Of a DNA stretch of 64,000 nt, positions 1 through 64,000 are shown in pieces. Where the stretch lies: the NCBI GenBank assembly GCA_016194335.1, contig JACQBR010000001.1, forward strand, positions 19,460 to 83,459, read 5' to 3'. The position numbers and the translations under genes were made by a program. How positions within the stretch are numbered: the first letter of the stretch is position 1; each line of letters begins with the position of its first letter. The notes below the pieces were generated by a model. That model worked only from the letters and a program-made list of their open reading frames with translations, had not been told where the DNA came from and did no database searches. This DNA comes from Candidatus Micrarchaeota archaeon (GTDB taxonomy: Archaea; Micrarchaeota; Micrarchaeia; Norongarragalinales; UBA97).

Positions 1-4
1 CGCC

Positions 5-2245
5 TTGAAGGGGGGCGGGGGCGAATCGTTCATAGTAAGCAGCACCCTGCGGCCCGACACCGTGTTCGGAATCACCAACATGTTCGTCAACCCTTCGGCC
101 GAGTACGTGCGGGCTTTCGTCACCCTTCCCGATGGAAGGCGCGAGCAGTGGATGGTGAGCGCGAAGGCGGCGGAAAAAATCGGGTTGCAGGGAAAGAAAG
201 TGGAGATTCTCGAGAGGTTCGCTGGCGAGAGGCTGGTCGGGAAGGAGATTGAGGACCCCACTGGAAAGAGGATTCCAATCCTGCCGGCCTCTTTTGTCGA
301 CCCCGACCACGCGTCGGGATTCGTCCACAGCGTGCCAGGCCACGCGCCGTTGGACTACGCCGCGATTGAGGAGCTGAGGCGCGATTCGAAAACGCTGGAG
401 AAATTCGCTTCCGTGGGCCTCAAACAATTGGTCGACTCAATCGTGCCCATCGCGGTCATCGAGGTTCCCGGCTTCGGGCAGTTTCCCGCAGGCGAGCTCT
501 GCCAGAGGCTGAAAGTCGCGAACACGAGGGAGAGGGGAAAGCTCGAGAAGGCAACGCAGGAGCTTTACAAGAAGGAGTTTTACGAGGGGAAGCTCCTTCC
601 CGTCAACGGCAAGTTCGCGGGAATGTCCGTGCAGCAGGCGAAGGCCGGAATGGCCGAGTGGCTCGTCGGGCAGGGCAAGGCTGACTGGCTTTACGAAACA
701 TCCCGCCCCGCGGTTTGCCGCTGCGGCGGGGAGGTCGCCTGCGCCGTGCTTTGCGACCAGTGGTTTATCGACTACAATTCCGGCGGCTGGAAGGAAAAGG
801 CCCGGCTTGCCCTTTCGCGCATGCAAATCCATCCGGGGATTTACCGCAAGCAGTTCGAGGACGTTTTCGAATGGCTTGACAAGCGGCCGTGCGCGAGGCG
901 CCGCGGGCTGGGCACGCGCCTGCCGTTCAACCACGAGTGGATAATCGAGAGCCTTTCGGACTCCACAATCTACATGGCGTTCTACGCCGTAATCAAGAAC
1001 ATCCGCAAGCACTCGCTGAGGCCCAGCCAGCTCACGCCTGAATTTTTCGACTTCGTCTACCTCGGGGAGGGCGACGCTTCAAAAATCGCGGGGGTGCTGG
1101 GCACCACGCCCGCCGTGCTTGACGAGGTGCGCTCGGAATTCCTCTACTGGTATCCCAACGACCTCCGCCACACCGGCGTCGCCCACGTCACCAACCACCT
1201 CAGCTTCTTCATTTTCGCCCACGCGGCAATCTTTTCGCCAGAGCACTGGCCAAAGGGCATCAGCCTCAACGAGCTGGTGGTGAGCGAGGGGAGCAAGATG
1301 AGCAAGAGCAAGGGCAACGTCGTTCTCCTCAACAAAATCTCCGGCGCGGGAGGTGCCGACGTCTTCCGCCTCTATGCCGCGGGCTCCGCCGATTTCGGCA
1401 GCGTGCTTGACTACCGCGCGAGGGAAGTCGAATCGACCCGCAAGGCGCTCAACAAGTACATAGCGTCAATCCTCAAACTTGTCGAATTGAAGAAGACGGC
1501 AAGTGCGTCAAACAACAAGCCCGGCACCCAAAATTCCAGCGCATCGCAGTGGTTCCTCTCCAAATTCGAATCCGCCATCGCCCAGGGCACCAGGGCTTTG
1601 GAAGAACTGCGCCTTCGCGACTACATCCAAACTGCATTCTACGCCATGCAGAACGACTTCGACTATTTCGTCCGCCGCGCAAGCGCGCAGGAAATCGCCT
1701 CAGTGGCGCCGCTGGTTGCCGACCGCTGGATTGCCCTTCTCGCGCCCGTCATCCCCCACACTTGCGAGGAGCTCTGGGAAATTTCCGGGGGAGAGGGATT
1801 TGCCAGCTTGGCCCCGTGGCCCGCTTGCGATGCCAAGAAAATCGACCCCAAACTGGAGATTCAGGAAGACCTTGTCGTCGGGGTGATTGCAGACGCGCGC
1901 AAAATCGAGTCGCTACTCCGGAGGAAGCCGAAGAAAGTGAGCGTGATTGTCGCGTCGAAGGAAAAGCAGGACAAGTTGGCGGAGACAATCGCCCAAAACG
2001 ATTCCCTCGAAACTGCGCTTGCAAAAACTTCCGACATCGTGATGAAGGCTTATCTGGAAAAGGAGTTTTATTCCCTCAAGTCCCGCGGGATGAATGAAAT
2101 CGACGAGGCGGCGGTGCTTGCGGCCGCTTCGCAATTCATCTCAAAGGAACTCGCCTGCGAGGTCGCGGTCGAGCGGGAGGAAGCGAGCGCGAACGAAAGG
2201 AAGGCAAAGGCAATGCCGTTGCGGCCGGCGATTGTGCTGGAGTAG
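5..2245 (+). CDS. leuS: leucyl-tRNA synthetase, C-terminal ~746 aa (N-terminus lies outside window)
   Basis: ORF 5..2245; class I aaRS KMSKS motif (KMSKSKGN); archaeal/eukaryal-type LeuRS signature LSDSTIYMAFYAV; no upstream start in window. Confidence 0.85.
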   Translation: MKGGGGESFIVSSTLRPDTVFGITNMFVNPSAEYVRAFVTLPDGRREQWMVSAKAAEKIGLQGKKVEILERFAGERLVGKEIEDPTGKRIPILPASFVDPDHASGFVHSVPGHAPLDYAAIEELRRDSKTLEKFASVGLKQLVDSIVPIAVIEVPGFGQFPAGELCQRLKVANTRERGKLEKATQELYKKEFYEGKLLPVNGKFAGMSVQQAKAGMAEWLVGQGKADWLYETSRPAVCRCGGEVACAVLCDQWFIDYNSGGWKEKARLALSRMQIHPGIYRKQFEDVFEWLDKRPCARRRGLGTRLPFNHEWIIESLSDSTIYMAFYAVIKNIRKHSLRPSQLTPEFFDFVYLGEGDASKIAGVLGTTPAVLDEVRSEFLYWYPNDLRHTGVAHVTNHLSFFIFAHAAIFSPEHWPKGISLNELVVSEGSKMSKSKGNVVLLNKISGAGGADVFRLYAAGSADFGSVLDYRAREVESTRKALNKYIASILKLVELKKTASASNNKPGTQNSSASQWFLSKFESAIAQGTRALEELRLRDYIQTAFYAMQNDFDYFVRRASAQEIASVAPLVADRWIALLAPVIPHTCEELWEISGGEGFASLAPWPACDAKKIDPKLEIQEDLVVGVIADARKIESLLRRKPKKVSVIVASKEKQDKLAETIAQNDSLETALAKTSDIVMKAYLEKEFYSLKSRGMNEIDEAAVLAAASQFISKELACEVAVEREEASANERKAKAMPLRPAIVLE

Positions 2246-2247
2246 TT

Positions 2248-3057
2248 CTAGGCGCCACTTGTCGCAGGCTTGAGCCGGAATGGAGCAAACACGAATCGGG
2301 CCTTAGGTTTTGTTTCCTTCGCTCTCTTCGGGGGCTTTTGAATCTCGAAGCGCGTACGCTGAATCAGGGGAGCGTGCCACGAGGACCATTCCCTGATTTT
2401 TTCCCAACCTTCTTTTTTGGAGAGCGAAGGGTGCCTCAGCAGGATCAGGTTTCCCGCGTTATCCGCCATGCCGTAATGATAGTGTTGGAGAAGCTGCGGT
2501 GCATCCTGCCTTGCGAAGGGAGATTCCTCAGTCTCGCCAATTTCCCTGATTGTCCTGCCAATGCGCTTGGTGAGCACCGTCGTCGGGTAATATGGCGCAA
2601 GAATGCTGAAATAAACGAAACTGGTGTTGATAAGGTCATCAATAAGGTTTCTATACCTTCTTACAGGGATGCGGGGGATTGCGGTAATGATTCCCGTGGA
2701 AATTGCTAGGGGGTTCTGGTATTGAAGAAATTGGGAAATAGCGGCAACTCCAGCTGAATTGGTCACTATGGTTGCTCTGGCTACGTTAACCCGCTTGCGC
2801 AATTCATCAACCTTATCCTTGAGTTCTGGGTGCAACTGTTCGTATGGAATCACTTCATGCTCAAATGGCAGCGTTGTTCTCCCAAACCTGAAGTATAGCC
2901 TCGGCCGAGGGGGGGGCGGTTGGTTTCTGTTGGGGCTCCAAGTCCCCTTCGTGTTTTTGGGGTTTCGAGTCTTTCCCTGGTTTTTCCATCTCTGCGTTTT
3001 CCCCCGGTTTTTCCGGCCTTCCGCCCTCTTTTGGCGGTTGAGGTTCTTTCCTGCCAA
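2248..3057 (-). CDS. hypothetical protein with basic low-complexity N-terminal ~60 aa
   Basis: ORF 269 aa convergent with leuS; C-terminal 200 aa non-repetitive, N-terminus K/R/N/P-rich; no recognised motif; true start uncertain. Confidence 0.35.
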   Translation of the reverse strand: MAGKNLNRQKRAEGRKNRGKTQRWKNQGKTRNPKNTKGTWSPNRNQPPPPRPRLYFRFGRTTLPFEHEVIPYEQLHPELKDKVDELRKRVNVARATIVTNSAGVAAISQFLQYQNPLAISTGIITAIPRIPVRRYRNLIDDLINTSFVYFSILAPYYPTTVLTKRIGRTIREIGETEESPFARQDAPQLLQHYHYGMADNAGNLILLRHPSLSKKEGWEKIREWSSWHAPLIQRTRFEIQKPPKRAKETKPKARFVFAPFRLKPATSGA

Positions 3058-3162
3058 ATCGTTTCAGGTTCATTCCGCTCCCTTCCCACAGTTAACATCC
3101 TCCCGCTATTTTTATTACCAGCCCCTCCCTAATCCCCTCCAGCAAAAGGTGGCGTTCTCCCT

Positions 3163-6100
3163 ATGGTCGGCGAGTCGGTTGTGAAGAGCGAGGGCGGCAA
3201 GCGCAGGCTTGTGATCAACTACAAGGGCAGTCCCTACGGGGCGGACATTGCGCAGTATCCCCAGGTGATGAAGGACGTTGTCGAGCGCCTGCAGATTGCC
3301 GACGTTAACGAGGTCGTGCTTTCGGAGTATTACGAGCGGATTTACGGCGAGGAGCAGACGCGCTACCTCAAGCAGATTGCGGACTTGATTTCGCGCCTGG
3401 AAAGCGACGCGGTGTGGAGCCCGAGCCACCTCGGCCTTTCCACGCAGACCAAGACCATCGCCCCTCGGCACGACGCGGTCCTCAACGTCCTGAACAACCT
3501 GCGTTCCGACCCTTTCAAGGCATACCTCTCCCTCCTTTCTGAAGTGAAGGCAGCCACCGCCCAATTTTCGGCTCTCTCGGGCGAGGACGCGGAGGACTTG
3601 CAGGTTTACCTCAAGACGCTTGAGTTCATGCGCTCTGAAGTTGAGAAGCTCGATCTTGTCAAGGCCATGCGCCAGTATGTCACGCAGCTGGGCAGGCTTC
3701 CGGCCGACCGGGGGATTTACCAGTCGTTTTTCGAGGTTTCCATCAAGCCCAGCTTCATCGGCTCGCGCATCTTCTTCACCGGAACTGAAAACCTCGAGCT
3801 TGTAGACCAGTATTCCGTGCTGGGGAGCAAGGTCTACATCTACAAGCACCCCGACAAGGTGGAATGCCTCTACTTCATCAACCCGCCCGAATACACACTT
3901 TCTCCCGAAAAATATTTTCTCCTTGAGAAGACCAAGGAAGTAGTCGCCGGCCACCGGCCCACGGGTGAGGGCGCGAGCTTTTTTGACATCGGTCAGGCGC
4001 GGCAATATTTCCACAAGATTTACGTAGCCACCATTTCCGACCTCGCGGCTAAAAACAAGATTTCCCTCACTGTGGAGGAGAAGGAGGAGCTTGCGGCAAT
4101 CGTCTCGCGCTACACAATCGGCTATGGCGTGATGGAAGTCCTGCTTTCCGACAGGCAGCTCACCGACGTTTACGTCGACGCGCCCCTTGGGGTAAAGCCG
4201 ATTTACCTCGTGCACGGCAAGTACGGCCAGTGCCAGACGAACATCGTCTTTTCCGACGAGGAGGCGCGCTCGCTCGTCTCGCGCTTCCGCGCTCTTTCCG
4301 GAAGGCCTTTTGACGAGGCGCACCCCATCCTCGACTTCGACCTCGAGGACCTCCAGACGCGCATCGCCGTCATCGGCAAGCCGCTTTCCCTTGACGGGAT
4401 TGCATTCGCATTCCGCCTTCACAAGGAACAGCCTTGGACCCTGCCCCAATTCCTGGACGCGAAAATGATGACGCCCACTGCCGCGGGGCTCTTCTCGTTC
4501 TTCGTTGACGCTCAGGCGAGCATGCTCATAGTCGGCTCGAGAGGCTCTGGAAAAACCAGTCTGCTCCAGTCGCTCATGCAGGAGATTCCGCAGAATTTGA
4601 GGCTGATTGTGCAAGAAGACACGCAAGAACTCCCAATTCCCGCCCTCAAGCGCCTCGGGTTCAACATACAGAGAATGAAAACAAGGCCGCCGCTTGGAAA
4701 GCAGAGCGAGGCGGAAGTAAGCGCCGAGGACGCGTTGCGCACCGCGTTGCGCCTTGGTGACAGCGTGCTCATCGTCGGGGAAGTGCGCAGTTCAATCCGC
4801 GGCGACCAGGAAGTTCTTGTTATCGAGAATGGAATGACCAAGCGCATTCCGATAAGGGAGCTTGAAGGGAAGAACGTGGAGACTTTCAAGGTGCCCACAC
4901 TCGGTTTTGACCTCAGGTGCAAAGTTTCAGCGCTTTCCGGATTCGTGAAGCATCCCGAACGCAGCAAGCTGGTGGAAATCACTACGAAGACCGGAAGGAA
5001 GGTTACCGTAACGCACGACCACTCCCTCTTCACTTCGACTCGGGATTTCAAGGTAGCGGCAATCGAATGCAAGGATCTCAGAGAAGGAGATCAATTGGTG
5101 ATTCCGTCAACAATCCCCTGCGGGTTCAACGACGTGGAGTTCATCAACGTCTTTGACATGCTGCCGGAATTCAGGGTGCAGAATTTCGAGGAACCGATGA
5201 GGCGGGCTATTGCGAAAACAGGCTGGCGCGAGGCAACTAGAGTTGCGGAGGTCAAAACTGGCGACATCTACAATTATTACCGGACCAACCAAAAGTCATA
5301 TCCGACCCTCGCCCAGTTTTCCAGCGTAATGCAGCTTGCCGGTGAGAAAATCGATTTCGGGCACCTGCAAGTAAGGCGCGGGTCGAGCAATCCGATTCCG
5401 GCAATAATTCCCGTCGATGAGGATTTCTGCAAGTTTTTAGGTTACTACGTCTCTGAAGGATATTACCGCCGCGAGAAAAAAGGAGGGGGCGCCGTCGTCC
5501 TCACCAATTCCAACGAAGTTCTTCTTGCGGACATGAAGGGGATGTCGCGCTTCGTTTTTGACGTTGAGCCTTTGGAACGCGAAGTGCACGGCGCAGGCAC
5601 CAGCACTCAAGTCCAAATCAACAGCGCGCCTCTCATTGCCCTCGTGGAAAGACTCGGCGGGGGTAGGATATGCACGCAAAAGCGGGTGCCGCCGTTGATA
5701 TTCGGCCTGAGCAAGCCTAAGATTGCCGCATTCCTGCGGGCGCTTTACAGTGGAGACGGCAACATCACCACAAGCTTGCGGTCTGGCAATGCCATCAGTT
5801 ATTTCACCACCTCGCAAAAACTCGCCGAGGACGTGGCGTATCTCCTTATGGTTTTCGGGATAGTCGCGAGAATAAATTCCCGCCAGCCAAAGGTTGGCAA
5901 CAGGCTATGGGTTGTGGAGTTCAAAGACCGCCAGATGGTGGAGCGGTTCATGTCCGAAATAGGGTTCGTGCAGAAAAACAAGCCGTTGGTTAAGATGGCT
6001 TGGGCGCACACCCGGTCGAGCACGGTGTATTTCGAGAAAGACGCGCTTAGAAAGCATCTTACTAAATATCCCAGGGAGCACCGCCACCTTTTCCGCTCCC

Positions 6101-6951
6101 TTAGGTGCAGCAAGAACTATCTGAAAAGGGTGGCGAACGACCCGCGCTGCGAAGTTTCTGACGAGCTCAAGCTTTTCGCAAATGGGGAGTTCTACCTCGA
6201 TGAAATCATAGGCGTGAAGGAAATAGAGCTTGAGGCACCCGAGCCGGTTTACGACCTTAGCGTCTCGCCCTCGCAGAATTTCATAGGCGGTTTTGGCGGA
6301 ATCCTCCTTCACAACACCGAGGCCAAGGCTCTCTATGAGGCCATGCGCGTCGGCGCGGTTGGCAACGTGGTGATGGGGACGATTCACGGCGAGAGCGCGT
6401 ATAGCATCTGGGACAGGGTCGTCAACGACCTCGGCGTGCCCACGACTTCATTCAAGGCAACCGACTTCGCCATCGTCGGCGCGCCCATCCGCTTCAAGGG
6501 CAGCCTCAAGCGCAACCGCCGCATCATCGAAGTTACGGAAGTGAAGAAGCACTGGGAGAAAGACCCGGGGGCGGAGAACGGCTTTTTGCAGTGGATGCAG
6601 TTCGACGCCGAGAAGGACGCGCTGGAGTTTCTTGACGACAACCTCCGCCAGAGCGAGTGGGTGCAGCGCGTGCGCAAAATCCGCGGCCTCACCATCGAGG
6701 AGATTCTCGGCGAGGTGAATGCGCGCTCTGCGGCAAAACAATTCCTTGTCGACGCGGCCCGCGAGCATTCCGTCCCCAACTTCCTCGAGGCGACCTACAC
6801 CATCCGCGCGCACAACAAGTACCTGCTCTTCGAGGAGAGGCAGCGAGAGGAGTTCGGAAGCGTGGACTTCAAGGAACTGATGGAATCGTACCGGCAGTGG
6901 GTTTCCTCAACCCTTTTGCGCGAGGCGATTGCACAGAAGAGTTCGGGTTAG
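3163..6951 (+). CDS. type II/IV secretion-family (PilB/FlaI/TadA-like) pilus assembly ATPase, intein-containing precursor
   Basis: 1262-aa ORF; Walker A GSRGSGKTS; conserved box LIVGEVR...TEAKALYEAMRVG...GTIHG split by an intein; long (~480 aa) N-terminal domain; followed by platform membrane protein and pilins. Confidence 0.85.
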   Translation: MVGESVVKSEGGKRRLVINYKGSPYGADIAQYPQVMKDVVERLQIADVNEVVLSEYYERIYGEEQTRYLKQIADLISRLESDAVWSPSHLGLSTQTKTIAPRHDAVLNVLNNLRSDPFKAYLSLLSEVKAATAQFSALSGEDAEDLQVYLKTLEFMRSEVEKLDLVKAMRQYVTQLGRLPADRGIYQSFFEVSIKPSFIGSRIFFTGTENLELVDQYSVLGSKVYIYKHPDKVECLYFINPPEYTLSPEKYFLLEKTKEVVAGHRPTGEGASFFDIGQARQYFHKIYVATISDLAAKNKISLTVEEKEELAAIVSRYTIGYGVMEVLLSDRQLTDVYVDAPLGVKPIYLVHGKYGQCQTNIVFSDEEARSLVSRFRALSGRPFDEAHPILDFDLEDLQTRIAVIGKPLSLDGIAFAFRLHKEQPWTLPQFLDAKMMTPTAAGLFSFFVDAQASMLIVGSRGSGKTSLLQSLMQEIPQNLRLIVQEDTQELPIPALKRLGFNIQRMKTRPPLGKQSEAEVSAEDALRTALRLGDSVLIVGEVRSSIRGDQEVLVIENGMTKRIPIRELEGKNVETFKVPTLGFDLRCKVSALSGFVKHPERSKLVEITTKTGRKVTVTHDHSLFTSTRDFKVAAIECKDLREGDQLVIPSTIPCGFNDVEFINVFDMLPEFRVQNFEEPMRRAIAKTGWREATRVAEVKTGDIYNYYRTNQKSYPTLAQFSSVMQLAGEKIDFGHLQVRRGSSNPIPAIIPVDEDFCKFLGYYVSEGYYRREKKGGGAVVLTNSNEVLLADMKGMSRFVFDVEPLEREVHGAGTSTQVQINSAPLIALVERLGGGRICTQKRVPPLIFGLSKPKIAAFLRALYSGDGNITTSLRSGNAISYFTTSQKLAEDVAYLLMVFGIVARINSRQPKVGNRLWVVEFKDRQMVERFMSEIGFVQKNKPLVKMAWAHTRSSTVYFEKDALRKHLTKYPREHRHLFRSLRCSKNYLKRVANDPRCEVSDELKLFANGEFYLDEIIGVKEIELEAPEPVYDLSVSPSQNFIGGFGGILLHNTEAKALYEAMRVGAVGNVVMGTIHGESAYSIWDRVVNDLGVPTTSFKATDFAIVGAPIRFKGSLKRNRRIIEVTEVKKHWEKDPGAENGFLQWMQFDAEKDALEFLDDNLRQSEWVQRVRKIRGLTIEEILGEVNARSAAKQFLVDAAREHSVPNFLEATYTIRAHNKYLLFEERQREEFGSVDFKELMESYRQWVSSTLLREAIAQKSSG
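4792..6315 (+). other. intein (~508 aa) with LAGLIDADG homing endonuclease domain, inside the ATPase gene
   Basis: Block A SIRGDQEVLVIENG..IRELEG, block B TVTHDHSLFT, LAGLIDADG motifs LGYYVSEGYY and LRALYSGDGNI, block G VYDLSVSPSQNFIGGFGGILLHN + Thr(+1); boundaries approx +/-1 codon. Confidence 0.8.
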
Positions 6952-7316
6952 GGCTTGACACTGGCGATAATCCGGAAGATTTCCTTTTTCTCCCACTTAT
7001 ATTTTTTCGCCTCTTCCTCCCCGTTTCGCTCGGCGAGTTCTGAAAGCACCTCGCCGTTTTGATTCACGCTGCGAACCCCCCGTCTGAAAGTCAGTTCAAG
7101 CGGCCGCCCGGATTCCTTTCCCGCCTCCTCGTTCCAGTCCTTAAGCGCCTCGGCCGCCAGCATCTTGAGTTTACGGATTCCGTATTCCCTTTCAAATGCA
7201 GGCAGGTTCACCACTACCAATTGCCCTTCGTTCGGGTTCCCACGGTCGGGGGGAATCCGGATGTGCCTTGAATCGTTCGCGCCGTAGTGGATGAGTTCGA
7301 GGAACGCTCTTGGCAT
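6948..7316 (-). CDS. hypothetical small protein (122 aa) between ATPase and platform genes
   Basis: ORF on opposite strand filling the 430-nt gap; no recognised motif. Confidence 0.4.
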   Translation of the reverse strand: MPRAFLELIHYGANDSRHIRIPPDRGNPNEGQLVVVNLPAFEREYGIRKLKMLAAEALKDWNEEAGKESGRPLELTFRRGVRSVNQNGEVLSELAERNGEEEAKKYKWEKKEIFRIIASVKP

Positions 7317-7383
7317 GAATCAATTTTCCCACGCCTTGGAATAAATACCCTACCAATAAAAACCGCCGCCTCCTTCTCATTCC

Positions 7384-9492
7384 ATGGCAAGAAGGGACGA
7401 GCCGCAGGGCCTCTACTCCGAAGCGGGAGGCAGGCAGAAGCGCGTAATTGCCAAGCCCGTCGAGGTTCCCGGCGGGTGGTTCGTGCCGTTCACCAAGCGC
7501 TTGGGCAAAAGCTTCCGCTCGTTCGGCAGGGGAAGCAAATTCTCTCCCGAGCAGCAGCAGGCAATCGACTTTTTGCGCTGGGACGTTGACGGACAGGACG
7601 TTTACGGCATCTACAAGGGCATCATTTTCGGCGGGGTGGCAATTGCCATCCTGCTTTCGCTCATCGTTTATCTCCAGCAGGAGGACATTCTTTTTGCAGG
7701 CGCGGCCGGGGGCTTCGTTGCAATCGCGGCGCTCGGCCTTTCCTACGCCTACCTCACCACGCCCACGCGCACTGCCGATGACGAGCGCAAGCAGGCGATC
7801 GCGTACATTCCCGAAATCGTCAATTACCTCGTGATGAACATGCGCCTCTCCCCCAACCTGGAGAAGGCCGTTGAATTCGCCGCAACGCACGGGAGGGGAA
7901 AAATCGCCGATGACCTGCGCAAGCTGATTTGGGACGTGCAGATCGGCGTCCATTCAAGCGTTGAGGAGGGGCTGGACGACCTCGCATACAGGTGGGGCGC
8001 TTACAACGATGATTTCAAGCACGCCCTCATGCTCATCCGCGCTTCCCTGCTGGAGGGCGAGGAGGCCAAGCGCGAGGAGATGCTTGCGCGCGCAAGCGCC
8101 GACGTGCTGGAAGGGAGCAAGGAGAAGATGGACGTCTACGCCCGGCAGCTCCACCAGCCGACGGTGTACCTCTATTACTTCGGCATCCTCCTCCCCCTCA
8201 TGCTCGCTATTGTCCTGCCGATTGCAAGCGGGGTGGTCAAGGGCCTTCCCCTCCAGGGCGTGCTTCCCTTCATCCTCATTTACGACGTCGGCCTGCCGCT
8301 TTTCGTCTACGTCTTTGCAAAAAGCATCATCGGCTCGCGCCCCCCGACTTACGTGCCCCCCGAAATTCCCGAAAACTTCCCCGGCCTTCCCCCGTCGTGG
8401 GCGGTCCAAATCGGGAGGTTTCGCTTTCCCTACCTGCCCCTTGCACTCGGGCTTGTGGCACTTTCCCTTTTTGCCGGCGTGGTTCTGGACCAGCAGGCGA
8501 TTGACGCCACAAAAGGCAACCTCGCCATTCTCGAGACCGACAAGGCCGTCGATGCCATCCCCCACGTCGTCATCCCCTTCATTGACTTGAAAGTCTATTC
8601 GTTCACCATCTTCGGCGCGCTGGTGGGCCTCTCGCTTTTCGTCAGCATCTATCTTCTCGGAAAATACCGCGCGCGCAAGAAGATGCAGGACGAGGTCCGC
8701 TCGATGGAAGTCGAGTTCAAGGACGCGATGTATGTCCTCGCCTCGCGCCTTGGCGAAAACCGGCCAATGGAGGACGCGCTGAAGCACTCGATCGAGTTCC
8801 TCCCAAAAAGCGCGGTTGCCAACCGGATTTTCAGGCGCGTCCTGGACAACATCACCCAGCTTGGAATGACGATGGACGGGGCGATTTTCGACCCCAACTA
8901 CGGCGCCATCCGCGACATCCCATCCGACGTAATACGCGGGGGCATGCGCATCATGGTGGACAGCGTGCAGCTGGGAGTGAACGTCGCGGCCATTTCCCTC
9001 ATCAACCTCGCGATGCAAATCCGCAACGCCCAGAAGATTGACGAGATGCTCAAGCGCCTGCTTGAGGACGTCACCACGATGCTCAAGACCATGGGCACCT
9101 TCATCGCGCCGATTGTGCTTGCCGTGGTCACATCACTGCAGCGCGTGATTCTCAATTCCCTCACGAGCAACTGCGGCGATTCGGCAAGCCAGGCCGTTTC
9201 CTCCACCGCGTCGCAGGCGGCAGGCGGCGCGCTGGGCAACACCGGAATCGCGCAGGTGTTCTGCAACATCGACCCCAAGACCACCGTCTCGACCGGGGAG
9301 TTCACCCTCGTGATGGGAGTCTACGTTCTGGAAATCGTCGTCCTCCTCACATACTTCAATTCGCAAATCGAGGACAGCAACAACAAGCTCCACTCCTACG
9401 TCAGCATCGCCTACTCGATGCCCGTTGCCGCCGCGCTCTTCAGCATCGTGGCGTACCTTGCAGGCTCGTTCCTTGCTGGCGCGGGAGGATAG
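7384..9492 (+). CDS. polytopic membrane protein, TadC/FlaJ-like type IV pilus platform protein
   Basis: 702-aa ORF directly after the ATPase; multiple long hydrophobic segments separated by soluble domains as in FlaJ/TadC; start uncertain. Confidence 0.6.
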   Translation: MARRDEPQGLYSEAGGRQKRVIAKPVEVPGGWFVPFTKRLGKSFRSFGRGSKFSPEQQQAIDFLRWDVDGQDVYGIYKGIIFGGVAIAILLSLIVYLQQEDILFAGAAGGFVAIAALGLSYAYLTTPTRTADDERKQAIAYIPEIVNYLVMNMRLSPNLEKAVEFAATHGRGKIADDLRKLIWDVQIGVHSSVEEGLDDLAYRWGAYNDDFKHALMLIRASLLEGEEAKREEMLARASADVLEGSKEKMDVYARQLHQPTVYLYYFGILLPLMLAIVLPIASGVVKGLPLQGVLPFILIYDVGLPLFVYVFAKSIIGSRPPTYVPPEIPENFPGLPPSWAVQIGRFRFPYLPLALGLVALSLFAGVVLDQQAIDATKGNLAILETDKAVDAIPHVVIPFIDLKVYSFTIFGALVGLSLFVSIYLLGKYRARKKMQDEVRSMEVEFKDAMYVLASRLGENRPMEDALKHSIEFLPKSAVANRIFRRVLDNITQLGMTMDGAIFDPNYGAIRDIPSDVIRGGMRIMVDSVQLGVNVAAISLINLAMQIRNAQKIDEMLKRLLEDVTTMLKTMGTFIAPIVLAVVTSLQRVILNSLTSNCGDSASQAVSSTASQAAGGALGNTGIAQVFCNIDPKTTVSTGEFTLVMGVYVLEIVVLLTYFNSQIEDSNNKLHSYVSIAYSMPVAAALFSIVAYLAGSFLAGAGG

Positions 9493-9563
9493 CCGCACTT
9501 TTTCCGGCGCTTTGGGGTATCTTTAAAAACCACCATTGCGTAAAAGCCTAAGACGCTTTAGAG

Positions 9564-10055
9564 GTGTTTCCCATCATGAAGAAATTCGCCCGAGGACAGG
9601 CTTTCGAAACGATGATGCTTGTCGTTTCCGTAATCGTGGCGCTCGCCATCCTCGCGGTGCTTATGGGTATTCTGACAAACATCAATCCAAACATCCAAAA
9701 CCAGCCTGACAAAGTAATGCACGATCAGCTTAAGGACATCGTCTCCAAAGGATATGGCTACTCCCAGCCGCAGAAAGTCGTAATCAACAAGGGAACCATA
9801 GTTGACAGCAAACAAGTAGTGGGAACGGACTTAGATTCAGTTAACGCCTCGGAGGTGCAGTTCCTTTTGGACGCAGGCATAACTTCAACCGACCTGCCCC
9901 GCTCCAAAACAAAGATCGGTCCCGCAGCTTCCAACATTGAAGTGTATATAGTCGTCTGCGGAGATGCGGCAGAAGGAGACCGGGGCAAGTATAGGATTGG
10001 ATTGGCACGCTCTGCAACCAAAGCCAGTACCGCCTGCGCCATTCCAACCGGCTAA
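9564..10055 (+). CDS. type IV pilin-like protein (class III signal peptide)
   Basis: N-terminus MKKFARGQAFETMMLVVSVIVALAILAVL: basic residues + G/Q + hydrophobic helix, prepilin-peptidase substrate-like. Confidence 0.6.
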   Translation: MFPIMKKFARGQAFETMMLVVSVIVALAILAVLMGILTNINPNIQNQPDKVMHDQLKDIVSKGYGYSQPQKVVINKGTIVDSKQVVGTDLDSVNASEVQFLLDAGITSTDLPRSKTKIGPAASNIEVYIVVCGDAAEGDRGKYRIGLARSATKASTACAIPTG

Positions 10056-10123
10056 ACTCTTCCTCTCGTTTTCCCCTTCTTTTTTATTCTCCCTCCCCTC
10101 TAGTGGTTAGGAGTGTTTTTGAA

Positions 10124-10291
10124 ATGAAGCGTGGAAGCGACTGGTCGCCGGTGTACATGGTCATAGTCGCGGTCATCGCGCTGATTGTCATCGTGAGCCT
10201 GATAAAACCCATCTTCGCAAACTCGGCAAGCCAGGCGGCGGGCAACATCAACGCGGCATCTGATTTCGCGAGGGGCGCGATTTTCCCGTAA
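10124..10291 (+). CDS. small pilin-like protein
   Basis: MKRGSDWSPVYMVIVAVIALIVIVSL class III signal-like N-terminus; 55 aa from internal Met of ORF 10103..10291. Confidence 0.5.
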   Translation: MKRGSDWSPVYMVIVAVIALIVIVSLIKPIFANSASQAAGNINAASDFARGAIFP

Positions 10292-10324
10292 GGCGCGCTT
10301 AAGGGGTTTTTTTAAAACCAGTTT

Positions 10325-10813
10325 TCACTCCTGCAGGATTGCCTTCGCGATTAGGGCGTAAGTTTGCGCGTCACAGTACCAGCCGCTTGCAATCAGCCTG
10401 TCGAGCCACGTGATTCCTTCCCGCTGTGAAACGAGCTTTCTTCTCACGGCTTCTATGAGCAGTGCCGTTGAGTTTACCGTCTTTACTTGCCGCATTTGGG
10501 CAATCAGCCTGACTTCCCGGTCATCGGCTACCGCAATTGCCCGCAGTTCCTGCGCCAGATGGATTACGCTGGCGTCGGAGGCGCTTATTCCGTGGTGTTC
10601 TGGCGTTTTTCCCGAAAACGGCTTCACCCCGATTTTCCCGTTTTCGAAGGATTCTTTGAGAAGTTGGGCGCCGGGATGCAGGACGCCCTTGGGCAGCACT
10701 TCATCAACAACCTGAGGGGTGGTTACGAATTCGTGATTGAGCCTAAAGGCCGTTTGAAGAAAACCGGTTCTGGAGAAGTGAATCAACGGCGTTGAGTCAA
10801 GCACGAGCAGCAC
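10325..10813 (-). CDS. PIN-domain protein (COG2405/DUF3368-like), putative toxin
   Basis: 162 aa; N-terminal LVLDSTPLI PIN-like start with acidic residues; paired with UPF0175-like gene immediately upstream on same strand. Confidence 0.55.
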   Translation of the reverse strand: MLLVLDSTPLIHFSRTGFLQTAFRLNHEFVTTPQVVDEVLPKGVLHPGAQLLKESFENGKIGVKPFSGKTPEHHGISASDASVIHLAQELRAIAVADDREVRLIAQMRQVKTVNSTALLIEAVRRKLVSQREGITWLDRLIASGWYCDAQTYALIAKAILQE

Positions 10814-10827
10814 GGGCCCACCTCATT

Positions 10828-11136
10828 TCAGCCCACGAGGAGCTTCATTTCCTTTTCAAGCTCTTCCCGGCTGATTCGGATGTGTTCGACCTTGCGTTCC
10901 CGCACGAGGTCTATCATTTCCCACACTGAAACTCCGGCAAACCTAGCGGCGGCGCTTAGGGAAAGCCTGCCTTCCCGCAGTTCCGCCAGCGCCTCTTCCT
11001 TCCTCCACTCTGCAAGGCCCAACTCAAGAATCTTCCTGGTGGCGGAGGACTTGTCCAGCCCCTCCCTGTGCATCACTTGCCTGAGCTTGCGCTCGTCCCC
11101 CTCGGGAAGCCGCGCTGCAACCGTCACGAAAGCCAA
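10828..11136 (-). CDS. UPF0175-family putative antitoxin
   Basis: 102 aa; 14 nt upstream of PIN gene; helix-rich small protein matching the UPF0175 partner of COG2405 PIN proteins. Confidence 0.5.
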   Translation of the reverse strand: MAFVTVAARLPEGDERKLRQVMHREGLDKSSATRKILELGLAEWRKEEALAELREGRLSLSAAARFAGVSVWEMIDLVRERKVEHIRISREELEKEMKLLVG

Positions 11137-11287
11137 TCAGACCAACCCTGTTTGCGTTTCAATATAATCGTAAACGGCCGCCTATTTATCCGTTTCCTTC
11201 CAGACCGCTCCGCAGACCGGTGCAGCCGCCTGATTTCTTCAGTTTGCTATTTTAACCGCCGTCGCCTAATTGCTGCGAGTGCGCTTT

Positions 11288-12013
11288 ATGGCAGTTAAAA
11301 GGCGGGGGCAGGCGTCGTGGGGCGTGATGGAAGTGCTAATCGCCGTCATCCTCCTTGGGATGAGCATGGCAATCGTCTTCTACGCCCTGCGAGAGTTTGA
11401 CAAGACAAAGTGCGTAATCGAGCTGAAGTCCAATACCATAGAGTTGCAGAACGCATTGCTTGACGTCGCGCTGGGAGCGCCGCCCACCACGAGGCGGGTT
11501 GTCTACAAGCTGCCCGCCTGCGGCGACACGACCGTTGAGGGAATCCGCTTTGCCTACTACCCAACTTCCGCCTTCTGCCGCATCTGCCCCGGGCAGTTCA
11601 ACGGCTGCTGGATTGCCGAGCCCACGGTTTACGACCGCAGACAGGACAAGTACTACCGGCTTGAGGACGCGTCGGTGTGCATCAACATGCCGGCGAACAT
11701 CGACTTGATACCCAACGATGCGGGTGCGTGTAGGTACACGAACGATGGATTTCACTTCAACCAACTTCCATGCCCGCCTTACACGCTTGACCGTACTACG
11801 CCATATGACCCGGCCAGCTGTAAGAAAATGGCTCCCCTTCCGCAAACCACGGACTTCGCAGGAGTCTATGAAGGAACAAGCAATAGCGCGCATTTCTCCA
11901 GCTTCGGCAGGCTCAACAACGATCCGCGCGTGGTTTTCTTCACCTTCAGCAAATCCTCCCAGCCGGGGGTCAATCCGCAAATCAAGATTTGCGCCTCGGA
12001 CAAGGTGGGCTAA
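11288..12013 (+). CDS. pilin-like protein (class III signal peptide)
   Basis: MAVKRRGQASWGVMEVLIAVILLGMSMAIVFYAL from internal Met of ORF 11270..12013. Confidence 0.55.
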   Translation: MAVKRRGQASWGVMEVLIAVILLGMSMAIVFYALREFDKTKCVIELKSNTIELQNALLDVALGAPPTTRRVVYKLPACGDTTVEGIRFAYYPTSAFCRICPGQFNGCWIAEPTVYDRRQDKYYRLEDASVCINMPANIDLIPNDAGACRYTNDGFHFNQLPCPPYTLDRTTPYDPASCKKMAPLPQTTDFAGVYEGTSNSAHFSSFGRLNNDPRVVFFTFSKSSQPGVNPQIKICASDKVG

Positions 12014-12069
12014 TGAGGCGCGAAGGAATGGAAATGGGAGTTGCCCGTGCGACACGCCGGCCGGGGGGA

Positions 12070-12735
12070 ATGAGGCGCGGCGACGCGGCAATGTGGACGC
12101 TGACGAAAATCGCCATGATTTTTTTCATCGGCGCGCTTGCAGCCATCGTGATGGTCGCGGGGGGTTACGAGCGCACGGGATTGTGCAACGAGCAGGCGCG
12201 GCTGATAAGTTCGCGCGTTTCGGGCGCATTGAGCCAGCTTTTCGCATCGCCGCTGGAGGACGAGCGGAGGCTCATCAGCCTCGAGCCGTCGCTTGCGGTG
12301 GGAGAGGGGAAATACTCGCGGTATGCGGTTAAACTCGCCCGCCACATCGCCACCGCGCCTTCTTACAATTCGCTCATCGTCACGACGGTAAGCGACCTCG
12401 ACCCCAATTGCGCGGGCAGCGCTTCGGTGACATATCCGAAAGTTTTTGACCAAGACCCGACCAAAGGCAGCCTGCTTCTCATTCCCGTATCCGCCCCTGC
12501 GGGCGTGCGTTCGGGAAATGGCCCCGCCCCTCTCAAGGACTGGATTGTGGCCAGGCCGTCCGTACTGAACCCTGATGTTTATGGCCCGCGCAGCACTTTC
12601 ATCTCCATAGTGAAATGCACGGAAAAGAACACCAAGAAAACGGAGCATTACCTTATTCAGGATTGCAGCAATGACAAGGGCAAAGACTGCCTAAACTTGG
12701 ACACTTCCCTTCCCGCAGAGTGCAAATTCAACTGA
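12070..12735 (+). CDS. pilin-like protein (class III signal peptide)
   Basis: MRRGDAAMWTLTKIAMIFFIGALAAIVMV from internal Met of ORF 11989..12735; start choice uncertain. Confidence 0.5.
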   Translation: MRRGDAAMWTLTKIAMIFFIGALAAIVMVAGGYERTGLCNEQARLISSRVSGALSQLFASPLEDERRLISLEPSLAVGEGKYSRYAVKLARHIATAPSYNSLIVTTVSDLDPNCAGSASVTYPKVFDQDPTKGSLLLIPVSAPAGVRSGNGPAPLKDWIVARPSVLNPDVYGPRSTFISIVKCTEKNTKKTEHYLIQDCSNDKGKDCLNLDTSLPAECKFN

Positions 12736-12745
12736 GGTTTCAAGA

Positions 12746-13267
12746 ATGAGAAAAGGAGCAATTTCCCCCATTGCCGACGACATTCCCAGCATATTCCCAA
12801 TCGTGGCGTCGGTCCTCCTCTTCCTCGGGGCGGTGGCCTACGCCGGCGGGGTGATTAACGAGCGCAACGACTACCTTGAAATCAGCAAGGCGGGGTTGGG
12901 GCTTTCCGACGTGGTGCTCGCCAAGGGGTATTTGGGCAATGACGATTTCAAGAGCCAGTGTTCCGTTTCCTACACCGAGTTTGCCAAGCGCAAATCGGTG
13001 AAGTTCTTCATCTCGCTCAAGAAATTCTGCAGGTACGTGGATTTCAGCAGCGCCCAGAATCCATTCGTGCCAGTCACTCGCTATAATGGCGTCCCCCCGA
13101 ATGACTATAGCGTGACCGGGCTGGTTTGCCCAACAAGCGGCGTGGTGGGGCCGTCAGGGCCGCCAACCAAGAACTTCCAGTCGCTGGTGTTTCCCGTTGC
13201 GGTTGACTGCAAGGCTGACGGCTCGCAGAAAGGGTTGGGCGTGGTTACCATCGTGGTTTGGAGATGA
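12746..13267 (+). CDS. pilin-like protein (class III signal peptide)
   Basis: MRKGAISPIADDIPSIFPIVASVLLFLGAVAYA; 173 aa. Confidence 0.5.
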   Translation: MRKGAISPIADDIPSIFPIVASVLLFLGAVAYAGGVINERNDYLEISKAGLGLSDVVLAKGYLGNDDFKSQCSVSYTEFAKRKSVKFFISLKKFCRYVDFSSAQNPFVPVTRYNGVPPNDYSVTGLVCPTSGVVGPSGPPTKNFQSLVFPVAVDCKADGSQKGLGVVTIVVWR

Positions 13268-13352
13268 GGCGGTTAGGTGAAGAGATTCGGCAGTGGGAAT
13301 TCTGGAAAGTGAAACGGCAATTTGATGATGGCTGATGATATGGAGAAGAAAG

Positions 13353-14288
13353 ATGGAACGAAGCCAAGCGGCATTGTTTGACGGCATCATGCTTCTGCTC
13401 TTCGCCTCGGCGTCAGTGGCGATGCTCTACTCGTTCCTCAACGGCTACGGCGTGGCGCAGGACAACGCGCTGCGCTCGGCGTACGTCTCGGCCTACCTTC
13501 AGGACGTGGGAAAGTCGATTTTCTACATCAACGCGGCGAGCCTTGCGGACGTGGCGCGCACGGACGTGCAGGTGACGATGTTGGAAACATTCAAGAAGGA
13601 TTCCGAAGCCTCCAACCCCAATGTCCTGTGCAATCCCGCAAGCAAGGACGGCTGCCCCTACGCCGACCTCGCCACTCCCAGCCCGTCTTCAGATCAGGGC
13701 TGTGGAGTGCTGCGCAAGTTCGGCATTTCCTCGGTTGCGGATTTGCTCAAGAAGGACTTGGGGGACAAGGGAGGTGGTTTGGACATTATCCAAGGCGAGC
13801 CATTCACGATTCCACATCCAGACGGCAGCAGGCAAACCGAGCACCGGCCTAACGTCTGTTTCGACGACAAGTTCGGGCATCCGACACCAGTTGCGTTCCC
13901 CCAGAATTGCATCAGCCACGGGTCGGATCCCTCGCTCAAGGCCAGATGGGATGCGGTTCCCACCGTTCCCGGTAAGACGGCATTGCGCTGCGCAATGAAG
14001 GAACTGATGAAGCCGTTCGAGCAGGCGGGCTACAAGTATTTCGTCGATGTTCTTGACAACAGCGCCAATCCCGTGTATCAGCAGCTGGTTTCCGAAGGCG
14101 GCTACAGGATTACCAACCACTGGCAGGCGGACGCGGAAGGCTGGATTGATTGCCAGGACGCAATTAACAAGGGGCTGACCGACCGCCTGACTTCCGTCGC
14201 GATTCCCTTCCGCGTCACCGACTCCACGACGCTTTCAAGCCTCGACTCGTACCAGCTGCGCATCTGCATCTGGCCCGGCAGGAAATGA
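13353..14288 (+). CDS. pilin-like protein (class III signal peptide), larger minor pilin
   Basis: MERSQAALFDGIMLLLFASASVAMLYSFL from internal Met of ORF 13335..14288; Cys-rich C-terminal domain. Confidence 0.5.
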   Translation: MERSQAALFDGIMLLLFASASVAMLYSFLNGYGVAQDNALRSAYVSAYLQDVGKSIFYINAASLADVARTDVQVTMLETFKKDSEASNPNVLCNPASKDGCPYADLATPSPSSDQGCGVLRKFGISSVADLLKKDLGDKGGGLDIIQGEPFTIPHPDGSRQTEHRPNVCFDDKFGHPTPVAFPQNCISHGSDPSLKARWDAVPTVPGKTALRCAMKELMKPFEQAGYKYFVDVLDNSANPVYQQLVSEGGYRITNHWQADAEGWIDCQDAINKGLTDRLTSVAIPFRVTDSTTLSSLDSYQLRICIWPGRK

Positions 14289-14492
14289 GTTATAGCGGAG
14301 AGCATTGATTTTGGAACTTTTACCGTAAGGTTCGGGGTTGATGTCGATAGGGCTAACGCCTTCAGGTATGCAGAAAAGTCCAATTATTTGAGCGTTCCGC
14401 TATAATGGCAAATAACAAAAATATTGGTACTTTTTAACGACCCTTCACGAGGTAGATGAAGTACAATTATTTTTGCAATCAGCTATAAGAGT

Positions 14493-15656
14493 TCATCCGT
14501 TTTTCTTGATGTCCACTTCCTCGTTGCAGTGGGGGCAGACGTAAGTGAGCTTGCCCGCGTCGGCCTTTATGCCGGCCGCGCAGCTGGCGCACATCGCCCC
14601 GCCGCAGTAGGGGCAGAAGACCGTGCGCTTGGTGGCCTTGCGGCAGTTGGGGCAGGCGGCATCTGAGGCGGTGGAAGCGGAAGGCGGATTTGCGGGCGCG
14701 GACGCTTGCGGGGAGGGCGGCTTTTCGCCTGCAGCCGCCTCGAGCTGGTCAAATAGGCTGTTTCCCTGGGATGGCAGTTGGGGTGCGTTCTCCCCCGCGG
14801 GCATTGAGGCAATTTCGCCGAAAAGCGATTTTTCTTCAGTTGCCGAGAGCTTGTTTTTTTCAGCGGTTTCCCTGCGTTCCGGCTCACGTTGCGATGGTTG
14901 CGGCTTCGGTTCAACTTGCCTTCCCTGCCTGCTTTCCTGCGCCTGCTGCGGGGGTTGGGCCGCGGGTTTCCGGTTTGCAATCTTTTGCTGCACGAGAAGC
15001 TCCTCGGCCATCAGGTCGACGTTGTCCTCGGGTTGGGGCTCCTCGGTTTTGGCGGGCTCCGCGACGGCTTCGGCCTGTTCGGCTGGCGGTTGGGCATGCG
15101 CTTCGCTTTCCGCAGGTGCGGCGCGCCTCTCCCTGTCGAGGTAGAGCCTGTGCTGGGGCCTTGAGTAGTCCACGAACTTTTTCTGCGATTCCGTCTTCAC
15201 TTCGGGAAGGGAGGTTTCGGAAGGCGGCCGGTTATCCCTCTCAATTTCGGGTTGTTCATTGTCTTTCCCAGCGTCGGGCGGTTGGCTGTTTGCCGAGGAT
15301 TCCGGCGGCGTTTCCGCCTGCGTTGTTTGGGTTGTGGCGGTTGCGGAGTCGTTCTCTTGTGCCGGGGTTGCCTGCAGGGCGGTTGTCGGATTATTTCCTT
15401 GCGCAGGGGGGGTTTGATTGTTGTACGGCGGCGAGGGAGGCCTGGGGATGGGTGGGATGATTCCCCTCATTCCCCTTCCCTCTTGGGATTGCGCAGGAGG
15501 GTTGAGCGCGCCGCGGTTGATGGTGAACTGCGCGGGCCGGTCATCTTGTTTTGTTCGTTCTCGCATTTCCCCCTGCCCGTCGGCATTCTGCGCCTTGAGG
15601 GCAAGCAGCCTTTTTTTCACTTCATCCATCGATTGCGAATCAAGGGGCATTTGCAA
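14493..15656 (-). CDS. low-complexity P/Q/E-rich protein with C-terminal double zinc ribbon
   Basis: 387 aa; C-terminus CPNCRK..CPYCGG..CASC..CPHCNEE (four CxxC pairs); ~300 aa compositionally biased linker; N-terminal 40 aa non-biased. Confidence 0.5.
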   Translation of the reverse strand: MQMPLDSQSMDEVKKRLLALKAQNADGQGEMRERTKQDDRPAQFTINRGALNPPAQSQEGRGMRGIIPPIPRPPSPPYNNQTPPAQGNNPTTALQATPAQENDSATATTQTTQAETPPESSANSQPPDAGKDNEQPEIERDNRPPSETSLPEVKTESQKKFVDYSRPQHRLYLDRERRAAPAESEAHAQPPAEQAEAVAEPAKTEEPQPEDNVDLMAEELLVQQKIANRKPAAQPPQQAQESRQGRQVEPKPQPSQREPERRETAEKNKLSATEEKSLFGEIASMPAGENAPQLPSQGNSLFDQLEAAAGEKPPSPQASAPANPPSASTASDAACPNCRKATKRTVFCPYCGGAMCASCAAGIKADAGKLTYVCPHCNEEVDIKKNG

Positions 15657-15671
15657 GGCTCACCGAAAATG

Positions 15672-16358
15672 TCACTTGATTCCCATTTCGTCCATTATTT
15701 CCTCGAACGTCTTCCTTCTCACGGGGCCCGCAACTGGCAGTTCCTTTGCGGGTTTTTTTGAGGCCGGTGAAACGTTCCGGATGTCGGGAGGCGCAATCCC
15801 GTCCATGCTCTTCCCGCGCGGAACGTTGGGAATTCCGGTTGCCTCAAGCGTGCTTGGAGATTTCAAAGGGGACTGCCATTCCCGCTGATTTGAAGATGCG
15901 AATGCCAGTTCTTCCTGCGGTTTCCTGATTGTCTGCGGGACGGTTGCGGGGCGCACTGCGCCGCCGGCTCTTACGACCTTCACTTCAGGTTCCGGGGCAA
16001 CAGGCGCGGCGGGACGGGCGGGAGTGCGCGTTTTCGGCCAAACCGAATCAAATGCCCTCAGTGCGAGGGCCGCAATTGTGCAGAAGGCAAGAAGCAAGGC
16101 GGCGAACTCACCGGAAGAGGAGAGCGCGGCTTGGCGGCCTGAAACAACAAGGTCAATTCCGAATGCAGCCAGCACGGCAACTATCCCCACAACCGCCCCG
16201 TAGCCCATCTTGGATGCAGCGTCCCATTCCCGCGAGCGTTTAACCCCAAGCCTCACCAGGGGATAGCCTATTGAGAATGCCCCCGCCATGAAGGCGAGGT
16301 AGAATGCGCCCGTTGATACCGCGTCGGCCATGTTGATGAGTAGAAGAGAGCTAGGCAA
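15672..16358 (-). CDS. membrane protein (3-4 TM) with disordered C-terminal tail
   Basis: 228 aa; 16 nt upstream of zinc-ribbon gene on same strand (likely operon); hydrophobic N-half, P/A-rich C-half. Confidence 0.5.
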   Translation of the reverse strand: MPSSLLLINMADAVSTGAFYLAFMAGAFSIGYPLVRLGVKRSREWDAASKMGYGAVVGIVAVLAAFGIDLVVSGRQAALSSSGEFAALLLAFCTIAALALRAFDSVWPKTRTPARPAAPVAPEPEVKVVRAGGAVRPATVPQTIRKPQEELAFASSNQREWQSPLKSPSTLEATGIPNVPRGKSMDGIAPPDIRNVSPASKKPAKELPVAGPVRRKTFEEIMDEMGIK

Positions 16359-16396
16359 TAAAAAGGTTGGCGGCGTAATGCCTTGGCGCGTATTTC

Positions 16397-16648
16397 ATGC
16401 CTGCGGACCTCATTACCGAAGCTTGGCTCGTACTGCTGCTTTCCCTAGTGCTCTCCGGCCTCGCCCTCCCGTTCGTGTTCGTCTTCTCCTTCGTGCAGTC
16501 TTATTTCGAAAGCCGCAACCCGAAGGCCCCCCGCGTGCTCCTCATGGCACTCACCACTTTCCTCGCCGTCCTGTGCGCAGTGGCGCTTCTGGAGATTTAC
16601 CTCGGCTACACAATCGGCGACCTCGCCGGCGCCCTTGCGCCAAAATAA
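16397..16648 (+). CDS. small hydrophobic protein (2 TM)
   Basis: 83-aa ORF, two hydrophobic helices; no homology signal. Confidence 0.3.
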   Translation: MPADLITEAWLVLLLSLVLSGLALPFVFVFSFVQSYFESRNPKAPRVLLMALTTFLAVLCAVALLEIYLGYTIGDLAGALAPK

Positions 16649-16791
16649 GCCCCCTCCTCCCGCAAACCCTCTCCGCAAGGGATTTCACACTTTTTTTCGC
16701 AGGCGGGCAGGCGACCTTTTTCATCCCAGGCCGCCAGGCGGCATTCTTGTGTTTTGGCCATTGACACGAAAGGAAACTTATTTATCCCAGT

Positions 16792-17088
16792 ATGAACAAT
16801 CATACTGCTATGACCAATCGTATGCGGACCGTAATCCTCAACGACCGGGGGCAGATTGTCATTCCGGAGGAAGTGAGGGAGGGAATGGGCCTCAAGCCCG
16901 GCGAGGCGCTCGTGCTTCTTGAGGTGGGCAAGGAAATCCTCCTTAGGAAAGAGGCGTCGGTGGTCAGGGACCTGGTGGAGATTGAGGGCGAACGGCGCTT
17001 CTGGAGGGCATTGTCGGAAAAGTCGCTTGAACGGGCGTGGGACCGCGAGGATGAGGCTTGGGAAAAGCACGCCCCGGCAAGAGGGTGA
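16792..17088 (+). CDS. mazE: AbrB/MazE/SpoVT-family antitoxin
   Basis: GQIVIPEEVREGMGLKPGEALVL swapped-hairpin motif; overlaps downstream toxin gene. Confidence 0.7.
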   Translation: MNNHTAMTNRMRTVILNDRGQIVIPEEVREGMGLKPGEALVLLEVGKEILLRKEASVVRDLVEIEGERRFWRALSEKSLERAWDREDEAWEKHAPARG

Positions 17089-17093
17089 TTGCG

Positions 17094-17429
17094 ATGCGCC
17101 AGGCGGACGTTTATTGGCTAAGTTTTCCTTATTCCGACCTCGGCGGGGAAAAGCACCGCCCCGCACTCGTCATTTCCAACGACGGCTACAACCGCCAGGG
17201 CGATGACATTTTCGTCTGCGCGATTACGACGAACCTCTCCAAAAGGCCCTTTTCCGTCCCTCTGGAGCCGAAGGACTTTTCCGAAGGCAGTTTGCCCCTT
17301 CCCAGCCGGGTGAGGTGCGACAAGATAATGAGCGTGGAAAAGGGATTGCTCTACAAGAAGGCAGGCCGCGTTTCCGACGCAAAGTTCGGCCAAGTCGGGA
17401 GGCAATTGGCCCTGCTCATCGCCCGTTAG
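17094..17429 (+). CDS. mazF: MazF/PemK-family endoribonuclease toxin
   Basis: MRQADVYWLSFPY..GGEKHRPALVISNDGYN..DIFVCAITTN signature; start at internal Met of ORF 17058..17429. Confidence 0.8.
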   Translation: MRQADVYWLSFPYSDLGGEKHRPALVISNDGYNRQGDDIFVCAITTNLSKRPFSVPLEPKDFSEGSLPLPSRVRCDKIMSVEKGLLYKKAGRVSDAKFGQVGRQLALLIAR

Positions 17430-17495
17430 CCATCCGTGATTTGCTCTCAAATCCGCTTGTTATTTAAATTCCGCGATGCTATTCTAAACCTTAGG

Positions 17496-20400
17496 ATGCG
17501 CCCTGCCCACTTCACGGTTTTCGTCTTCATCCTCCTAGCCGCGGAAATCGTTTCTCCCTTCGCTTTTGCCCAGCAATCCCCCTCTCCGACGGAGAGTTCG
17601 CGTTCCATCCCAATAGCTTCGAGCTTTCCCGCCTCACCGCCCCAAGACGCGCAAGGCGCTTCCCCCTTCACGGGCCTTCAGGTGGCGGGCCAAGCGGGAG
17701 GCTCAAGCGGGTTAACCTCAAGCGGCGCAGCATCTTCCGGCGTACCATCGACTTCCTCTTCATCAGCCCCAGCTTCCGCCATTCCCCCCTCAACCGCGCC
17801 AGTCCAAGTCGGCGCTTGCGTGATTAGCGAACTCACCCCCCAGCAGTCGCTCAACTTCCTCAATGCCGTGAGCGGATTCACGGGAAAGGAAGTTACCGAC
17901 CGCAGCGACGCCTCCCTGCGCAAGAACGCAACCACGAGCCCCACGCAAATCGTGAATGTCTACAACTTTCCCGTAGAGGACAGTGCGAGCTTCATGAAGC
18001 TGGGCCAACTTGCCCAAATCACCGGCAGGGGCGCAAAGGAACTTGCCGACGAGCTGGGCGTGGATGACGATAAGGACGCCGACGGCAAGGTGACAACGCC
18101 TGCCGCGGATAAGGAAGTCACCGTCGCGCAGGCAAGCGCGCTCGTGCAGAAGGACCCCAAGCTCTCCGGCCTGTTGGGGCAAATCCGCGCGGCGGCGCAG
18201 ACGAAAAAAAACGTCGCCACCGGCCCGGGTTTTGAGGACCTCAAAGTCACTCTCCCAAACGGGAAGGAAGTGCAGCTTTCCGAGATGTTCAAGCTTCAGA
18301 AGCTGCGCGCCAGCCCGGGGCAGAAAAACTCCTGCCTTGTCGACAACGCCGACATCCGCGGCAAACTCACCTACAACGCGCTGCTGGACAAGAGCTTAAT
18401 CATGGGAGCTCTCAAGTCCAACCTGAGTTCGGATGAATACGACAACTCCAACACCGACCATTTGGGCACTGATTACATCCGGGCGGGCATCAACAGTTAC
18501 GACGGCAACATCGTAATTCCGCACGAATACGAGCGTGCAGTGATGGAAATGGGTTCATGGGTAGGTTGGGACATCATTCTCTCCTCCGCACTTGCAATAG
18601 GCTCATTTTACGACGTGAAATTCGCGGAGAAAAACCTCGCGAACACCGAAAAGCAGATTGAGGCCAGCAAGGAGACGGCAGACACGTTCAGGTACATCCT
18701 CAGCCAGCAGGGAAGCAGGACGCCCACGGGCGACGCTATAGGCCAGCGCATCAGGCAGGCTTACGGCCGGGCGGGAATCGGAAACCTCGCAAGGATGACC
18801 GAGGGAGAGGTGACTGAAATCAAGGCGCCGATCAAGGCGTTTCTTGAAGATAAGCTAGCCACGGGGGCTGGAAAGACCGAACTCGCAACGCTTTTTGAAT
18901 CGAAGGGATGGGACAAGAGCAAAATAGAGGCCGTAACTGCCGGTTCGGCTTCACCTTCGGAAATTGAGGAATTAAGCAAGGAAGTTTCTGGCAACATCGC
19001 GGGCCAGAAAGACATCGCATCGCAAGTGAGTTCGATTTACGATTTCGTGCCGAAAAAAAGCGCGGTGGAAGGGCTCACAAAGCAGGTCAGCAATATCGAC
19101 GAGTCGCTGGTGGAACTGGGTTCTTCCACCGTGAACAAGCTTTCTCTTGAAAACAAGCTGAAGGCAAGCGGTATGGAAGAGCAGGTGAAATCCGTTTTTG
19201 GCAAGCCGACCATTTCCGACGCTATTACGGAGGCACTTAGCGCCCCTGCGGAAACCGGCAAGCTGGAGAAGCTGCTTAAGGACGGCAGGCTTGAAACGCA
19301 AAACCGCATTTCATTTCTGGACCAATACGGCATTTCTTCGGGCGAGGAGGCAATCCAGTCCAAGCTCGGAAAGCAGGCGGGGCTTGAGGACGCGCAGGCG
19401 CGGCTGCAGAGCGAGCAGGCGATTGCGGAGAAGGCATTTTCACTGGGCAAGCGGCGCGCGTGGACCAACATCGTGATGGGCACGCTCTGGCTTGGTCCGG
19501 GCAGGCTGGGGCTCGAGTTGGCTGGCGTGATTACGCTCTCAAGCGTCGGGAAGCCGTCGGAGCGCACGGGCGATTACCTGAAGATTTTTGCCAACAGCAA
19601 GCCCGCCGAGGCGTTCAGGAAGGGCACGGACGTTCTTCTCATCGGCCATTTTCTTGAAACCATTTCCAACTTCCTTCCAATCACCGCGCCTTCCAAAGTC
19701 TATCAGATGGATGACGTGGTTTTCACCCAAGTGCCCGGCGATACCGGCAAGGAGACCCAAGCTTTCACCTCCATACGGCAAGTCCAAGGAGATTGGAATG
19801 TCAACACCAACTGGCCCGGCGATTCAACCTCAACCGCATTTGAGGACGTGCGGGACGGCAAGGCCGTGACTACGATGGCGGTTGCGACCAACAACCTCGC
19901 AATCGGAGGGACATTCAAGCGCAAGGCGGAAGGGACGGAGTATTACAAGAGCCTCCTTTACATCGCGCCGCTTTTGGGCTGGCGGCTGCTTGGGGACAAG
20001 ACCGCCGAAATCAGGGGCTTGCAGACTATTCTTCAGATTGAGGGGCTGCAGTATTACATAGAGAAAATCGTCGACCCGTCCGCGTTTAGCGGCAAGGACG
20101 CATGTTCTGACGAGCAGCTTGACTCTTACGTCAACGGTTTCAAGGCTGCCACTACCGCCACAATTGCGGAGCAGGTGATTTTCTTCTCGCCATTCTCGCC
20201 CGAATTCGCGCCTGTTGTAACATTACTCAAGACCATAGGTCCCATCAATGCAGTTTCGAAAAGCTGGCCGGGGTTGGCGCTTTCAAAAGCCGGCACCATT
20301 TATTCAAGGGTGGGTCCGTTTGTCGACCCGTTCGAGGCGTGGAAGCAGACCGCGCAGTCGCGCGTGTACAACTACGCCCTCAATTGCAAAGACTCCGCCT

Positions 20401-22811
20401 ACAAGATTCTCTCCTATCAGAACATCCCCCAAAAGAGCGCGAAGGCCAACGTGCTGCAGTCCATCCAGAAGAAGGTATCCGACCCTCTCGGCGTTCCGCA
20501 AATCACAAAGAGCCTCAACATCGGCGAGGCGTTCAAGGGCATCGGGGCGCAGGTGAGGGCAAAGGACCTCAAGGAAATCCTCAATGTCAAGGTGCTCCTG
20601 CAAAACCAGAACGGCCTCCTGCGGCCGTCGGAGCTTTACTACCTCCACCTCGACCCGGAGGGTGCTGACATGCAGTGGTGGGGCGTGTTTGAAAACCAGT
20701 GCTTCCGGCGCTGCCAGGTGCAGGCGGACGGCACGTTCATCTGCGCGGACAACACCGGGGTGTACCGCGAGAAGGACGGCAAGCGCGAATACCTCACCGA
20801 CAGCGACCACGCCCTGTTTTCGCAGCTGATTCCGGGATTGGGCCAGGTCATTCCCAACAAGATCATTTCAACGCCGCTTTCCTGCGGGGCCAAGCCCGTC
20901 TTTGCCGCAAGCGGGGACGGCAAGTTCAAAATCATTCCCGGAGGGTGCACCGCAACCGAGTGCGCCATCAGGGCGCTTTCAATCGTGAGCGGGCAGAACG
21001 TTGGGAATGATTTGGACAAGGTGCTCGGCCCCACGCAGGCCATCCACACCACGCAGGGCACTGCGGTGATTGCAGACGGGGGCATTCGGTTCTTCAGGAC
21101 AACGGGCGTGAAGGTGAGCGAGCGCAACACCGTTCTGGGCTATATCCCGACAATAGGCTCCAAAGACGCTATTAACGGAGAGCAGCAGAAGGCGAACGCA
21201 AGCGGCTTTTACCAACAGCAGCAGAGCCTCGCGGGGAGGGAATACCGGTTTTCAACACTTGAGTTTCTCGGCGACGGAACGGTTCGCGTGGCGGGCAGCG
21301 ACAAGCCCGAAGAGCAGTTCGGCGAGCTTCTCACCGTCCAGTCGCAAAATGCCGTGATGCACTTCGACCGCGCCACCCGCAGGCTCGTGATCGGGCTGCA
21401 GCTTTTTGCCGACCCCGTGGCGGCGCACGACATTACCGGCATCGCCACTTCCGCCGCGACGGTCACGGGAGGAAAGTCCGACCTCCTCGCGCTCGAGCGC
21501 CAGCTTGCCGACCTCAATTCCAAACTCGCGTCGGGACAGCAGCTGAATGCCCAGCAGCTTGAACTTCTCCGCAAATCAATTGAGAAAAACTCCGCCCCGG
21601 CGCAGGCGGGCTTCACGCAGGCTGAAAGGGATTTGCTCAAGCAGGCGCTTGCCGACAAGAACGCGGGCAAGCCGCTTTCGCAAGCGGAGGCGGACATCGT
21701 CACCAAATCACAGCAACAGCAGCCCTACCCCGGCGTGATCATCGTGTCCCTGCCTTCTGCCGAAAAGATTGACAAGGCCGCTTCCGACGCAGGAGTGGGC
21801 GATTCCGTCAAGGGAGCGACGAACAAAATGCGCGACAGCCTGCCCGTCAGCGTTGATGACAAGAACGCCGTGAACGCCGCGCTGGACAAGGCGGTTGCGG
21901 CGAACAAACTTACGGCAGCAGACGCCGCCCAGCTTAAGACTCAAGTGCAGCAGGCAGTCCCTCCCGCGGAAAAGGCGCGGGAAATCACCGCCGCAATCGC
22001 ATCGGGCGCCGACCTCACTCCCGAGCGGAAGCTGCTTGCGCAGCAGGCGGTTGCGCAGGAGAAGGCGTCGGTGGGCCAGCAGGCCGCCACCGCCACTGGC
22101 GGCCAGATTCCCGCAATCCAGTTGGGCGGCGTGACGAGCAAGGTCGGCGCGGAGCAGAGTGCACAGGGCCTCAACCGCGCTCTTGAGAAACTCGGCGGGC
22201 TTACTCAATTCGATTCCGAAAACAGGCGCGTTGTGATTGTTGACGACGGAAAGGGCGGCGCGGTGGTGCGGGTGACGGACAAGACCGGTGCAACGTCCGC
22301 GCAGGAACTCAAGGTCACGGGCGCGCCCACAAAAGACGCCAACGGCGCGGTTTCGATTCCCACGGACAAGGGGCCGGTGAGCATTGCGGTGAACGTCAAT
22401 CCTTCAACGGGCCAGCCTGTGTTCAACCTCAACGGCCCCGGCGGCATCAGCGCACCCGCCACGCCACTCATCTTCGCGCAGGGGCCGAATGGCTACCTGT
22501 GGTTCGACCCCAAGACGGGCACTTGGCGCACGGGCAACGGCATGGTAATTCCCGACGACCCGAATTTCGGCAAGAACGGCATCAGCTTTTACGGCGGCCA
22601 GGACGGCACGACGGGGCTTGCGGACCAGAACCGGTTTGCCAACCCGCGCCAGCAGCAAATCAGCCCCTACGCCAGCAACAACCCCCTCCTCTCACTGCCA
22701 AGCGTGCCGGATTACGGGAGGGAGCCGCTTGCTGCAATGGCGATGCTCATCGCGCTGCTGTTGGGAGTGGCGTTCGTGCGCTCAAGGGAAGTTTCACCAA
22801 AAGGTATTTAG
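17496..22811 (+). CDS. giant (~1770 aa) secreted surface protein with N-terminal signal peptide and C-terminal transmembrane anchor
   Basis: Signal peptide MRPAHFTVFVFILLAAEIVSPFAFAQQ; S/A/Q-rich and helical repeat regions; Cys-containing segments; C-terminus ..EPLAAMAMLIALLLGVAFVRSRE hydrophobic anchor + basic tail. Confidence 0.7.
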   Translation: MRPAHFTVFVFILLAAEIVSPFAFAQQSPSPTESSRSIPIASSFPASPPQDAQGASPFTGLQVAGQAGGSSGLTSSGAASSGVPSTSSSSAPASAIPPSTAPVQVGACVISELTPQQSLNFLNAVSGFTGKEVTDRSDASLRKNATTSPTQIVNVYNFPVEDSASFMKLGQLAQITGRGAKELADELGVDDDKDADGKVTTPAADKEVTVAQASALVQKDPKLSGLLGQIRAAAQTKKNVATGPGFEDLKVTLPNGKEVQLSEMFKLQKLRASPGQKNSCLVDNADIRGKLTYNALLDKSLIMGALKSNLSSDEYDNSNTDHLGTDYIRAGINSYDGNIVIPHEYERAVMEMGSWVGWDIILSSALAIGSFYDVKFAEKNLANTEKQIEASKETADTFRYILSQQGSRTPTGDAIGQRIRQAYGRAGIGNLARMTEGEVTEIKAPIKAFLEDKLATGAGKTELATLFESKGWDKSKIEAVTAGSASPSEIEELSKEVSGNIAGQKDIASQVSSIYDFVPKKSAVEGLTKQVSNIDESLVELGSSTVNKLSLENKLKASGMEEQVKSVFGKPTISDAITEALSAPAETGKLEKLLKDGRLETQNRISFLDQYGISSGEEAIQSKLGKQAGLEDAQARLQSEQAIAEKAFSLGKRRAWTNIVMGTLWLGPGRLGLELAGVITLSSVGKPSERTGDYLKIFANSKPAEAFRKGTDVLLIGHFLETISNFLPITAPSKVYQMDDVVFTQVPGDTGKETQAFTSIRQVQGDWNVNTNWPGDSTSTAFEDVRDGKAVTTMAVATNNLAIGGTFKRKAEGTEYYKSLLYIAPLLGWRLLGDKTAEIRGLQTILQIEGLQYYIEKIVDPSAFSGKDACSDEQLDSYVNGFKAATTATIAEQVIFFSPFSPEFAPVVTLLKTIGPINAVSKSWPGLALSKAGTIYSRVGPFVDPFEAWKQTAQSRVYNYALNCKDSAYKILSYQNIPQKSAKANVLQSIQKKVSDPLGVPQITKSLNIGEAFKGIGAQVRAKDLKEILNVKVLLQNQNGLLRPSELYYLHLDPEGADMQWWGVFENQCFRRCQVQADGTFICADNTGVYREKDGKREYLTDSDHALFSQLIPGLGQVIPNKIISTPLSCGAKPVFAASGDGKFKIIPGGCTATECAIRALSIVSGQNVGNDLDKVLGPTQAIHTTQGTAVIADGGIRFFRTTGVKVSERNTVLGYIPTIGSKDAINGEQQKANASGFYQQQQSLAGREYRFSTLEFLGDGTVRVAGSDKPEEQFGELLTVQSQNAVMHFDRATRRLVIGLQLFADPVAAHDITGIATSAATVTGGKSDLLALERQLADLNSKLASGQQLNAQQLELLRKSIEKNSAPAQAGFTQAERDLLKQALADKNAGKPLSQAEADIVTKSQQQQPYPGVIIVSLPSAEKIDKAASDAGVGDSVKGATNKMRDSLPVSVDDKNAVNAALDKAVAANKLTAADAAQLKTQVQQAVPPAEKAREITAAIASGADLTPERKLLAQQAVAQEKASVGQQAATATGGQIPAIQLGGVTSKVGAEQSAQGLNRALEKLGGLTQFDSENRRVVIVDDGKGGAVVRVTDKTGATSAQELKVTGAPTKDANGAVSIPTDKGPVSIAVNVNPSTGQPVFNLNGPGGISAPATPLIFAQGPNGYLWFDPKTGTWRTGNGMVIPDDPNFGKNGISFYGGQDGTTGLADQNRFANPRQQQISPYASNNPLLSLPSVPDYGREPLAAMAMLIALLLGVAFVRSREVSPKGI

Positions 22812-22871
22812 CCCACTCCGGACTGAATTTGTTCTAATCGCTACCCGCCCCTTTAGGAGATTGCAAAACAA

Positions 22872-25145
22872 ATGGCCGAAGGAACTTTTTCCCGCATGAA
22901 AAGCTGGTGGAAGGGCATCATCCTGGGCAATGTCGTCACCTCAAACTGGCGGCGCTATGTAGCCGACCCTTGGCGACGGGGGTTGTGGTATCTTGGTGCG
23001 ACGAGGCTGGGCACGACGGGCAAGTGGGACGCGGGCGAGATGGTGATGCGAGGCGGCATGTGGTACCGTTTTCACTACAACCAGGCGGCAGCTTTCCATG
23101 CGTACAGACAAGTGGGCGAAGGCGGGAGTGCGATGGGGATTAATATGTCCTTCCCCACGGCTGGCAATCCCAACAGCAACCTGGTGATGGTCCCCGCCCA
23201 GAGGCCGCATTTCCTGGCGTGGATGTGGATGGCGATGTTCAACCGTAATGCACTCCAGCCAATTGGCATCCAGGCGCCCAACTGGACGCCCGGGGACATC
23301 ATGCGCTATTTCCGCGAATGGCGCTACTACGGTTACACGCCCGCTGCGGACATTCCCAACGAATTGCGTGGGCTTTACCTTGACGGCGTGGGGCTCAGCT
23401 ACGGAAAGACAAAGGAGGAGGCCGCCGGGGATTTGGGCAAGTGGCTCACCGACCCGGCCGGCCAGACCGTTTCACTCCAGTTCCTCAAGGAAATCTTCGT
23501 AAAGCGGTTCAGGGCCAACGGCGTTTTCGCAATCACTTCCGACATCCTCGCGGACGCCCTGAGCAAGCACACGATTTACGACGACGACGTTGTAGGCGGG
23601 GGCTACACGGAGGACGGTTCGTATGTGGAGCCGCCGGTAAAGTCGCGTTTCGTTCCGGGAAGTGGATTTGCCGGCTACCCGCAGGGAGAGCCGGTTTCCC
23701 GCTCCCAGCAAGAATTGAGGGACGAGTTCAACCGCGTGAGGACCCGTTGCGATGAAATCACCAAGCAAATGGCAAAGATGGGCAAGGACTTTGAAAACAA
23801 CCGCGCGGCCCTGGAAAAGCTCGACGATAAGGAAAGACTGATTGATGAAGAGGAGGAGTTCAAAAAGAAGACTTTGGAACTTGCCCGCGAGAAGGCGGAC
23901 TTGGTGCGGGGTTTCAAGGAAAAGCGCGACGCGGCCTGTGCCACGTCCCGCGCAAGGCTATACCAGCTGGACGAGCTTTCCCCCGAGCAGGTAATCAAGC
24001 TTTACAACTATTTTCTCGAGAACACCATGCTTGACGCGCGCCGGGAGCTGAACAAGGAAGAGGAGTACAACGATTATCTCTTCCAGAAATACCTTGGGGG
24101 AAAGAAGATTGGTGACGTTTACGAGTTTGCAGTCCACGGCCTCACTGGCGCGGCCACGCTCGAATCCCACAATCTCCCCCTCGGGAAATGGCGGGGGATG
24201 CGCAACCTCATGCGCAACAGCATGGGAATCGTCGGGTTCGGCTGGCAGAACCTTCCCGCCGAGGTGGGCGGGAATGCGAAAATCGAATTTGCCATGGGCC
24301 GGGACTTCTGGCCCACTCTCACGCCGGTTTACATGAGCAAGGCGCGGCGCTTTCTCGCAACGCTTAACGAGAAGGACGGCCGCATAACCGACTGGGCCAT
24401 CAAGTCAGGCTGGGACGTGGCGAGCGTGCTGGAGTGGTACCGCCAGTCGATAAAGGGCAACGGCTACCGCTGGCTGCGCAAGGGGATTCTCGACGACTAC
24501 CAGGACATTGCGGCGAAGTTTGCCGACATCATGGGCGTGCCCGACATGGTCACCGACATCCAGCTTAACCTGCACACCTACTCAAACCACGATTCAGGAG
24601 AGGAGTGGGACGCCATGCGCCGCTCGCTTGCCGCATTCAAGGGGGACTTGGAGCTTACCCTGCCTCAATACGTGATTGAGGGATATCCCGGTGGCGGGTC
24701 GAGATACATCGCAAAGCGCCTAACCAAGCGGTTCAACCTCATGCAGAGCGCCGTTGCAATGCTGGCGCAGATGCAGAAGTCGGCAGATCAGGAGAAAAAG
24801 TTCGACGCGATGAAGTTGCTTATGACGCAGGACTTGCAGGCAACAAAAAGGGAGGACCTCGACATGATTGAGCGGGAGGCCGCGGCGCGGGGCGGTAGCA
24901 CGCGGGAAAGGAACAAGTTCAAAGCGCATTTGGAGGCAATGTATAGCCGGCACTGGCTTTCAAAGGATGAAACTGGAGTGAATCCGGAAGATCAGGCATC
25001 CCAGATGATAGCGCTTGTGGAGCGGTACCGCGACCTTTGGAAGCTCTTCGCACTTCCCGCCCTTCACGCCGACTTCCTCACTCCCGGAGGGGAGATTCCC
25101 TACGCGACTGCCGCAAAGCGCGGCCAGCCCATGCCCCACAATTGA
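22872..25145 (+). CDS. hypothetical protein (757 aa), Trp/aromatic-rich N-domain and central coiled coil
   Basis: Long ORF 60 nt after giant gene; no recognisable catalytic motifs; heptad-like charged stretch (residues ~270-400). Confidence 0.55.
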   Translation: MAEGTFSRMKSWWKGIILGNVVTSNWRRYVADPWRRGLWYLGATRLGTTGKWDAGEMVMRGGMWYRFHYNQAAAFHAYRQVGEGGSAMGINMSFPTAGNPNSNLVMVPAQRPHFLAWMWMAMFNRNALQPIGIQAPNWTPGDIMRYFREWRYYGYTPAADIPNELRGLYLDGVGLSYGKTKEEAAGDLGKWLTDPAGQTVSLQFLKEIFVKRFRANGVFAITSDILADALSKHTIYDDDVVGGGYTEDGSYVEPPVKSRFVPGSGFAGYPQGEPVSRSQQELRDEFNRVRTRCDEITKQMAKMGKDFENNRAALEKLDDKERLIDEEEEFKKKTLELAREKADLVRGFKEKRDAACATSRARLYQLDELSPEQVIKLYNYFLENTMLDARRELNKEEEYNDYLFQKYLGGKKIGDVYEFAVHGLTGAATLESHNLPLGKWRGMRNLMRNSMGIVGFGWQNLPAEVGGNAKIEFAMGRDFWPTLTPVYMSKARRFLATLNEKDGRITDWAIKSGWDVASVLEWYRQSIKGNGYRWLRKGILDDYQDIAAKFADIMGVPDMVTDIQLNLHTYSNHDSGEEWDAMRRSLAAFKGDLELTLPQYVIEGYPGGGSRYIAKRLTKRFNLMQSAVAMLAQMQKSADQEKKFDAMKLLMTQDLQATKREDLDMIEREAAARGGSTRERNKFKAHLEAMYSRHWLSKDETGVNPEDQASQMIALVERYRDLWKLFALPALHADFLTPGGEIPYATAAKRGQPMPHN

Positions 25146-25148
25146 AAC

Positions 25149-25991
25149 TTGGTGAGATGTGTCAAGATGGTTTTGGACATTGCGGCGATGTTGGGCCCCG
25201 AAATTAGCGGAGCGGTTACCGGATTCCTCAACGGGTGGGCTGGAAACATCAGGAAGGATGTGGAGCAGCGGCTCGACGAGGTCGGCGCCAAGGTCGCCCC
25301 CCAGATAATCCAGCACGAGATTGAGGAGGAGAAGGCCAAATACGTGCCGTTGTTGAAGACCGTGACCGTATTTGAAAAACTCAACCGCCACTGGCTTCTG
25401 CGTTCCGTGGGGTTTGACCGTCCGGTTGACAATTTCGCAAGGGCATTGGCGGCAAAGGCGGTGGAGAAGGCCAGTGCGAAAAGAGCGATGTCGCCAGGCG
25501 TTGAAAGAAGGCAGCGGGATGCCTATCGGACTTATTTCAGGAACTACCTCCATAAGGTGATGATGGGCTACGACGAGCCCCACCAGAGCCCCAAGGAATA
25601 CCTCATTGAGCAGTGGGGGGACATCGACCCGCAATGGAGGCTCTTTACCAAAAAGGAATTCGGGGAAATCCTGCTTGACGACGATTTTGAGAAGGTGAGG
25701 GCCCCTTATCTCACCATCCTCTCCAAAGGGCCGGGTTATTTCCAGTTCAGCAGGCGCCTCGATGATGCCGAAGGGGCCATTCGCGGCTCGCCGCTTCCTG
25801 CAGCCGCTAAAAGGGAATTGCGCTGGGTGGGCGGAAGCATAAGCAATGCAACGCTGAGGCTTTCGGGACATCCCGGCCACGGGTTCCGCTTCGGCGACCA
25901 AGTCAGACAGGAAATCCTCAATCACCAGCACGAGCATGCCGACGCGATAGTGACGCGAATCCTAAGGCGCGCAGGCTCCGTGCACCACTAG
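25149..25991 (+). CDS. hypothetical protein (280 aa)
   Basis: Starts 4 nt after previous gene (operon-like); no motif recognised. Confidence 0.5.
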   Translation: MVRCVKMVLDIAAMLGPEISGAVTGFLNGWAGNIRKDVEQRLDEVGAKVAPQIIQHEIEEEKAKYVPLLKTVTVFEKLNRHWLLRSVGFDRPVDNFARALAAKAVEKASAKRAMSPGVERRQRDAYRTYFRNYLHKVMMGYDEPHQSPKEYLIEQWGDIDPQWRLFTKKEFGEILLDDDFEKVRAPYLTILSKGPGYFQFSRRLDDAEGAIRGSPLPAAAKRELRWVGGSISNATLRLSGHPGHGFRFGDQVRQEILNHQHEHADAIVTRILRRAGSVHH

Positions 25992-26692
25992 TTTTTAGAG
26001 TAATCGGCTTTGGGTTGCACGGTCGTCCACATGGCGTTTGGCTTCCCGTGCCCAAGAATGCCAAGCTTGGCAATTTCCCTCTGGAGGTTGCGCACCATCT
26101 GCGCCCCGCCATTTCCTTCAAAAAGTGGAAGGTCGCTTCCCATCGGATAAGTAATGCCAATTGTCCGGTCCTGCGCCGTGATTGTGGGGCGGAATTCGGG
26201 GTCGTACTCGACCGGAATGAGAAGCTCCGTGCGGACAACGTCGGGATTGATTTCAACCGGCCGGGGGCCAAGCCCAATGAGCCTGCCCAAACTGAATTTC
26301 TTTTGGCTTTCTTGGATAATCGGCTTGTGGGCGCGAGAGATGGCTGCGGCAATCATGTCCAGGGCCTTATTCGCTTTCATGAGCTCTTTGGGGTCGCCGG
26401 CATTGTGGGGATTGCCGTAAATCATTTTCGTGGGAAAGCGCAGGCCCACGCGGTTGCCATAACGCGAAATCTCCACGAAGCTGCCAGGGGAAACTTCCAG
26501 GCGGTGGGTTTCCTCGGGGGCTTCTCCCCTGTTGGCGGGGGAGTAAAGCTCTTCCTTCAGGTTTGCGGGCTTTACGGGTTCTATCCTTGTGCGGGTGGTT
26601 TTGAGGTTCATACGATTAAGAGCTTCTGCACGCACGCTCTTAAAGTTTTCTAGAGGAGGCGGGCCAGTCTGGGGCGTTGGCGCCATCCGCAA
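25988..26692 (-). CDS. hypothetical protein (234 aa)
   Basis: Convergent ORF overlapping previous stop by 4 nt; no motif recognised. Confidence 0.45.
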   Translation of the reverse strand: MRMAPTPQTGPPPLENFKSVRAEALNRMNLKTTRTRIEPVKPANLKEELYSPANRGEAPEETHRLEVSPGSFVEISRYGNRVGLRFPTKMIYGNPHNAGDPKELMKANKALDMIAAAISRAHKPIIQESQKKFSLGRLIGLGPRPVEINPDVVRTELLIPVEYDPEFRPTITAQDRTIGITYPMGSDLPLFEGNGGAQMVRNLQREIAKLGILGHGKPNAMWTTVQPKADYSKN

Positions 26693-26729
26693 AACTTAAT
26701 ATACGCACGCCGCAACTAATTGCAAGAAC

Positions 26730-27212
26730 GTGATTGTGATGAATCTGAAGCCCCGGCGCGAGGAGGCATTGTGGACAGACGAGTTCGACCTCAGGTACTC
26801 CGCGCCCGTGAAGAGGGCAGTCCTCAAGGCCCATCAAGGAATTGTCGGTCCGCCTTCCCCTCCGGATGATTTGAAGGCTCTTGCGCACAGGATGATTGAC
26901 GAAGGGGTTTCCCTCGGGTATTACCGCTCGGACGCACCCGCGGACGAGCACATCGAAAGGCGGAAAGCGCAGGACAGGCGGAAGACCGTAATTCCCGCTC
27001 CCGTTCCCGGCGACCGGAGGGTGGGTGACCAGCGCTCGGCCGTTCCCCCCTCCATTCCCGAAGCTGACCTTCTCAAGGCCGCCGCTGCGTTGCGCATCAA
27101 CGAGATTCTGGCAGGTACGGCCAATCACGGGAAAAGGGAGAAGGAAATGCTTGAGCATTTCCTGCAATACTACAAACGCGCGTACGACCTCGGGAAGGAA
27201 AACGCGCCTTAG
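26730..27212 (+). CDS. hypothetical protein (160 aa)
   Basis: ORF with charged, R/D-rich composition; no motif. Confidence 0.45.
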   Translation: MIVMNLKPRREEALWTDEFDLRYSAPVKRAVLKAHQGIVGPPSPPDDLKALAHRMIDEGVSLGYYRSDAPADEHIERRKAQDRRKTVIPAPVPGDRRVGDQRSAVPPSIPEADLLKAAAALRINEILAGTANHGKREKEMLEHFLQYYKRAYDLGKENAP

Positions 27213-27224
27213 GAGGTAATCTTT

Positions 27225-28007
27225 TTGTACGGTCATCCAACTGAGCAGATGGAAGGCGCTGAGAAGCAGGTGAAGGCCCATCCGGGCTTTAGGCTGCCTT
27301 GGTATGTAAGGTTTGCCCACGCCGTGGGGCTTCGCGGGTGGGCGGAACGGAAGGCGGAGAAGCATTTTCAGAACTATTCCAAGCTCATCGCATACAAAGT
27401 TTCCCAATTCAGCCAAGCCCTCGATAAAATTGGCAAGGTGGAAGAGCTGCACAATTCCTATTCAGCAACCAAGACCGAGCTTGAAAAGGAAGCGGAAGGG
27501 TTCAGCGCCAAAACCAGAGATTCGGCGCTAACTTACGACGAACTTGAGGAAATGCACCACCGGGCCGCGGAAAAGTTTGGAGTTCTGCAGAAAAACGCCC
27601 AGAAACTCGTACAGCTTGGCAATACCCTCTCCTCGGTGAAGGTCTACCTTCAAGAAGAGCACGAGCGGATTAACTCGCTTCATTTAATCGCGAGCAATTA
27701 CGCCCTCTCCCAAATGGAAGCATCCAACAAGCTCCGCGCGCAGGTTGAGGAGTTGGACGGAATGACCGCGGACTTCGAGGCCAAGGAAATCTCCCAATCG
27801 GCCCTTGAGGAAGAGCTAAGCGAACTTTCAAAAAAGGTGGAGCGGATGAAAGACCTTCTGAAAAGGCGGGAGCCGGCATCCCCAACTGGCGCGACCAGTC
27901 CGGTTTCGGCCTCGCCTTCCGGCTCTTCAGGAAGGGGTGGCGCCACCCGGGAAAAAGACGCGGACCTGCGGGACCGGTACGGCCGCTTCGAACATCTGGA
28001 ACTTTAG
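27225..28007 (+). CDS. coiled-coil hypothetical protein (260 aa)
   Basis: Heptad-rich E/K/L sequence, S/G/P-rich tail; follows previous gene by 12 nt. Confidence 0.5.
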   Translation: MYGHPTEQMEGAEKQVKAHPGFRLPWYVRFAHAVGLRGWAERKAEKHFQNYSKLIAYKVSQFSQALDKIGKVEELHNSYSATKTELEKEAEGFSAKTRDSALTYDELEEMHHRAAEKFGVLQKNAQKLVQLGNTLSSVKVYLQEEHERINSLHLIASNYALSQMEASNKLRAQVEELDGMTADFEAKEISQSALEEELSELSKKVERMKDLLKRREPASPTGATSPVSASPSGSSGRGGATREKDADLRDRYGRFEHLEL

Positions 28008-28325
28008 CCTTCCGCCTTAGTTTTGTTGTCCCTTATCTTCTCAATGGGCGAAGCCTCTGCATTTGCACGGGAGCGGCTTGGGCAATGTGAAATCTTTTGA
28101 GGGTTCCCATTGCACTATGCACTTCGGGGGGCATTCTTCCTCCCTCTTGCGCCAACCCCGCATCAAAAGTTTCCACGTGCCCCAAGTGCTCTCTAAATGT
28201 CGCGTAGCAGTTCGCCTATCTTTTATGGCAGCCCCTTGCAAGCCTTATGATTGCCAAATCTGAAGTTCCTCTTGTACCGGCCATTCAAATCACCGCAGTA
28301 ATTTTTGGGGGCTTTGAAAAAACAG

Positions 28326-28397
28326 AGCCTCGGACGAGAATCGGACTCGCAACCTCCTGCTTACCATGCAGGCGCTCTGCCACTGAGCTACCGAGGC
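28326..28397 (-). tRNA. tRNA-Thr (anticodon GGU)
   Basis: Reverse complement GCCUCGG-UA-GCUCAGUGGCAGAGC-G-CCUGC-AUGGUAA-GCAGG-AGGUU-GCGAG-UCCGAUU-CUCGU-CCGAGGC-U folds as cloverleaf; T-loop has unusual U54-C55. Confidence 0.65.
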
Positions 28398-28510
28398 GTA
28401 GGAAGAACTTGCCAGCAAAGACTTTGATAGTTGAGCCTCGCCGTTGGTTCCTTATTTATCCTTAGCTCCCAATATTCTTTTATAATCAGTTTGCACGGCT
28501 AAAGCTGGTC

Positions 28511-29311
28511 TTGGTTGTCATTATGGAACCGCAATTAGAGCAAATCAAGACTGAGATAGTGACTTTCATCTCCAGTACCGTGGGGGATGCCGGTGCAAAT
28601 GGGGTTGTGGTGGGCCTCAGCGGGGGCATTGATTCCTCCTTAGTCGCCACTTTGTGCGTGCGGGCGCTGGGGAAGGAAAAGGTGCTGGGACTCATCATGC
28701 CAGAGGAGCACCAAAAGGACGGCGGGCACACTATGAACGCAGTCGCGCTTGCCGAAAAGCTCGGGATTGAGCACAAGCTCATCGTCATTTCCCCAATGGT
28801 GGCCGAGTTAGAAAAGCATCTTCCCAAAAATGCCGGCGAACTTTCCAAAGCCAACATCCGGCCTCGCGTGAGGATGGCCCTCCTTTACGAACATTCAAAC
28901 GCCCTTAACCTCCTCGTTGCAGGGACGGGGAACAAGAGCGAAGAAACGATTGGGTATTTCACAAAGTGGGGCGACGGGGGAGTTGATTTTCTCCCAATTG
29001 GGAATTTGTACAAGACTCACGTGCGCGCGTTGGCAAGGCAGGTGGGCGTGCCGCAGGGAATAATCGACGCCCCGCCCACCGCAGGCTTGTGGCATGGCCA
29101 GACGGACGAGGGCGAAATGGGCGTGAGCTACGAGAAGCTCGACAGGATTCTCTACTGCCTCGTTGAGCTGAAGCTTACGGAAAAAGGGGCGGCCGAAAAA
29201 TCGGGCGAGGAGTTTGAGACGGTGCGCAAGGTTGCGGGCATGATGCGCAAGGCGGGGCATAAATTGCGCGTGCCGCCCGTTTGCAAGGTCCGGGCCCCTC
29301 GGCTTTTGTAA
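28511..29311 (+). CDS. nadE: NH3-dependent NAD+ synthetase
   Basis: PP-loop SGGIDSS motif, NadE-like length (266 aa). Confidence 0.85.
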   Translation: MVVIMEPQLEQIKTEIVTFISSTVGDAGANGVVVGLSGGIDSSLVATLCVRALGKEKVLGLIMPEEHQKDGGHTMNAVALAEKLGIEHKLIVISPMVAELEKHLPKNAGELSKANIRPRVRMALLYEHSNALNLLVAGTGNKSEETIGYFTKWGDGGVDFLPIGNLYKTHVRALARQVGVPQGIIDAPPTAGLWHGQTDEGEMGVSYEKLDRILYCLVELKLTEKGAAEKSGEEFETVRKVAGMMRKAGHKLRVPPVCKVRAPRLL

Positions 29312-29384
29312 TCTTGCGCCATTTTCCGCCTTGGCGAAAGGCTAAAATAGCACCTCTTGTCTATGAAAGTATAGGTTTCATAAA

Positions 29385-30674
29385 ATGGATTTTGTGAATG
29401 AAGCACTTCTGCAGAATCCGCATTGGGAGAATGGAGTTCTGGAGTTCCCCCGCTTGGCCGGGCCGCTGGTTGAGCGGGACATCTTCCCCTCAGTGGCCAG
29501 GAGCGTTTCAAGGAAATTCATAACCATCCTGCGCGGCCTGCGGCGGGTGGGCAAGTCGGTTCTGGCAAGGCAGGTTGCTTTCCGGAAAATCAAGGCATCA
29601 GGCAACCCCACGGACGTAGCCTGGTTTGAGTTTGACCGGGCAATGGGCGCAAAGCCTGAGGACATGGACCTCCTGCTGAATTTTTTCCGTTCAAGAGGCG
29701 CCTCGATGGTGATTCTGGACGAGATTGCATTCGTCCCGAAATGGCAGGACGTGCTCAAGCGGCACTATGACCGCACAGACACCAAGTTCCTCGCAACCGG
29801 AAGTTCCGCAATCGACTTGGACAGGAGGACCGCAGAGAGCCTGGCCGGGAGGACGGAGACGGTTGAAGTGCGGCCCTTCTCAATTTCCGAACGGATGAGG
29901 CTTGTGGGGGAAATCCCTCCGAGTTCGCCGCTTGAGTTATCACGCCAAAGGGCGGAGATGCTTTCGCAAGCAGGCCAATATCTCGTTTGCGGGGGGTTGC
30001 CCGAAATAACTTCCGACGCCGACTTCACCCAGCGGCAGGCTTATGTCAAAAATTCCCTGCTCGACCCCCTGTTTTACAAGGATTTCCCTGCTGCATTCCC
30101 CCAAGCAAATCCCGACCTTCTGCGCAAGACTTTGGAGCTGCTCTCCGGGACTTCTGGAGGCACCTTCCAGCTTCAAAGCATTGCGGAAGCGCTTGGCTGC
30201 AGCCACACCACTGCTGGAACGCAGCTGGAGCTCTTGGAAAAAACCCTACTGGTAAGGACTTTATACAATTCCACCCCCTCGATAGCTAAGCAAAAGCGCA
30301 CGGCAAAGAAAATAGTGTTTGCCGACAATGGCATTCTTGCAGCCCTTAACCCGGAACTCCCTCCCGGCGTTCTTGCGGAAAACGCGGCACTGGAGGCACT
30401 CGGGTCAAAGTTGTTCTGGCGCGACGGCGAAGGCAGGGAGATTGACGCGATCCTTCCCGAGTCCAAAACCGCCGTTGAAGTTAAGTACCAAAACAGCCTC
30501 ACCACCCGGGATGAAAAAAACATTGGCTATTTTCTCGAGAGAAAACGCGGATGGCGGGGGGTGTTGATAACCAAAAGTGATTCGGATTCGGGCGACATTG
30601 CGCGCGTCCCGCTATGGCGGGTTTTGCTCAACCCGGATTTAATCGCACGCCACTTTTCCCGGATAAAATCGTAA
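29385..30674 (+). CDS. AAA+ superfamily ATPase with DUF4143 (COG1373)
   Basis: Walker A GLRRVGKS; 429 aa typical of archaeal COG1373 ATPases. Confidence 0.7.
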   Translation: MDFVNEALLQNPHWENGVLEFPRLAGPLVERDIFPSVARSVSRKFITILRGLRRVGKSVLARQVAFRKIKASGNPTDVAWFEFDRAMGAKPEDMDLLLNFFRSRGASMVILDEIAFVPKWQDVLKRHYDRTDTKFLATGSSAIDLDRRTAESLAGRTETVEVRPFSISERMRLVGEIPPSSPLELSRQRAEMLSQAGQYLVCGGLPEITSDADFTQRQAYVKNSLLDPLFYKDFPAAFPQANPDLLRKTLELLSGTSGGTFQLQSIAEALGCSHTTAGTQLELLEKTLLVRTLYNSTPSIAKQKRTAKKIVFADNGILAALNPELPPGVLAENAALEALGSKLFWRDGEGREIDAILPESKTAVEVKYQNSLTTRDEKNIGYFLERKRGWRGVLITKSDSDSGDIARVPLWRVLLNPDLIARHFSRIKS

Positions 30675-30771
30675 CAGTTGAAGGGAATGAGCCGAAAATG
30701 CTTCACACCCCCTTTTCTGGAGCAAGTTGCGACTTTCATTCTATGGGCCAAGTAGAGCGCCCACCTGTAAT

Positions 30772-31338
30772 CTAGTTTTTCGACTGTTCCCGGTGCGTCT
30801 TGAGCAACTTCCTCATCAAACCCTCGGCATTCATCCGCTCAAGGTAATGGGCAATCTTGGGGCTTACCCGTCCCTTCCATTCGCCGCCGGTTGCCATCGC
30901 GTGCCTGATGTGCTTTCCCTCAAGCACGTCCCGGTCTATGAGGCCGGGATAGGGAATTTCCTCAAGCGCGCCCTTGAGGCAGCGTCTCACCCAGTCGTTG
31001 TCGGAAACGAAGCGGCTGAATTCCCCAAGTGAAATGACATGCTCGGCCCACAGCCGGTCGTGGTGCTTGTCGTCAATGCGCACGATGCGCACTTTTTCCC
31101 CCAGGTCGCCGAGGGCAATCGCGAGCATTTCCTTTCGCTCTTCAAGAGTGAAGGGATTGCGCAGCAGGCCGCTTTCATTCGCGCTGCCTATGCCTACGGT
31201 CAAAGTCCCGTACCGTTCCACCAGGTTGCGTATGACCTGCTCGTGGCCGTTGTGGAAAGGCTGGAACCTCCCGATGAAAATCACGGAATGGGGCTTGTCG
31301 GGCGCATGCTGTTGTGTTCCGGCCATCGTTCTCATCAT
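30772..31338 (-). CDS. nadM: nicotinamide-nucleotide adenylyltransferase (archaeal NadM type)
   Basis: IFIGRFQPFHNGH (HxGH) nucleotidyltransferase motif; 188 aa. Confidence 0.85.
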   Translation of the reverse strand: MMRTMAGTQQHAPDKPHSVIFIGRFQPFHNGHEQVIRNLVERYGTLTVGIGSANESGLLRNPFTLEERKEMLAIALGDLGEKVRIVRIDDKHHDRLWAEHVISLGEFSRFVSDNDWVRRCLKGALEEIPYPGLIDRDVLEGKHIRHAMATGGEWKGRVSPKIAHYLERMNAEGLMRKLLKTHREQSKN

Positions 31339-31433
31339 TGCAGTTAAAAAGCTTTCAGCACCAAATACTCTCTAATCAGAGCTTATTCGGGTAAAAGCGT
31401 TATTAGCATAACCAAACGGGAGTTCAAGTTCAA

Positions 31434-31586
31434 ATGGGCAAGTTTCCTATAGCGGACAAGGCCGTGCTCAAGATGCGCATCTGCCTCAAGTGCAAGGCGC
31501 GCAACCCCCCTGGCGCAACCAGCTGCCGCAAGTGCAACTACGGCTACTTACGGCCCAAGAAGGCAAGGAAGAAGGAAACGAAGTAA
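31434..31586 (+). CDS. rpl40e: 50S ribosomal protein L40e
   Basis: Manually found 50-aa ORF MGKFPIADKAVLKMRICLKCKARNPPGATSCRKCNYGYLRPKKARKKETK; C4 zinc ribbon of L40e; below ORF-track size cutoff. Confidence 0.8.
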   Translation: MGKFPIADKAVLKMRICLKCKARNPPGATSCRKCNYGYLRPKKARKKETK

Positions 31587-31647
31587 TTTCCCCCCGTCTT
31601 CTCCCACCTTTTTATTAAAACCATCAGTGCAAACGCTATTGAAAATT

Positions 31648-31825
31648 GCAGGAGTGGCAGAGCCTGGAAAATGCGGGGGCCTTAAGAGCCCCTCCCTCAG
31701 GGGTTCGCCGGTCCAAACAAACCTTTTCTTTCTTTGCTCGTCGGCGTTGCGACGCCTCCTCGTCAAAGAAAGAAAAGCTTTGATGGAAAAGAAAGAAACG
31801 GTTTTAGGGAATCCGGCCTCCTGCA
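31648..31825 (+). tRNA. tRNA-Leu (anticodon UAA) with ~94-nt intron in the T-loop (position 59/60)
   Basis: GCAGGAG-UG-GCAG-AGCCUGGAAAA-UGC-G-GGGGC-CUUAAGA-GCCCC-long variable arm-GCCGG-UCCAAA[intron 31718..31811]U-CCGGC-CUCCUGC-A; acceptor stem perfect 7 bp. Confidence 0.6.
31718..31811 (+). repeat. hairpin repeat element (CTTTTCTTTCTTT...AAAGAAAGAAAAG) forming the tRNA-Leu(UAA) intron; second copy at 53603..53710
   Basis: ~80% identity over ~90 nt between the two loci incl. 13-14 bp perfect inverted repeat and trailing GGAAAAGAAAGAA motif. Confidence 0.55.
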
Positions 31826-31854
31826 CTTTTTTTTAGGTTCTCCAAGTTGGAAAG

Positions 31855-33195
31855 TCAGCTTTCAAGAAGCCATTTCCATAGGGGAGTGAACGTTATCAAC
31901 GTGTATTTCTCCTTTAGTTCTTTCTCTTCATCCCAAGTAAGTATAGTTCCTTTCTTTAAATTGAGTTCTTGCATCCCTCTGCGCAAGGCTTCCAGTTCGC
32001 GCTGTAGCGTAAAAGGGTTGGAAGCGTCGTGGCAAACTTGGATTAGTTGCGTGGGCTTCCCTTTCTCAAGCGCCACGAAGTCGACTTCCCTGCCGGAGTG
32101 GTCTTTCCAATAGCAGAATTCGCCCGTCCCTTCAAGCGAACTGCGGCGCAGCAGTTCCACCGCAACGAGCGTTTCGATCAGCCGGCCTTTTCCGCTTGAC
32201 GAAAGGGGGGCTATTGAGGAGACGAGCCCGGAATCTATGCAGTAAACCTTCTTTGGCGCCATCAGCTGCTCCTTAAGCTTGTATGAAAACCGCTTTACCA
32301 TGAAGATCAGAAACGCGTTTTCAAGGTATGAGGCGTATTTCTTGACTGTGTGTGCGCTCTCCAGCCCCAACACATTCCTGAGTTTATTGAAGCTGACTTC
32401 GAGTCCGGAGTTGGACACGAGCAGTCTTGCAAGGTCCTTGAGTGCTTGGGGGCGCTTCGGCCTGAATCTTGAGAGAATGTCCTTCTGAAGAACGTCCGAA
32501 TAGAGCGAGAGGTGGAAACCCGGCTCGCCCTTGTACGCCAGCGGGTAGCCGCCTTCAATGAGGTACCGTTCGAGAAAAGACTTTGTTTTGGCTATGGATG
32601 AGGTAAGGTTGGAATCAGGCGAATGCCCGCGGTAATTCAGGTACTCCCCAAACGAAAACGGGAAGACGCGTACGTCGGTGTGGCGACCTGTAAGATACGT
32701 TGCAAGCTCGCCGCTAAGCAGGTTGGAATTGGAGCCGGTGATGATTACTTTCCTGTTTTGTGAGATTCTCGAGATGAACCGCTCCCAACCGGCAATGTTC
32801 TGGATTTCATCAAAGACCCACGCTTGAGCATGCGGGTAAAGCGACAGGAACGCTTCAGCCACGCTGTTGAGTTCCCTACCATCCAGACTTACTCGCTCGT
32901 CGTCGAAATTGATGTACGCATGCGGCTTGTCTTTCACGCATAAAAGGCAGAATGTGGTTTTGCCAGCCCGCCGTGGGCCGGTGACGACGGTAATCAAATC
33001 AGTTTGGGGATTGCAGGAAATGCGTTCCCGCGGCACAATTCGGCCTGAAGAAAGCCTTGATTCGTATTGTTCACGCTGGTCGGCAATAATGCGCTTGAGC
33101 TCCCGGCTTTCCATGCAAAAATTACCCCGCCCAACAATATAAATGTTTGCGTTCCAAATGCATAGTTTTGGCAAATATCTGCATTTGAAATGCAT
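31855..33195 (-). CDS. AAA+ superfamily ATPase with DUF4143 (COG1373), paralog
   Basis: Walker A TGPRRAGKTT; 446 aa; same architecture as 29385..30674. Confidence 0.7.
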   Translation of the reverse strand: MHFKCRYLPKLCIWNANIYIVGRGNFCMESRELKRIIADQREQYESRLSSGRIVPRERISCNPQTDLITVVTGPRRAGKTTFCLLCVKDKPHAYINFDDERVSLDGRELNSVAEAFLSLYPHAQAWVFDEIQNIAGWERFISRISQNRKVIITGSNSNLLSGELATYLTGRHTDVRVFPFSFGEYLNYRGHSPDSNLTSSIAKTKSFLERYLIEGGYPLAYKGEPGFHLSLYSDVLQKDILSRFRPKRPQALKDLARLLVSNSGLEVSFNKLRNVLGLESAHTVKKYASYLENAFLIFMVKRFSYKLKEQLMAPKKVYCIDSGLVSSIAPLSSSGKGRLIETLVAVELLRRSSLEGTGEFCYWKDHSGREVDFVALEKGKPTQLIQVCHDASNPFTLQRELEALRRGMQELNLKKGTILTWDEEKELKEKYTLITFTPLWKWLLES

Positions 33196-33288
33196 ACTCA
33201 GCTGGGAAGCGTCTGTTGTGGCAGGTGGCGCGCGAAAGGCTTAGGCGGAACGCCCCAAAAGCCCCTGTCGGTTTTCCAACGGTTCTGT

Positions 33289-33882
33289 TCACGCAGTCAG
33301 CGCGCTTCCCCGCCTGCATTCAAGAAGCGTGCAGGGGTCGATGATGGCGCTTCCAAGCCTGATTTCGAAATGCAGGTGGGGCGGGGTGTCGTGGGCGTTG
33401 CCGGTTTTTCCCATCGTTCCGAGCCGCTGGCCTTTTGAGATTCGCTGGCCTTGCGAAACGGCTACAGTATCGAGGTGGCAGTAGATTGAGCGCCTGCCGT
33501 CGGGGTGCTTCACGCTCACTTCCTTCCCGCACAGGCCGCTTCCCGCATTGTTGGCAATCACAACCACTCCTGCCTCAAACGCGACCACGGGAGTGCCAAC
33601 CTTGTTGAAAATGTCGATTCCCTGGTGGGAGTGGCCATCGCGCGGGTCGCCGATGATGCTTCCCACCGTTCCCGTAGTGGGATCTCCTATGGCAGTTGAT
33701 GACGCCGTGATTTCGTTGATGTGGAGTATGCACACGCCTTGGAACGATTGCGAGTCGCACGAGGCGGTTTGGGCCGAAATGAAATTGACTGCCAGAAAGA
33801 GAGTTAGTGCGGCCAACGGGATTTTTCTAAGCATTAGGCAGAACACCAAAAATAATTTTTCAGACGAAACGCCAGTCGGCAT
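33289..33882 (-). CDS. secreted M23-family metallopeptidase (LytM/lysostaphin-like)
   Basis: Signal peptide; HQGIDI (HxxxD) and HLHFEI (HxH) M23 zinc motifs; 197 aa. Confidence 0.8.
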   Translation of the reverse strand: MPTGVSSEKLFLVFCLMLRKIPLAALTLFLAVNFISAQTASCDSQSFQGVCILHINEITASSTAIGDPTTGTVGSIIGDPRDGHSHQGIDIFNKVGTPVVAFEAGVVVIANNAGSGLCGKEVSVKHPDGRRSIYCHLDTVAVSQGQRISKGQRLGTMGKTGNAHDTPPHLHFEIRLGSAIIDPCTLLECRRGSALTA

Positions 33883-34384
33883 AGCCCTTGCCGTCGATTC
33901 CCAATTTCAATGCCAAGTCCCGCGTGACGTCCAAGGACGCGCCAGTGGATTTCCACTTGCCATTGCAGCCAGAGTTTAGTTTTGAAAGCAACACGCCGAT
34001 GTTCTTCTCCGCAAAAGGCCTGCTGGTTCCGAAAACATACGCGTCATCGTCGCCATTTTTGGTGATTCCGCAGAATGGGCCGACGTCGGTGACGGTAGTT
34101 GTTACCGTCCTGCCGTTTCTCCCGCGGATTTCTATAGTCCTGCCCTTTGCTTTCGAAGATGGTAGTGCCGCACCATAGGGCTTGTCGGAGAACACCGTAG
34201 TGATGATGTTGGTGTGCCACCCTCCACCCCCGCTGGGTGCCTGCGTGTCGGGAGCGACGGTATTGAGATGGAGTATGCACACTCCTTGAAACGTTTGGGC
34301 GTCGCAAGTTGCCGCCTGCGCCGCGGAGTAGATGGCCAAGCCTGCAACCAAAAGGACAATCGCCAAAGCCAGTTTGCGGGCCAC
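33860..34384 (-). CDS. secreted RlpA-like / double-psi beta-barrel (3D-domain-like) protein
   Basis: Signal peptide; VTTTVTDVGPF and DLALKLGIDGKGY resemble RlpA/expansin DPBB; shares N-terminal module A(T/S)CD(A/S)Q(T/S)FQGVCILH with the M23 gene; overlaps it by 23 nt. Confidence 0.5.
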   Translation of the reverse strand: MARKLALAIVLLVAGLAIYSAAQAATCDAQTFQGVCILHLNTVAPDTQAPSGGGGWHTNIITTVFSDKPYGAALPSSKAKGRTIEIRGRNGRTVTTTVTDVGPFCGITKNGDDDAYVFGTSRPFAEKNIGVLLSKLNSGCNGKWKSTGASLDVTRDLALKLGIDGKGYADWRFV

Positions 34385-34408
34385 AACTAGAGAATGGCTT
34401 GGTTTGTT

Positions 34409-35098
34409 TTAATCCTTTGGCTCGGAAGATTCAACGGCTGGTTTTTCGCCAGCCGAAGGAATTTCATTTGCCGAATGCACGGCAGCGGCACTTTCGGTCT
34501 TGTAAGCGCGTCCGCCTGGGGGCTTGCGCAAAAATGCAAGAAAGACAGTATGGGTCAGCCCGGTGGTTGCGGGCCTGCAGCCGTTTTCCCTAACGAGCCA
34601 CTCGCGCTCAATCACTTCAATCGTGCTCTCGTGGGTAAAGCCGAGCTTCACCGCATCGAGGACGAACTTCCTCACCTGCTCGACGTTGGGAAGAAGCCCC
34701 ACGCACGCCCCGCCCTGCTTGAGCGCCGCAAGCGCGTGGGGCAATGCGCGCTCGCTGTTGGCCATGTCAAGCGTTATGATGTCGACTTCGTTTTCGTCGA
34801 TTCCGAGAAAAATGTCCTGAACTTTCACCGTCACGAAGCCATCCATTCCCGCGGCCTCAATGTTTTTAGACGCGAGCTTGGCGAATTCCTCGCGGCTTTC
34901 GTAGGCGGTGACCTTTCCCGACGGCCCCACGACCGCGCCGAGGCGGATGGAGAGAAAGCCGCTTCCCACTCCCGCGTCAACCACCTTGTCCCCGGCTTGC
35001 AGGCCAGAGTGCGCCACGATTGCGCCCGCGTCCTTGGGAAGCACTACCTGCGGCCCGCGCTTGAATTTCCTGAAGAGGTTTGGCCGGAGCATTTTCAT
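34409..35098 (-). CDS. trmI: tRNA (adenine57/58-N1)-methyltransferase TrmI (GCD14 family)
   Basis: SAM-binding VVDAGVGSGFLS motif; 229 aa. Confidence 0.8.
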   Translation of the reverse strand: MKMLRPNLFRKFKRGPQVVLPKDAGAIVAHSGLQAGDKVVDAGVGSGFLSIRLGAVVGPSGKVTAYESREEFAKLASKNIEAAGMDGFVTVKVQDIFLGIDENEVDIITLDMANSERALPHALAALKQGGACVGLLPNVEQVRKFVLDAVKLGFTHESTIEVIEREWLVRENGCRPATTGLTHTVFLAFLRKPPGGRAYKTESAAAVHSANEIPSAGEKPAVESSEPKD

Positions 35099-35168
35099 TC
35101 ACGCATGGAGATGATTAGGCGGAAGGTAGGATAAATAATCGAAAGAAGGAAAGGAGGAATCGGCCGGC

Positions 35169-35960
35169 TTAGCTTCGGAAATATGTGAAGTACATGCTCG
35201 GGTAGCTGCCGCGGTAATTGCCGTAAGCGTAGGCGTACGGAGCGTAGTTGAATGCCGCATAGCCTCCGTACATTCCGTAGCTCCCGTAGGAATAGGGGTA
35301 TGCCGATGAGTATGCGGAACTGGCGCTTGAGGAATAGCTGTTGTAGCTGTTGTCGATGTTGGTGTTGTAGGAGTCCTTCACGATTGTAGCGCCGTAATAC
35401 TTGCCGAAGTCGCCTGAGCCGTAACTTGAGGAGTAGCCGGAACTCGAAGAGCCCGCACCTGGCCAGTTGACATTGGTGTTGTAGGAGTTGTAGCTGTTAT
35501 CCGACTGATAAGCGCCGCCGTAGGTGCCGTAGTCGGACGCGCGGTCTTCGGTGTACGAGCCGCCGTAAGTCCCATAAGACTGGTAGGGCTTGTAGCCGCC
35601 TGAAAAGTCAGGGGTTGCCGAAGTTGAGGGCACGCTTGCCTGCGAACCGTAAGTGTGCTGGAAGACCCAGCCGTATTCCGTATTCCCGTTGGTCGGGTTG
35701 GTGTACGACCCCTGATAGTAATAGCCGGGGCCGGCGTATTTGGAATATTGGCTCGCGCCGTAAGTGGGGGTGTTGGTGTTGAGGTAGTCGTATTCCCTCT
35801 GGTTGAGCGCGGGGGTTTGGAAGGCCACGTCGTTGCTGTTCTGCACGGTTTGGGCGTTGCCCCAGTTCACTCCGTATTGGTAGTCGTAACCAGACGCGAA
35901 CACGGACGCGGCGATGAGTGCGATTCCCGCGAGCAAAAGGCCTATCTTCAAAACAACCAC
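35169..35960 (-). CDS. secreted Tyr/Gly/Ser/Asn-rich low-complexity protein
   Basis: Signal peptide MVVLKIGLLLAGIALIAASVFA; ~25% Tyr, YG/SY repeats; 263 aa. Confidence 0.55.
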   Translation of the reverse strand: MVVLKIGLLLAGIALIAASVFASGYDYQYGVNWGNAQTVQNSNDVAFQTPALNQREYDYLNTNTPTYGASQYSKYAGPGYYYQGSYTNPTNGNTEYGWVFQHTYGSQASVPSTSATPDFSGGYKPYQSYGTYGGSYTEDRASDYGTYGGAYQSDNSYNSYNTNVNWPGAGSSSSGYSSSYGSGDFGKYYGATIVKDSYNTNIDNSYNSYSSSASSAYSSAYPYSYGSYGMYGGYAAFNYAPYAYAYGNYRGSYPSMYFTYFRS

Positions 35961-36088
35961 CAGTAGTTTTATTTGTAACTACTATTCAGTTACAAACTAC
36001 TATTTATGGCTTGCTCTGCGCACGATTTTGGCCAATCGGGGGGTTGCTGAAGCTGATGGTTAAAATCATTTGGCTGGCTCAATACTTT

Positions 36089-36162
36089 GCCGGAGTAGCT
36101 CAGCCTGGTAGAGCGATTGCCTTGTAAGCAGTAGGCCGTGGGTTCAAATCCCATCCCCGGCT
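36089..36162 (+). tRNA. tRNA-Thr (anticodon UGU)
   Basis: GCCGGAG-UA-GCUC-AGCCUGGUA-GAGC-G-AUUGC-CUUGUAA-GCAGU-AGGCC-GUGGG-UUCAAAU-CCCAU-CCCCGGC-U; one A6:C67 mismatch in acceptor stem. Confidence 0.7.
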
Positions 36163-36198
36163 CTCATAGTTATATTTCTGCTCCGCATAACTACAGTC

Positions 36199-36615
36199 AT
36201 GCCCAGTTTGCCTATAGAGGAGCAGGTGGCCAAGGAGTTCGCCTCGAAGTACGGCTACCTCCCGGGGCAGGCCAAGCAGCTTTCGGCGTTTGTCAAGTCC
36301 ATCCACCACTTCTCCCAATACATCGCCTCGAACAAGTATTTCTCCACCGAGCTCAACCGCCTCATTGCCGTCCTGATGCTCGACTGCGACATCCTTTCGC
36401 TGAAGGCCGAGCGCGTGCGGATGGTGGCGGAAGACTTCTACTCCGAAGTGGAGCTGGCAGTCCTCGCCAAGAGAAAGCCGCTTCTGCAAAAGCCCGAGGT
36501 GGACAAGTTCAGGGCGGAGCTCAAGGCGCTAAACGCCGAGGCGCTCGAAACCTACTCGCGCACGCTGAGCCTGATGGAGGAGATAAAGCGCGAGTACCAG
36601 CAGAGGCTGGGTTAG
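36199..36615 (+). CDS. hypothetical protein (138 aa)
   Basis: ORF with helical charged composition; no motif. Confidence 0.45.
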   Translation: MPSLPIEEQVAKEFASKYGYLPGQAKQLSAFVKSIHHFSQYIASNKYFSTELNRLIAVLMLDCDILSLKAERVRMVAEDFYSEVELAVLAKRKPLLQKPEVDKFRAELKALNAEALETYSRTLSLMEEIKREYQQRLG

Positions 36616-36626
36616 GCCTCTCATCG

Positions 36627-36941
36627 TTACTGGCTGATTATTTCTGCAAGAGCCGCGGACCATCCTTCTGGGTGTTGCGCCAGTTCAGCGATCGGCAAGA
36701 GCTTTACCTTGGGATATTTACGCCCTATGAGTTGCTTGAGGCCCGCGCCCAACTTCCGGTCCAATAAGACCAGGTGAGTGGCATCTGCGAGCTTGTCGTG
36801 TTCAATGCGGTTGGTCATGAGATCCCACCTTGCCATTACCTTGGTGGGAGGAACATTTTGGCGAGAACTTGCGTATATGCCCGCGTGCAACCTGGCATTG
36901 GCGAGGTGTTCGCTGACAAAAATGATGTTGGCCTCTTTCAT
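36627..36941 (-). CDS. hypothetical protein (104 aa)
   Basis: ORF convergent with previous; no motif. Confidence 0.35.
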   Translation of the reverse strand: MKEANIIFVSEHLANARLHAGIYASSRQNVPPTKVMARWDLMTNRIEHDKLADATHLVLLDRKLGAGLKQLIGRKYPKVKLLPIAELAQHPEGWSAALAEIISQ

Positions 36942-37141
36942 CCATTCGTTTACTTTACAACAACTTAATAACTTTTCCCGGAATCAAGCAATGCCGCCAT
37001 CCCCGAAAATCTCCCCTCTCCTTCCTCCGTTTGGGAAAACTGCACTGTCCGCGTGCTTTTTGCCCTGAAAGCGGAACGCCGGCGGGAAAGCCTTTTATAG
37101 CTTCTCTTCCCAATGTTAGTGTGCTCGAAGTGTAACGCACA

Positions 37142-37447
37142 ATGGCCTTCCTATTTGGCGACCAGTTGCTTTGGTACGTAATCGCCTTTGCAGGCGCGGC
37201 GTGGGTCGCGTCGAGGGTTGCGGGAAGGGATGTTCCCCTCGTGCCGCTTGCGATTTTGGGAATCGTCGGCGCGGTTTTCCTCAGCGATCTGGGAACGTTC
37301 CTCTCGGGCGATTTTACCGCGGGCATAGTCATCCTGGCGCTATTCGCCCTCGTGGCGCAGGCGCTTGTCGAAGTCACCCTGGTGCAGGGAGTCGCCGTGG
37401 CGCTGCTGGCGTGGATTGTCGGAAGCGCCGTAATCGCTTTCGTCTGA
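37142..37447 (+). CDS. small membrane protein (3 TM)
   Basis: 101-aa hydrophobic ORF. Confidence 0.4.
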   Translation: MAFLFGDQLLWYVIAFAGAAWVASRVAGRDVPLVPLAILGIVGAVFLSDLGTFLSGDFTAGIVILALFALVAQALVEVTLVQGVAVALLAWIVGSAVIAFV

Positions 37448-37469
37448 GTTTGATTCGGGGTTTGTCCCA

Positions 37470-37610
37470 ATGGCTTCGTACGTTTGCTGGAAGTGCAGGA
37501 AGAAATTCGACTCGGCTGAAATAGCCACCGGAATCCGGTGCCCCTATTGCGGGAACAAGATCCTCTTCAAGGAAACCCCGCCCGTTCTCAAGAAAATCAG
37601 CACGGATTGA
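37470..37610 (+). CDS. rpoP: DNA-directed RNA polymerase subunit P (Rpo12)
   Basis: Manually found 46-aa ORF MASYVCWKCRKKFDSAEIATGIRCPYCGNKILFKETPPVLKKISTD; CxxC..CPYCG zinc ribbon; position upstream of rpl3. Confidence 0.7.
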   Translation: MASYVCWKCRKKFDSAEIATGIRCPYCGNKILFKETPPVLKKISTD

Positions 37611-37673
37611 AACTGGAATCGTTTTCTGCAATTGTCGTCTGGCACCACTAAGGACAATTAAGGTTGTGAGAAC

Positions 37674-38630
37674 ATGGGAAAGAAAAGCCCGCGCCGCGGT
37701 TCGCTTGCGTATTGGCACCGCGGCCGCGCGAAGAGGATGGTCCCCCGCATCAGAAGCTGGAACTCCAGGGGTGCCGCAGGCCTGGCGGGATTCGCTGGCT
37801 ACAAGGCGGGCATGGCAAGCGTGCTCATGGTAGATGACACCGGTTCCCCCACCGACGGCGCGCAGGTCGTTTCCCCAGTTACCGTAATCGAGGTTCCCCC
37901 TCTTTACATTTATTCAATAGAGGCGTTCGCGCCAACCCCCGTGGGTCTCAAGAAGGTCGGCGAACTCACCGCGCCAAACGCGCCCAAGCAACTTCACCGT
38001 TCCATCACCTCGGCAAAGAAGCCCAAAACCCTTCCGGATGTTTTCGTGAAGCTGAGCGCAAGCGAATACCGCATTGTCGCGGCGTGCCAGCCGTGGAAGT
38101 CCGGTCTTGGGAAGAAGACTCCTGAAATGGTTGAAATTGCCATTTCCGGAAACGCCCAGGAACAGCTCAACTACGCCAAAGGCGTTCTGGGAAAGGAAAT
38201 TCCGGCTTCAGAAGTGCTTAAGGCAGGGGACTTTATCGACGCTGTCGCAGTCACCATCGGCCGCGGATGGCAGGGAGTGGTGAAGCGCAGGGGCGTTTCC
38301 CTATCGACGCACAAGTCCACCGGCGCGCGAAGGCACGGCGGAAGCATCGGCGGCGAGAGGCAGGCAAAGGTCTTCTACACCATCCCCCGCGCCGGGCAGC
38401 ACGGGTTCCACCGCCGCACCGACGCGAACAAGCGCGTTTTGCTCACCGGCAATTCCGCGGATTCCGCCTTCTCAAAAACCCAGTTCCTCCGCTACGGCAC
38501 GCTCAAATCGGCATTCATCGCAGTGCGCGGCAGCGTGCCCGGACCGGCAAAGCGCTTCATCTGCCTGCGCAAGTCCCTTGAGAAGAACTCGGCGAAAGTG
38601 CCGCAAATAATCCAGGCCATTCAGCGTTAG
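37674..38630 (+). CDS. rpl3: 50S ribosomal protein L3
   Basis: MGKKSPRRGSLAYWHRGRAKRM archaeal L3 N-terminus; 318 aa. Confidence 0.9.
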   Translation: MGKKSPRRGSLAYWHRGRAKRMVPRIRSWNSRGAAGLAGFAGYKAGMASVLMVDDTGSPTDGAQVVSPVTVIEVPPLYIYSIEAFAPTPVGLKKVGELTAPNAPKQLHRSITSAKKPKTLPDVFVKLSASEYRIVAACQPWKSGLGKKTPEMVEIAISGNAQEQLNYAKGVLGKEIPASEVLKAGDFIDAVAVTIGRGWQGVVKRRGVSLSTHKSTGARRHGGSIGGERQAKVFYTIPRAGQHGFHRRTDANKRVLLTGNSADSAFSKTQFLRYGTLKSAFIAVRGSVPGPAKRFICLRKSLEKNSAKVPQIIQAIQR

Positions 38631-38733
38631 GCTAAATCATTGCGAAAGATTATTCCAGAACAAAAATCATTTTTAAAAAAAACAAGCAATAAATCATTCT
38701 CAAAAAATCCAGACACACATTCGCAAAGCGGTT

Positions 38734-39549
38734 TTGAAAAAAATGGCCAATAACGCAAGCGTGCTTGATTTTTCGGGAAAGAGCGAGGGGCAGGTGGCCC
38801 TGCCTCCGCAGTTTGACGAGCCTGTCAGGCCCGACCTCATTTCCCGCGCCGCGCACGCGCAGTTCACCCTCACGCTGCAGCCAAAGGGCGCGTTCCCGCT
38901 TGCGGGCATGGCGACTTCCGCCGAGTACTTCGGCCGCAGGCACGAGCCCCGCCAGACGATCAACACCGGCCGCTCCCGCCTTCCCCGCGAGAAGCTCGCC
39001 GACAACCGCCTTGGCCGCGTGAGGCAAGTGCCCCATTCGGTAACCGGGAGGCGCGCGCACCCCCCAAAGCCCTACACTGTCCTCGTGGAGAAGATCAACT
39101 TCAAGGAAAAGATGAAGGCCATCCGCTCGGCAATCGCCGCCACTGCCGATGACGGCACGGTCCGCAAACGCGGGCACAAGTTTTCCTGCGCACTCCCGAT
39201 TGTGGTGGATTCCAATTTCGAGTCAATCAAGAAATCAGGCGAATCGAGAAATGCGCTCGAGGGCCTGGGGCTTTCCGAAGACCTCAGGCGCGCACGCGAG
39301 GGAAGGAGGATGCGCTCGGGCCGCGCGAGGCTGCGCAAGGGAGGCTACCGCTCCACAAGCAGCGTCCTTATCGTCTACGGCAAGGACTCCGGCGTCTGGC
39401 GCGCCACCCGCAACATTCCCGGAGTGGATGCGGTGGCCGTGGAGAAGCTCGATGTCGGCCTGCTCGCGCCGGGCGGAGTGCCCGGAAGGCTCACCGTATG
39501 GACGAGGGGCGCGATTGAAAAACTCGGGAAGGAAAGGCTTTACCTCTAA
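38734..39549 (+). CDS. rpl4: 50S ribosomal protein L4
   Basis: Archaeal L4/L1e similarity (VRPDLISRAAHAQ..; GRRAHPPKP); operon position. Confidence 0.85.
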   Translation: MKKMANNASVLDFSGKSEGQVALPPQFDEPVRPDLISRAAHAQFTLTLQPKGAFPLAGMATSAEYFGRRHEPRQTINTGRSRLPREKLADNRLGRVRQVPHSVTGRRAHPPKPYTVLVEKINFKEKMKAIRSAIAATADDGTVRKRGHKFSCALPIVVDSNFESIKKSGESRNALEGLGLSEDLRRAREGRRMRSGRARLRKGGYRSTSSVLIVYGKDSGVWRATRNIPGVDAVAVEKLDVGLLAPGGVPGRLTVWTRGAIEKLGKERLYL

Positions 39550-39566
39550 AAAACAAGTGGACGAAG

Positions 39567-39821
39567 ATGGCTTCAATAATCCTTTACGCACTGTCGACCG
39601 AACGCGCAATTTCATCAATTGAACGGCGCAACACCCTCACGCTCGTCGTTTCGCGCACAGCCACGAAAAAGCAGATTAAGCAAGAGGTAGAAAAGCAATT
39701 CAACGCCAAGGTCTCGGCAGTTTCAACCTTGATCACCCCCACGGGAAAGAAGAAGGCATTCGTGCGCTTCGCAAAGGCGGGAGAGGCGGCGGACGTGGCG
39801 TCGAAACTCAAGATTATCTAA
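39567..39821 (+). CDS. rpl23: 50S ribosomal protein L23
   Basis: 84 aa, L23 fold sequence; position L4-L23-L2. Confidence 0.85.
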   Translation: MASIILYALSTERAISSIERRNTLTLVVSRTATKKQIKQEVEKQFNAKVSAVSTLITPTGKKKAFVRFAKAGEAADVASKLKII

Positions 39822-39854
39822 ATGCGCTCATGAATGTTAGGAAAGTGACTTGAA

Positions 39855-40607
39855 ATGGGAAAGCCTCTGATAAACCAACGCCGCGGCAAGGGATCCAGCA
39901 CCTTCAGGCGCCCCGACCACCGTTTTCTCGCGCCCATTTTCTATCCCCACTTCATCTATTCCCCAGCCGGCATCGTTGGGCAGGTGACGGCCATCCTTGA
40001 CGACATCGCCCGCAGCACGCCCGTGGTCGAAGTCGCCCTCGAGGACGGCAGGCGTTTTCTTTCGCTCGCCTGCGAAGGCATCGCAATCGGCGACAAGCTT
40101 CCCATCGGGAAGGCGGAAAGGCCCGCGCTCGGCGCCATCCTCCCGCTTGGCGCGATTCCGGACGGCACTCCGGTTTTCGACGTTGAGTTCTCCCCCCGCG
40201 ACGGCGGGAAAATCGCCCGCACGAGCGGCACGAGCGCACTCGTCATAGCCCACGAGGAGGAAACGGGCGCGGTGATGATGCAGCTTTCCTCCAAAAAGAC
40301 GGTTTCACTTTCCCCCAACTGCTTCGCAACCGTCGGCGTTGCCGCAGGCGGCGGGAGGCTCGAAAAGCCCCTGCTCAAGGCGGGCAACGCCTCGAAGGCC
40401 GCCCGCGCGCGCGGAAGGTATTACCCCATCGTTCGCGGCACGGCGATGAGCGCCTACGACCATCCCCACGGGGGACGCAGCTTCGGCAAGAGCACCACCA
40501 TCGCGCGCACCTCGCCGCCGGGGCAGAAGGTCGGATTGCTCGCAGCGCGCACTTCGGGCCGCAGGAAGGGAAGGAAGTCGCAGGGTTCGGAAGGCACAGG
40601 CGGTTAA
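39855..40607 (+). CDS. rpl2: 50S ribosomal protein L2
   Basis: MGKPLINQRRGKGSSTFRRP..; GTAMSAYDHPHGG motif; 250 aa. Confidence 0.9.
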   Translation: MGKPLINQRRGKGSSTFRRPDHRFLAPIFYPHFIYSPAGIVGQVTAILDDIARSTPVVEVALEDGRRFLSLACEGIAIGDKLPIGKAERPALGAILPLGAIPDGTPVFDVEFSPRDGGKIARTSGTSALVIAHEEETGAVMMQLSSKKTVSLSPNCFATVGVAAGGGRLEKPLLKAGNASKAARARGRYYPIVRGTAMSAYDHPHGGRSFGKSTTIARTSPPGQKVGLLAARTSGRRKGRKSQGSEGTGG

Positions 40608-40633
40608 ATAAAAAAATCAGGAGACTAAAAAAA

Positions 40634-41020
40634 ATGGCAAGAAAATTCTCTTTTCACGGACGGACTGCGGAGGAAGTGAAGACACTCACGCTTGACGAGT
40701 TCCTCAAGCTCATCCCCTCGAAGGTGCGCCGCACGATGCGCCGCATGCCGATGCAGGTGAGGAAGTTCATCGAGAAATTCCGCGACGACAGGAAGAAGGG
40801 AAAGCAGTTCAAGACCACCATCCGGGAGATGGTCATCCTTCCCGAGATGGTCGACTCCCACGTTTTTGTCTACAACGGCAATTCCTACGTTGATGTTTTC
40901 GTCACTCCCGACATGCTCGGCAAGAGGCTGGGCGAGTTTTCCCACACCACCAAGATGGTGCGCCACAGCGGCCCCGGAATCGGGGCAACGCGCGGGTCCA
41001 AGACCGTCGAACTGAAGTAA
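40634..41020 (+). CDS. rps19: 30S ribosomal protein S19
   Basis: ..GPGIGATRGSK S19 signature; 128 aa. Confidence 0.9.
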   Translation: MARKFSFHGRTAEEVKTLTLDEFLKLIPSKVRRTMRRMPMQVRKFIEKFRDDRKKGKQFKTTIREMVILPEMVDSHVFVYNGNSYVDVFVTPDMLGKRLGEFSHTTKMVRHSGPGIGATRGSKTVELK

Positions 41021-41033
41021 GTGATTTGGCCCC

Positions 41034-41909
41034 ATGAGTTTCTACAAGTACTCGCTCGAATTCGACCCGGCAAAATCGGGGCGCAGCCAGGGCTACGACA
41101 TTGACGCGTCGTACAAGGACCTCGCGCAGGCGTGCAAGGCGATGGAAGGCCGCAGCGTCTCCGCCGCCCGCAAGCTGCTCGAGGAGGCCATCGAGCTGAA
41201 GAAGCCGATACGCTTCTACAAGTTCAACAAGGGGATGGGCCACCGCTCCCAGCTCGGGGGCAAGAAGGGAAAGTTCCCCCGCAAGGAATGCCGGCTGCTT
41301 CTTAAGATACTCGCCAACGCATATTCCAACGCCCTTTCCAACGGCGTTGAGGGGAAGGACGCCGTCGTCCTTCACGCCATTGCTTACAAGCAGAACGCAT
41401 TCCCCCGCTACAGGCGTTTTTTCGTCAGCAGCCACACCATCGGATACGGCAAGCAGGCCATCCGCTCGGATTACGTCACCGCCCGAGTGGAGATGGTGGT
41501 GGGCGAGAAGGGGACAAAGCGCGCGCCCGCCCTGACAACCGCGCAGAAGGCTTCGCTCAAGAAGAAAATGAAACAGGAAAGGAATGCGGCGCAAGAGGCA
41601 ATGAAGAAGGCGGACGAGAAGAAGGCCGGGAAGAAGCAGGAAACGAAGGCCGAACCCAAGAGCGAAGCGAAGAATGAAGAGAAGGCTGAAGTGAAGAGGG
41701 ACACGATGCGCGAAGCCGATTCTAAGCACGAAGCGAAACAGGAAACGGGACGCGAATCCAAAAGCGAAGTCAAGCACGAACTCAAACCCGAAGTCAAGCC
41801 CGAAACAGGACTCGGACTCAAACTCGAAGTTAGGGCGGAATCAGGACGCGAGTCCAAGCCAGAATCAAAAGTAGAAGTCAAGGCCGAATTGGGGCACGGC
41901 CAAAAATAG
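41034..41909 (+). CDS. rpl22: 50S ribosomal protein L22 with ~120-aa K/E-rich C-terminal extension
   Basis: L22 core aa 1-165; tail KKADEKKAGKKQETKAEPKSEAKNEEKAEVK.. repetitive. Confidence 0.8.
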   Translation: MSFYKYSLEFDPAKSGRSQGYDIDASYKDLAQACKAMEGRSVSAARKLLEEAIELKKPIRFYKFNKGMGHRSQLGGKKGKFPRKECRLLLKILANAYSNALSNGVEGKDAVVLHAIAYKQNAFPRYRRFFVSSHTIGYGKQAIRSDYVTARVEMVVGEKGTKRAPALTTAQKASLKKKMKQERNAAQEAMKKADEKKAGKKQETKAEPKSEAKNEEKAEVKRDTMREADSKHEAKQETGRESKSEVKHELKPEVKPETGLGLKLEVRAESGRESKPESKVEVKAELGHGQK

Positions 41910-41960
41910 TTTTTTCCGTTAAAATTTTTTCAGCATCTGAAAGGGAGAAATTGAAATTGC

Positions 41961-42839
41961 TTGGCAACTGAAAAGAAATTCATCCAAAAGGCGTTTGCGG
42001 ACTTCGGCATCAAGGAGTTTTTGGGCAAGTACCTCGACCGCGCGGGCGTTTCGAAGGTCACCGTAGCAAAGACGCCCATCGCAACCCGAATCACCATCGA
42101 GGTGCAGCGCCCTGGGATCGTGGTGGGCAAGGGCGGCGAGTCCATCACCCGCGTCTCCCGCGAGCTCAAGGTCCGTTTCGGGATTGAAAACCCGCAGATT
42201 GAAGTCGTCGAGGTTCCCGTCCCTTCGCTTGACGCGAAGCTGGTTGCAGAAAGGATAGGTCGGCAGATTGAGCTGCGGGGCAATGTCAAGCAGGCGCTGC
42301 GCATAGCGCTTCGCGAAATCATGGATGCCGGCGCAGTGGGCGCAGAAATCCGCGTTGCCGGAAAGATTGTCGGCAAGGGCGGGAAGGCAAAGGCGCTTAC
42401 GGTAAGGCAGGGTTACCTCAAGAAATCGGGGGACACCATCAAGCTCGTCCGCGAAGGCAGGTACACCGCATACCCCAAGGCAGGCGCAATCGGCGTTTCA
42501 GTGAAGATTCTCCCACCCGGCACAAAATTTGACGACAAGCCCAGCCTCCTCAAGCTCCGGGCGCTTGGCAAGGAGATGGAAGCCAAGAAGGCGGCTGAAA
42601 CGGCGTTGGCACAGCCTTCGGAAGCGGCAGTTGAGGCCAATGAAGAGGGCGCCGCCCAAGGCGGGGCGGAGAATGCCCCGCAACAGGCGGAAGAAAAGCC
42701 CGTTGAGGGGAAGGCTGAAGTGAAAGTGAAGACGCCCAAGCGCAACAGGAGAAAGAAGGAAAAGGACGCCGAAGGGGAGAGCGGGGGCGTTGAACTGCCT
42801 CCAGAAGACGGGCCTGCCGGCGAGCCCGCCGCAGAGTGA
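41961..42839 (+). CDS. rps3: 30S ribosomal protein S3 (KH domain) with A/E/K-rich C-terminal tail
   Basis: GIVVGKGGESI KH motif; 292 aa. Confidence 0.9.
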   Translation: MATEKKFIQKAFADFGIKEFLGKYLDRAGVSKVTVAKTPIATRITIEVQRPGIVVGKGGESITRVSRELKVRFGIENPQIEVVEVPVPSLDAKLVAERIGRQIELRGNVKQALRIALREIMDAGAVGAEIRVAGKIVGKGGKAKALTVRQGYLKKSGDTIKLVREGRYTAYPKAGAIGVSVKILPPGTKFDDKPSLLKLRALGKEMEAKKAAETALAQPSEAAVEANEEGAAQGGAENAPQQAEEKPVEGKAEVKVKTPKRNRRKKEKDAEGESGGVELPPEDGPAGEPAAE

Positions 42840-42958
42840 GATTACAAGTTGTAAGATTGGCCATACTGCCAGTTGGCAAGTCGCAAAGTAAATTTTGAAT
42901 TTGGGAAGTGCGTTTGAAAAGTCGCAATAAGCAGAATTTGGGAAGTGCATATTACCAC

Positions 42959-43243
42959 ATGGCCATAATCAAGAAATCGCAGATTCGGGAAATGGGTGCG
43001 GAAGAGATCTCCAAAAAAGAGCAGGAGCTTGACGCGGAGATTGTAAGGGAGAACATGTCCAAACACTCCACGGGCAAGCCGTCCAACCCCGGCAGGCTCC
43101 GCGCGCTTCGCCGCATGCGCGCCACTCTCCTCACCATTCTTGCGCAGAAGAAAAAGCCCGTGGCAAAAGAAGCGGCCAAGGCTGCCGCAAGCCAATCCCC
43201 CAAGATTCCCGCGGCACCGGCCCCGACGGCAAAAAAGGCCTGA
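42959..43243 (+). CDS. rpl29: 50S ribosomal protein L29 with A/K-rich tail
   Basis: MAIIKKSQIREMGAEEISKKEQELDAEIV from internal Met of ORF 42908..43243. Confidence 0.75.
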   Translation: MAIIKKSQIREMGAEEISKKEQELDAEIVRENMSKHSTGKPSNPGRLRALRRMRATLLTILAQKKKPVAKEAAKAAASQSPKIPAAPAPTAKKA

Positions 43244-43350
43244 AAGCAAGAACGGGGCGCGCCGGGGGGATAGGCGGGGAGAGGGCGCAAGCCATTAAAT
43301 ACCCGGTTTTCCATAACAATGGTTCAGTCATAAAGGAGGATTAACCCTAG

Positions 43351-43656
43351 TTGCCAGAAATCTGTGACATTTGCGGACTGCCCAAGGACATCTGCGCCTG
43401 CGACACTATAGAGAAGCAGACGACGCAGAGGCTCAAGATCTACACTGTTTCGAAGAAGTTCAAGAAGCTCGTCACCATCGTCGACGGGCTCAAGGGCGAG
43501 GAGCTTTCCTCAACCACGAAATTCCTCAAGCACAAGCTGGCCTGCGGCGGGTCCCACAAGGAAGGCGTGGTGGAGCTGCAGGGAAACCACAAGGACAAGG
43601 TCAAGGCCCACCTCATCGAGATGGGATACCCCGCCGAAGCGATAAGCGTGGTTTAG
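43351..43656 (+). CDS. sui1: translation initiation factor SUI1 (aSUI1/eIF1)
   Basis: VVELQGNHKDKVKAHLIEMGY SUI1 C-terminal motif; N-terminal Cys cluster; 101 aa. Confidence 0.85.
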   Translation: MPEICDICGLPKDICACDTIEKQTTQRLKIYTVSKKFKKLVTIVDGLKGEELSSTTKFLKHKLACGGSHKEGVVELQGNHKDKVKAHLIEMGYPAEAISVV

Positions 43657-43711
43657 AAAAAGCACGAAAAACTAATTTTTCCGCAACTACAATCAGGCGG
43701 GCATTGGAATT

Positions 43712-43927
43712 TCAAGCGTGGCCGTAAGGCGCGTTCCCTGCCTCTTTCTGATTTCCCCGAGTTCCCTCGGGAGTGAGGCATTCCAAATGCAATTCGAGAG
43801 CTTCCTTAAGGTTGGCGAGAGCCCCCTCGACGGTATCGCCCTGCGACGCCACGTCCAGGTCGGGGGACCAGGCGGAGAATGAATTCCCCTCATGGATTAC
43901 GACCACTGAGAATCCAAGGAGCTGCAT
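43712..43927 (-). CDS. hicB: HicB-family antitoxin (UPF0150)
   Basis: FSAWSPDLDVASQGDTVEGALANLKEALELHLE matches HicB core (YSAxVPDLPGCxxQGDTxEEAxxNxKEAI). Confidence 0.65.
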   Translation of the reverse strand: MQLLGFSVVVIHEGNSFSAWSPDLDVASQGDTVEGALANLKEALELHLECLTPEGTRGNQKEAGNAPYGHA

Positions 43928-44027
43928 GATTAGTTCTTGTTTCTGGCGGCTTATGTTTGTTTGTCGCCTTCTTCTATTTCAAAGGCGCTTCCTGATGTCG
44001 TTGCCTGTAGTTTAGGGAAAGGAGGTT

Positions 44028-44390
44028 GTGAAAGCATTGGTAAAGCAGGGCTTCTCAATCCAGCGCCAGAAGGGAAGCCGCGTCCATCTGTTTAAAACCG
44101 CTGAAAGGGAACGCCTGCGGGTGACCGTTCCGGTTCATGGCAACCGCGACTTGAATCCTTTTGTTTTATCCTTTTGTTTTCCGTTCGATAGCGAGGCAGG
44201 CCGGATATTCGCCCGAGGAGTTTTCGGATTTGTTCTAGGCCCTTCGCCTCATACGCTTTTAAAAGCATATTCCCACAAGAACAGTAATGGACAAGTTCAC
44301 GGACGGGCAGAGGGAATTCCTGCTCGGGGAGTTCATCGGTTCGGCCGTCAGGGTCGCGAGGAGTTCCCACCGCGAGTACCTTTCGATTGA
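44028..44390 (+). CDS. hicA: HicA-like toxin, possibly degenerate/read-through (TTG start after AAGGAGG)
   Basis: N-terminal 45 aa KALVKQGFSIQRQKGSRVHLFK..RVTVPVHGNRDLNP = HicA; then diverges at a tandem TCCTTTTGTTTT duplication and runs into rnp1. Confidence 0.45.
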   Translation: MKALVKQGFSIQRQKGSRVHLFKTAERERLRVTVPVHGNRDLNPFVLSFCFPFDSEAGRIFARGVFGFVLGPSPHTLLKAYSHKNSNGQVHGRAEGIPARGVHRFGRQGREEFPPRVPFD

Positions 44391-44568
44391 AGGCCGCGTC
44401 GTTGATGAGACGGCGCGGACGTTTGAAGTGCATACCGGGAAGGGCATCAGGCGAGTGCCTAAGAATTGCTGCCACTTCGCCTTTCCCGATGCGAACCTCG
44501 TCGTGGACGGAAGGCTCCTGATAGGGAAGCCCGAAGACCGCACGAAAAGGCTTTACGGGAAGCTGTAA
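44287..44568 (+). CDS. rnp1: RNase P protein component 1 (Rpp29/Pop4)
   Basis: 93 aa; GSAVRVARSSHREYLSIEGRVVDETARTFEV..GKPEDR Rpp29-like; canonical position before rps17. Confidence 0.75.
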   Translation: MDKFTDGQREFLLGEFIGSAVRVARSSHREYLSIEGRVVDETARTFEVHTGKGIRRVPKNCCHFAFPDANLVVDGRLLIGKPEDRTKRLYGKL

Positions 44569-44650
44569 AGGCCCAATTGAAGCGCATTTGGTTTTGCGCA
44601 TTTAGGCGCATGCATCTTTGCGCTTAGAGCCTGAAGAGTGTTTTTGGTTG

Positions 44651-44992
44651 ATGGGAACAATGCACGCAAAAACTCCCGAAGTTTCCTGCAACGACGCGCG
44701 CTGCCCAATGCACGGGGGGCTAAAGACGCGCGGCGCGGTGAGAAACGGCGCGGTAGAGAGCCTCAAGGCCCGCAAGACCGCAGTCATCAAGCTTTCCTAC
44801 ATACGCAAGGTCCCCAAGTACGAAAGGACCGAAAAGCGCAGGGGGAAGATCCACGCCCACGTGCCCGAGTGCCTCCACCTCAAGGTCGGGGACGCGGTGG
44901 AGTTTGCGGAATGCCGCAAGCTCTCCAAGACCAAGGCGCACGTGGTTACCAAAGTCCTCGCGCCTTCCGGCTTGTGGGCTAAGAAGGAATGA
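44651..44992 (+). CDS. rps17: 30S ribosomal protein S17
   Basis: CNDARCPMHGGLKTRG..KYERTEKRRGKIHAHVPECLHLKVGD; internal Met start. Confidence 0.85.
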   Translation: MGTMHAKTPEVSCNDARCPMHGGLKTRGAVRNGAVESLKARKTAVIKLSYIRKVPKYERTEKRRGKIHAHVPECLHLKVGDAVEFAECRKLSKTKAHVVTKVLAPSGLWAKKE

Positions 44993-45013
44993 TTCTGAAC
45001 AAGTGAAACGCAC

Positions 45014-45412
45014 ATGGCCCTCGGAATTCCCGCACGCATGACCCGCGGCATAATGTCCGGCACGCAGCTTGTCTGCGACGACAACTCCGGGGCCAAAATC
45101 GTCGAGGTCATCGAGGTCCTGGGCCGCAGGGGCAGGTTGCGCAGGCAGCCCAGCGCTGGCGTTGCCGACATCGTCATTGTCGCCGTGAAGAAGGGCAAGC
45201 CGGAAATGGTGAAGAAGAAGGAGCGCGCGGTGATAATCCGGCAGAAGCGCGAGTTCGCCCGCGGCAAGGAGCGCGTGCGCTTTACCGAAAACGCCTGCGC
45301 GATCATCGACGAGAAGGGCCTGCCGAAAAGCACGGAAATCAAGGGGTGCGTCGCGAGGGAAATCGCCGACAAGTTCCCCAAGGTCATCGGCCTCGCCTCA
45401 AGCGTAGTCTAA
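45014..45412 (+). CDS. rpl14: 50S ribosomal protein L14
   Basis: GTQLVCDDNSGAKIVEVIEVLG L14 signature; 132 aa. Confidence 0.9.
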   Translation: MALGIPARMTRGIMSGTQLVCDDNSGAKIVEVIEVLGRRGRLRRQPSAGVADIVIVAVKKGKPEMVKKKERAVIIRQKREFARGKERVRFTENACAIIDEKGLPKSTEIKGCVAREIADKFPKVIGLASSVV

Positions 45413-45439
45413 AATTAGAGAAAACCAGCGGTTATTGAA

Positions 45440-45796
45440 ATGAAGTTTCTCAAGGCACTTTCGTCCCAACCCCGCAAGCAGAGGAAGGCCGCCTACAACG
45501 CGCCCCTCCACCGGGCGGCAAAGTCGCTTCACGCCCACCTCAGCCGCGAGTTGAGGAAGGCCCACGGCCGCAGGAGCGCCCGCGTGCGCAAGGGCGACAG
45601 GGTGAAGGTCCTCTCCGGAGGGCACAGGGGCGCGGTGGGAACCGTTTCGCGCGTATTTGCCCAAGAGGGGAAGGTGGCGCTTGAAGGCGCGGTTGCAAGG
45701 AAGCAGGCGGGCCGCGAAGTTCCGGCGTCCATTCCCGCCAGTTCGTTAGTGATTACGCAACTTGCGGAAAAGCACTTCATCAGGAAGGAGAAATAA
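45440..45796 (+). CDS. rpl24: 50S ribosomal protein L24 (KOW)
   Basis: RVRKGDRVKVLSGGHRGAVGTV KOW motif. Confidence 0.85.
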   Translation: MKFLKALSSQPRKQRKAAYNAPLHRAAKSLHAHLSRELRKAHGRRSARVRKGDRVKVLSGGHRGAVGTVSRVFAQEGKVALEGAVARKQAGREVPASIPASSLVITQLAEKHFIRKEK

Positions 45797-45962
45797 CCCA
45801 GAATGACTCTTCCCAAAATTTCCGGGCAATAAATCCGCAAAACAAGACATCTCAAAAAAACAAAGCCCATCTAGGATTCAATATCAAGAAACCAATCAAA
45901 TCCAATAATCCGGAATGCATCGCAATTCATCCCGAAAAACATCTCCAGAATCGTGGTTTCAC

Positions 45963-46676
45963 ATGGCAGGTCATGGAAGGAAAAGGCATTTCAAGCGCCT
46001 GGCGGCGCCGAAGCTTGTGTCGATTGGCCGCAAGAAGGCCCGCTATCTCCGCGCGCCGTTTGCCGGCAGGCACAAGAAGGGCGAGGCATTCTCGCTTCTG
46101 GTCCTTTTGCGCGACGTCCTCAAACTTGCGCGGGACCGCGGCGAGGCAAAGCGCGTCCTCTCTGGCGGCATGGTCCTCGTTGACGGCGCTGCCCGCAGGG
46201 ACGAGGCGTTTCCGGTAGGCCTCATGGACACCGTTTCCATCCCCGAGCAGGGGCTTCATTTCCGCATCGTCGTCGCCAACGGCAAGCTCTCCCCCGCCGT
46301 GATTTCCGAGAAGGAAGCTGGCGTGAAGCTCTGCAAGGTCGTGGGCAAGAGCCTCGTCCGCGGGGGCAAGATACAGCTTTCGTTCCACGACGGCCGCAGC
46401 CACATTATCGAGAGGGAGGAAGACCGCTTTTCCCTCGGCGACACGGTGAAGCTTTCCATCCCCGGCCAAAAGATTTCCGGTTTCATCAAGCTGGAGAAGG
46501 GCGCGCGCTGCTACATCCACCTCGGCAAGCACGCGGGCAAGCTCGCCAAGCTCGACGGGCTGCTCGAGCGCGCGGGAAGCACCGCCACCGACGCGAGCCT
46601 CACCGCCGACGCCGGGGAGAAGCTCATCACCAGGAAGAATTACGTTTTTGCAGTCGAGGACGATTTCAAGCTTTAG
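45963..46676 (+). CDS. rps4e: 30S ribosomal protein S4e
   Basis: MAGHGRKRHFKRLAAPK.. S4e N-terminus; internal Met of ORF 45915..46676. Confidence 0.85.
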   Translation: MAGHGRKRHFKRLAAPKLVSIGRKKARYLRAPFAGRHKKGEAFSLLVLLRDVLKLARDRGEAKRVLSGGMVLVDGAARRDEAFPVGLMDTVSIPEQGLHFRIVVANGKLSPAVISEKEAGVKLCKVVGKSLVRGGKIQLSFHDGRSHIIEREEDRFSLGDTVKLSIPGQKISGFIKLEKGARCYIHLGKHAGKLAKLDGLLERAGSTATDASLTADAGEKLITRKNYVFAVEDDFKL

Positions 46677-46696
46677 GCAACAAGTGGTTTTCATAC

Positions 46697-47248
46697 ATGG
46701 CCGAAGTGAAGAAGGAAAAAAGCGGCGGCAACCCCATGCTCGGGGTCAGGGTGGAGAAGGTCACGCTCAACATAGGCGTGGGAGAGGGCGGGGATAAGCT
46801 GCAGAACGCGAAGCTCCTCCTTGAGCGGTTGAGCGGCGCGAAGGCCGTGCTGACCAAGGCCCACAACCGCGCTCCCGAGTTCAAGATCCGCCAGGGCGAC
46901 CCGATTGGCACGAAGGTGACCTTGCGGCACGCCGCCGCAGTGGAGTTTCTCAGGAATGCCCTTGACGCGGTTGACTTCCGCATCCTTCCCCGTTCTATAG
47001 ACTCGTCGGGAAACGTCTCTTTCGGCGTGAAGGAGTACATTGACTTTCCCAATGCAAAGTACGACCCGAAAATCGGGATGCTGGGTTTTGACGTTTGCGT
47101 CACGCTCTCCAAGCCCGGCAGGAAGGTCGCGCTAAGGAAAATCAGGCGCGGCAAGCTCGGCATCCGCCAGCGCGTGAGCGCCCAGGAGGCCAAGGCGTTC
47201 ATGGAATCGCTCGGCGCAAACCTCAGCGAGGAAGAATCGGAAGAGTAA
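46697..47248 (+). CDS. rpl5: 50S ribosomal protein L5
   Basis: 183 aa; L5 conserved core; operon position. Confidence 0.9.
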
Positions 47249-47370
47249 GCAACCCTTTCTTCGCTTTTCTCGTCGCGCTTGGTTGCGCTCCTCGAGAAAG
47301 CTCGAAAGCGTTGACGGAAATTGGGAAAGAGAAAGCAGGTGAATGCAAGTTGCAGAAGCTCGAAACTACA

Positions 47371-47505
47371 ATGAAGCACCGAGGCAACAGGAAATGCCGT
47401 TTTTGCGGCAACGTGCGCGGACTAGTCAGGAAGTACGGGCTTTACATCTGCCGCAAGTGCTTCCGCGAGCGCGCGGTTGAGCTGGGCTTCAAGAAATACG
47501 GTTGA
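47371..47505 (+). CDS. rps14: 30S ribosomal protein S14 (type Z, zinc-binding)
   Basis: 44-aa [47 protein letters not shown]; CxxC..CxxC. Confidence 0.8.
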
Positions 47506-47529
47506 AAAATTTAGGGACTGTGCAAGAAC

Positions 47530-47913
47530 ATGGATACACTTTCAGGGGCGCTAAACTCCCTCAAGATGGCGGAATTCCGAGGGAAAAGCCAGTGCAAGAT
47601 TTCCCCGGCTTCCAAGGTAATCCGCGAGGTGCTGCTCATACTGCAGTCCAACGGCTACGTCGGCGAGTTTGAATTCGTCGACGACGGCAAGGGCGGCTAT
47701 TTCATCGTCAACCTGACGGGCCGCATCAACGACTGCGGCGTGGTCAAGCCGCGCTTTGCAGTGAAGAAGAGCGAGTGGGAGAAGTACGAGAGCCGCTTCC
47801 TTCCCGCAAGGGGCGTCGGCCTTCTCATTGCCTCCACGCCGCAGGGCATCACCACCCACGGCTCGGCAAAGGAGAGGGGCGCGGGCGGCAGGCTCCTGTG
47901 CTTCGCGTATTAG
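47530..47913 (+). CDS. rps8: 30S ribosomal protein S8
   Basis: 127 aa; S8 family sequence; position S14-S8-L6. Confidence 0.9.
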   Translation: MDTLSGALNSLKMAEFRGKSQCKISPASKVIREVLLILQSNGYVGEFEFVDDGKGGYFIVNLTGRINDCGVVKPRFAVKKSEWEKYESRFLPARGVGLLIASTPQGITTHGSAKERGAGGRLLCFAY

Positions 47914-47916
47914 GAT

Positions 47917-48456
47917 TTGGTAGAATCTGGATTGTGTGTCGTGATGAAAATCGCTTCAGGCGTTTCCGTTTCCGTTTCGGGCCGGGCCATTGCCGTCAGC
48001 GGGCCGAAGGGCGCGGTTTTCCGGCAGTTCAATCCCGTCGACGTGGTGGTTGCCGTCAGCGGCGACGAGGTGGACGTGAGGATGCCGGAGGGGAAGAAGG
48101 AAGACCGCCGTGCAAAGGCGATGGTCAACGCAATTGCCGCCCACGTGCGCAACATGATGGAAGGAGTGCAGAAGGGCTATGAGAAAAAACTCACCCTCGT
48201 TTACGCGCATTTTCCCGTCACCGTCACGGAGAAGGGCGGCGTGATTACCGTGAAGAATTTCTTCGGGGAGAAAAGCCCCCGCACCACCCGCGTCGTTGGC
48301 AAGGAGACGAAGGTCAAGGTGGACAAGCAGGAAGTGACCATAAGCGGCATTGACAAGGAGGCGGTCGCGCAGACTGCGGCGAACCTCATGTCCGCGACGC
48401 AAATCACCAAGCGCGACAGGCGCGTCTTCCAGGACGGGCTTTACCTTACGCCTTAA
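47917..48456 (+). CDS. rpl6: 50S ribosomal protein L6
   Basis: 179 aa; two L6 alpha/beta repeats; true start may be Met at 47944. Confidence 0.85.
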   Translation: MVESGLCVVMKIASGVSVSVSGRAIAVSGPKGAVFRQFNPVDVVVAVSGDEVDVRMPEGKKEDRRAKAMVNAIAAHVRNMMEGVQKGYEKKLTLVYAHFPVTVTEKGGVITVKNFFGEKSPRTTRVVGKETKVKVDKQEVTISGIDKEAVAQTAANLMSATQITKRDRRVFQDGLYLTP

Positions 48457-48511
48457 GGGAGAGGAATGCGCCAACGGCCCGCCGGCAAAAAAATCAGGAT
48501 CACGATTGAAT

Positions 48512-48904
48512 ATGGAATCCGAACCCGTTTCGAAAACTTCGGCAAAGCCGCCCGGACAGCCCAAGAAGGTTGCCAAGAAAGTCCCGCGCTTCGTGCGCCA
48601 GAATTCGGCGCTGAAGAAAAGGGTCCGCCAGCCTTGGCGCTATCCCCGCGGGATTGACAACAAGCAGAGGATGCAGATGAGGGGCACGGGCGTGATGCCT
48701 TCAATAGGCTACCGCACGCCCAGGGCCCAGCGCCACATGCATCCAAGCGGCGTTTTTGAAAGGCTGGTGCAGAATGTCGGAGAGCTCCAAGCCGCGTCGA
48801 AAAGCGCGGGGATGGCCGTGCGCATCGGCGGCGGCGTGGGAAAGCGGAAGAGGACGGAAATCCGCATCCTCGCGAGAAAACTCGGAGTGAAGGTGCTAAA
48901 CTGA
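48512..48904 (+). CDS. rpl32e: 50S ribosomal protein L32e
   Basis: MESEPVSKTSAKPPGQPKKVAKKVPRFVRQNSALKKRVRQPWRYPRGIDNKQR..; internal Met of ORF 48350..48904. Confidence 0.8.
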   Translation: MESEPVSKTSAKPPGQPKKVAKKVPRFVRQNSALKKRVRQPWRYPRGIDNKQRMQMRGTGVMPSIGYRTPRAQRHMHPSGVFERLVQNVGELQAASKSAGMAVRIGGGVGKRKRTEIRILARKLGVKVLN

Positions 48905-48905
48905 A

Positions 48906-49385
48906 ATGAGCCTCAAGACGGTCAAGCGCGTCGCTTGCCGCATTTTCGGCTGCGGAGAGTCCCGCGTGGTCATAGCGGACGCCAAGAAGGCATCAGAGGC
49001 CCTCAGCGCCGACGACGTCCGCGAGCTGTTCAAGAGCGGCGCGATGAGGATTTCCCCCGTTATTGGAGTGGGCCGCGGGAAGGCGCGCAAGAACAAGAAC
49101 GCCCGGCACGCGGGCCGCGGAAGGGGAGTGGGAAGCAGGCGCGGTTCGCCCAATGCGGTCCTCAGCCTCAAGACGCGCTGGATTGCAAAAGTCCGCTCGC
49201 TCCGCGCGGCACTGCGCGCTTCGAAACACTCGCTGGCAAACAAGGATTACGCCAAGCTCTACCGCATGGTGAAGGGAAACGCTTTCGCCTCGAGGCGGCA
49301 GCTTCGCGAGCACATCAACGCGATGGCATCCTCTGCAAGCGCCGGCGCGGCCGAAGCGGGGCAAAAGGGAGCCAAGAAAGCTTAG
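48906..49385 (+). CDS. rpl19e: 50S ribosomal protein L19e
   Basis: MSLKTVKRVACRIFGCGESRVVI.. L19e N-terminus. Confidence 0.85.
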   Translation: MSLKTVKRVACRIFGCGESRVVIADAKKASEALSADDVRELFKSGAMRISPVIGVGRGKARKNKNARHAGRGRGVGSRRGSPNAVLSLKTRWIAKVRSLRAALRASKHSLANKDYAKLYRMVKGNAFASRRQLREHINAMASSASAGAAEAGQKGAKKA

Positions 49386-49520
49386 GGCAGAAATAGGATT
49401 TTACGTAAGGGTTTGGGAAAGGCAGAACAAGATCACAAAAATAATTTGGCTGAATTGGATTTTTAAAAAAATAATTGTATTCGAAAAAAATGATTTATTT
49501 CCAGGAAGGTAGTTTTTGAC

Positions 49521-50027
49521 TTGACAAAGGCAACAGGGCCGATTTTCGACGTGCATTTCAGGCGCAGGCGCGAGGGCGTGACGGACTACGCCAAGCGGCT
49601 CAGGCTTCTTAAGGGCAGGCTGCCCCGCCTCGTGGTCCGCAGGACCGGCCGCCATGTAATTGCGCAGGTGGTGGAATTCGCAGGCGACGGGGACAAGACG
49701 GTTGCGTCGGCGTCTTCAAAGGACATTGGCAAGCTCGGTTTTGCCAAGTTTTCCAAGTGCAACGCGCCCTCCGCATACCTTGCAGGAAGGCTCGCCGCGA
49801 GGCGCGCCGTGAAGAAAGGCGTGAAGAAAGCGGTGCTCGACCTCGGAAGGCAGGACGCGACGAAGGGAAGCATACTTTTCGCGGCCGCCAAGGGCGCCAA
49901 CGACGGCGGGGTCGAAGTGCCGCTTGACGATTCGGTAGTCCCCTCAAAAGACAGGCTCGAGGGAAAGCACCTCAAGGGAGCGGATGGCGAGTTCGCTTCG
50001 GCAGTTGCCAAGATAGACACATCATGA
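49521..50027 (+). CDS. rpl18: 50S ribosomal protein L18
   Basis: PRLVVRRTGRHVIAQVVEF..L18/L5e signature. Confidence 0.85.
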   Translation: MTKATGPIFDVHFRRRREGVTDYAKRLRLLKGRLPRLVVRRTGRHVIAQVVEFAGDGDKTVASASSKDIGKLGFAKFSKCNAPSAYLAGRLAARRAVKKGVKKAVLDLGRQDATKGSILFAAAKGANDGGVEVPLDDSVVPSKDRLEGKHLKGADGEFASAVAKIDTS

Positions 50028-50076
50028 TAAGTATCCTCGCGCGGCATAATGCATTTGCGACGGTGAAAAAACCACA

Positions 50077-50784
50077 ATGGCTTTCAAGCGACAACGGGAC
50101 AGGCGGCCTTACGAGGACAGGACCCCCAAGGCGGAATGGGCCCCCCGCACTGATTTGGGCCGCAAGGTGCTTGCGGGTGAAGTGACTTCCCTTTCAGACG
50201 TGATGCTCGCGGGAACGAAGATACTCGAGCCCGAAATCATCGACCATCTGGTTCCGGACCTGCGCGAGGAAGTGCTTGAGGTCACCAGCACCCAGAGGAT
50301 GACGGCATACGGCCGCAAGCAGCAGATGCGGGCGGTGGCAGTGCTTGGGAACGGCGCGGGAGTCGTGGGCGCGGGCATCGGCAAGGCGCTCGAAACGCGC
50401 GATGCAATTTCCGAGGCGGTCAAGGACGCAAAGAAGCACTTGGTAATGGTGCAATTGGGCTGCAGCTCGTGGGAGTGCGGATGCGGCACCGGCCACTCGG
50501 TCATCCGCGAGTGCACGGGCCAGAACTCATCCACCCAGATTACGGTCAAGCCAGCGCCCCGCGGCGTGGGGCTCGTGGCGAACGAAACGGCCAAGAAGGT
50601 CCTCACCCTCGCGGGAGTGAAGGACGCATGGACATTCAGCAAGGGACGCACGCGCAACGTGCTCAACATGGTTCTCGCCACGATTCACGCCCTCGACTCG
50701 CTCAACAGCCTCAAGCAGGGGACGAATTCCGAGGAGGAAGCCGCGGCGCCCGAGGCGCAGGAAGCGGCGGCAACAACGGCATGA
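50077..50784 (+). CDS. rps5: 30S ribosomal protein S5
   Basis: S5 dsRBD + C-terminal domain; contains unusual CSSWECGCGTGH insert. Confidence 0.85.
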   Translation: MAFKRQRDRRPYEDRTPKAEWAPRTDLGRKVLAGEVTSLSDVMLAGTKILEPEIIDHLVPDLREEVLEVTSTQRMTAYGRKQQMRAVAVLGNGAGVVGAGIGKALETRDAISEAVKDAKKHLVMVQLGCSSWECGCGTGHSVIRECTGQNSSTQITVKPAPRGVGLVANETAKKVLTLAGVKDAWTFSKGRTRNVLNMVLATIHALDSLNSLKQGTNSEEEAAAPEAQEAAATTA

Positions 50785-50828
50785 GCCGCGGGGGATGCAT
50801 TTGCAATTGATTCGCAATTCAGCAGTGA

Positions 50829-51428
50829 TTGAAAATGGCACAAACTGAAAAGGACAGTTCCGCAAAAGGCAAGGTTCGGCCGGAGCAGACTGAAAAGAAC
50901 GGTTCCGCAAAAGCCGGGGCTCCCGCCGGGAAGGCGAAGGGCAAGAGCGCCTCGCAAGGCGCCAAGCTCATCGTGGCAATACGGGTCAGGGGCCTTCGCG
51001 GAGTGCGGTGGGCTGCGGAAACCACGCTCAACCAACTTGGCGGCGGGGGGTTGCGCCGCAACCACGGGTGCGTTCTTGTGGCAAATTCGCCTTCGGCACA
51101 GGGAATGCTGCGCGAGGCGAAGGACTACATCGCCTGGGGCGAGGCCGACGCTTCCGTCGTCGAGAAGCTTCTGGAGAAGCGCGGGAATGCCGATTCAATC
51201 TCAAAATCAGGTTTCACTTCGGCAAAGGAACTCGCAACTGCGCTTGCGGAAGGAAAGGTCTCCCCCTCCGAAGTGCGCAGGAAAGGCGTCAGCACCATCT
51301 TCACCCTCCACCCGCCCCGCGACGGCTTCGGCAGCTCAATCAAGGGCCAGTACGACGCCAAAGAGGGACGCGGGGTTTTGGGAGACCGGGGCGGGAAGAT
51401 TTCCAGCCTCGTGACGCAAATGCTTTAA
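50829..51428 (+). CDS. rpl30: 50S ribosomal protein L30 with N-terminal tandem-repeat extension
   Basis: L30 ferredoxin-like core LIVAIRVRGL..; N-terminal QTEKDSSAKGK/QTEKNGSAKAG repeats encoded by a ~33-nt tandem DNA repeat. Confidence 0.75.
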   Translation: MKMAQTEKDSSAKGKVRPEQTEKNGSAKAGAPAGKAKGKSASQGAKLIVAIRVRGLRGVRWAAETTLNQLGGGGLRRNHGCVLVANSPSAQGMLREAKDYIAWGEADASVVEKLLEKRGNADSISKSGFTSAKELATALAEGKVSPSEVRRKGVSTIFTLHPPRDGFGSSIKGQYDAKEGRGVLGDRGGKISSLVTQML

Positions 51429-51465
51429 TTCGGGATTAGAAAAAGGGAAAGAAGGTCTTGAAACT

Positions 51466-51942
51466 ATGGCACGAAGAGTGAAGAGCAGGATGAGGAAGCA
51501 TTACGCCAACCGCACTTTCGGCGGCGGCAATGCCAAGAACCGCAGGGGCAAGGGCAACAAGGGAGGCAAGGGCCGCGCGGGCTTCCACAAGCACAAGTGG
51601 CTGCAGACCATTGTCCGGGGCGAGCACAAGAACCGCAAGTACGGGTTCCACTCCGCACGCACGCATTCGCAGACCGTCACGCTCGACCAGCTCAACCGGA
51701 TGATTGCGACCGCCGCTCCCGAAGCGAAGGAACTCGTTCTCAAGAACATGCGCGTGGTTGCCAAGGGCAGGATTAGCGCCGCGATGACAATCAAGGCAGA
51801 AGGATTCTCCGCAGGCGCGCGGAAAGCAATCGAATCAGCGGGCGGCAAGGCAATCGCCCTGCACATCCAGAAGAAAAAGGCCGAAGGGAAGGGCAAGATG
51901 CCCAAGGCCGCAAAGGCGGATGCTCCGGCGGCAAAGGCGTGA
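51466..51942 (+). CDS. rpl15: 50S ribosomal protein L15
   Basis: GGGNAKNRRGKGNKGGKGRAGFHKHK L15 glycine-rich N-terminus. Confidence 0.85.
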   Translation: MARRVKSRMRKHYANRTFGGGNAKNRRGKGNKGGKGRAGFHKHKWLQTIVRGEHKNRKYGFHSARTHSQTVTLDQLNRMIATAAPEAKELVLKNMRVVAKGRISAAMTIKAEGFSAGARKAIESAGGKAIALHIQKKKAEGKGKMPKAAKADAPAAKA

Positions 51943-52180
51943 GATATTCGCAAACAGCCCCCAAAAAGGCCGCAAAAAAAACGAAAGGCTCCCCTGAACA
52001 AATCCGCAAAAAAAATCAGGTGCCGCCCGAAAATGCCAAGGCCCCTCTAAAAAGCAGGGTTCGCCAGAAAAGGCGAGGCAACCCTTGAATTCCCGGAATC
52101 GCGTTCAGATGGCGTAATTAAATAAACTCTGCATCCTAATTCATTGCAACTCTTACCCTTGGACATTAACGGGCTTTGAC

Positions 52181-53602
52181 ATGGGCGCAATCATCGACGC
52201 ACTTACCCCACTTTTCAAGCTTCTTCCCGAAGTCAAGCGCCCCGACCGCGCCCCGGGCTTGCGGGAAAAGCTCGCCTGGACCGCCGGCGCCCTCGTGATT
52301 TTTTTCATCCTCGGCCAGATTTACCCCGCGGGCGTTGACGCCTCCCGCCTCGTGGGTTTCGAACGGCTTGAAATCCTTCTGGGCAGCAGGATTGGCACGC
52401 TCATCACCGCGGGAATCGGCCCCATCGTCTTGGCAAGCATCTTCCTCCAGCTTGGAGTGGGCTCTGGGTTGGTAAACCTCGACTTGAGCGAGCCGGAGAA
52501 CAAGAAGAAGTTCCAGGGGCTGCAGAAATTCCTTTCAATCGCCCTGAGCTTTCTCGAGGCGGGCATCTATGTCTTCTCCGGCTACGTGGGGGTGAACACC
52601 GCCGCCCCGATTTTCGGCAACGTGTTTGCCGCGCAGCTTTTCGTCGGCTTCCAGCTTGCCCTCGGCTCCCTAATCCTGCTCTATCTAGACGAAGTGGTGC
52701 AAAAGTACGGAATCGGAAGCGGCATTTCCCTCTTCATCGCCGCGGGCGTTTCGCAGGCGGTGTTTCTCGGCGCGTTCAGCCTGGGGACGAGCGCAACCGG
52801 GGTGTTTTACGGCCTCATTCCCAAGGCACTCCAGACCGCCGCCGGGGGGGACTTCATCACCGCCCTGTGGTACCTGCCTCCCATCCTCTTCACCATCGTC
52901 ATCTTCATGATGGTGGTTTACGTAGAGGGAATGCGCATCGAGCTTCCCCTCGCCTACGGCAAGGCGCGGGGTTTGGGAGCGCGCTATCCCATCAAGTTCA
53001 TGTACGTAAGCAACATCCCAGTCATCCTCGCAAGCGCCGTGCTTCTCAACGTCCAGCTCTTGGGGCTGGTCTTCGCGCGCGCGGGTTTTTCCATCCTCGG
53101 CGATTACCGAGGGGGCAACCAGCCCGTGAGCGGGTTGGCATACCTCACCTCCGCGCCGCCCTCGCCGCTTCTCGGCGTGTTTGACGGCAATTACTACACC
53201 TACCTCCAGTTCATCCTCCAGCCTTCCGAACTGCTTCACATCCTCGTCTACGGAATCGCCCTTACTTTCCTTTGCGTGGTGTTCGGGTGGTTCTGGATCG
53301 AAAGCACCGGAATGAGCGCGCGCGACGTTGCGAGGCAGCTCGAGCGCGTGGGCCTTCAGATTCCCGGCTTCCGCGCCGACCCGCGCGTTATTGAAAGCGT
53401 GCTCGCGCGCTACATCCCCGTGATCACCGTTCTCGGAAGCATTTTCGTGGGCATTCTCGCGTGGTTTGCCGACATCACCGGCGCGCTTGGAACGGGAACT
53501 GGAATCCTGCTTACCGTGGGAATCCTCTACAAGTTTTACGAGGACCTCGCCCAGCAGCAGCTTTTCGAAATGTATCCCGCGCTCAAGTCGTTCGTCTCCT
53601 AA
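52181..53602 (+). CDS. secY: preprotein translocase subunit SecY
   Basis: 473 aa, 10 TM; canonical position after rpl15. Confidence 0.9.
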   Translation: MGAIIDALTPLFKLLPEVKRPDRAPGLREKLAWTAGALVIFFILGQIYPAGVDASRLVGFERLEILLGSRIGTLITAGIGPIVLASIFLQLGVGSGLVNLDLSEPENKKKFQGLQKFLSIALSFLEAGIYVFSGYVGVNTAAPIFGNVFAAQLFVGFQLALGSLILLYLDEVVQKYGIGSGISLFIAAGVSQAVFLGAFSLGTSATGVFYGLIPKALQTAAGGDFITALWYLPPILFTIVIFMMVVYVEGMRIELPLAYGKARGLGARYPIKFMYVSNIPVILASAVLLNVQLLGLVFARAGFSILGDYRGGNQPVSGLAYLTSAPPSPLLGVFDGNYYTYLQFILQPSELLHILVYGIALTFLCVVFGWFWIESTGMSARDVARQLERVGLQIPGFRADPRVIESVLARYIPVITVLGSIFVGILAWFADITGALGTGTGILLTVGILYKFYEDLAQQQLFEMYPALKSFVS

Positions 53603-53710
53603 AGCCCTTTTCTTTCTTTAGCTCCTCGCGCTTTACGGCGCTTCGTCGCGTAAAGAAAGAAAAGCCCTTGGGGAAAAGAAAGAATAAAAAAGAAAGAAAC
53701 TCCTTTCCCC
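53603..53710 (+). repeat. second copy of hairpin repeat element (CTTTTCTTTCTTT..AAAGAAAGAAAAG) immediately after secY stop; possible terminator
   Basis: Homologous to tRNA-Leu(UAA) intron 31718..31811; perfect 13-bp inverted repeat flanking GC-rich inner stem. Confidence 0.55.
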
Positions 53711-53757
53711 CCCGCATCTTCCCAGAAACGCAAAAACCATTCAAGTCGTGATTTCCC

Positions 53758-54336
53758 ATGACGGGCTCTCTCGCTTGGCTCTACATCCTTCTCGCGGCAT
53801 TAGCTTACGCCCTCTTTACCGTCACGCTCAACAAGGCAATGGGAATCCGCGACAGGCAGAAGTTCCTGCAGAGGGAGGTGAACGCCTACCAGAGGGAGCT
53901 GGGGGAGATTGCCAAGACCAACGACGAGAAGCGGCTCGAAATCCTCAAGACGCGCGAGAAGGACGTCCAAGGCTACATGTTCGAGATGATGCTCCTCCCG
54001 TGGAAGTCGTTCATTTTCATCATTCCCGTCTTTTTCCTCCTCATCGGCACGAACGGGTTTTTGGGGCTGTATTTCAGCGGTCTGCTCAACGGGTGGTTTT
54101 CCGACTTCGTCACCACGCTTCCCATCGGCCTTCACCTCAACGAGATTCTCTCGCTGCGCATCCTATCCCCCAGCGTGTACGGCCCCCGCGGCTTTTTCAT
54201 CGTGTGCGTCATTTTCGCCGGCCTGCTCATAGAGGCGGTTTTCTCCAGGGTCGAAAAGCGGCTGGAGGCGGCAATCGGCTCGGCCAAAAGCGCCATTGCG
54301 GGAAAGAAGGAATCCGCGTCCCCTCCTGCAGCTTAG
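53758..54336 (+). CDS. DUF106-family membrane protein (archaeal Oxa1/YidC/EMC3-like insertase)
   Basis: 192 aa, 3 TM with coiled-coil loop; conserved position between secY and cmk. Confidence 0.65.
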   Translation: MTGSLAWLYILLAALAYALFTVTLNKAMGIRDRQKFLQREVNAYQRELGEIAKTNDEKRLEILKTREKDVQGYMFEMMLLPWKSFIFIIPVFFLLIGTNGFLGLYFSGLLNGWFSDFVTTLPIGLHLNEILSLRILSPSVYGPRGFFIVCVIFAGLLIEAVFSRVEKRLEAAIGSAKSAIAGKKESASPPAA

Positions 54337-54418
54337 GCCCGCGTCCCCTCCGCCCCAAATAACAAGCAATAAAACTGTTTTGAGGGCTTAATCCTATTTT
54401 ATCTAAAATATTATTCAG

Positions 54419-54778
54419 GTGGAATTGATGGTAAATCCGGCAAAGCGTCATTCGAAGAAAGTCACCCGGCGCTCGCCTTCGGGCAAGCGCGTGGTCCTTT
54501 ACGGGGCTAAGAAGCCCTCCGCCGCGTCGTGCGCGCTCTGCGGTGGCAAGCTCCAGGCCGTCCCGAGGCGCAGCGCCAGCGGAATGCGCGCGCTAGCCAA
54601 GACCGAGAAGCGGCCGCAGCGGATTTTCGGCGGCGTGCTCTGTTTTGGATGCACTTCAAAGGTTCTCAAAGAAAGGGCGCGGCTCTCAAGCGGTTCGCTC
54701 ACCCGGGCGGAAGTGGACTTCACGCACCTTCCGTACATAAGCATGCTCAGGAACCAGGACGCTGCAAAGGCCAAATAG
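54419..54778 (+). CDS. rpl34e: 50S ribosomal protein L34e
   Basis: MVNPAKRHSKKVTRRSPSGKRV..CALCGGKL..CFGC zinc ribbon L34e. Confidence 0.8.
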   Translation: MELMVNPAKRHSKKVTRRSPSGKRVVLYGAKKPSAASCALCGGKLQAVPRRSASGMRALAKTEKRPQRIFGGVLCFGCTSKVLKERARLSSGSLTRAEVDFTHLPYISMLRNQDAAKAK

Positions 54779-54795
54779 GCACATGTGGGAAGAAA

Positions 54796-55413
54796 ATGAA
54801 AATCGCGATTTCCGGCCTTACGGGATGCGGAAACAGCACCGCGACGAACAATGTTGCCAGTGCCCTCGGCCTGCCGGTGGTCAATTACACCATGCACAAC
54901 ATGGCGGCCGAAAGTGGGATGGATTTTGAAGAGTTCCACGCGATGGCGCAGAAGAGCGACGCGGTGGACATTGAGCTTGACTCGAAAATAATTGAGCTTG
55001 CGCAGAAGGCAGATGAGCAAAGCGGCGGTTGCGTGGTTGGCACGCGGCTTGCCGGCTGGCTCCTCCAGGACGCGGATTTGCGCGTGTGGCTCCACGCCTC
55101 GCTTGAAGTGCGCGCGAGGCGCGTGGCAAGCCGCGAGGGCCTTCCCTACGCCGAGGTTCTCCAGAGGGTGAGTGCGCGGGACGATGCCGACATTTCGCGT
55201 TACAAGCGCATTTACGGCGTGGACATCAACGACCACGAGGGGTTCGACCTCATCGTCAACACGGAATACCTCACGGCCGAACAGGCCGCTTCCCTCATCG
55301 TGGCGGCGGAAAAGCTCGCGAAGCAGAACCGGCTGAAAAAGCCCATCAAGCTCGCCAGGCACATCCGCGACGTGATTGAAGGGAAGAAAAGGGAATTGGG
55401 CGTGAAGGATTAG
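54796..55413 (+). CDS. cmk: cytidylate kinase (archaeal type)
   Basis: MKIAISGLTGCGNST P-loop; internal Met of ORF 54529..55413; canonical L34e-cmk-L14e order. Confidence 0.8.
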   Translation: MKIAISGLTGCGNSTATNNVASALGLPVVNYTMHNMAAESGMDFEEFHAMAQKSDAVDIELDSKIIELAQKADEQSGGCVVGTRLAGWLLQDADLRVWLHASLEVRARRVASREGLPYAEVLQRVSARDDADISRYKRIYGVDINDHEGFDLIVNTEYLTAEQAASLIVAAEKLAKQNRLKKPIKLARHIRDVIEGKKRELGVKD

Positions 55414-55551
55414 GGTTGCGGGAAGTTTGAAGATTTGGAATTGGGCTTGTAGGGTTAGGGATTGGGGAAGAAACGGATTTGTGTTTTTGAGTTCCAAAAA
55501 GCATAAGCGCTGTTGATTTTGAAAAGCAATTTTTGAAGGTGGTTTTGTCTC

Positions 55552-55713
55552 ATGGCAGTGATTTCGGTTGGAAGGAAGTGCGTGAAGCTCGCGGGCAACG
55601 ACGCGGGAAGCACGGTGACGGTGACGAAGGTAATCGACGCCAACTTCGTCGAAGTGACCGACGCGAAGGGAAAGGCAAAGAGATGCAACGTCAAGCATTT
55701 GGAACCAGTCTGA
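55552..55713 (+). CDS. rpl14e: 50S ribosomal protein L14e (short, 53 aa)
   Basis: Manually found ORF MAVISVGRKCVKLAGNDAGSTVTVTKVIDANFVEVTDAKGKAKRCNVKHLEPV; KOW-like L14e core; not in ORF track (<60 aa). Confidence 0.6.
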   Translation: MAVISVGRKCVKLAGNDAGSTVTVTKVIDANFVEVTDAKGKAKRCNVKHLEPV

Positions 55714-55809
55714 TTGTTCGCCATTCTTGTTCCATTTCGATTCTTTCGCATCCCACTCTTTCTTCACACTACCACCTTTAAGTTTGTGCCAGCCTAATTC
55801 ATTCCATAA

Positions 55810-56742
55810 ATGCCGCTTACCGTCCTGCACAAGGGAAAGTACGAATTTGGAGTTGCTCCGTCACAGCGTAGCTTGGACGCTCTTTTCGGGTACGGCGTGG
55901 CGCTTGTTGACAAGCCAAAGGGCCCGTCAAGCCACGAGGTTTCAAGCTTCGTGAGAAAAATGCTGGGCATCAAAAAGGCGGGCCACTCCGGGACGCTGGA
56001 CCCCGAGGTGAGCGGAGTGCTTCCCGTGCTTCTGCAGAACAGCTGCAAGCTCGCGCCGCTCCTTATGGGAAGCGTGAAGGAATACGTTTGCGTCATGGAC
56101 TGCGCCAAGGAATTTTCAAGGGAGGAGCTTGACGCCGCGCTTGAGAATTTCAGGGGGAAAATCTTCCAGACCCCGCCGCTTGCAAGCGCCGTTGCCAAGA
56201 GGCTGCGCGTCCGAACCGTCTACAAGCTCGAGATTCTCGAGGTGCGGGGAAGAAGCGTGCTTTTCCACTCGCGCGTGCAGGGCGGGACCTACATCCGCAA
56301 GCTCGTTGAGGACGCGGGCAGGGTGCTTGGCGCCGGCACGACGATGGCCGACTTGCGCCGCACGCTCGCGGCGGGGATTGCGGAAAAGGACTGCGTTACC
56401 CTCCAGGAGCTCAGCGACCGCCTCTGGCTCGCACGCGAGCAGGGGAATGAAAAGCCCATCCGCGAGTGCGTGAGGCCCATTGAGGAAGTGGTGAAGGTCA
56501 AGCGCGTAGTTGTCGGCGACGGGATGCTCGTCCCGCTTTCAAGCGGCTCGAACCTCGCCTGCGGCGGGGTGGACGCGCTTGACGGGAAGATTGGGGCGGG
56601 CGATGTCGTGGGAATCTTCACCGGAAAAGGCGAGTTGCACTCCATCGCGCGCGCGTCGCTTGGCACGAATGAAATTGCGGAAAAGAAGAACGAGAGGGAA
56701 ATGGCGTTTGACGTGATGCGGGTTGTGCAAAGCGTGAAGTGA
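55810..56742 (+). CDS. cbf5: tRNA/rRNA pseudouridine synthase Cbf5 (TruB family with PUA)
   Basis: GHSGTLDPEVSGVLPVLL TruB catalytic Asp motif; 310 aa. Confidence 0.85.
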   Translation: MPLTVLHKGKYEFGVAPSQRSLDALFGYGVALVDKPKGPSSHEVSSFVRKMLGIKKAGHSGTLDPEVSGVLPVLLQNSCKLAPLLMGSVKEYVCVMDCAKEFSREELDAALENFRGKIFQTPPLASAVAKRLRVRTVYKLEILEVRGRSVLFHSRVQGGTYIRKLVEDAGRVLGAGTTMADLRRTLAAGIAEKDCVTLQELSDRLWLAREQGNEKPIRECVRPIEEVVKVKRVVVGDGMLVPLSSGSNLACGGVDALDGKIGAGDVVGIFTGKGELHSIARASLGTNEIAEKKNEREMAFDVMRVVQSVK

Positions 56743-56894
56743 AACGAGGCGCGCCTGCGAATTAGGGGTTTCCGCGTGGTTTCATTCAATCGGATTTCTC
56801 TTCTTCATTCCGGCAACAAACTCCTCGCAGATTCGCCCAATGTCACTGATAGCAAATCGCATTAATTCTGGAACTTTAGAAGTGCGATTTGCAA

Positions 56895-57215
56895 CTAGCG
56901 GATTGCTGGCAATGTTTCATTATTTATGCAATCCGCTATTACTGAGCCGGCGGATAAAACCTCGTCATTGAGCGCTTTGGCCTCCTTGTTCATCATCCCG
57001 CGGGTTGTTGCGATAGTCTTGCCGTCATTCCAAATTCCTTGCGGAACCCCTTTCGGATAATCTTCTCCGTGCAGGTATTTCCACAGTTCTATTCCCTTGT
57101 TTGTCTTTACTATTGCGGCGTGTTGGGTGATTCCCTTTCGCCAAAATCTTTCTGGCCTTAGGGTAAGGTGGAGAGTTGCCATGCAATCACTGCCGAGGGA
57201 TGTTTGACTCCGCAA
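56895..57215 (-). CDS. hypothetical protein (106 aa) in lower-GC patch
   Basis: ORF on opposite strand between cbf5 and tRNA-Ser; no motif. Confidence 0.35.
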   Translation of the reverse strand: MRSQTSLGSDCMATLHLTLRPERFWRKGITQHAAIVKTNKGIELWKYLHGEDYPKGVPQGIWNDGKTIATTRGMMNKEAKALNDEVLSAGSVIADCINNETLPAIR

Positions 57216-57337
57216 CCCTTTAAATGCCTTTTCCTTTCACAATTATGTTGCGCATAGTCGCTACATCGTGCCAAGCTGGAGTCTTGATGCGCGTATTGGA
57301 TTGCGCCAAGTGAAGAATCAGCTTGACACGATGATGT

Positions 57338-57593
57338 GCCGGGATGCCTGAGCGGTTAAGGGGCTAGCCTGGAACCAGCGCCGATTTAGGCATAAAAGAT
57401 CGGCCTTTTCCTCCGAAAGCTAGTGGCTTCACAGCCTCCTGGGTTCGAAACAAAATCCCTGCCGGGGTCAAAGAGAGTTTTTCCGGCCGGTTGCCTAAAA
57501 ACGCTGTTTCTTTCAATGCGGTTGCGCGTTTTTAACGCCCCGCGTCTGGAAAAGAAGCTCGGCAGTGTTTTGGCGTAACTCCCAGTCCCGGCG
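57338..57593 (+). tRNA. tRNA-Ser (anticodon GGA) with two introns: canonical 37/38 (43 nt, 57375..57417) and T-loop 59/60 (~130 nt, 57450..57579)
   Basis: GCCGGGA-UG-CCU-GAGCGGUUAA-GGG-G-CUAGC-CUGGAA[intron]A-GCUAG-UGGCUUCACAGCCUC-CUGGG-UUCGAA[intron]U-CCCAG-UCCCGGC-G; 7-bp acceptor stem perfect. Confidence 0.55.
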
Positions 57594-57626
57594 TTTAAAA
57601 TTCATCCGAAAGCCGTTTAGCAAAAG

Positions 57627-58355
57627 TTGGTGAAAAAGTTTTTGGCCGACATTCCCCAGTCCAACGGCGTTCCCTCCAAGCCCGTGGCTCAGGCCCCGCA
57701 GCCTTCATCCCCGGTTCAGGCAAGGCCAGCGGCATCGCCTGCCGGTTCCGCCCCTTCCCATCCGCCCCAACCTATTTCAAGGCCCGTTTCCCCCTCTTCC
57801 CAAGCCCCCAAGCCCGCTTCCGACGTGGGCAAGGAAACGCGCGGAATCGTCCGCATCCTCGGCAAGGACCTCAAGGGAGGCGTGAAGCTCGACCGCGCGC
57901 TGGGGCTGGTGCGCGGAGTGGGCCGCAACCTGGCGCGCGCCCTTTCAATCGTCATCCAAAAGGCGCTTTCCATCTCCCCCGCGACTCACGTGGGAGACCT
58001 TACCGACAAGCAGATTCTCTCCATCGAGGAGCTCATCAGGGACCCGGTGAAGTTCGGCGTTCCGGCATTCCTTCTCAACAGGCAGAAGAACCGCAGTTCG
58101 GGCCGCAACTCCCACCTCGCGCAGACGGACCTGCAGTTCGCAGTCAGGCAGGACGTCGAGCTTGAGAAGGCATTGCGTTCCTGGAGGGGATGGCGCAGCA
58201 GCCTCAACCAGCGCGTGCGCGGCCAGCACAACCGCACTACGGGCCGCACTGGAATGACCGTGGGAGTCCTCAAGAAGGCCATCAAGTCGCAGAAGGCTGC
58301 GGCCGCAACCTCGGCGCAGGAAAAGGCGCCCGAGAAGAAGGCGGAGAAGAAGTAA
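57627..58355 (+). CDS. rps13: 30S ribosomal protein S13 with ~70-aa P/S/A-rich N-terminal extension (start uncertain)
   Basis: S13 core from ~aa 70 (RGIVRILGKDLKGG..ALGLVRGVGRNLARA..); extension may be untranslated. Confidence 0.8.
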   Translation: MVKKFLADIPQSNGVPSKPVAQAPQPSSPVQARPAASPAGSAPSHPPQPISRPVSPSSQAPKPASDVGKETRGIVRILGKDLKGGVKLDRALGLVRGVGRNLARALSIVIQKALSISPATHVGDLTDKQILSIEELIRDPVKFGVPAFLLNRQKNRSSGRNSHLAQTDLQFAVRQDVELEKALRSWRGWRSSLNQRVRGQHNRTTGRTGMTVGVLKKAIKSQKAAAATSAQEKAPEKKAEKK

Positions 58356-58376
58356 TTTTTACAAAGTGATCAATCC

Positions 58377-59117
58377 ATGGGAGCACCCAGGCGTTTAAGG
58401 AAGCTTTACGAGAAGCCCAAGAAATTGTGGGACGCGTCCAGGCTCGAGCAGGAGCGCAAGCTCATTGACGAGTACGGCCTGAAGAACATGCGCGAGCTTT
58501 GGAGGATACAGACGGTTCTGCGCAAGGAGCGCCGCGAGGCCCGCAGGCTTCTTGCCGCACGGGGCGTTGGCGTCGAAGGGAGCGCCGAAAGGCTCCTTGC
58601 CCACGTAAGGCAGTTCCTCCTGCGCAAGGACGGCGCAACGCTTGACGACATTCTCGCACTTAGCGTCCGTGACATTCTCGAGCGCAGGCTGCAGACGGTG
58701 GTGTTGCGCAAGGGGTTCGCCCAGACGACCGCGCAGGCGAGGCAGTTCGTGGCCCACGGCCACATTTCAATCAACGGTGCGAAGAGCACCTCGCCCTCGA
58801 GGCTCGTGCTTTTTGCCGAGGAGCCCCAATTGGGCTGGTACGGAAAGCCTATCGTCCTTGAAGAGGCGAAGGAAGGGGAGAAGGCGGAAGACGATTCCGG
58901 GGCAAAGGCCGAACACGAAGGAAAGCAGGCGGAAGAGCCTGCGCAGAAGAATGTTGACGCGGCAAAAGTCGAACAAAAGGAAAAACCTGCAGATGGGCAT
59001 TTGCAGAAGGTTGATGTTGCGGCAAAGGCCGAGCACAAGCAAAATCCCGCAGAAGAGCAGCATCCGCAGAAGGCGGTTGAGGCGGAAACGAGCGTTGCAG
59101 CCGCAGCAGCGGCATAG
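58377..59117 (+). CDS. rps4: 30S ribosomal protein S4 with acidic/Lys-rich C-terminal tail
   Basis: S4 N-domain + S4 RNA-binding domain (HGHISINGAK); 246 aa. Confidence 0.85.
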   Translation: MGAPRRLRKLYEKPKKLWDASRLEQERKLIDEYGLKNMRELWRIQTVLRKERREARRLLAARGVGVEGSAERLLAHVRQFLLRKDGATLDDILALSVRDILERRLQTVVLRKGFAQTTAQARQFVAHGHISINGAKSTSPSRLVLFAEEPQLGWYGKPIVLEEAKEGEKAEDDSGAKAEHEGKQAEEPAQKNVDAAKVEQKEKPADGHLQKVDVAAKAEHKQNPAEEQHPQKAVEAETSVAAAAAA

Positions 59118-59128
59118 GTAACGGTTGA

Positions 59129-59623
59129 TTGAAAATGGCAGACGAAAAAACAGCGGCGGCCCAATCGGTTGCGAAGCCCGCGGAAGAGGCCAAGCCTCCA
59201 GTTGAGGCCCAGAGGCGCTCCGACTACATCCCCCCCAAGGACGGGAAGTGGGGAATCGCGTTCATCTTCTCGTCGAAGAACAACACCATCATCACCATTA
59301 CGGACTTAAGCGGCGCCGAGACGATTGCCGTCGGGAGCGGCGGCATGATAGTCAAGGCGGACCGCGAGGAAGGCAGCCCCTACGCGGCAATGCAGGCGGC
59401 ATTCCGCGCTTCGGACAAGGCCAAGGAGCGCGGCATCATCGGCGTGCACATCCGCGTGCGCGCACCCGGCGGGCACAAGAGCAAGACTCCCGGAAGCGGC
59501 GCGCAGGCGGCCATCCGAGCCCTTGCGAGAAGCGGCCTGCGCATAGGCAAGATTGAGGACGTCACTCCCATTCCCACCGACACGACCAAGAGGCCGGGCG
59601 GGAAGCGCGGGAGAAGGGTATAA
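59129..59623 (+). CDS. rps11: 30S ribosomal protein S11
   Basis: [20 protein letters not shown]11 signature. Confidence 0.9.
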
Positions 59624-59641
59624 GTTTGCCGGTCGGCTTAA

Positions 59642-60385
59642 GTGTTAATGGTGTTGAAAATGCAGTTTGAGGTTCTTGAGCGCGAGGGCGATTCGAAGCT
59701 TGTGCTTCACGTGAGGAAGGCAAGCGTAGCTTGGGCCAACGCGCTGCGCCGCACCATCATCGGCGGGCTGCCTTCGTTCGCGATTGACGAGGTTGACTTT
59801 TACGAGAACAACTCCCCGTTCTTCAACGAGTTCATCGCAAACAGGCTGGGGCTCATCCCCCTCACTTTTGACGAGTTGGTCCCCGCCGACGCGAAGATTT
59901 CCATCTCTTGCAACGCGTCCGGCCCCCTGCGCGTGTACTCCAAGGACCTGGTGAGTGCGGACGAGCGCGTCGGCCCCACGGCCGAAACGTTCCCGATTGT
60001 CGACTTGGGCGAGGGGCAGGTGCTGCGTTTGGAAGGCTGGGCCGTGATGGGCGTTGCGAAGAAGCACGCCAAGTTCCAGTGCGCCCACGCGTCTTACGGC
60101 CATTATCCCGTCTTCAAGGTGAAGAAGAACTCGCCGAAGCTCAAGGAATTCATTGACGCGCTTCCCGCAGCCTGCAAGGACTCGAAGGGAGAGCCGGTTG
60201 CATACAAGTGCGACGCACTCGAGCATTTCGCGCAGGAAAACACCGACATCGCGGAATTTTCGTTCAAGGAAGACGAGTTCGTCTTCAGGATAGAGTCCTA
60301 CAACAACGTTCCCGCAAAGGAGCACCTCGTGAGGGCCCTTGAAACAATAAAGGAAGAGGCGAAGGAAGCCAGGAAATTGCTTTAG
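59642..60385 (+). CDS. rpoD: DNA-directed RNA polymerase subunit D (Rpo3)
   Basis: 247 aa; RpoD/Rpb3-like; position S11-rpoD. Confidence 0.85.
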   Translation: MLMVLKMQFEVLEREGDSKLVLHVRKASVAWANALRRTIIGGLPSFAIDEVDFYENNSPFFNEFIANRLGLIPLTFDELVPADAKISISCNASGPLRVYSKDLVSADERVGPTAETFPIVDLGEGQVLRLEGWAVMGVAKKHAKFQCAHASYGHYPVFKVKKNSPKLKEFIDALPAACKDSKGEPVAYKCDALEHFAQENTDIAEFSFKEDEFVFRIESYNNVPAKEHLVRALETIKEEAKEARKLL

Positions 60386-60387
60386 AT

Positions 60388-60579
60388 GTGGGGGTGGCAG
60401 AGCCTGGTCAAAACCCTTTTCGAAAGAAAAGGGAAACAAGCAACGCATGACAAGGTCGCCCTCAAAACCCGCAAACGGGTTCCAACAGAGCGCCTGTAAT
60501 TTGCTTTTCGTTGGCCAAATGCGCAGGATTGAGGCTCCTGTTCCTTAGGGATGCCTGGGTTCAAATCCCAGCCCCCACA
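60388..60579 (+). tRNA. tRNA-Leu (anticodon GAG) with ~106-nt non-canonical intron in the D-loop (approx 60413..60518)
   Basis: GUGGGGG-UG-GCAG-AGCCUGGUCAAA[intron]A-UGC-G-CAGGA-UUGAGGC-UCCUG-UUCCUUAGGGAUGC-CUGGG-UUCAAAU-CCCAG-CCCCCAC-A. Confidence 0.6.
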
Positions 60580-60623
60580 CTCGCGATTAATTCGGACGGT
60601 CCAAAGCCATAAACTAAAATCCA

Positions 60624-60995
60624 GTGATTCCAAAAATGAAACGCGGTTCGGACAATTCAGTGATGCTTAGGACCATTGCGTCGTGCGAGAAGGCGGGCCG
60701 CAAGAACCACGCAGCGGCGTACGAGCGCGTGGCGGAACTTCTCAAGCGCCCCAGCCGAAAACGCCCCGGCGTGAACCTCTACAAGATTTCAATGCACGCC
60801 AAGGACGGCGAGACCGTCGTCGTGCCCGGCAAGGTGCTCGCAGTGGGGACGCTCGGGAAGAAAATCACCCTCGCGTCGTTCGGCACTACCGGCGCTGCCG
60901 TGGGGAAGGTCGCGAAGTCCGGTTCGAAGCTCATCTCCATCCAGAAGCTCGTTGAGGAGAATCCATCGGGAAAGGGCGTGAAGATAATCGTTTGA
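60624..60995 (+). CDS. rpl18e: 50S ribosomal protein L18e
   Basis: 123 aa; L18e/L15P-like; canonical position after rpoD. Confidence 0.8.
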   Translation: MIPKMKRGSDNSVMLRTIASCEKAGRKNHAAAYERVAELLKRPSRKRPGVNLYKISMHAKDGETVVVPGKVLAVGTLGKKITLASFGTTGAAVGKVAKSGSKLISIQKLVEENPSGKGVKIIV

Positions 60996-61020
60996 GGATT
61001 TTGGCGATTGAGCCATTTAT

Positions 61021-61500
61021 TTGTTAAGTGGATTAGTGGTTGAAATGGGCGAAAAGAAGAAGGAGCAGTTGGTTTTCGACGCTGCAGGCTGCGTGGCGGG
61101 CAGGGTCGCCTCGCGTGCGATGAAGGAAGCGCTTTCTGGAAAGAACGTAGTCATCCTCAATGCCGAGAGCGCAATCATCTCCGGCTCGCCCGTCCTTCTC
61201 AAAGCGACATTCCTCGCCAGGCGGGCGGTGCAGCAGAAGGCGAATCCTGACCACTCCCCGGTGTGGCCGCGCAGGGCCGACCTGCTCTTCAAGAAGATAA
61301 TCGCCGGCATGGCTCCCAAGAAGAAGGCGCGCGGGGGAAATGCAATCAAGGCGATAATGGTGCACCTCGGCGTGCCCAAGGAATTCGAGGGCGCCAAGGC
61401 GGAGAAGTATGCGGAAAAGCTTTCGTTCAAGCGCGTGAAGGCCACGACGCTGGGGCAGCTCTGCGTCCTTCTCGGAAGGCCCGCGCAGGCAAGCGCGTAA
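61021..61500 (+). CDS. rpl13: 50S ribosomal protein L13
   Basis: 159 aa L13 family. Confidence 0.85.
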   Translation: MLSGLVVEMGEKKKEQLVFDAAGCVAGRVASRAMKEALSGKNVVILNAESAIISGSPVLLKATFLARRAVQQKANPDHSPVWPRRADLLFKKIIAGMAPKKKARGGNAIKAIMVHLGVPKEFEGAKAEKYAEKLSFKRVKATTLGQLCVLLGRPAQASA

Positions 61501-61541
61501 ATTTCCATTGACAAAATCAGCTATGCAGGTGTTTCTCAAAA

Positions 61542-61982
61542 ATGGCTTCTGAAAATGTCGGCACTGCCCCAAAAGAGCGCAAGAGGAGAAGGAAGGTCGT
61601 CGTCGCGCGCGGCAAGCGCAAGGAAGCTGTCGCGCGCGCAACCGTGAAGGACGGCAGCGGCCTCTTTGCCTACAACGGCAAGCCCCTTGCGCTGATGAGC
61701 GACGCCCTCCTGCGGCAGGTGGTGCGCGAGCCCCTGCGCTTTGTCGACCCCTCCAAGTTTGACGTTTCAATCAACGTGGGCGGAGGCGGTGTGATGGGCC
61801 AGGCGCAAGCCGCCCGCACCGCGCTTTCAAAAGCCCTTGTCGCAATCGGCAAGGACGAGACGCTCAAAGAGCGCATGCTTGATGCGGACCGCAGCCTGCT
61901 GGTCGAAGACCCCCGCCGCGTCGAGCCCAAGAAATTCAAGGGGCCCAAGGCAAGGGCAAGGTTTACCAAGTCATACCGTTAG
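61542..61982 (+). CDS. rps9: 30S ribosomal protein S9
   Basis: KRKEAVARATVKDGSG...RARFTKSYR S9 signature C-terminus. Confidence 0.85.
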   Translation: MASENVGTAPKERKRRRKVVVARGKRKEAVARATVKDGSGLFAYNGKPLALMSDALLRQVVREPLRFVDPSKFDVSINVGGGGVMGQAQAARTALSKALVAIGKDETLKERMLDADRSLLVEDPRRVEPKKFKGPKARARFTKSYR

Positions 61983-62021
61983 GTTAAGTGCGGGAGAAAC
62001 AAAATCTCTGGTGAGAAAAAA

Positions 62022-62219
62022 ATGATCGTTCCCATCCGCTGCTTCAGTTGCGGCAAGCCAATCGGCGACAAGTACGACGAATTCAGGGAATCCACGGAAG
62101 CCGGCAGGCCCGTTGCCGACGTGCTCACATCGCTGGGAATGGACCGCTACTGCTGCCGCAGGATGTTCGTGGCGCAGGTTGACCTCACCGACGAAATCAA
62201 GAAATACCCGCGGTTCTAA
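62022..62219 (+). CDS. rpoN: DNA-directed RNA polymerase subunit N (Rpo10)
   Basis: MIVPIRCFSCGKPIGDKYDEF..RYCCRRM RpoN zinc motif; 65 aa. Confidence 0.85.
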   Translation: MIVPIRCFSCGKPIGDKYDEFRESTEAGRPVADVLTSLGMDRYCCRRMFVAQVDLTDEIKKYPRF

Positions 62220-62272
62220 AACGGCCGCAGTTTCTTTTATTTGCTTAGCGTGACGCATCCTTGGCCGCGCGG

Positions 62273-62959
62273 CTAGCTTATCGTGTCCAGGAATTTCTTC
62301 GCGAGGGCAGGAACGTCGCTTTGCGAATCAAGCCCGGTCCACTCCTGGCCGGGTTCGACCACGTTGACAACCACTATGTTGGCGCCGTTGAAGCTGGCAG
62401 TCTGCGCCTGCTTGAGGTCAACCACGCCTGCCGCGCTGATGATGACGTCGAACTTGCTTTTCACCCGCTTGACGTGGCGGTATTCGATGACCTTCCCTCG
62501 GGTGGTCTCCTCGTCCCTGCCTTTGTGAAGCTCGACCACGTCGGGCTGGTTGCGCACAAGGGGCATGAGCACCCGCAGCGGGTCGGCAACGCCAATCATG
62601 TCGATGATGGAATCAATCTCGCTTTCCCTGCACGCGGTTATGAACCTGCCGAGCGTTTCGGAAGGCGCGTTTCCAAGCGCGGTAATGCCGTTGGCGCCCG
62701 CAGACGCGACAATCTCCACCTCCTGCGCGCCGCCGTCAGTAGTCTTCATGTCCGCAACGACATAACCTCCCCACGCTCGCTTGAGGCCGCTGATGCCTCC
62801 CGCCCCGTAGCGCTTGATGAACGGAGTGCCCGCCTCCACGAGAATGCGGTCGCTGCGGGGCAGCCGGCGGATGACTGAAATTGCAGCGTTGAAATTGCCG
62901 TTGAACGCAACTTGGAGGTAACGCTCGTGTTCATCCAGCTTTCCCCCGCCTGCGTTCAT
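62273..62959 (-). CDS. 3-hexulose-6-phosphate synthase / OMP-decarboxylase-like (HPS/KGPDC family)
   Basis: LQVAFNG..VEAGTPFIK..VVADMKTTDGG matches HPS N-terminal LQVALD/GTPLIK/ADxKTMD motifs; start Met chosen inside long read-through ORF 62273..63943. Confidence 0.65.
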   Translation of the reverse strand: MNAGGGKLDEHERYLQVAFNGNFNAAISVIRRLPRSDRILVEAGTPFIKRYGAGGISGLKRAWGGYVVADMKTTDGGAQEVEIVASAGANGITALGNAPSETLGRFITACRESEIDSIIDMIGVADPLRVLMPLVRNQPDVVELHKGRDEETTRGKVIEYRHVKRVKSKFDVIISAAGVVDLKQAQTASFNGANIVVVNVVEPGQEWTGLDSQSDVPALAKKFLDTIS

Positions 62960-63045
62960 CGCGGCGCGGAGGGCCGAAACAATGCCGCCAAGCCCTTTGG
63001 CTTCCTCCAGTTCATCCCCAGTTTGCCAGCCCATCTCCGCCCGCC

Positions 63046-63829
63046 TCACTTTTTGGGCGCGAGAAGCTGCGCCGCAGCCCCCGCAAAGTCGCTTGGCACG
63101 AGGATGATTATCTTCTCGCTCGGGTCCGCCGCAATGTCGGTAATCGTCTGCAGCGTGCGCAAGTGCAGCGCGCCCCCCGATTTGGAGAGCATCGCCCGCC
63201 GCCTTGCTGAGGTTTTCCGAGGCGCTCAGTTCGCCCTGGCTCTTGATTATCATGGCGCGGCGTTCGCGCTCGCTCTCCGCCTGCTTTGCCATCGCGCGCT
63301 TCATCTCCGCGGGCAGTTCGATTTCCTGGATGTTGATTCCGGTGATGTCCACGCCCCATTCGTTGGTGTCCTTGTCAACCACGTCCTTGATCGCCTCGGC
63401 AATCTTATCGGGCTGCGTGAGCACGGAGTCAAGTTCGTAGTTGCCAATCACGTTGCGCAGGGCGGCCTGGGTGAGCTGCGCCACGGCGAACGAGTAGTCC
63501 TGGATCTCGATTACCGCGTCCTCCGGAACCTTGACCTTGAAATAGACAACGGCATTGACCAGCAAGGGCACATTGTCCTTGGTCATGATTTCCTGCTTGG
63601 CGACGTCAGTCGTGCGGATGCGCATGTCCACCCTGATGAAAGTCTGCAGGATGGGAATGGTGAAATTGACTCCCGGTTCCATCGTGGAGGAATATTTCCC
63701 CATCGTAAGCACCACTCCCCGCTCCCACTGGTTCACGATTTTCACGGACCACAGGGCCAGGATGACCGCGACGGGAAGGACGAAGAAAACAACGCTGGCC
63801 AGGATTGCGCCAATCAGTTCAAGAACCAT
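63046..63829 (-). pseudogene. SPFH/band-7 (stomatin-like) protein gene with apparent +1 frameshift in a G6 tract (plus-strand C-run 63174..63179)
   Basis: N-terminal TM + SPFH domain in frame of ORF 62273..63943; canonical stomatin C-terminus GALHLRTLQTITDIAADPSEKIIILVPSDF..KK* only in the +1 frame after the poly-G. Confidence 0.6.
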
Positions 63830-64000
63830 CTTCCAACACCATCCGCATAACTTTCCAAGTGTGTTGTCCTGAATTAAGTTCCCCTCTGTGCTTGCAGAGG
63901 GTATGGAGAAGTTGAAACGGTGGCAAATCGATTGGATTTGCATGGAGATGAATGTTGGCCAGCTTAGCGTTTGGCGTATTGCTAAGCGGGTTGGTGTTAC

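What the first reader, a model, noticed from the sequence alone, without database searches (positions are those of the whole stretch)
16792..28397. Candidate uncharacterised accessory module: giant surface protein plus five co-directional unknown genes, bounded by mazEF and tRNA-Thr
Five ORFs with no recognisable motifs lie between mazEF and the 3' end of tRNA-Thr(GGU): 757, 280, 234, 160 and 260 aa, several coiled-coil rich, mostly with 4-60 nt spacing. They follow the giant surface-protein gene. TA module plus tRNA flank is the classic signature of an integrated or accessory island, yet no integrase, transposase or phage hallmark is visible. The block may therefore encode a novel surface-structure or host-interaction system.
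Basis: inference. Interest (0 to 1): 0.7.

Follow-up and report, generated by a model that had tools for sequence, protein, structure and literature searches.

The report
Conserved pilus-linked surface gene cluster, not island
The block is not a mobile island. It is a stretch of the ordinary chromosome of a small group of Micrarchaeota (tiny symbiotic archaea), where a giant membrane-anchored surface protein and fast-evolving partner proteins of unknown function sit next to a type IV pilus gene set.

Summary
The genes exist, but the island reading fails. However, the 234-aa ORF is on the minus strand, so the five are not co-directional.

Composition is ordinary. No copy of the tRNA end, integrase, phage, plasmid or defence signature was found.

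The decisive evidence is synteny. The giant gene followed by the 757-aa family gene recurs in four other divergent Micrarchaeota lineages (34-44% identity where full length). Three of these show most of the accessory set. None has mazEF in the stretch held, and where the downstream flank is visible there is no tRNA-Thr next to the block.

In the window and in one relative, the block continues a type IV pilus-like locus: ATPase, platform protein and six or seven pilin-like genes. MazEF sits in what is a roughly 40-nt spacer in relatives.

The giant protein has a Sec signal, an S/T/P-rich linker, a non-repetitive Cys-bearing ectodomain and a conserved C-terminal motif plus membrane anchor. The five others have no export signals and evolve much faster than their neighbours.

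Function is inferred only: a clade-specific, pilus-associated cell-surface or host-contact module. Structure predictions failed (pLDDT 31-43). Interest is moderate.

The parts
3163..6951 (+). Type IV pilus / T2SS-E family secretion ATPase. It is interrupted by a LAGLIDADG intein of about 505 aa (about nt 4792-6306).
   Evidence: Pfam T2SSE, Intein_splicing and LAGLIDADG_3. The L002 orthologue is 70-89% identical and lacks the intein.
7384..9492 (+). T2SS-F / PilC / FlaJ-like membrane platform protein.
   Evidence: Pfam T2SSF, 28.0 bits against a cut-off of 25.2. It is 66% identical to the L002 orthologue.
9564..10291 (+). Two small pilin-like genes (163 aa and 62 aa). Each has a K/R-G motif followed by a hydrophobic N-terminus (class III signal type).
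   Evidence: Translations. They are 65% and 50% identical to the L002 orthologues.
10325..11136 (-). PIN-domain toxin plus UPF0175 antitoxin pair, inserted into the pilin array. It is specific to this lineage.
   Evidence: Pfam PIN_6/DUF3368 and UPF0175. It is absent from L002, where the flanking genes are 35 nt apart.
11270..14288 (+). Four further pilin-like genes (247, 248, 173 and 317 aa) with N-terminal hydrophobic segments.
   Evidence: Translations. They are 43-45% identical to the syntenic L002 genes.
14493..15656 (-). Low-complexity protein with a C-terminal zinc ribbon. It is conserved next to the giant gene.
   Evidence: Weak Pfam zinc-finger/DZR hits. Homologues occupy the same position in L002, L005 and L007.
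15672..16358 (-). Membrane protein (228 aa) with two hydrophobic segments passing the hydropathy threshold.
   Evidence: Hydropathy analysis. Homologues occupy the same position in L002, L005 and L007.
16397..16648 (+). 83-aa two-helix membrane protein. It is the best conserved of the non-machinery genes and lies immediately upstream of the giant gene in relatives.
   Evidence: 59-65% identical to the L002, L005 and L007 copies. In relatives the spacer to the giant gene is about 40 nt.
16792..17429 (+). mazE-mazF type II toxin-antitoxin cassette. It is a lineage-specific insertion and not part of the conserved module.
   Evidence: Pfam. It is absent from L002, L005 and L007.
17459..17468 (+). 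TATA-like box (TTATTTAAAT) about 28 nt upstream of the giant gene's ATG.
   Evidence: Sequence. A similar A/T box sits at the same distance in L002, L005 and L007. Assigning it as a promoter is an inference.
17496..22811 (+). Giant type I membrane surface protein (1771 aa). Its parts are a Sec-type signal peptide, an S/T/P-rich linker, a non-repetitive ectodomain with invariant cysteines, a conserved NPLLxLPxWP motif, a single C-terminal transmembrane helix and a short basic tail.
   Evidence: Homologues are 38-44% identical in four other lineages.
22872..25145 (+). 757-aa protein, the conserved partner of the giant gene. It has no signal peptide or transmembrane segment, a central long-helix region and the signature PQYVIEGYPG.
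   Evidence: In the AF2 model only the helices at about residues 279-359 reach pLDDT 67-79. The gene follows the giant gene in five lineages.
25167..25991 (+). 274/280-aa protein with no export signal.
   Evidence: Homologues in L002 (E 5e-21) and L005. An HMM built from those two hits it at E 4.7e-25.
25988..26611 (-). 207/234-aa protein on the minus strand, convergent with the previous gene.
   Evidence: Gene calls. Family link is weak: the L005 and L002 copies match at E 1.5e-6, the L005 copy matches the window at E 0.037, and the HMM gives the top hit in the window at E 0.12.
26739..27212 (+). 157/160-aa protein. Homology to the genes at the equivalent position in relatives is not demonstrable.
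   Evidence: Gene calls. It shares only the LGYYR motif. The HMM found no hit.
27249..28007 (+). 252/260-aa coiled-coil protein with the conserved N-terminal motif LPxxVRFAHxVG. In relatives the homologue lies directly after the giant gene on the opposite strand.
   Evidence: (z = 9.7). SMC-like coiled-coil hits only.
28325..28397 (-). tRNA-Thr(GGU). It is adjacent by position only and not part of the module.
   Evidence: No repeat of it exists elsewhere in the window. In L002 and L007 an L40e gene lies shortly after the block, with no tRNA-Thr or NadE in between.

Best explanation
**What it is.** The block is the distal part of a vertically inherited gene cluster specific to one Micrarchaeota clade. 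It is not an integrated element.

**Cluster layout.**
- It begins with a type IV pilus-like machine: a secretion ATPase, a platform protein and six or seven pilin-like proteins.
- It continues through three small conserved genes: a zinc-ribbon protein, a membrane protein with at least two hydrophobic segments, and an 83-aa two-helix membrane protein.
- It ends with the giant gene and its partners.

**Most likely working (inference).**
- The giant protein is exported by Sec. It is displayed on the cell surface on an S/T/P-rich, probably glycosylated linker. It is held by its C-terminal helix, or by a lipid anchor added after processing at the conserved NPLLxLPxWP motif.
- It acts as an envelope or adhesion component used together with the pilus when the symbiont contacts another cell.
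- The 757-aa protein and the four small proteins carry no export signal. They most likely act on the cytoplasmic side as assembly, scaffold or regulatory partners.
- Their very fast divergence suggests lineage-specific interactions rather than enzymatic housekeeping.

**What is unrelated.** MazEF, like the PIN/UPF0175 pair further upstream, is an unrelated toxin-antitoxin cassette that landed in an intergenic spacer. The neighbouring tRNA-Thr is coincidental.

**Shown:** gene content, topology features, conservation, synteny and the absence of island signatures.
**Inferred:** surface display, cooperation with the pilus, and the role of the partner proteins.
For: **Synteny**
- Against L002 (MAG DeMMO2_14) the order is conserved: T2SSE 70-89%, T2SSF 66%, pilin-likes 43-65%, zinc-ribbon protein, membrane protein, 83-aa protein 67%, giant 40%, 757-aa 40%, 280-aa 26%.
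- The giant gene is followed by the 757-aa family gene in L005, L007 and L008 too. That makes five lineages in total.
- L002 and L007 have no mazEF, and an L40e gene follows shortly after the block with no tRNA-Thr or NadE in between. L005 also has no mazEF.
- MazEF occupies what is a spacer of about 40 nt in relatives, upstream of a positionally conserved TATA-like box.

**No island signatures**
- Composition is ordinary.
- There is no repeat of the tRNA.
- There are no PHROG or PADLOC hits and no IMG/VR, plasmid or phage homologues of the 757-aa protein.

**Topology**
- The giant protein has a signal peptide and a single C-terminal transmembrane helix. The five partners have neither.
- The C-terminal motif is conserved in five lineages.

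**Divergence gradient in the closest pair, L002 against L005**
- Housekeeping neighbours 80-83%; 83-aa protein 88%; giant 77%.
- 757-aa 52%; 260-aa 47%; 234-aa 31%; 280-aa 30%; 160-aa 25%.

**Precedent**
- Archaeal type IV pilus loci often carry large surface proteins with a C-terminal transmembrane helix, or adhesins (PMC4858521).
- In the micrarchaeon Mia14, surface proteins are linked to pilus loci (PMC5498576).
Against: - No direct functional evidence exists.
- Both AlphaFold models were unusable (pLDDT 43 and 31), so no fold-based inference was possible.
- The link to the pilus genes is visible in only two lineages. In the others the contig or the fetched stretch ends before that point.
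- The giant gene seems to have its own promoter. The small genes change order and strand between lineages. Co-regulation with the pilus genes is therefore not shown, and adjacency could partly reflect general backbone synteny. The region also keeps the same downstream neighbours in several lineages (L40e, M23 peptidase, PCMT, the L3 ribosomal operon).
- Homology of the 160-aa ORF to its positional equivalents is not demonstrable.
Confidence: 0.6

Rival explanations
1. One reading: the block is a genomic island or integrated element that entered at the 3' end of tRNA-Thr and is stabilised by MazEF.
For: A toxin-antitoxin pair lies at one end and the 3' end of a tRNA at the other. The genes are orphans restricted to very few lineages.
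Against: - No integrase, recombinase or transposase was found.
- There is no att-like repeat of the tRNA.
- GC, GC3 and tetranucleotide composition are ordinary.
- The same genes sit in the same chromosomal context in four other lineages at 34-44% identity. None has mazEF in the stretch held, and no tRNA-Thr lies next to the block where the flank is visible.
- There are no viral or plasmid homologues.
Confidence: 0.04
2. The giant gene and its partners are a self-contained envelope module, for example an alternative S-layer-like coat with cytoplasmic assembly factors. On this view they merely sit beside the pilus locus because the whole region is conserved backbone, with no functional coupling to the pilus.
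For: - The giant gene has its own conserved TATA-like box.
- Broader backbone synteny (L40e, M23 peptidase, PCMT, ribosomal operon) is also conserved.
- The pilus link is seen in only two lineages.
- The giant protein's architecture (signal peptide, S/T/P-rich linker, C-terminal anchor) is typical of archaeal envelope proteins.
Against: - The giant protein lacks the S_layer_N domain (PF05123) that characterises the known Micrarchaeota S-layer protein (bioRxiv 10.1101/2021.04.28.441871).
- The pilin array runs without a break into the three small genes that accompany the giant gene in every lineage where the upstream stretch is visible.
Confidence: 0.25
3. The five fast-evolving proteins without signal peptides are cargo, not scaffold. 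They would be effectors delivered to the host cell through a contact apparatus formed by the pilus-like machine and the giant protein, or they would take part with the giant protein in membrane fusion or bridging.
For: - They diverge far faster than their neighbours and faster than the exported giant protein.
- They are conserved as a set next to a secretion-type ATPase and platform protein.
- The organism belongs to a group of host-dependent symbionts that rely on cell-cell contact (PMC5498576, PMC8975820).
- The giant ectodomain has an invariant Cys-bearing core and an invariant glycine-rich hydrophobic motif, WLGPGRLGLELAG.
Against: - No precedent is known for an archaeal type IV pilus-like system exporting unsignalled cytoplasmic proteins.
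- Fast divergence is equally expected for coiled-coil or low-constraint structural proteins.
- There is no structural evidence.
Confidence: 0.08
4. Some of the small ORFs (the 160-aa ORF in particular, possibly the 234-aa ORF) are not real genes. They could be chance ORFs or decaying remnants in a GC-rich sequence.
For: - The window has many long antisense ORFs.
- The 160-aa ORF has no detectable homologue.
- The family signal for the 234-aa ORF is weak (E 0.04-0.12).
Against: - Two independent gene callers call both ORFs.
- Their GC3 is gene-like (0.65-0.71) and higher than that of the overlapping alternative frames.
- Genes of similar size occupy equivalent positions in relatives.
- The L002 and L005 equivalents are homologous to each other.
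Confidence: 0.1

Closest known systems
Archaeal type IV pilus loci with associated large surface proteins (Makarova, Koonin and Albers 2016, PMC4858521). Examples are the Thermoproteales clade 4G loci, which carry a large 'S-layer-like' protein with a C-terminal transmembrane helix, and the Methanococci-type loci with DUF2341 PilY-like adhesins.
   Same: - A secretion ATPase, a platform protein and several fast-evolving pilin-like genes.
- These are followed by a very large exported protein with a C-terminal membrane anchor and conserved cysteines.
   Different: - The giant protein has no DUF2341 or any other recognised domain.
- It is accompanied by a conserved set of non-exported proteins (the 757-aa family and others) that has no described counterpart in those loci.
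- The distribution is limited to a handful of Micrarchaeota lineages.
Pilus-linked surface proteins of the micrarchaeon Mancarchaeum acidiphilum Mia14 (PMC5498576).
   Same: - The same phylum.
- Type IV pilus loci physically linked with large secreted proteins, which have been proposed to mediate host contact.
   Different: - The Mia14 proteins carry LamG, PKD, YVTN or CARDB domains, and some lie in predicted genomic islands.
- Here no known domain is present, composition is native, and the locus is syntenic across lineages.
Micrarchaeota S-layer protein SLP_Mh (bioRxiv 10.1101/2021.04.28.441871).
   Same: - A large exported protein that is probably glycosylated.
- From the same phylum.
   Different: - SLP_Mh is about 101 kDa with an S_layer_N (PF05123) domain and is found in most Micrarchaeota.
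- The giant protein here has 1771 residues, has no PF05123 match and occurs in very few lineages.
tRNA-integrated genomic islands stabilised by toxin-antitoxin modules.
   Same: A toxin-antitoxin pair and the 3' end of a tRNA flank a run of orphan genes.
   Different: - No integrase and no att repeat.
- No compositional deviation.
- The orphan genes are conserved in place in relatives that lack both flanking marks.

Membership tests
tRNA-integrated genomic island / integrative element | An integrase or recombinase gene inside the element. | tested here: not met
   No such domain was found in any ORF of 16.8-28.4 kb by Pfam, NCBIfam or PHROGs.
tRNA-integrated genomic island / integrative element | A direct repeat of the tRNA 3' part at the far boundary (att site). 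| tested here: not met
   The best matches to the tRNA plus 30-nt flanks anywhere in the window are 11-12 nt, at E >= 0.38. No repeat family involves the tRNA.
tRNA-integrated genomic island / integrative element | Composition that deviates from the host backbone. | tested here: not met
   Tetranucleotide L1 distance z-scores run from -1.5 to +1.2 across the windows lying within 14-30 kb. The most deviant windows lie at 28-36 kb, downstream of the block. GC3 matches that of housekeeping genes.
tRNA-integrated genomic island / integrative element | Variable presence at a conserved site among relatives. | tested here: not met
   The block is present in the same context in L002, L005, L007 and L008. 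What varies is mazEF and the tRNA/NadE flank.
Type II toxin-antitoxin MazEF (applies only to 16792-17429) | An AbrB/MazE-fold antitoxin gene followed by an overlapping PemK/MazF toxin gene. | tested here: met
   PF04014 at 33.4 bits (cut-off 24.7). PF02452 at 80.6 bits (cut-off 23.1). The two genes overlap by 31 nt.
Archaeal type IV pilus-like locus (upstream part of the cluster) | A T2SS-E family ATPase and a T2SS-F family platform protein. | tested here: met
   PF00437 at 52 bits and PF00482 at 28.0 bits, both above their cut-offs.
Archaeal type IV pilus-like locus (upstream part of the cluster) | Pilin-like substrates with class III signal peptides (a K/R-G motif followed by a hydrophobic helix). 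| tested here: met
   By inspection of the translations, for example MKKFARG|QAFETMMLVVSVIVALAILAVL and KRRG|QASWGVMEVLIAVILLGM. No dedicated predictor was run. No prepilin peptidase gene lies in the window.
Archaeal type IV pilus-like locus: is the giant block part of it? | Conserved physical linkage of the block to the pilus genes across lineages. | tested here: inconclusive
   The linkage is seen in the window (also in its near-identical copy L003; L009 shows only the last two pilin-like genes) and in L002. In L005, L007 and L008 the available DNA ends before the pilus region would begin.
Micrarchaeota/archaeal S-layer protein (S_layer_N, PF05123) | An N-terminal S-layer domain. | tested here: not met
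   The giant protein has no PF05123 hit even at E <= 1.
Repeat-built giant adhesins (Ig-like, cadherin, RTX and similar) | Tandem domain repeats or known adhesin domains. | tested here: not met
   The giant gene contains no tandem repeats beyond a single 50-nt trace. There are no Pfam adhesin domains. The only PDB profile signal is one propeller-blade-like stretch of about 30 aa.
Archaeosortase-type C-terminal sorting signals (PGF-CTERM and relatives) | A short conserved motif, then a transmembrane helix, then a basic tail at the extreme C-terminus, together with a cognate sortase. | tested here: inconclusive
   The three-part layout NPLLxLPxWP / transmembrane helix / R-rich tail is conserved in five lineages. 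No NCBIfam CTERM model matched. Whether the genome has a sortase could not be examined from this window.
Provirus or virus-derived element | Viral hallmark proteins, or homologues on viral contigs. | tested here: not met
   There are no PHROG hits. The 757-aa family has no relatives in IMG/VR or in GenBank phages.

The most novel reading that the evidence does not exclude
The giant protein, its conserved 757-aa partner and the four hyper-divergent unsignalled proteins would form, with the adjoining pilus-like machine, a previously undescribed DPANN host-contact apparatus. Either the giant protein would mediate membrane bridging or fusion, or the fast-evolving proteins would be delivered into the host cell.
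Probability: 0.12. Interest if true: 0.8.

Novelty: new variant of a known kind. Interest (0 to 1): 0.4.

Why it matters
How DPANN archaea recognise and hold on to their hosts is largely unknown. Pilus loci and large surface proteins are the usual suspects, but few concrete gene sets have been defined.

This analysis turns an apparent 'island' into a defined, conserved module for a subsurface Micrarchaeota clade:
- a giant anchored surface protein;
- the 757-aa PQYVIEGYPG protein;
- the 280-aa protein and a coiled-coil protein;
- three small membrane or zinc-ribbon genes;
- all joined to a type IV pilus-like locus.

The module shows a striking gradient of evolutionary rates. It is a concrete target for proteomics, cryo-tomography and structure prediction once more genomes are available.

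It does not in itself reveal a new mechanism.

Tried and rejected
- **Word-indexed protein searches.** Searches with the 757-aa protein, alone and as a two-sequence profile, returned only the query itself. Yet a 40% identical homologue exists. Those negatives were therefore discarded as a limit of the tool.
- **Genome-collection scan.** It found only the contig already in hand. The metagenome scan with a seven-sequence alignment failed for lack of a conserved stretch. It worked with four sequences.
- **AlphaFold2, 757-aa protein.** A four-sequence alignment gave pLDDT 43. Fold searches were not run because such models give meaningless matches.
- **AlphaFold2, giant protein core.** A two-sequence alignment gave pLDDT 31.
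- **Profile searches against PDB sequences.** They gave only one propeller-blade-like motif and a weak TraC/VirB5 hit at E 0.018, judged to be a helical or compositional match.
- **Family libraries.** PHROGs, NCBIfam and PADLOC gave nothing for the block. The exception is SMC-like coiled-coil matches for the 260-aa protein, judged compositional.
- **Spacer between the block and the tRNA.** An Rfam scan found only the tRNA.
- **Promoter scan.** The sigma-70 promoter scan was not used, because the organism is an archaeon.

Full report
**Origin and layout**

The 757-aa protein is identical to NCBI 'hypothetical protein HY095_00205 [Candidatus Micrarchaeota archaeon]'. The window also carries an archaeal ribosomal protein operon and SecY. 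It is therefore chromosomal DNA of a Micrarchaeota (DPANN) genome assembled from a metagenome.

GC content is about 57% and even across the window.

Gene order around the finding:
- LeuRS.
- A T2SS-E family ATPase carrying a LAGLIDADG intein, then a T2SS-F platform protein.
- Two small pilin-like genes.
- A PIN/UPF0175 toxin-antitoxin pair on the minus strand.
- Four more pilin-like genes.
- A zinc-ribbon protein and a membrane protein, both on the minus strand, then an 83-aa membrane protein.
- mazE-mazF.
- The giant gene, then the ORFs of 757, 280, 234 (minus strand), 160 and 260 aa.
- tRNA-Thr(GGU) on the minus strand, then NadE and further genes.

**Checking the observation**

- MazE and MazF pass Pfam's curated thresholds.
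- ARAGORN and Rfam both confirm the tRNA. Its 3' end faces the block.
- All six ORFs exist at the sizes stated.
- One point is wrong. The 234-aa ORF is on the minus strand. Two independent gene callers place a 207-aa gene there on that strand. The overlapping plus-strand ORF has lower third-position GC.
- The giant gene most likely starts at ATG 17496, giving 1771 aa. A TATA-like TTATTTAAAT lies about 28 nt upstream.
- None of the five ORFs matches any Pfam, NCBIfam, PHROG or PADLOC family. The only hits are coiled-coil-type matches for the 260-aa protein.

**Island tests**

All three go against an island.
- Tetranucleotide distance from the window mean stays within about -1.5 to +1.2 SD over the block. 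The most deviant part of the window is 28-36 kb, downstream of the tRNA.
- GC3 of the block's genes (0.65-0.755) matches that of housekeeping genes.
- No direct repeat involves the tRNA. A sensitive BLAST of the tRNA plus flanks against the whole window gives only 11-12 nt chance matches.
- No integrase, transposase or viral hallmark was found.
- The 757-aa family has no relatives on IMG/VR contigs, plasmids or phages.

**Synteny**

The giant protein has a 40% identical, full-length homologue (P0003) on contig JAGVFW010000005.1, 'MAG: archaeon isolate DeMMO2_14'. BLASTP of all window proteins against that locus (L002) shows the whole region in the same order:

| Gene | Identity to L002 |
|---|---|
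| ATPase (no intein in L002) | 70-89% |
| Platform protein | 66% |
| Pilin-like genes | 43-65% |
| Zinc-ribbon protein (C-terminal part) | 35% |
| Membrane protein | 30% |
| 83-aa protein | 67% |
| Giant protein | 40% |
| 757-aa protein, over its full length | 40% |
| 280-aa protein (E 5e-21) | 26% |

- Genes of 187 aa (minus strand) and 153 aa occupy the places of the 234-aa and 160-aa ORFs.
- The 260-aa coiled-coil protein matches a 387-aa gene. That gene lies between the giant and the 743-aa gene on the opposite strand (27% identity; Smith-Waterman z = 9.7).
- Both toxin-antitoxin pairs are missing from L002.
- In L002 an L40e gene follows the block shortly afterwards, with no tRNA-Thr or NadE in between.

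Three more lineages were recovered:
- **L005** (ORJL010701590.1) has the zinc-ribbon, membrane and 83-aa genes and the giant gene. These are followed by a coiled-coil gene and a 177-aa gene on the minus strand, then an 835-aa, a 257-aa and a 209-aa gene.
- **L007** (GCA_964628495.1) has the same core. The 757-aa homologue is split by an assembly gap. L40e, an M23 peptidase, PCMT and the L3 ribosomal operon follow. The window has the same downstream neighbours.
- **L008** shows the end of a giant gene directly followed by a 1246-aa member of the 757-aa family.

The giant gene followed by the 757-aa family gene is therefore conserved in five lineages.

**The MazEF insertion**

In L002, L005 and L007 the 83-aa gene and the giant gene are about 40 nt apart. 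An A/T-rich TATA-like box sits 25-30 nt before the ATG. In the window the same box is present, and the mazEF cassette lies between the 83-aa gene and it. MazEF is thus a lineage-specific insertion into a spacer, not a boundary marker.

**How rare the genes are**

An exhaustive phmmer search of 1.84 billion cluster representatives found only seven proteins related to the 757-aa protein at E <= 1e-3. Three of those reach E <= 1e-30.

The family core carries the signature PQYVIEGYPG.

One distant hit is a 149-aa stand-alone domain beside a NiFe-hydrogenase operon in an unrelated context (L006).

The word-indexed searches missed the 40% homologue. Their negatives carry no weight.

**Anatomy of the proteins**

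The giant protein has these parts:
- a Sec-type signal peptide (...PFAFA|QQ), not a pilin-type one;
- an S/T/P-rich segment of about 100 aa;
- a non-repetitive ectodomain of about 1,600 aa, with invariant motifs such as WLGPGRLGLELAG and MQWWGVFENQCFRxC and invariant cysteines;
- an Ala/Gln-rich helical stretch;
- a conserved C-terminal domain ending in NPLL(S/A)LP(S/G)(V/W)P;
- one transmembrane helix and a short basic tail.

The five other proteins have no hydrophobic segment that passes a transmembrane threshold. The 757-aa protein has a central pair of long helices, which is the only part of its model with pLDDT near 70-79. The 260-aa protein is mostly coiled coil.

**Evolutionary rates**

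Identity in the closest pair of lineages, L002 against L005:

| Gene | Identity |
|---|---|
| Neighbouring housekeeping genes (NicO, aldo-keto reductase) | 80-83% |
| 83-aa protein | 88% |
| Membrane protein | 80% |
| Giant protein | 77% |
| Zinc-ribbon protein | 63% |
| 757-aa protein | 52% |
| Coiled-coil (260-aa) protein | 47% |
| 234-aa family | 31% |
| 280-aa family | 30% |
| 160-aa equivalents | 25% |

The five 'unknown' genes are therefore retained as a set while diverging much faster than their surroundings. An HMM built from the L002 and L005 copies gave these results against the window's 371 ORFs:
- the 280-aa ORF at E 4.7e-25;
- the 260-aa ORF as top hit (E 0.04);
- the 234-aa ORF as top hit (E 0.12);
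- no detection of the 160-aa ORF.

**Interpretation**

Shown:
- The block is native, vertically inherited and specific to one clade.
- It is contiguous with a type IV pilus-like locus.
- Its centrepiece is an exported, membrane-anchored giant protein with a constant 757-aa partner.

Inferred:
- The giant protein is a surface or adhesion component used together with the pilus.
- The unsignalled partners act from the cytoplasmic side.

Precedents exist. Archaeal pilus loci have been described with large 'S-layer-like' proteins carrying a C-terminal transmembrane helix, and with PilY-like adhesins (PMC4858521). In the micrarchaeon Mia14, surface proteins are linked to pilus loci and have been proposed to mediate host contact (PMC5498576).

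The giant protein is not a member of the known Micrarchaeota S-layer family, because it has no PF05123 match (bioRxiv 10.1101/2021.04.28.441871). It is also not a repeat-type adhesin.

Structure prediction could not add evidence. The alignments are too shallow and the models were unusable.

**Verdict**

- The vaguer suggestion of a surface or host-interaction system remains the best reading, but it is unproven.
- This is a new variant of a known kind, a pilus-locus-associated surface module built from wholly uncharacterised protein families. It is of moderate interest.

Noticed in passing
window 3163-6951 (intein about 4792-6306): The pilus/secretion ATPase gene is interrupted by a LAGLIDADG homing-endonuclease intein of about 505 aa. 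The intein sits about 70 residues downstream of the P-loop match (residues about 450-478). The 70-89% identical orthologue in L002 has no intein.
   Followed up: partly
window 10325-11136 (minus strand): A second toxin-antitoxin pair (PIN-domain toxin plus UPF0175 antitoxin) sits inside the pilin gene array. It is absent from L002, where the flanking genes are 35 nt apart. Both toxin-antitoxin pairs in this cluster are therefore lineage-specific insertions into intergenic spacers.
   Followed up: partly
window 28400-36100: - The stretch between tRNA-Thr(GGU) and tRNA-Thr(UGU) is the compositionally most deviant part of the window (GC 0.51-0.54; tetranucleotide z about +1.9).
- It holds two AAA_14/DUF4143 ATPases that match the PADLOC candidate defence family PDC-S01 (E 3e-44 and 6e-94).
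- In L002 and L007 the block is followed almost directly by L40e.
- If anything here is accessory, it is this stretch rather than the flagged block.
   Followed up: partly
window 22650-22811 (C-terminus of the giant protein); also L002, L005, L007 and L008: The motif NPLL(S/A)LP(S/G)(V/W)P lies a few residues before the single C-terminal transmembrane helix and basic tail, and it is conserved in all five lineages. This is the layout of a sortase-type C-terminal sorting signal. It matched no known CTERM model.
   Followed up: partly
L006 9893-10342: A 149-aa stand-alone protein carries the PQYAIEGYPG core of the 757-aa family. It lies just downstream of a NiFe-hydrogenase gene set in an unrelated contig, with no giant gene or pilus genes detected nearby.
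   Followed up: partly
L002 against L005, whole cluster: There is a steep gradient of divergence within one locus. Housekeeping neighbours and the 83-aa membrane protein are 80-88% identical and the giant protein 77%. The five proteins without export signals are only 25-52% identical. Whether this reflects positive selection or low constraint was not tested.
   Followed up: no
window 28008-28324: A 317-nt stretch with no called gene lies between the last gene of the block and the tRNA. Rfam finds nothing in it at E <= 0.1.
   Followed up: partly
window 33289-34384 (minus strand): Two adjacent secreted-looking proteins, the first with an M23 peptidase domain, have similar N-terminal parts encoded by a 61-nt direct repeat (77% identical). 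An M23 peptidase occupies the equivalent position in L007.
   Followed up: no
tool behaviour: The word-indexed protein search returned only the query for the 757-aa protein, although a full-length 40% identical homologue is in the same collection. Negative results from that tool should not be read as absence for proteins rich in coiled coil.
   Followed up: yes

Follow-up and report, generated by a model that had tools for sequence, protein, structure and literature searches.

A tRNA-Leu(UAA) gene of Micrarchaeota with a probable T-loop intron related to a dispersed short element

The analysis presented here confirms that a tRNA-Leu(UAA) gene of Candidatus Micrarchaeota is interrupted by a 94-nt insert at a site that is non-canonical for introns. 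The gene is located at positions 31648-31825 of the forward strand in the window, that is, the whole stretch of 64,000 nucleotides that was analysed (assembly GCA_016194335.1, contig JACQBR010000001.1). In our judgement, it is very likely a functional gene whose intron, of the bulge-helix-bulge (BHB) type, is spliced by proteins and sits between T-loop positions 59 and 60. The intron is composite, joining a conserved element of ~80 nt to ~12 locus-specific nucleotides. Introns at 59/60 have already been published for Micrarchaeota and the window gene adds one more.

The two exons together make up a complete tRNA-Leu(UAA). The 5′ exon (31648..31717, tRNA positions 1-59) comprises the acceptor strand GCAGGAG, a class II D arm, the anticodon arm GGGGC-CUUAAGA-GCCCC with the anticodon UAA, a long variable arm, GCCGG and the T-loop bases U54 C55 C56 A57 A58 A59, the last of them at 31717. 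Beyond the 94-nt intron (31718..31811), the 3′ exon (31812..31825) supplies U60, the T-stem strand CCGGC, the acceptor strand CUCCUGC, which is a perfect complement of GCAGGAG, and the discriminator A73, without an encoded CCA. The 13-mer TCCGGCCTCCTGC of the 3′ exon occurs exactly once in the whole window and, by our own arithmetic, the chance of an exact copy within 200 nt downstream is ~3e-6. Neither ARAGORN nor the Rfam tRNA model called the unspliced locus. When 31718-31811 were deleted in silico, ARAGORN called an 84-nt tRNA-Leu(taa) with all stems paired (acceptor 7/7, anticodon stem 5/5, T-stem 5/5) and A73 present; the limits of the 5′ exon follow from this cloverleaf, and its sequence matches the syntenic orthologues. 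The spliced product restores a complete class II cloverleaf, the sole deviation being C55 in place of U55. The precursor folded far more stably than shuffled sequences (z of -4.1), and in its minimum free energy (MFE) structure the acceptor stem and T-stem form while the insert builds a long rod. These results bore out the identity, the anticodon and the intron length proposed by the first-pass annotation, as well as the long hairpin that it had read in the insert. Upstream, a TATA-like box (TTTTTATTAAAA, 31609..31620, forward strand) lies about 28-39 nt from tRNA nucleotide 1 and, by its sequence, constitutes a putative archaeal promoter; boxes of the TTTAT/TTAAT type precede the tRNA by 27-45 nt, in the window as in most syntenic orthologues. 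Oligo-T runs act as archaeal transcription terminators, and the T8 run that follows the 3′ exon (31827..31834, forward strand) is the putative terminator of the gene. Two T4 runs within the intron could cause some premature termination.

We then placed the junctions using a register in which the 5′ bulge consists of nucleotides 58, 59 and the first intron nucleotide, the 3′ bulge consists of the last two intron nucleotides and nucleotide 60, and a 4-bp helix (H) pairs nucleotides 54-57 with intron nucleotides N-5..N-2. On the forward strand, the 5′ half of the motif (31712..31718) provides the helix strand U54 C55 C56 A57 (31712-31715) and the bulge A58 A59|C (31716-31718). The 3′ half (31800..31812), drawn from the MFE pairs and the canonical-register table, provides the inner helix strand GGUUU (31800-31804), U31805, the central strand AGGG (31806-31809) and the bulge AA|U60 (31810-31812). 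The cuts are predicted after 31717 (5′ site) and after 31811 (3′ site). In this register, the outer helix (h) is complete (5/5), H has three of its four pairs (U·G, C-G, C-G and A×A) and the inner helix (h′) is AAA/UUU or, at a 1-nt offset, AAACC/GGUUU with 11 more pairs. The first-pass annotation had looked to a BHB motif at both junctions: both 3-nt bulges stood in register, while the 4-bp helix came down to three pairs and an A-A mismatch. With H at 3/4 and the stable h′ shifted by 1 nt, the arrangement departs from the strict hBHBh′ motif, which has 3-nt bulges with exactly 4 bp between them. It corresponds to a relaxed BHB with an outer helix, a 3-nt 3′ bulge, a 3-bp helix, an internal loop at the 5′ site and a long inner helix, following the definition of relaxed motifs in PMC3239211 (hBH, HBh′ or variable bulges; (alpha-beta)2 and epsilon2 enzymes). 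Because of the A-A mismatch and the 1-nt offset of the inner helix, a strict alpha4/alpha'2 enzyme is not expected to cut this substrate; that such enzymes would not cut a relaxed motif of this kind is stated by the literature as cited in PMC3239211.

Several observations support the register. The MFE structure independently recovered its T-stem, short helix and inner helix. G31808 pairs with the unusual C55, whereas the 59/60 introns of two further tRNA-Leu(UAA) genes and one tRNA-Ser(GGA) gene of DPANN archaea (L005, L024 and L104) present an A opposite U55, a compensatory difference that supports the helix. According to our rough estimate, at least three of four H pairs together with three adjacent h′ pairs would arise in ~1% of random sequences. 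Since each junction carries the same AA, the mature T-loop (UCCAAAU) does not depend on whether the cuts fall at 57/58, 58/59 or 59/60, and position 59/60, as first annotated, is singled out by the BHB register only. The same register was applied to other introns. At 59/60, the tRNA-Leu(UAA) genes of L005 (Woesearchaeota) and L024 (Micrarchaeia), both from the genome scan, and the tRNA-Ser(GGA) gene of L104, from the metagenome scan, all showed h 5/5 and H 4/4 (with one G·U in L104), with 3′ bulges AU|U, AA|U and AU|U and 5′ bulges AA|C, AA|C and AA|A, respectively. The 37/38 intron in the tRNA-Leu(UAA) of L036 presented h 6/6, H 2/4 and h′ 8/8, with AU|A as 3′ bulge and AG|A as 5′ bulge.

From these features we infer how the precursor would be transcribed, cleaved and ligated, and by which type of endonuclease. 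Transcription would proceed from the TATA-like box about 30 nt upstream and end at the T8 run. In the precursor, the T-stem would form normally, U54-C55-C56 would pair with a GGG close to where the intron ends, and A58-A59-C and A-A-U60 would bulge out on opposite strands, while the rest of the intron would form a long helix, AAACC/GGUUU and then UUUCUUUCUUU/AAAGAAAGAAA. Such a motif would be the relaxed T-arm equivalent of the canonical 37/38 substrate of the anticodon arm. The two sites correspond exactly in structure: 59/60, like 37/38, lies in a 7-nt loop on a 5-bp stem, four bases of the loop are paired with the 3′ end of the intron and each cut falls two nucleotides into a 3-nt bulge; the differences are that the motif of the window lies in the T-arm and that its central helix has 3 bp and a mismatch. 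A broad-specificity splicing endonuclease, by analogy with ARMAN-2 of the epsilon2 type, would cut both bulges, and an RtcB-type RNA ligase would join the exons into the 84-nt tRNA with the T-loop UCCAAAU, with CCA added afterwards. EndA and RtcB were absent among the 39 window ORFs scanned with Pfam; the second non-canonical intron of the window, described below, and the precedent of ARMAN-2 indirectly support a host endonuclease that may cut relaxed sites.

The genomic context was examined to place the locus among its relatives. The host is a Micrarchaeota MAG of a groundwater lineage (neutral pH, 57% GC). As the position of the intron had hinted, the lineage is a DPANN one: the ribosomal protein L40e encoded next to the tRNA (31434..31586, forward strand; Pfam PF01020) is identical to a protein that NCBI labels Candidatus Micrarchaeota. 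The next most similar L40e among 5.8 billion proteins is 76% identical, indicating that the lineage is fairly isolated. The window is ordinary core chromosome, with Pfam matches to LeuRS, NAD synthase, NMNAT, L40e, TrmI, the L3-to-SecY operon, Cbf5, S13, S4 and RpoD. We used L40e as the synteny anchor, since the tRNA starts 61 nt downstream of it. The same gene order was found in nine related contigs (L012, L025, L031, L036, L037, L040, L042, L043 and L044) and the T-loop was uninterrupted in all nine; no closer relative with the same intron was found. The T-arm of L043 and L044 (GCCGG-TTCAAAT-CCGGC) equals the spliced product of the window save for position 55. At this position, U55 was present in all of the ~37 other DPANN tRNA-Leu(UAA) genes fetched, which makes C55 atypical; the uninterrupted tRNA-Thr(GGU) gene of the window has C55 too, indicating that the organism tolerates it. 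UUA is rare, with 7 of 507 Leu codons, but is present in the genes of L40e, L32e, S4, RpoD and NAD synthase, so a tRNA with the anticodon UAA is needed. Altogether, the genomic context, synteny, the orthologues and UUA usage show the locus to be orthologous to a working gene, with its intron gained in the lineage of the window.

Sequence comparison traced most of the intron to a conserved element, one copy of which occupies 31719..31799 (forward strand). A single C precedes the element and 12 locus-specific nucleotides, GGUUUUAGGGAA, follow it; this tail pairs with the 5′ end of the element (AAACC) and with the T-loop (UCC), and provides the 3′ bulge. In other intronic copies, too, the last nucleotides form a short tail that is complementary to the 5′ exon of the gene in question. 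The copy in the window contains block 1 (CTTTTCTTTC, 31723-31732), a genome-specific GC-rich hairpin (31743-31756), block 2 (GAAAGAAAAG, 31768-31777) and block 3 (GGAAAAGAAAG, 31785-31795), all on the forward strand. The orthologous tRNA-Leu(UAA) of L036, whose L40e is the one 76% identical, carries a 50-nt canonical 37/38 intron, of which ~41 nt are collinear with the 59/60 intron of the window and share the blocks AAA[C/G]CTTTTCTTTC, GAAAGAAAA[G/C]CT and TGGAAAAGAAAG. This alignment had a z of 6.3; none of 1000 dinucleotide shuffles reached its score and the reversed control stayed at background. When nine other DPANN introns were compared with the window intron, nothing was found save a weaker match to the start of the 37/38 intron of L024. 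That one element occupies two different sites of orthologous genes (37/38 in L036, 59/60 in the window) may reflect independent insertions and not one intron that moved.

The element is also found elsewhere in the window, where CTTTTCTTTC occurs six times against 0.5 expected. A second copy, intergenic and on the forward strand, lies directly after the stop codon of secY (53603..53700; SecY identified by Pfam). It is ~78% identical to the intron copy, GC-rich hairpin included, and this central hairpin is carried only by the element copies of the window genome, which argues for duplication within the genome. Since this copy lies outside any tRNA, the presence of the element alone is no sign of splicing. 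The intron copy folds block 1 onto block 3, the intergenic copy folds block 1 onto block 2, and the two hairpins are mutually exclusive, block 3 being the mirror image of block 2. These mirror-image purine blocks, as two exclusive hairpins or as a triplex, might be tied to the spread of the element or to a function in pre-tRNA handling. A triplex or mirror-repeat reading of blocks 2 and 3 was set aside, being topologically incompatible with intron ends that are paired at the same time. No convincing covariation was seen next to blocks 1 and 3, where the extensions were 1-5 bp only and shuffled flanks matched them in most members, so the outer helix of the element draws on thermodynamics and the window copy only. 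We also considered whether the tRNA and the 53.6-kb copy mark the att sites of an integrated element of 22 kb, and rejected this reading because the DNA between them is the ribosomal protein/SecY operon: it holds TrmI, tRNA-Thr and the L3...L30-SecY operon, and the upstream similarity falls inside the coding end of secY. An unsystematic look at MITE features revealed inverted-repeat-like blocks (block 1 versus blocks 2 and 3) and flanking direct repeats in L061 (GGGAGC) and around the 53.6-kb copy (CTCCT), which were absent at L115 and at the window intron. No transposase or recombinase was found linked to the element.

The window contains a second split gene, a tRNA-Leu(GAG) at 60388-60579 (forward strand; exons 60388-60411 and 60519-60579) with a 107-nt intron in the D-loop. 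Its junction is ambiguous from 19/20 to 22/23 owing to a repeated CAAA, and 21/22 fits the BHB register, giving a weak h, H 4/4 and AA|A at both the 3′ and the 5′ bulge. Its 3-4-3 core is clean (GGUC/GGCC with AA|A bulges) and its intron opens with a related hairpin, CCCUUUUC-GAAA-GAAAAGGG. No additional tRNA came up when the window was scanned for T-arms. In total, two of the four tRNA genes of the window are split at non-canonical sites and were missed by ARAGORN and the Rfam tRNA model, and the second such intron indicates that the genome evidently relies on non-canonical splicing.

The main competing explanation, which we consider unlikely, is that the locus is a pseudogene whose T-loop was inactivated by a small repeat (MITE-like or palindromic) and that another gene or tRNA decodes UUA/UUG. 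The insert is indeed a copy of a repeat that also sits in an intergenic spacer and, in other genomes, in spacers and 3′ trailers; in addition, the BHB has a flawed central helix and C55 replaces a near-universal U55. However, the exons are free of any defect and stand at a conserved syntenic site with a conserved TATA-like box and the T8 run, and C55 is shared with the uninterrupted tRNA-Thr(GGU) mentioned above. Moreover, the locus-specific 3′ tail of the insert fits a 59/60 BHB exactly, including the G opposite C55, UUA codons are used in essential genes, and removing the element restores a tRNA at the sites of most family members.

A real intron that is cut elsewhere seems less probable still. 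The cut could lie at 56/57, giving the T-loop UCCGAAU, since GGGAAUCC also permits UCC|GAAU, or the intron could adopt the fold of block 1 on block 2 with a bulge-helix-loop, in line with the two mutually exclusive hairpins open to the element and with the 59/60 intron of the ARMAN-2 tRNA-Cys, which is of this hBH type (PMC3239211); besides, the repeated AA hides differences from 57/58 to 59/60 in the product. Against this, position 57 is A in the orthologues (UUCAAAU), and no register other than 59/60 sets both cuts in 3-nt bulges with four pairs between them; this register fits L005, L024 and L104 perfectly. We give hardly any credence to an assembly or chimera artefact or to a self-splicing group I/II intron, for which nothing speaks except that standard tRNA finders fail on the locus. 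A 274-nt region is 100% identical in another NCBI MAG (GCA_016212415.1, contig JACRGI010000042.1) and in three separate Logan assemblies, and identity in four independent assemblies, which supply no covariation signal, indicates that the locus is not an assembly artefact. A group I or II ribozyme needs far more than 94 nt. When Rfam was scanned permissively, no ribozyme or intron family matched and only sub-threshold hits to generic hairpins were returned, and an intron-encoded C/D box sRNA (C box RUGAUGA, D box CUGA) was rejected as the intron contains no CUGA.

A functional gene with a BHB-type intron at 59/60 has close precedents in the same phylum. In ARMAN-2 (Candidatus Micrarchaeum acidiphilum, Micrarchaeota), 56% of the tRNA genes are disrupted (Fujishima et al. 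2011, PMC3239211): the 59/60 intron of pre-tRNA-Cys(GCA) is 13 nt long and its motif is a relaxed hBH, pre-tRNA-Pro(GGG) has introns at 53/54 and 59/60, and in vitro the relaxed 59/60 substrate was cut by the epsilon2 endonuclease, a three-unit enzyme. Position 59/60 is listed among the recurrent non-canonical intron sites in reviews (PMC4090602), and relaxed substrates have been linked to endonucleases with lineage-specific loops (PMC12397907). The window gene resembles the ARMAN-2 genes in phylum, in T-loop position, in a relaxed BHB that calls for a broad-specificity endonuclease and in being missed by standard tRNA finders. In contrast, its tRNA is Leu(UAA), its intron has 94 nt instead of 13 and is made of a conserved dispersed element, and its host belongs to the neutral-pH, 57% GC groundwater lineage described above. 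Conserved or transposed families of tRNA introns were described in Thermoproteales (Sugahara 2008; Fujishima 2010, as reported in PMC4090602 and PMC3218864). Similarly, one element occupies 37/38 in L036 and 59/60 in the window in orthologous genes, and also the D-loop, 37/38, 53/54 and 59/60 of other tRNAs. Unlike in those families, the hosts are Micrarchaeota and an Altiarchaeota-like contig and not Crenarchaeota, and the element is also found outside introns, in 3′ trailers, after 5′ fragments of tRNAs and in the secY spacer. The model proposed for Caldiarchaeum (Sugahara 2012, PMC3293823) explains intron gain by integration or recombination of mobile elements at tRNA genes and involves a 1.8-kb element that encodes a recombinase. 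Here too, disruption of tRNA genes, tRNA 5′ fragments and repeated DNA are associated (L079 and L117), but the repeat is ~45-100 nt long and non-coding, with no recombinase linked to it.

To explore how far the element extends, metagenomes were scanned with a pattern that fixed blocks 2 and 3 and left block 1 and the genomic or tRNA context free. Among the 93 stretches retrieved, ~30 (roughly 20 distinct) also had block 1 in place, and nearly all of the ~20 distinct copies were in or beside tRNA genes. Copies were located in the D-loop (L103, L130 of tRNA-Leu(CAG) and L131 of tRNA-Thr(CGU)), at 37/38 (L089 of tRNA-Leu(GAG) and L128), at 53/54 of tRNA-Pro(UGG) (L054, L063 and L096), at 59/60 of tRNA-Ser(GGA) (L104) and in the T-arm region of a tRNA-Trp (L069). 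In L061 and L115, the element stands directly after the discriminator of an intact tRNA-Glu and tRNA-Met, while in L079 and L117 a 5′ fragment of tRNA-Pro is followed by the element upstream of a full tRNA-Pro. The remaining copies are in spacers, frequently with tandem GGAAAAGAAAGAAC-like units after them. The grid of in silico deletions scored with ARAGORN is permissive and noisy, so the anticodons of L052, L101 and L119 are uncertain. Similar introns were therefore found at different positions of Leu, Pro, Ser, Trp, Thr and other tRNAs, as defines a transposed-intron family. Two subfamilies could be distinguished, AAACC…AAAAGCTTTNATGG, which includes the window, and AAAGC…AAAACCTTGG, and the contigs that carry the element span 32%-60% GC with the element nearly unchanged. 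The core of the family would be AA(A)SCUUUUCUUUC - loop - GAAAGAAAAS CUU(0-4) GGAAAAGAAAG. The RecJ-like protein of L117 is 72-74% identical to proteins that NCBI labels Altiarchaeota, so that the carriers span two phyla or more (Micrarchaeota and an Altiarchaeota-like lineage). An nhmmer profile built from 19 members added no copies from the 31 named DPANN genome loci. A viral origin was rejected, since the seven IMG/VR matches lack block 1, resemble Lys/Glu-rich coding sequence and amount to chance matches. A limited search of the literature, which is no proof of novelty, found no description of such an element. We put at about an even chance that these copies represent an undescribed, cross-phylum family of short elements (~45-100 nt) of DPANN-type archaea, which reside in the discarded parts of pre-tRNAs (introns at the D-loop, 37/38, 53/54 and 59/60, as well as 3′ trailers) and in some intergenic spacers, and create or colonise BHB introns. 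The element may generate introns on landing in a tRNA gene where a BHB forms or evolves; alternatively, it may colonise places that tolerate extra RNA, such as existing introns, trailers and spacers.

As neither ARAGORN nor the Rfam tRNA model sees two of the window's four tRNA genes, tRNA counts for MAGs of Micrarchaeota and other DPANN archaea will be wrong without split-aware tools, and so will statements on 'missing tRNAs' in them. Since close relatives keep a continuous gene at the same syntenic site, the tRNA-Leu(UAA) intron represents a lineage-specific gain that can be dated by comparison. The pairing of C55 with a G of the intron suggests that a core position of the tRNA has co-adapted with the intron. 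What may be new is the element itself, conserved, dispersed and shared between phyla; being present at several intron positions, in trailers and in spacers of at least two phyla, it offers a sequence family in which the origin and movement of BHB introns can be tested.

The window contains a second split tRNA gene, a tRNA-Leu(GAG) at 60388-60579 (+) with exons at 60388-60411 and 60519-60579, which neither ARAGORN nor Rfam called at this position. Its D-loop holds a 107-nt intron, for which a motif of the bulge-helix-bulge (BHB) type was predicted in register 21/22, with bulges AA|A and a central helix GGUC/GGCC. The intron starts with a CCCUUUUC-GAAA-GAAAAGGG hairpin that resembles the element, the conserved dispersed repeat making up most of the tRNA-Leu(UAA) intron.

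Two tRNAs of the window carry a C at T-loop position 55, tRNA-Leu(UAA) (UCCAAAU, 31713) and tRNA-Thr(GGU) (UCCGAUU, 28325-28397, -). U55 is near-universal in tRNA T-loops, and it was present in all of the approximately 37 other DPANN tRNA-Leu(UAA) genes fetched. A pseudouridine synthase of the Cbf5/TruB family is also encoded in the window (55810-56742). The NMNAT-L40e-tRNA-Leu block is flanked on both sides by paralogous AAA_14/DUF4143 ATPase genes (29385-30674, +, and 31855-33195, -). Elsewhere, Pfam identified a 1262-aa type II/IV secretion (pilus) ATPase ORF (3163-6951, +) split by an intein that itself carries a LAGLIDADG homing-endonuclease domain (Intein_splicing, LAGLIDADG_3), and returned zero matches for two very large ORFs, next to each other, of 1791 and 757 aa (17436-22811 and 22872-25145, both +).

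Partial copies of the tRNA-Leu(UAA) 3′ end, comprising the T-arm and the acceptor strand, were found 90-160 nt downstream of the gene in four named DPANN genome loci (L008, L016, L025 and L026), and these duplicates look like att-type repeats from integrating elements. In the window, TCCGGCCCCCTGC (59918-59930, +) has a single mismatch to the 3′ end of tRNA-Leu and agrees fully with that of L024, a Micrarchaeia locus whose tRNA-Leu(UAA) also has a 59/60 intron; this sequence lies within the RpoD ORF and is probably a match by chance.

The element itself is present a second time in the window, at 53603-53700 (+), in the spacer immediately 3′ of the secY stop codon. This copy has ~78% identity to the one in the tRNA-Leu(UAA) intron, shares its GC-rich central hairpin and includes two units similar to block 3 of the element (53671-53684 and 53687-53700). 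Spacer copies in metagenome contigs (L045/L087/L110, L082, L125 and L070) are followed by tandem imperfect GGAAAAGAAAGAAC-like units, up to ~6, and both L082 and L087 carry two copies of the element, ~1.2 kb apart in each contig. In a relative (L036, ENA ERZ21828344 contig-100_4326, 1452-1501), the element constitutes the canonical 37/38 intron of the orthologous tRNA-Leu(UAA), with a BHB whose central helix reaches just 2/4 and whose inner helix is a perfect 8 bp. In two further metagenome contigs, L079 and L117, the latter Altiarchaeota-like from its RecJ similarity, the element directly follows a ~33-nt 5′ tRNA-Pro fragment, and a complete tRNA-Pro lies another ~60 nt downstream. The fragment may have come from a partial duplication, or it may be one half of a split tRNA or the remnant of a decayed gene.

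A related hairpin, CTTTTCTTTT-AGT-AAAAGAAAAG, follows the 3′ end of another tRNA (…CCCCCTGCA) in Micrarchaeota MEGAHIT-group-0.651 (L012, ~1300-1370). Such T-rich hairpins may be frequent in the tRNA 3′ trailers of Micrarchaeota, where they might act as terminators.

Follow-up and report, generated by a model that had tools for sequence, protein, structure and literature searches.

A repeated hairpin element with a mirrored third purine tract in a tRNA-Leu intron and behind secY of a Micrarchaeota archaeon

Results

The 64,000-nucleotide stretch of Candidatus Micrarchaeota DNA analysed here (the window) carries one element twice, in homologous copies with about 80% identity, one forming the core of the intron at 31718-31811 and the other lying in the spacer behind secY at 53607-53700. 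Each copy consists of a perfect 13-nt pyrimidine/purine hairpin (arms Y and R1), an 8-nt turn and a third purine tract (R2). R2 is the mirror image of R1 and not a direct repeat of it, at 13/13 positions in copy 1 and 12/13 in copy 2, and in both copies the tracts follow one another in the class II order Y, R, R on one strand. Judged from the letters of the DNA, this order with a mirrored third tract marks the coding strand as a potential class II intrastrand triplex and its complement as a class III one. On balance we lean towards regarding the element as a propagating, non-coding repeat that is defined by its structure and persists where it is harmless, in spliced introns, tRNA flanks and intergenic spacers.

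Two copies of the element in the window

The features of the two copies and of the tRNA gene that surrounds copy 1 are these:

31648-31717, + strand: tRNA-Leu(UAA) exon 1, from the acceptor to T-loop position 59
31718-31811, + strand: tRNA-Leu(UAA) intron, 94 nt, at T-loop 59/60 with a predicted relaxed BHB (splice-out test and fold)
31723-31735, + strand: copy 1, pyrimidine arm Y, CTTTTCTTTCTTT
31736-31764, + strand: copy 1, GC-rich loop with inner stem GGCGT/ACGCC
31765-31777, + strand: copy 1, purine arm R1, AAAGAAAGAAAAG
31778-31785, + strand: copy 1, 8-nt turn, CTTTGATG
31786-31798, + strand: copy 1, third tract R2, GAAAAGAAAGAAA, an exact 13/13 mirror of R1, recovered by a generic class II scan
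31812-31825, + strand: tRNA-Leu(UAA) exon 2, followed by the T9 terminator tract
53603-53757, + strand: spacer of 155 nt between secY and an EMC3-like gene, holding copy 2
53607-53619, + strand: copy 2, pyrimidine arm Y, beginning 5 nt past the secY stop codon (53600-53602)
53620-53651, + strand: copy 2, GC-rich loop, 21/27 identical to the loop of copy 1
53652-53664, + strand: copy 2, purine arm R1
53665-53672, + strand: copy 2, 8-nt turn, CCCTTGGG, self-complementary (CCC-TT-GGG)
53673-53685, + strand: copy 2, third tract R2, GAAAAGAAAGAAT, a 12/13 mirror of R1
53686-53700, + strand: copy 2, extra purine tract R3, AAAAAAGAAAGAAAC

The arms CTTTTCTTTCTTT and AAAGAAAGAAAAG are perfect inverted repeats, at 31723-31735/31765-31777 in the intron and at 53607-53619/53652-53664 behind secY. 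A first-pass annotation of this DNA had described them, together with the GC-rich inner stem that they flank, and both copies indeed have this arrangement. It had also put the identity of the two copies at about 80%, which agrees with the mean column identity of 77% in a MAFFT alignment and about 80% in a local alignment; the count of two copies refers to the 64-kb window. The trailing purine motif that it attributed to both copies is present in each, as one tract in the intron and as two in the secY copy.

When up to one mismatch was allowed, the 13-mer occurred six times in the 64-kb window against 0.18 expected, and six occurrences were reached in none of 100 shuffles. Chance likeness of low-complexity sequence had been named as what could overturn the comparison. 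The GC-rich loops of the two copies are identical at 21/27 positions (78%), with an alignment score of 19 against 11.4 +/- 2.4 in 5000 shuffles (p = 0.013), and the whole elements align with a score of 76 against a background mean of 14.8 over 2324 tiles of the window. Since the loops agree beyond the shuffled expectation, the likeness of the copies is not merely a matter of low complexity, and the copies are homologous. The defining feature of the element, its mirror-repeat (intrastrand-triplex) design, had gone unseen in the first-pass annotation. A generic scan of the window for class II triplex motifs picked out just these two copies, each on the + strand; 30 shuffled windows yielded no such locus.

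The turns also connect the window copies with copies in other genomes. Turns related to the CTTTGATG of copy 1 read GCGTTTACGG, GCATTCATGG and ACGTTGACGA elsewhere, the first of these being common to L092 and L124, and the turn GCCCTTGGG is common to copy 2 and to two Aenigmatarchaeota copies (L012, L115). Arrays of the form (R-spacer)n with n = 2-4 are common among archaeal copies. In the window copies the first loop measures 29 and 32 nt and the turn 8 nt, outside the short-loop range of 1-6 nt used by ITxF, while many other archaeal copies have loops of 3-7 nt and turns of 8-16 nt.

The intron of tRNA-Leu(UAA)

The annotation of 31718-31811 as an intron of tRNA-Leu(UAA) was borne out by splicing it out: joining position 31717 to 31812 gave a clean 85-nt tRNA-Leu(taa) cloverleaf with all four arms. 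A TATA-like TTTTATTAAA lies about 30 nt upstream of exon 1. The unspliced gene was missed by both ARAGORN and Rfam, which found only two tRNA-Thr genes in the window and missed both of its tRNA-Leu genes.

The intron interrupts the T-loop at 59/60, where the sequence reads UCCAAA/U with the cut after UCCAAA. The T-arm plus intron fold with -43.2 kcal/mol (z = -3.97), and the predicted BHB comprises the T-stem helix H1 (GCCGG/CCGGC), a 3-bp H2 (UCC/GGA) and H3 (AAACC/GGUUU). The predicted 3' splice site lies in a 2-nt bulge (A/U) and the 5' splice site in an internal loop (AAAC/UAG), so that the motif as modelled is relaxed and not strict. Introns at 59/60 with a relaxed BHB and a broad-specificity epsilon2 endonuclease have been described for ARMAN-2, a member of the Micrarchaeota (PMC3239211), and the window intron resembles these in its T-loop 59/60 position and its relaxed motif. 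It differs from them in size: the ARMAN-2 59/60 introns, which were cleaved in vitro, are only about 13 nt long (PMC3239211), whereas the window intron has 94 nt. Taking away the element leaves about 14-18 nt. The most economical interpretation is that the element sits as an insert in the apical part of an otherwise short 59/60 intron. In every respect but its cargo, the intron belongs to the ordinary Micrarchaeota 59/60 BHB class.

The secY site in related genomes

The window is archaeal: its SecY (52181-53602) is 100% identical to a protein of a Candidatus Micrarchaeota archaeon, and the SecY proteins of the next relatives are 73-78% identical. Three relatives (L121, L122 and L123) share the ribosomal-protein/secY synteny, with an orthologous EMC3-like gene downstream (62% identity). 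At the orthologous junction they have gaps of 1, 3 and 67 nt, respectively, all without the element, and none was found anywhere in the 21 kb of syntenic sequence searched in the three. The orthologous secY site thus displays the presence/absence polymorphism of a MITE- or REP-like repeat. As all three relatives lack it, the secY copy is a recently gained, lineage-specific insertion into an operon junction. No target-site duplication is visible by inspection at the secY site. Some archaeal copies repeat 3-5 nt (e.g. TGCCC) ahead of both Y and R2, which is ambiguous as a target duplication.

A BHB splice motif had been proposed as something to look for around the secY copy. None flanks it; the only candidate was an AAG/CUU helix with a CC/CC internal loop, and it was rejected. 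For the tRNA-Leu(UAA) locus, the neighbouring AAA+ ATPase gene (AAA_14/DUF4143) is not syntenic in the relatives, and no tRNA adjoins it there.

A possible relative in tRNA-Leu(GAG)

The second tRNA-Leu gene of the window, tRNA-Leu(GAG) at 60388-60579, is interrupted in its D-loop by an intron of about 105 nt, which contains one further feature:

60414-60433, + strand: Y/R hairpin CCCTTTTC-GAAA-GAAAAGGG inside the D-loop intron of tRNA-Leu(GAG), possibly a degenerate relative of the element

This D-loop intron is in the same position in all four genomes (the window and L121-L123), with a Y/R hairpin that varies: it is short in the window, larger and degenerate in L121 (AACCTTTTCTT...CGAAAAGCTTCACC-AAAAA-GTGG), and missing from L122 and L123. 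The turn GCTTCACC is common to the L121 copy and to L092. The first-pass annotation had listed a shorter related hairpin in this intron; the hairpin exists. Shared outer arm bases and the larger degenerate copy in the orthologous L121 intron make kinship with the element plausible but weakly so.

Related elements in other genomes

The hairpin by itself (TTTTCTTTCTTT, 20-50 nt, AAAGAAAGAAAA) was searched for in 185,579 species genomes; the third tract was not required, and the pattern fixed the arm sequence. At least 120 loci matched, against about 2 expected by chance by our own estimate. The matches listed came from the DPANN lineages Micrarchaeota, Iainarchaeota/Diapherotrites, Aenigmatarchaeota, Nanoarchaeota, Woesearchaeota and Altiarchaeota, from a few other archaeal MAGs, and from the bacterial groups Gastranaerophilales/Melainabacteria, Selenomonadaceae, Clostridia and Spirochaetota. 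One Selenomonadaceae MAG holds more than 15 near-identical intergenic copies in both orientations. Because the search pattern fixed the arm sequence, members from bacteria and archaea may have converged on it and need not form a single mobile lineage.

Among the matches listed there are roughly 134 hairpins, of which about 80% have a third purine tract, on one side only. This tract mirrors R1 in 60 unique elements and directly repeats it in 15 (matches listed). Since (AAAG)n is nearly self-symmetric, the comparison was repeated on asymmetric purine arms, and here the mirror beat the direct repeat 32:1, with 16 ties, among the matches listed. Exact 12/12 mirrors were found for many differing arm sequences. 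In a Micrarchaeota T-loop intron (L056), for example, Y is T7CT3C, R1 is GA3GA7 and R2 is A7GA3G, and a Selenomonadaceae repeat (L039) contains an exact mirror of 23 nt. This three-way covariation of Y, R1 and the mirrored R2 is the strongest evidence for selection on a triplex-compatible geometry, and as sequence evidence it is unusually direct.

Rfam gave no match to the window at the gathering score or at E <= 5, and close-ups gave only sub-threshold matches to generic, miRNA-like hairpins, which were put down to chance. The three-part pattern had no match in IMG/VR. The hairpin alone had five there: one in a giant-virus MAG and four, near-identical, in contigs of jumbo-phage size (about 190 kb). 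None of the five has the turn plus mirrored third tract of the element, and a viral link was therefore rejected. Literature searches for the element by sequence string and by topic returned nothing. Orientation relative to ORFs, by crude ORF calls, was not biased. A mini-hairpin in the spacer was rejected as a defining feature, since its excess was small among archaeal copies (2.70 against 2.42 +/- 0.12) and bacterial copies showed none.

Association with tRNA genes

The element was excised from each locus with varying boundaries, and ARAGORN was asked for a tRNA across or beside the junction. Among the matches listed, the element lies in or beside a tRNA gene in 19 of 41 archaeal cases, as against 1 of 70 bacterial ones, and that one is weak. 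Introns at T-loop 59/60 carry it in tRNA-Leu(UAA) of the window, tRNA-Ala(UGC) of L124, where the BHB central helix is the canonical UUCA/UGAA, tRNA-Leu(CAG) of L030 and tRNA-Gly(CCC) of L079; L056 and L060 are further T-loop 59/60 cases by eye. At the canonical 37/38 site, introns of tRNAs for Pro (L063), Trp (L073), Glu (L074) and Met (L092) contain it. It lies within the intron of a tRNA-Cys (L109), in the anticodon-loop region in L064 and near the D-loop in L021. Within some introns (L074, L092, L025, L081) R2 occupies the loop of a local stem.

Eleven of the intron copies among the matches listed are in the sense orientation (Y-R-R) and one is antisense. Copies in tRNA trailers are likewise sense and start 4-10 nt past the tRNA 3' end. 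Four archaeal copies in tRNA leaders have the opposite orientation and end 6-8 nt before the tRNA 5' end. Copies directly behind a stop codon, with the sequence TAA-AGCCC-TTTTC, were found in the window and in L012, L080 and L115.

Discussion

A propagating mini-element had been put forward as one reading of the repeat in the window. It is supported by the homology of the copies, by the absence of the element from the secY site of the relatives, by its occurrence in introns of differing tRNAs at 37/38, 59/60 and the D-loop in many DPANN genomes, and by the variable hairpin of tRNA-Leu(GAG). We propose that the mobile unit would be the hairpin plus mirror-tract module, put into a short BHB intron, and not the intron as such. 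Copy 1 would be removed from the tRNA-Leu(UAA) RNA by the splicing endonuclease; copy 2 is an insertion that separates secY from the following gene of its operon. The element would spread as selfish or neutral DNA, without serving the tRNA. Candidate routes of spread are template switching promoted by the hairpin or triplex at the DNA level, a trans-acting single-strand DNA transposase, and intron transposition at the RNA level. No defined element ends were found among the copies compared.

The 11:1 sense bias of the intron copies is not predicted by purely DNA-level random insertion. It could reflect RNA-mediated spread, by analogy with the intron transposition proposed for the Thermoproteales (PMC3239211), or it could come from selection against a very stable U.A-U triple helix or a double T-tract in pre-tRNAs.

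We infer that a triplex may actually form, the most plausible setting being DNA or the complementary strand, which is rich in T.A-T. In the literature as cited in PMC4666352, T.A-T triplets drive the stability of the pyrimidine motif and G.G-C triplets that of the purine motif, and RNA is reported not to form triplexes of the purine motif. The sense strand of the element is an A-rich purine motif and is hence expected to be weak. The A/T-rich motif and the reported triplet stabilities together point to the class III complement, or to the DNA form, as likeliest to fold, and not to the sense intron RNA. An alternative-pairing switch in the intron fold (Y with R2, the spacer with the start of R1) was rejected, as the secY copy does not conserve it. 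A C/D-box guide RNA was also rejected: the turn contains UGAUG, but no D box was seen by inspection.

The element might instead be a functional part of the sense RNA, either a binding platform or a stability or processing signal for pre-tRNAs and operon mRNAs in DPANN, which we regard as unlikely. The 11:1 sense bias in introns, the sense copies 4-10 nt past tRNA 3' ends, the placing of R2 in a local stem loop in the introns of L074, L092, L025 and L081, and the conservation of arm and turn sequences across phyla would all suit such a role. Close relatives nevertheless lack the element both at the orthologous secY site and in the orthologous tRNA-Leu(GAG) intron, the tRNA that carries it differs between genomes, the bacterial copies are intergenic, in both orientations and not linked to tRNAs, and four archaeal copies are antisense upstream of tRNAs. 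Moreover, no role is known for the mirror design in sense RNA of the Y-R-R type, purine-motif triplexes being reported, in the literature that PMC4666352 cites, not to form in RNA. The RNA-processing motif that the first-pass annotation had offered as the other reading of the repeat keeps the sense orientation of the intron copies in its favour, but it is disfavoured by the absence of the element at orthologous sites and its presence in bacteria away from tRNAs.

The complementary strand invites comparison with ENE/MALAT1. As in those RNAs, the Y-Y-R strand offers two U-rich stretches and one A-rich tract from which U.A-U triples could form, and at four DPANN loci a tRNA 5' end begins 6-8 nt downstream of this strand, a layout that resembles MALAT1/mascRNA. 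The sense transcripts of the window differ in having one U-rich and two A-rich tracts, so that only the antisense strand fits. A broader proposal is that a cross-domain family of triple-helix modules colonised DPANN tRNA genes, served as a vehicle of intron gain and enlargement (37/38, 59/60 and D-loop), and has in its upstream Y-Y-R copies a counterpart of MALAT1 plus RNase P; we hold this to be distinctly improbable.

A DNA signal of benefit to the host, such as a bidirectional terminator or insulator with T-rich tracts on the two strands, or non-B DNA that absorbs supercoils at highly transcribed genes, is less probable than a functional sense RNA. T-rich tracts are archaeal termination signals, and many archaeal copies begin with the T-rich arm just past tRNA 3' ends or stop codons. 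A mirror repeat is also the classical pattern of H-DNA formation (PMC4666352), which the element fits. However, the longest T-run in the window copies is 4, short of the at least 5 T at the 3' end of a unit by which oligo-T terminators are recognised, and tRNA-Leu(UAA) already has its own T9 terminator. Copy 1 lies in the sense orientation inside a tRNA gene, where termination would destroy the tRNA, and copy 2 splits an operon junction that measures 1-3 nt in L121 and L122, so that read-through is required for the genes behind it.

The view that AG/CT-rich low-complexity sequence or microsatellite-derived hairpins of separate origin resemble one another by chance has next to no standing: the near mirror symmetry of (AAAG)n does make the mirror signal partly trivial, and the genome scan forced the arm sequence, but this explanation is refuted by the 13-mer count (6 against 0.18 expected), the loop identity (78%, p = 0.013), the absence of class II motifs from 30 shuffled windows, the 32:1 preference for the mirror over the direct repeat on asymmetric arms among the matches listed, and the third tract in about 80% of the hairpins among these matches, though it was not required.

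Read as a propagating repeat, the element can be set beside several known systems. Conserved and abundant intrastrand triplex repeats are an established concept in prokaryotes (Holder et al. 2015, PMC4666352). Like the PIT repeats (E. coli BoxC/TMECO; Hoyne & Maher; PMC4666352), the element has a Y-R-R class II strand, a class III complement and a mirrored third tract, and like BoxC/TMECO it is multi-copy, mostly extragenic and conserved. Unlike the G/C-rich BoxC it is A/T-rich and (AAAG)n-like, it is archaeal and found inside tRNA introns, and its family spans DPANN and several bacterial phyla. Its loops also depart from ITxF-type PIT repeats, in which they measure 1-6 nt, the first loop of the family having 3-45 nt and the turn 5-16 nt; as the loops lie outside that range, ITxF would not have found the window copies. 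With REP/BIME and MITE-like repeats the element shares short length, lack of coding capacity, hairpin formation, multiple intergenic copies and presence or absence between relatives. It differs from REP and MITE repeats in its extra mirror tract, and no conserved flanking tetranucleotide or target-site duplication was identified.

Archaeal tRNA introns for which transposition has been proposed have similar sequences in differing tRNAs and positions, and the introns described here do likewise, which suggests transposition. What is shared here, unlike in known transposing tRNA introns, is a defined triplex-type module, and unlike known tRNA introns this module is also found behind secY, flanking tRNAs as trailer or leader, and in bacteria without BHB splicing.

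For the question of how archaeal tRNA introns at unusual positions originate and move, the module provides a traceable marker of intron gain. It marks introns of differing tRNAs and positions across several DPANN lineages, as well as non-tRNA sites. It also widens the range of conserved intrastrand-triplex repeats, of which the earlier studied example is the GC-rich enterobacterial BoxC, so that this range takes in an A/T-rich class, archaea and the interiors of genes. Standard tRNA finders miss genes of this kind, as ARAGORN and Rfam both did with the two tRNA-Leu genes of the window. The element may be one way in which archaeal tRNA introns grow and spread.

Element copies around tRNA genes

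The tRNA-Leu(UAA) gene, whose intron carries one copy of the element, has a predicted mature T-loop sequence of UCCAAAU (window 31712-31718), with C at position 55. To our knowledge, U is nearly universal at this position, where it is found as pseudouridine 55. The bulge-helix-bulge motif of this tRNA pairs GGG of the intron with UCC of the T-loop. The usual T-loop, UUCAAAU, is present in the window's other tRNA-Leu.

At four loci from other DPANN genomes (L041, L061, L084 and L093), a tRNA 5′ end follows the element after 6-8 nt. The tRNA strand carries the element in the Y-Y-R orientation, the complement of the pyrimidine-purine-purine (Y-R-R) form, so that an RNase P site is immediately preceded by one A-rich and two U-rich tracts. 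This layout is similar to that of MALAT1, in which mascRNA follows the triple helix.

At two further loci (L056, 7587-7850; L092, 6193-6364), a single tRNA gene has one copy of the element in its intron, and directly after its 3′ end lies either a second copy or a long array of (turn + purine tract)n. This arrangement suggests local duplication between intron and trailer.

Element copies in bacteria

In Selenomonadaceae RGIG9201, the element is present in more than 15 near-identical copies (loci L008, L014-L016, L033, L039, L048, L062, L066, L077, L082, L100, L103 and L104), which lie within a composite intergenic repeat of ~200 nt. Other parts of this repeat are an AT-rich segment and a second triplex-type hairpin, which is longer. 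Read on the Y-Y-R strand, the hairpin precedes GGTTTTTA, an arrangement that resembles an intrinsic terminator and often has a start codon 20-40 nt downstream.

The Melainabacteria copies (Gastranaerophilales loci, e.g. L004, L034, L053 and L068) have conserved, CTCAAGCGCCGTAAC-like loops of 21 nt, whose orientation is fixed relative to the third tract. The copy after secY shares the 11-mer TTACGGCGCTT (window 53633-53643) with these loops, but in inverted orientation.

Other repeats and neighbouring genes

Further features of the window are as follows.

31855-33195, minus strand: AAA+ ATPase gene (AAA_14 and DUF4143), adjoining tRNA-Leu(UAA)
33716-33776 and 34263-34323: pair of direct repeats of 61 nt at a distance of 547 nt, with 77% identity
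58901-59058: three 38-nt repeats with a spacing of exactly 60 nt, 68-76% identical to the reference copy

In the ribosomal-protein cluster of a relative (L121, 18919-19015), ARAGORN reported a tRNA-like gene of 97 nt whose anticodon has four bases (tggg); this gene is probably another intron-containing tRNA that was mis-parsed.

Relatives of the AAA+ ATPase are distributed patchily and without synteny across many archaeal and bacterial phyla, suggesting that this gene itself belongs to mobile or accessory DNA.
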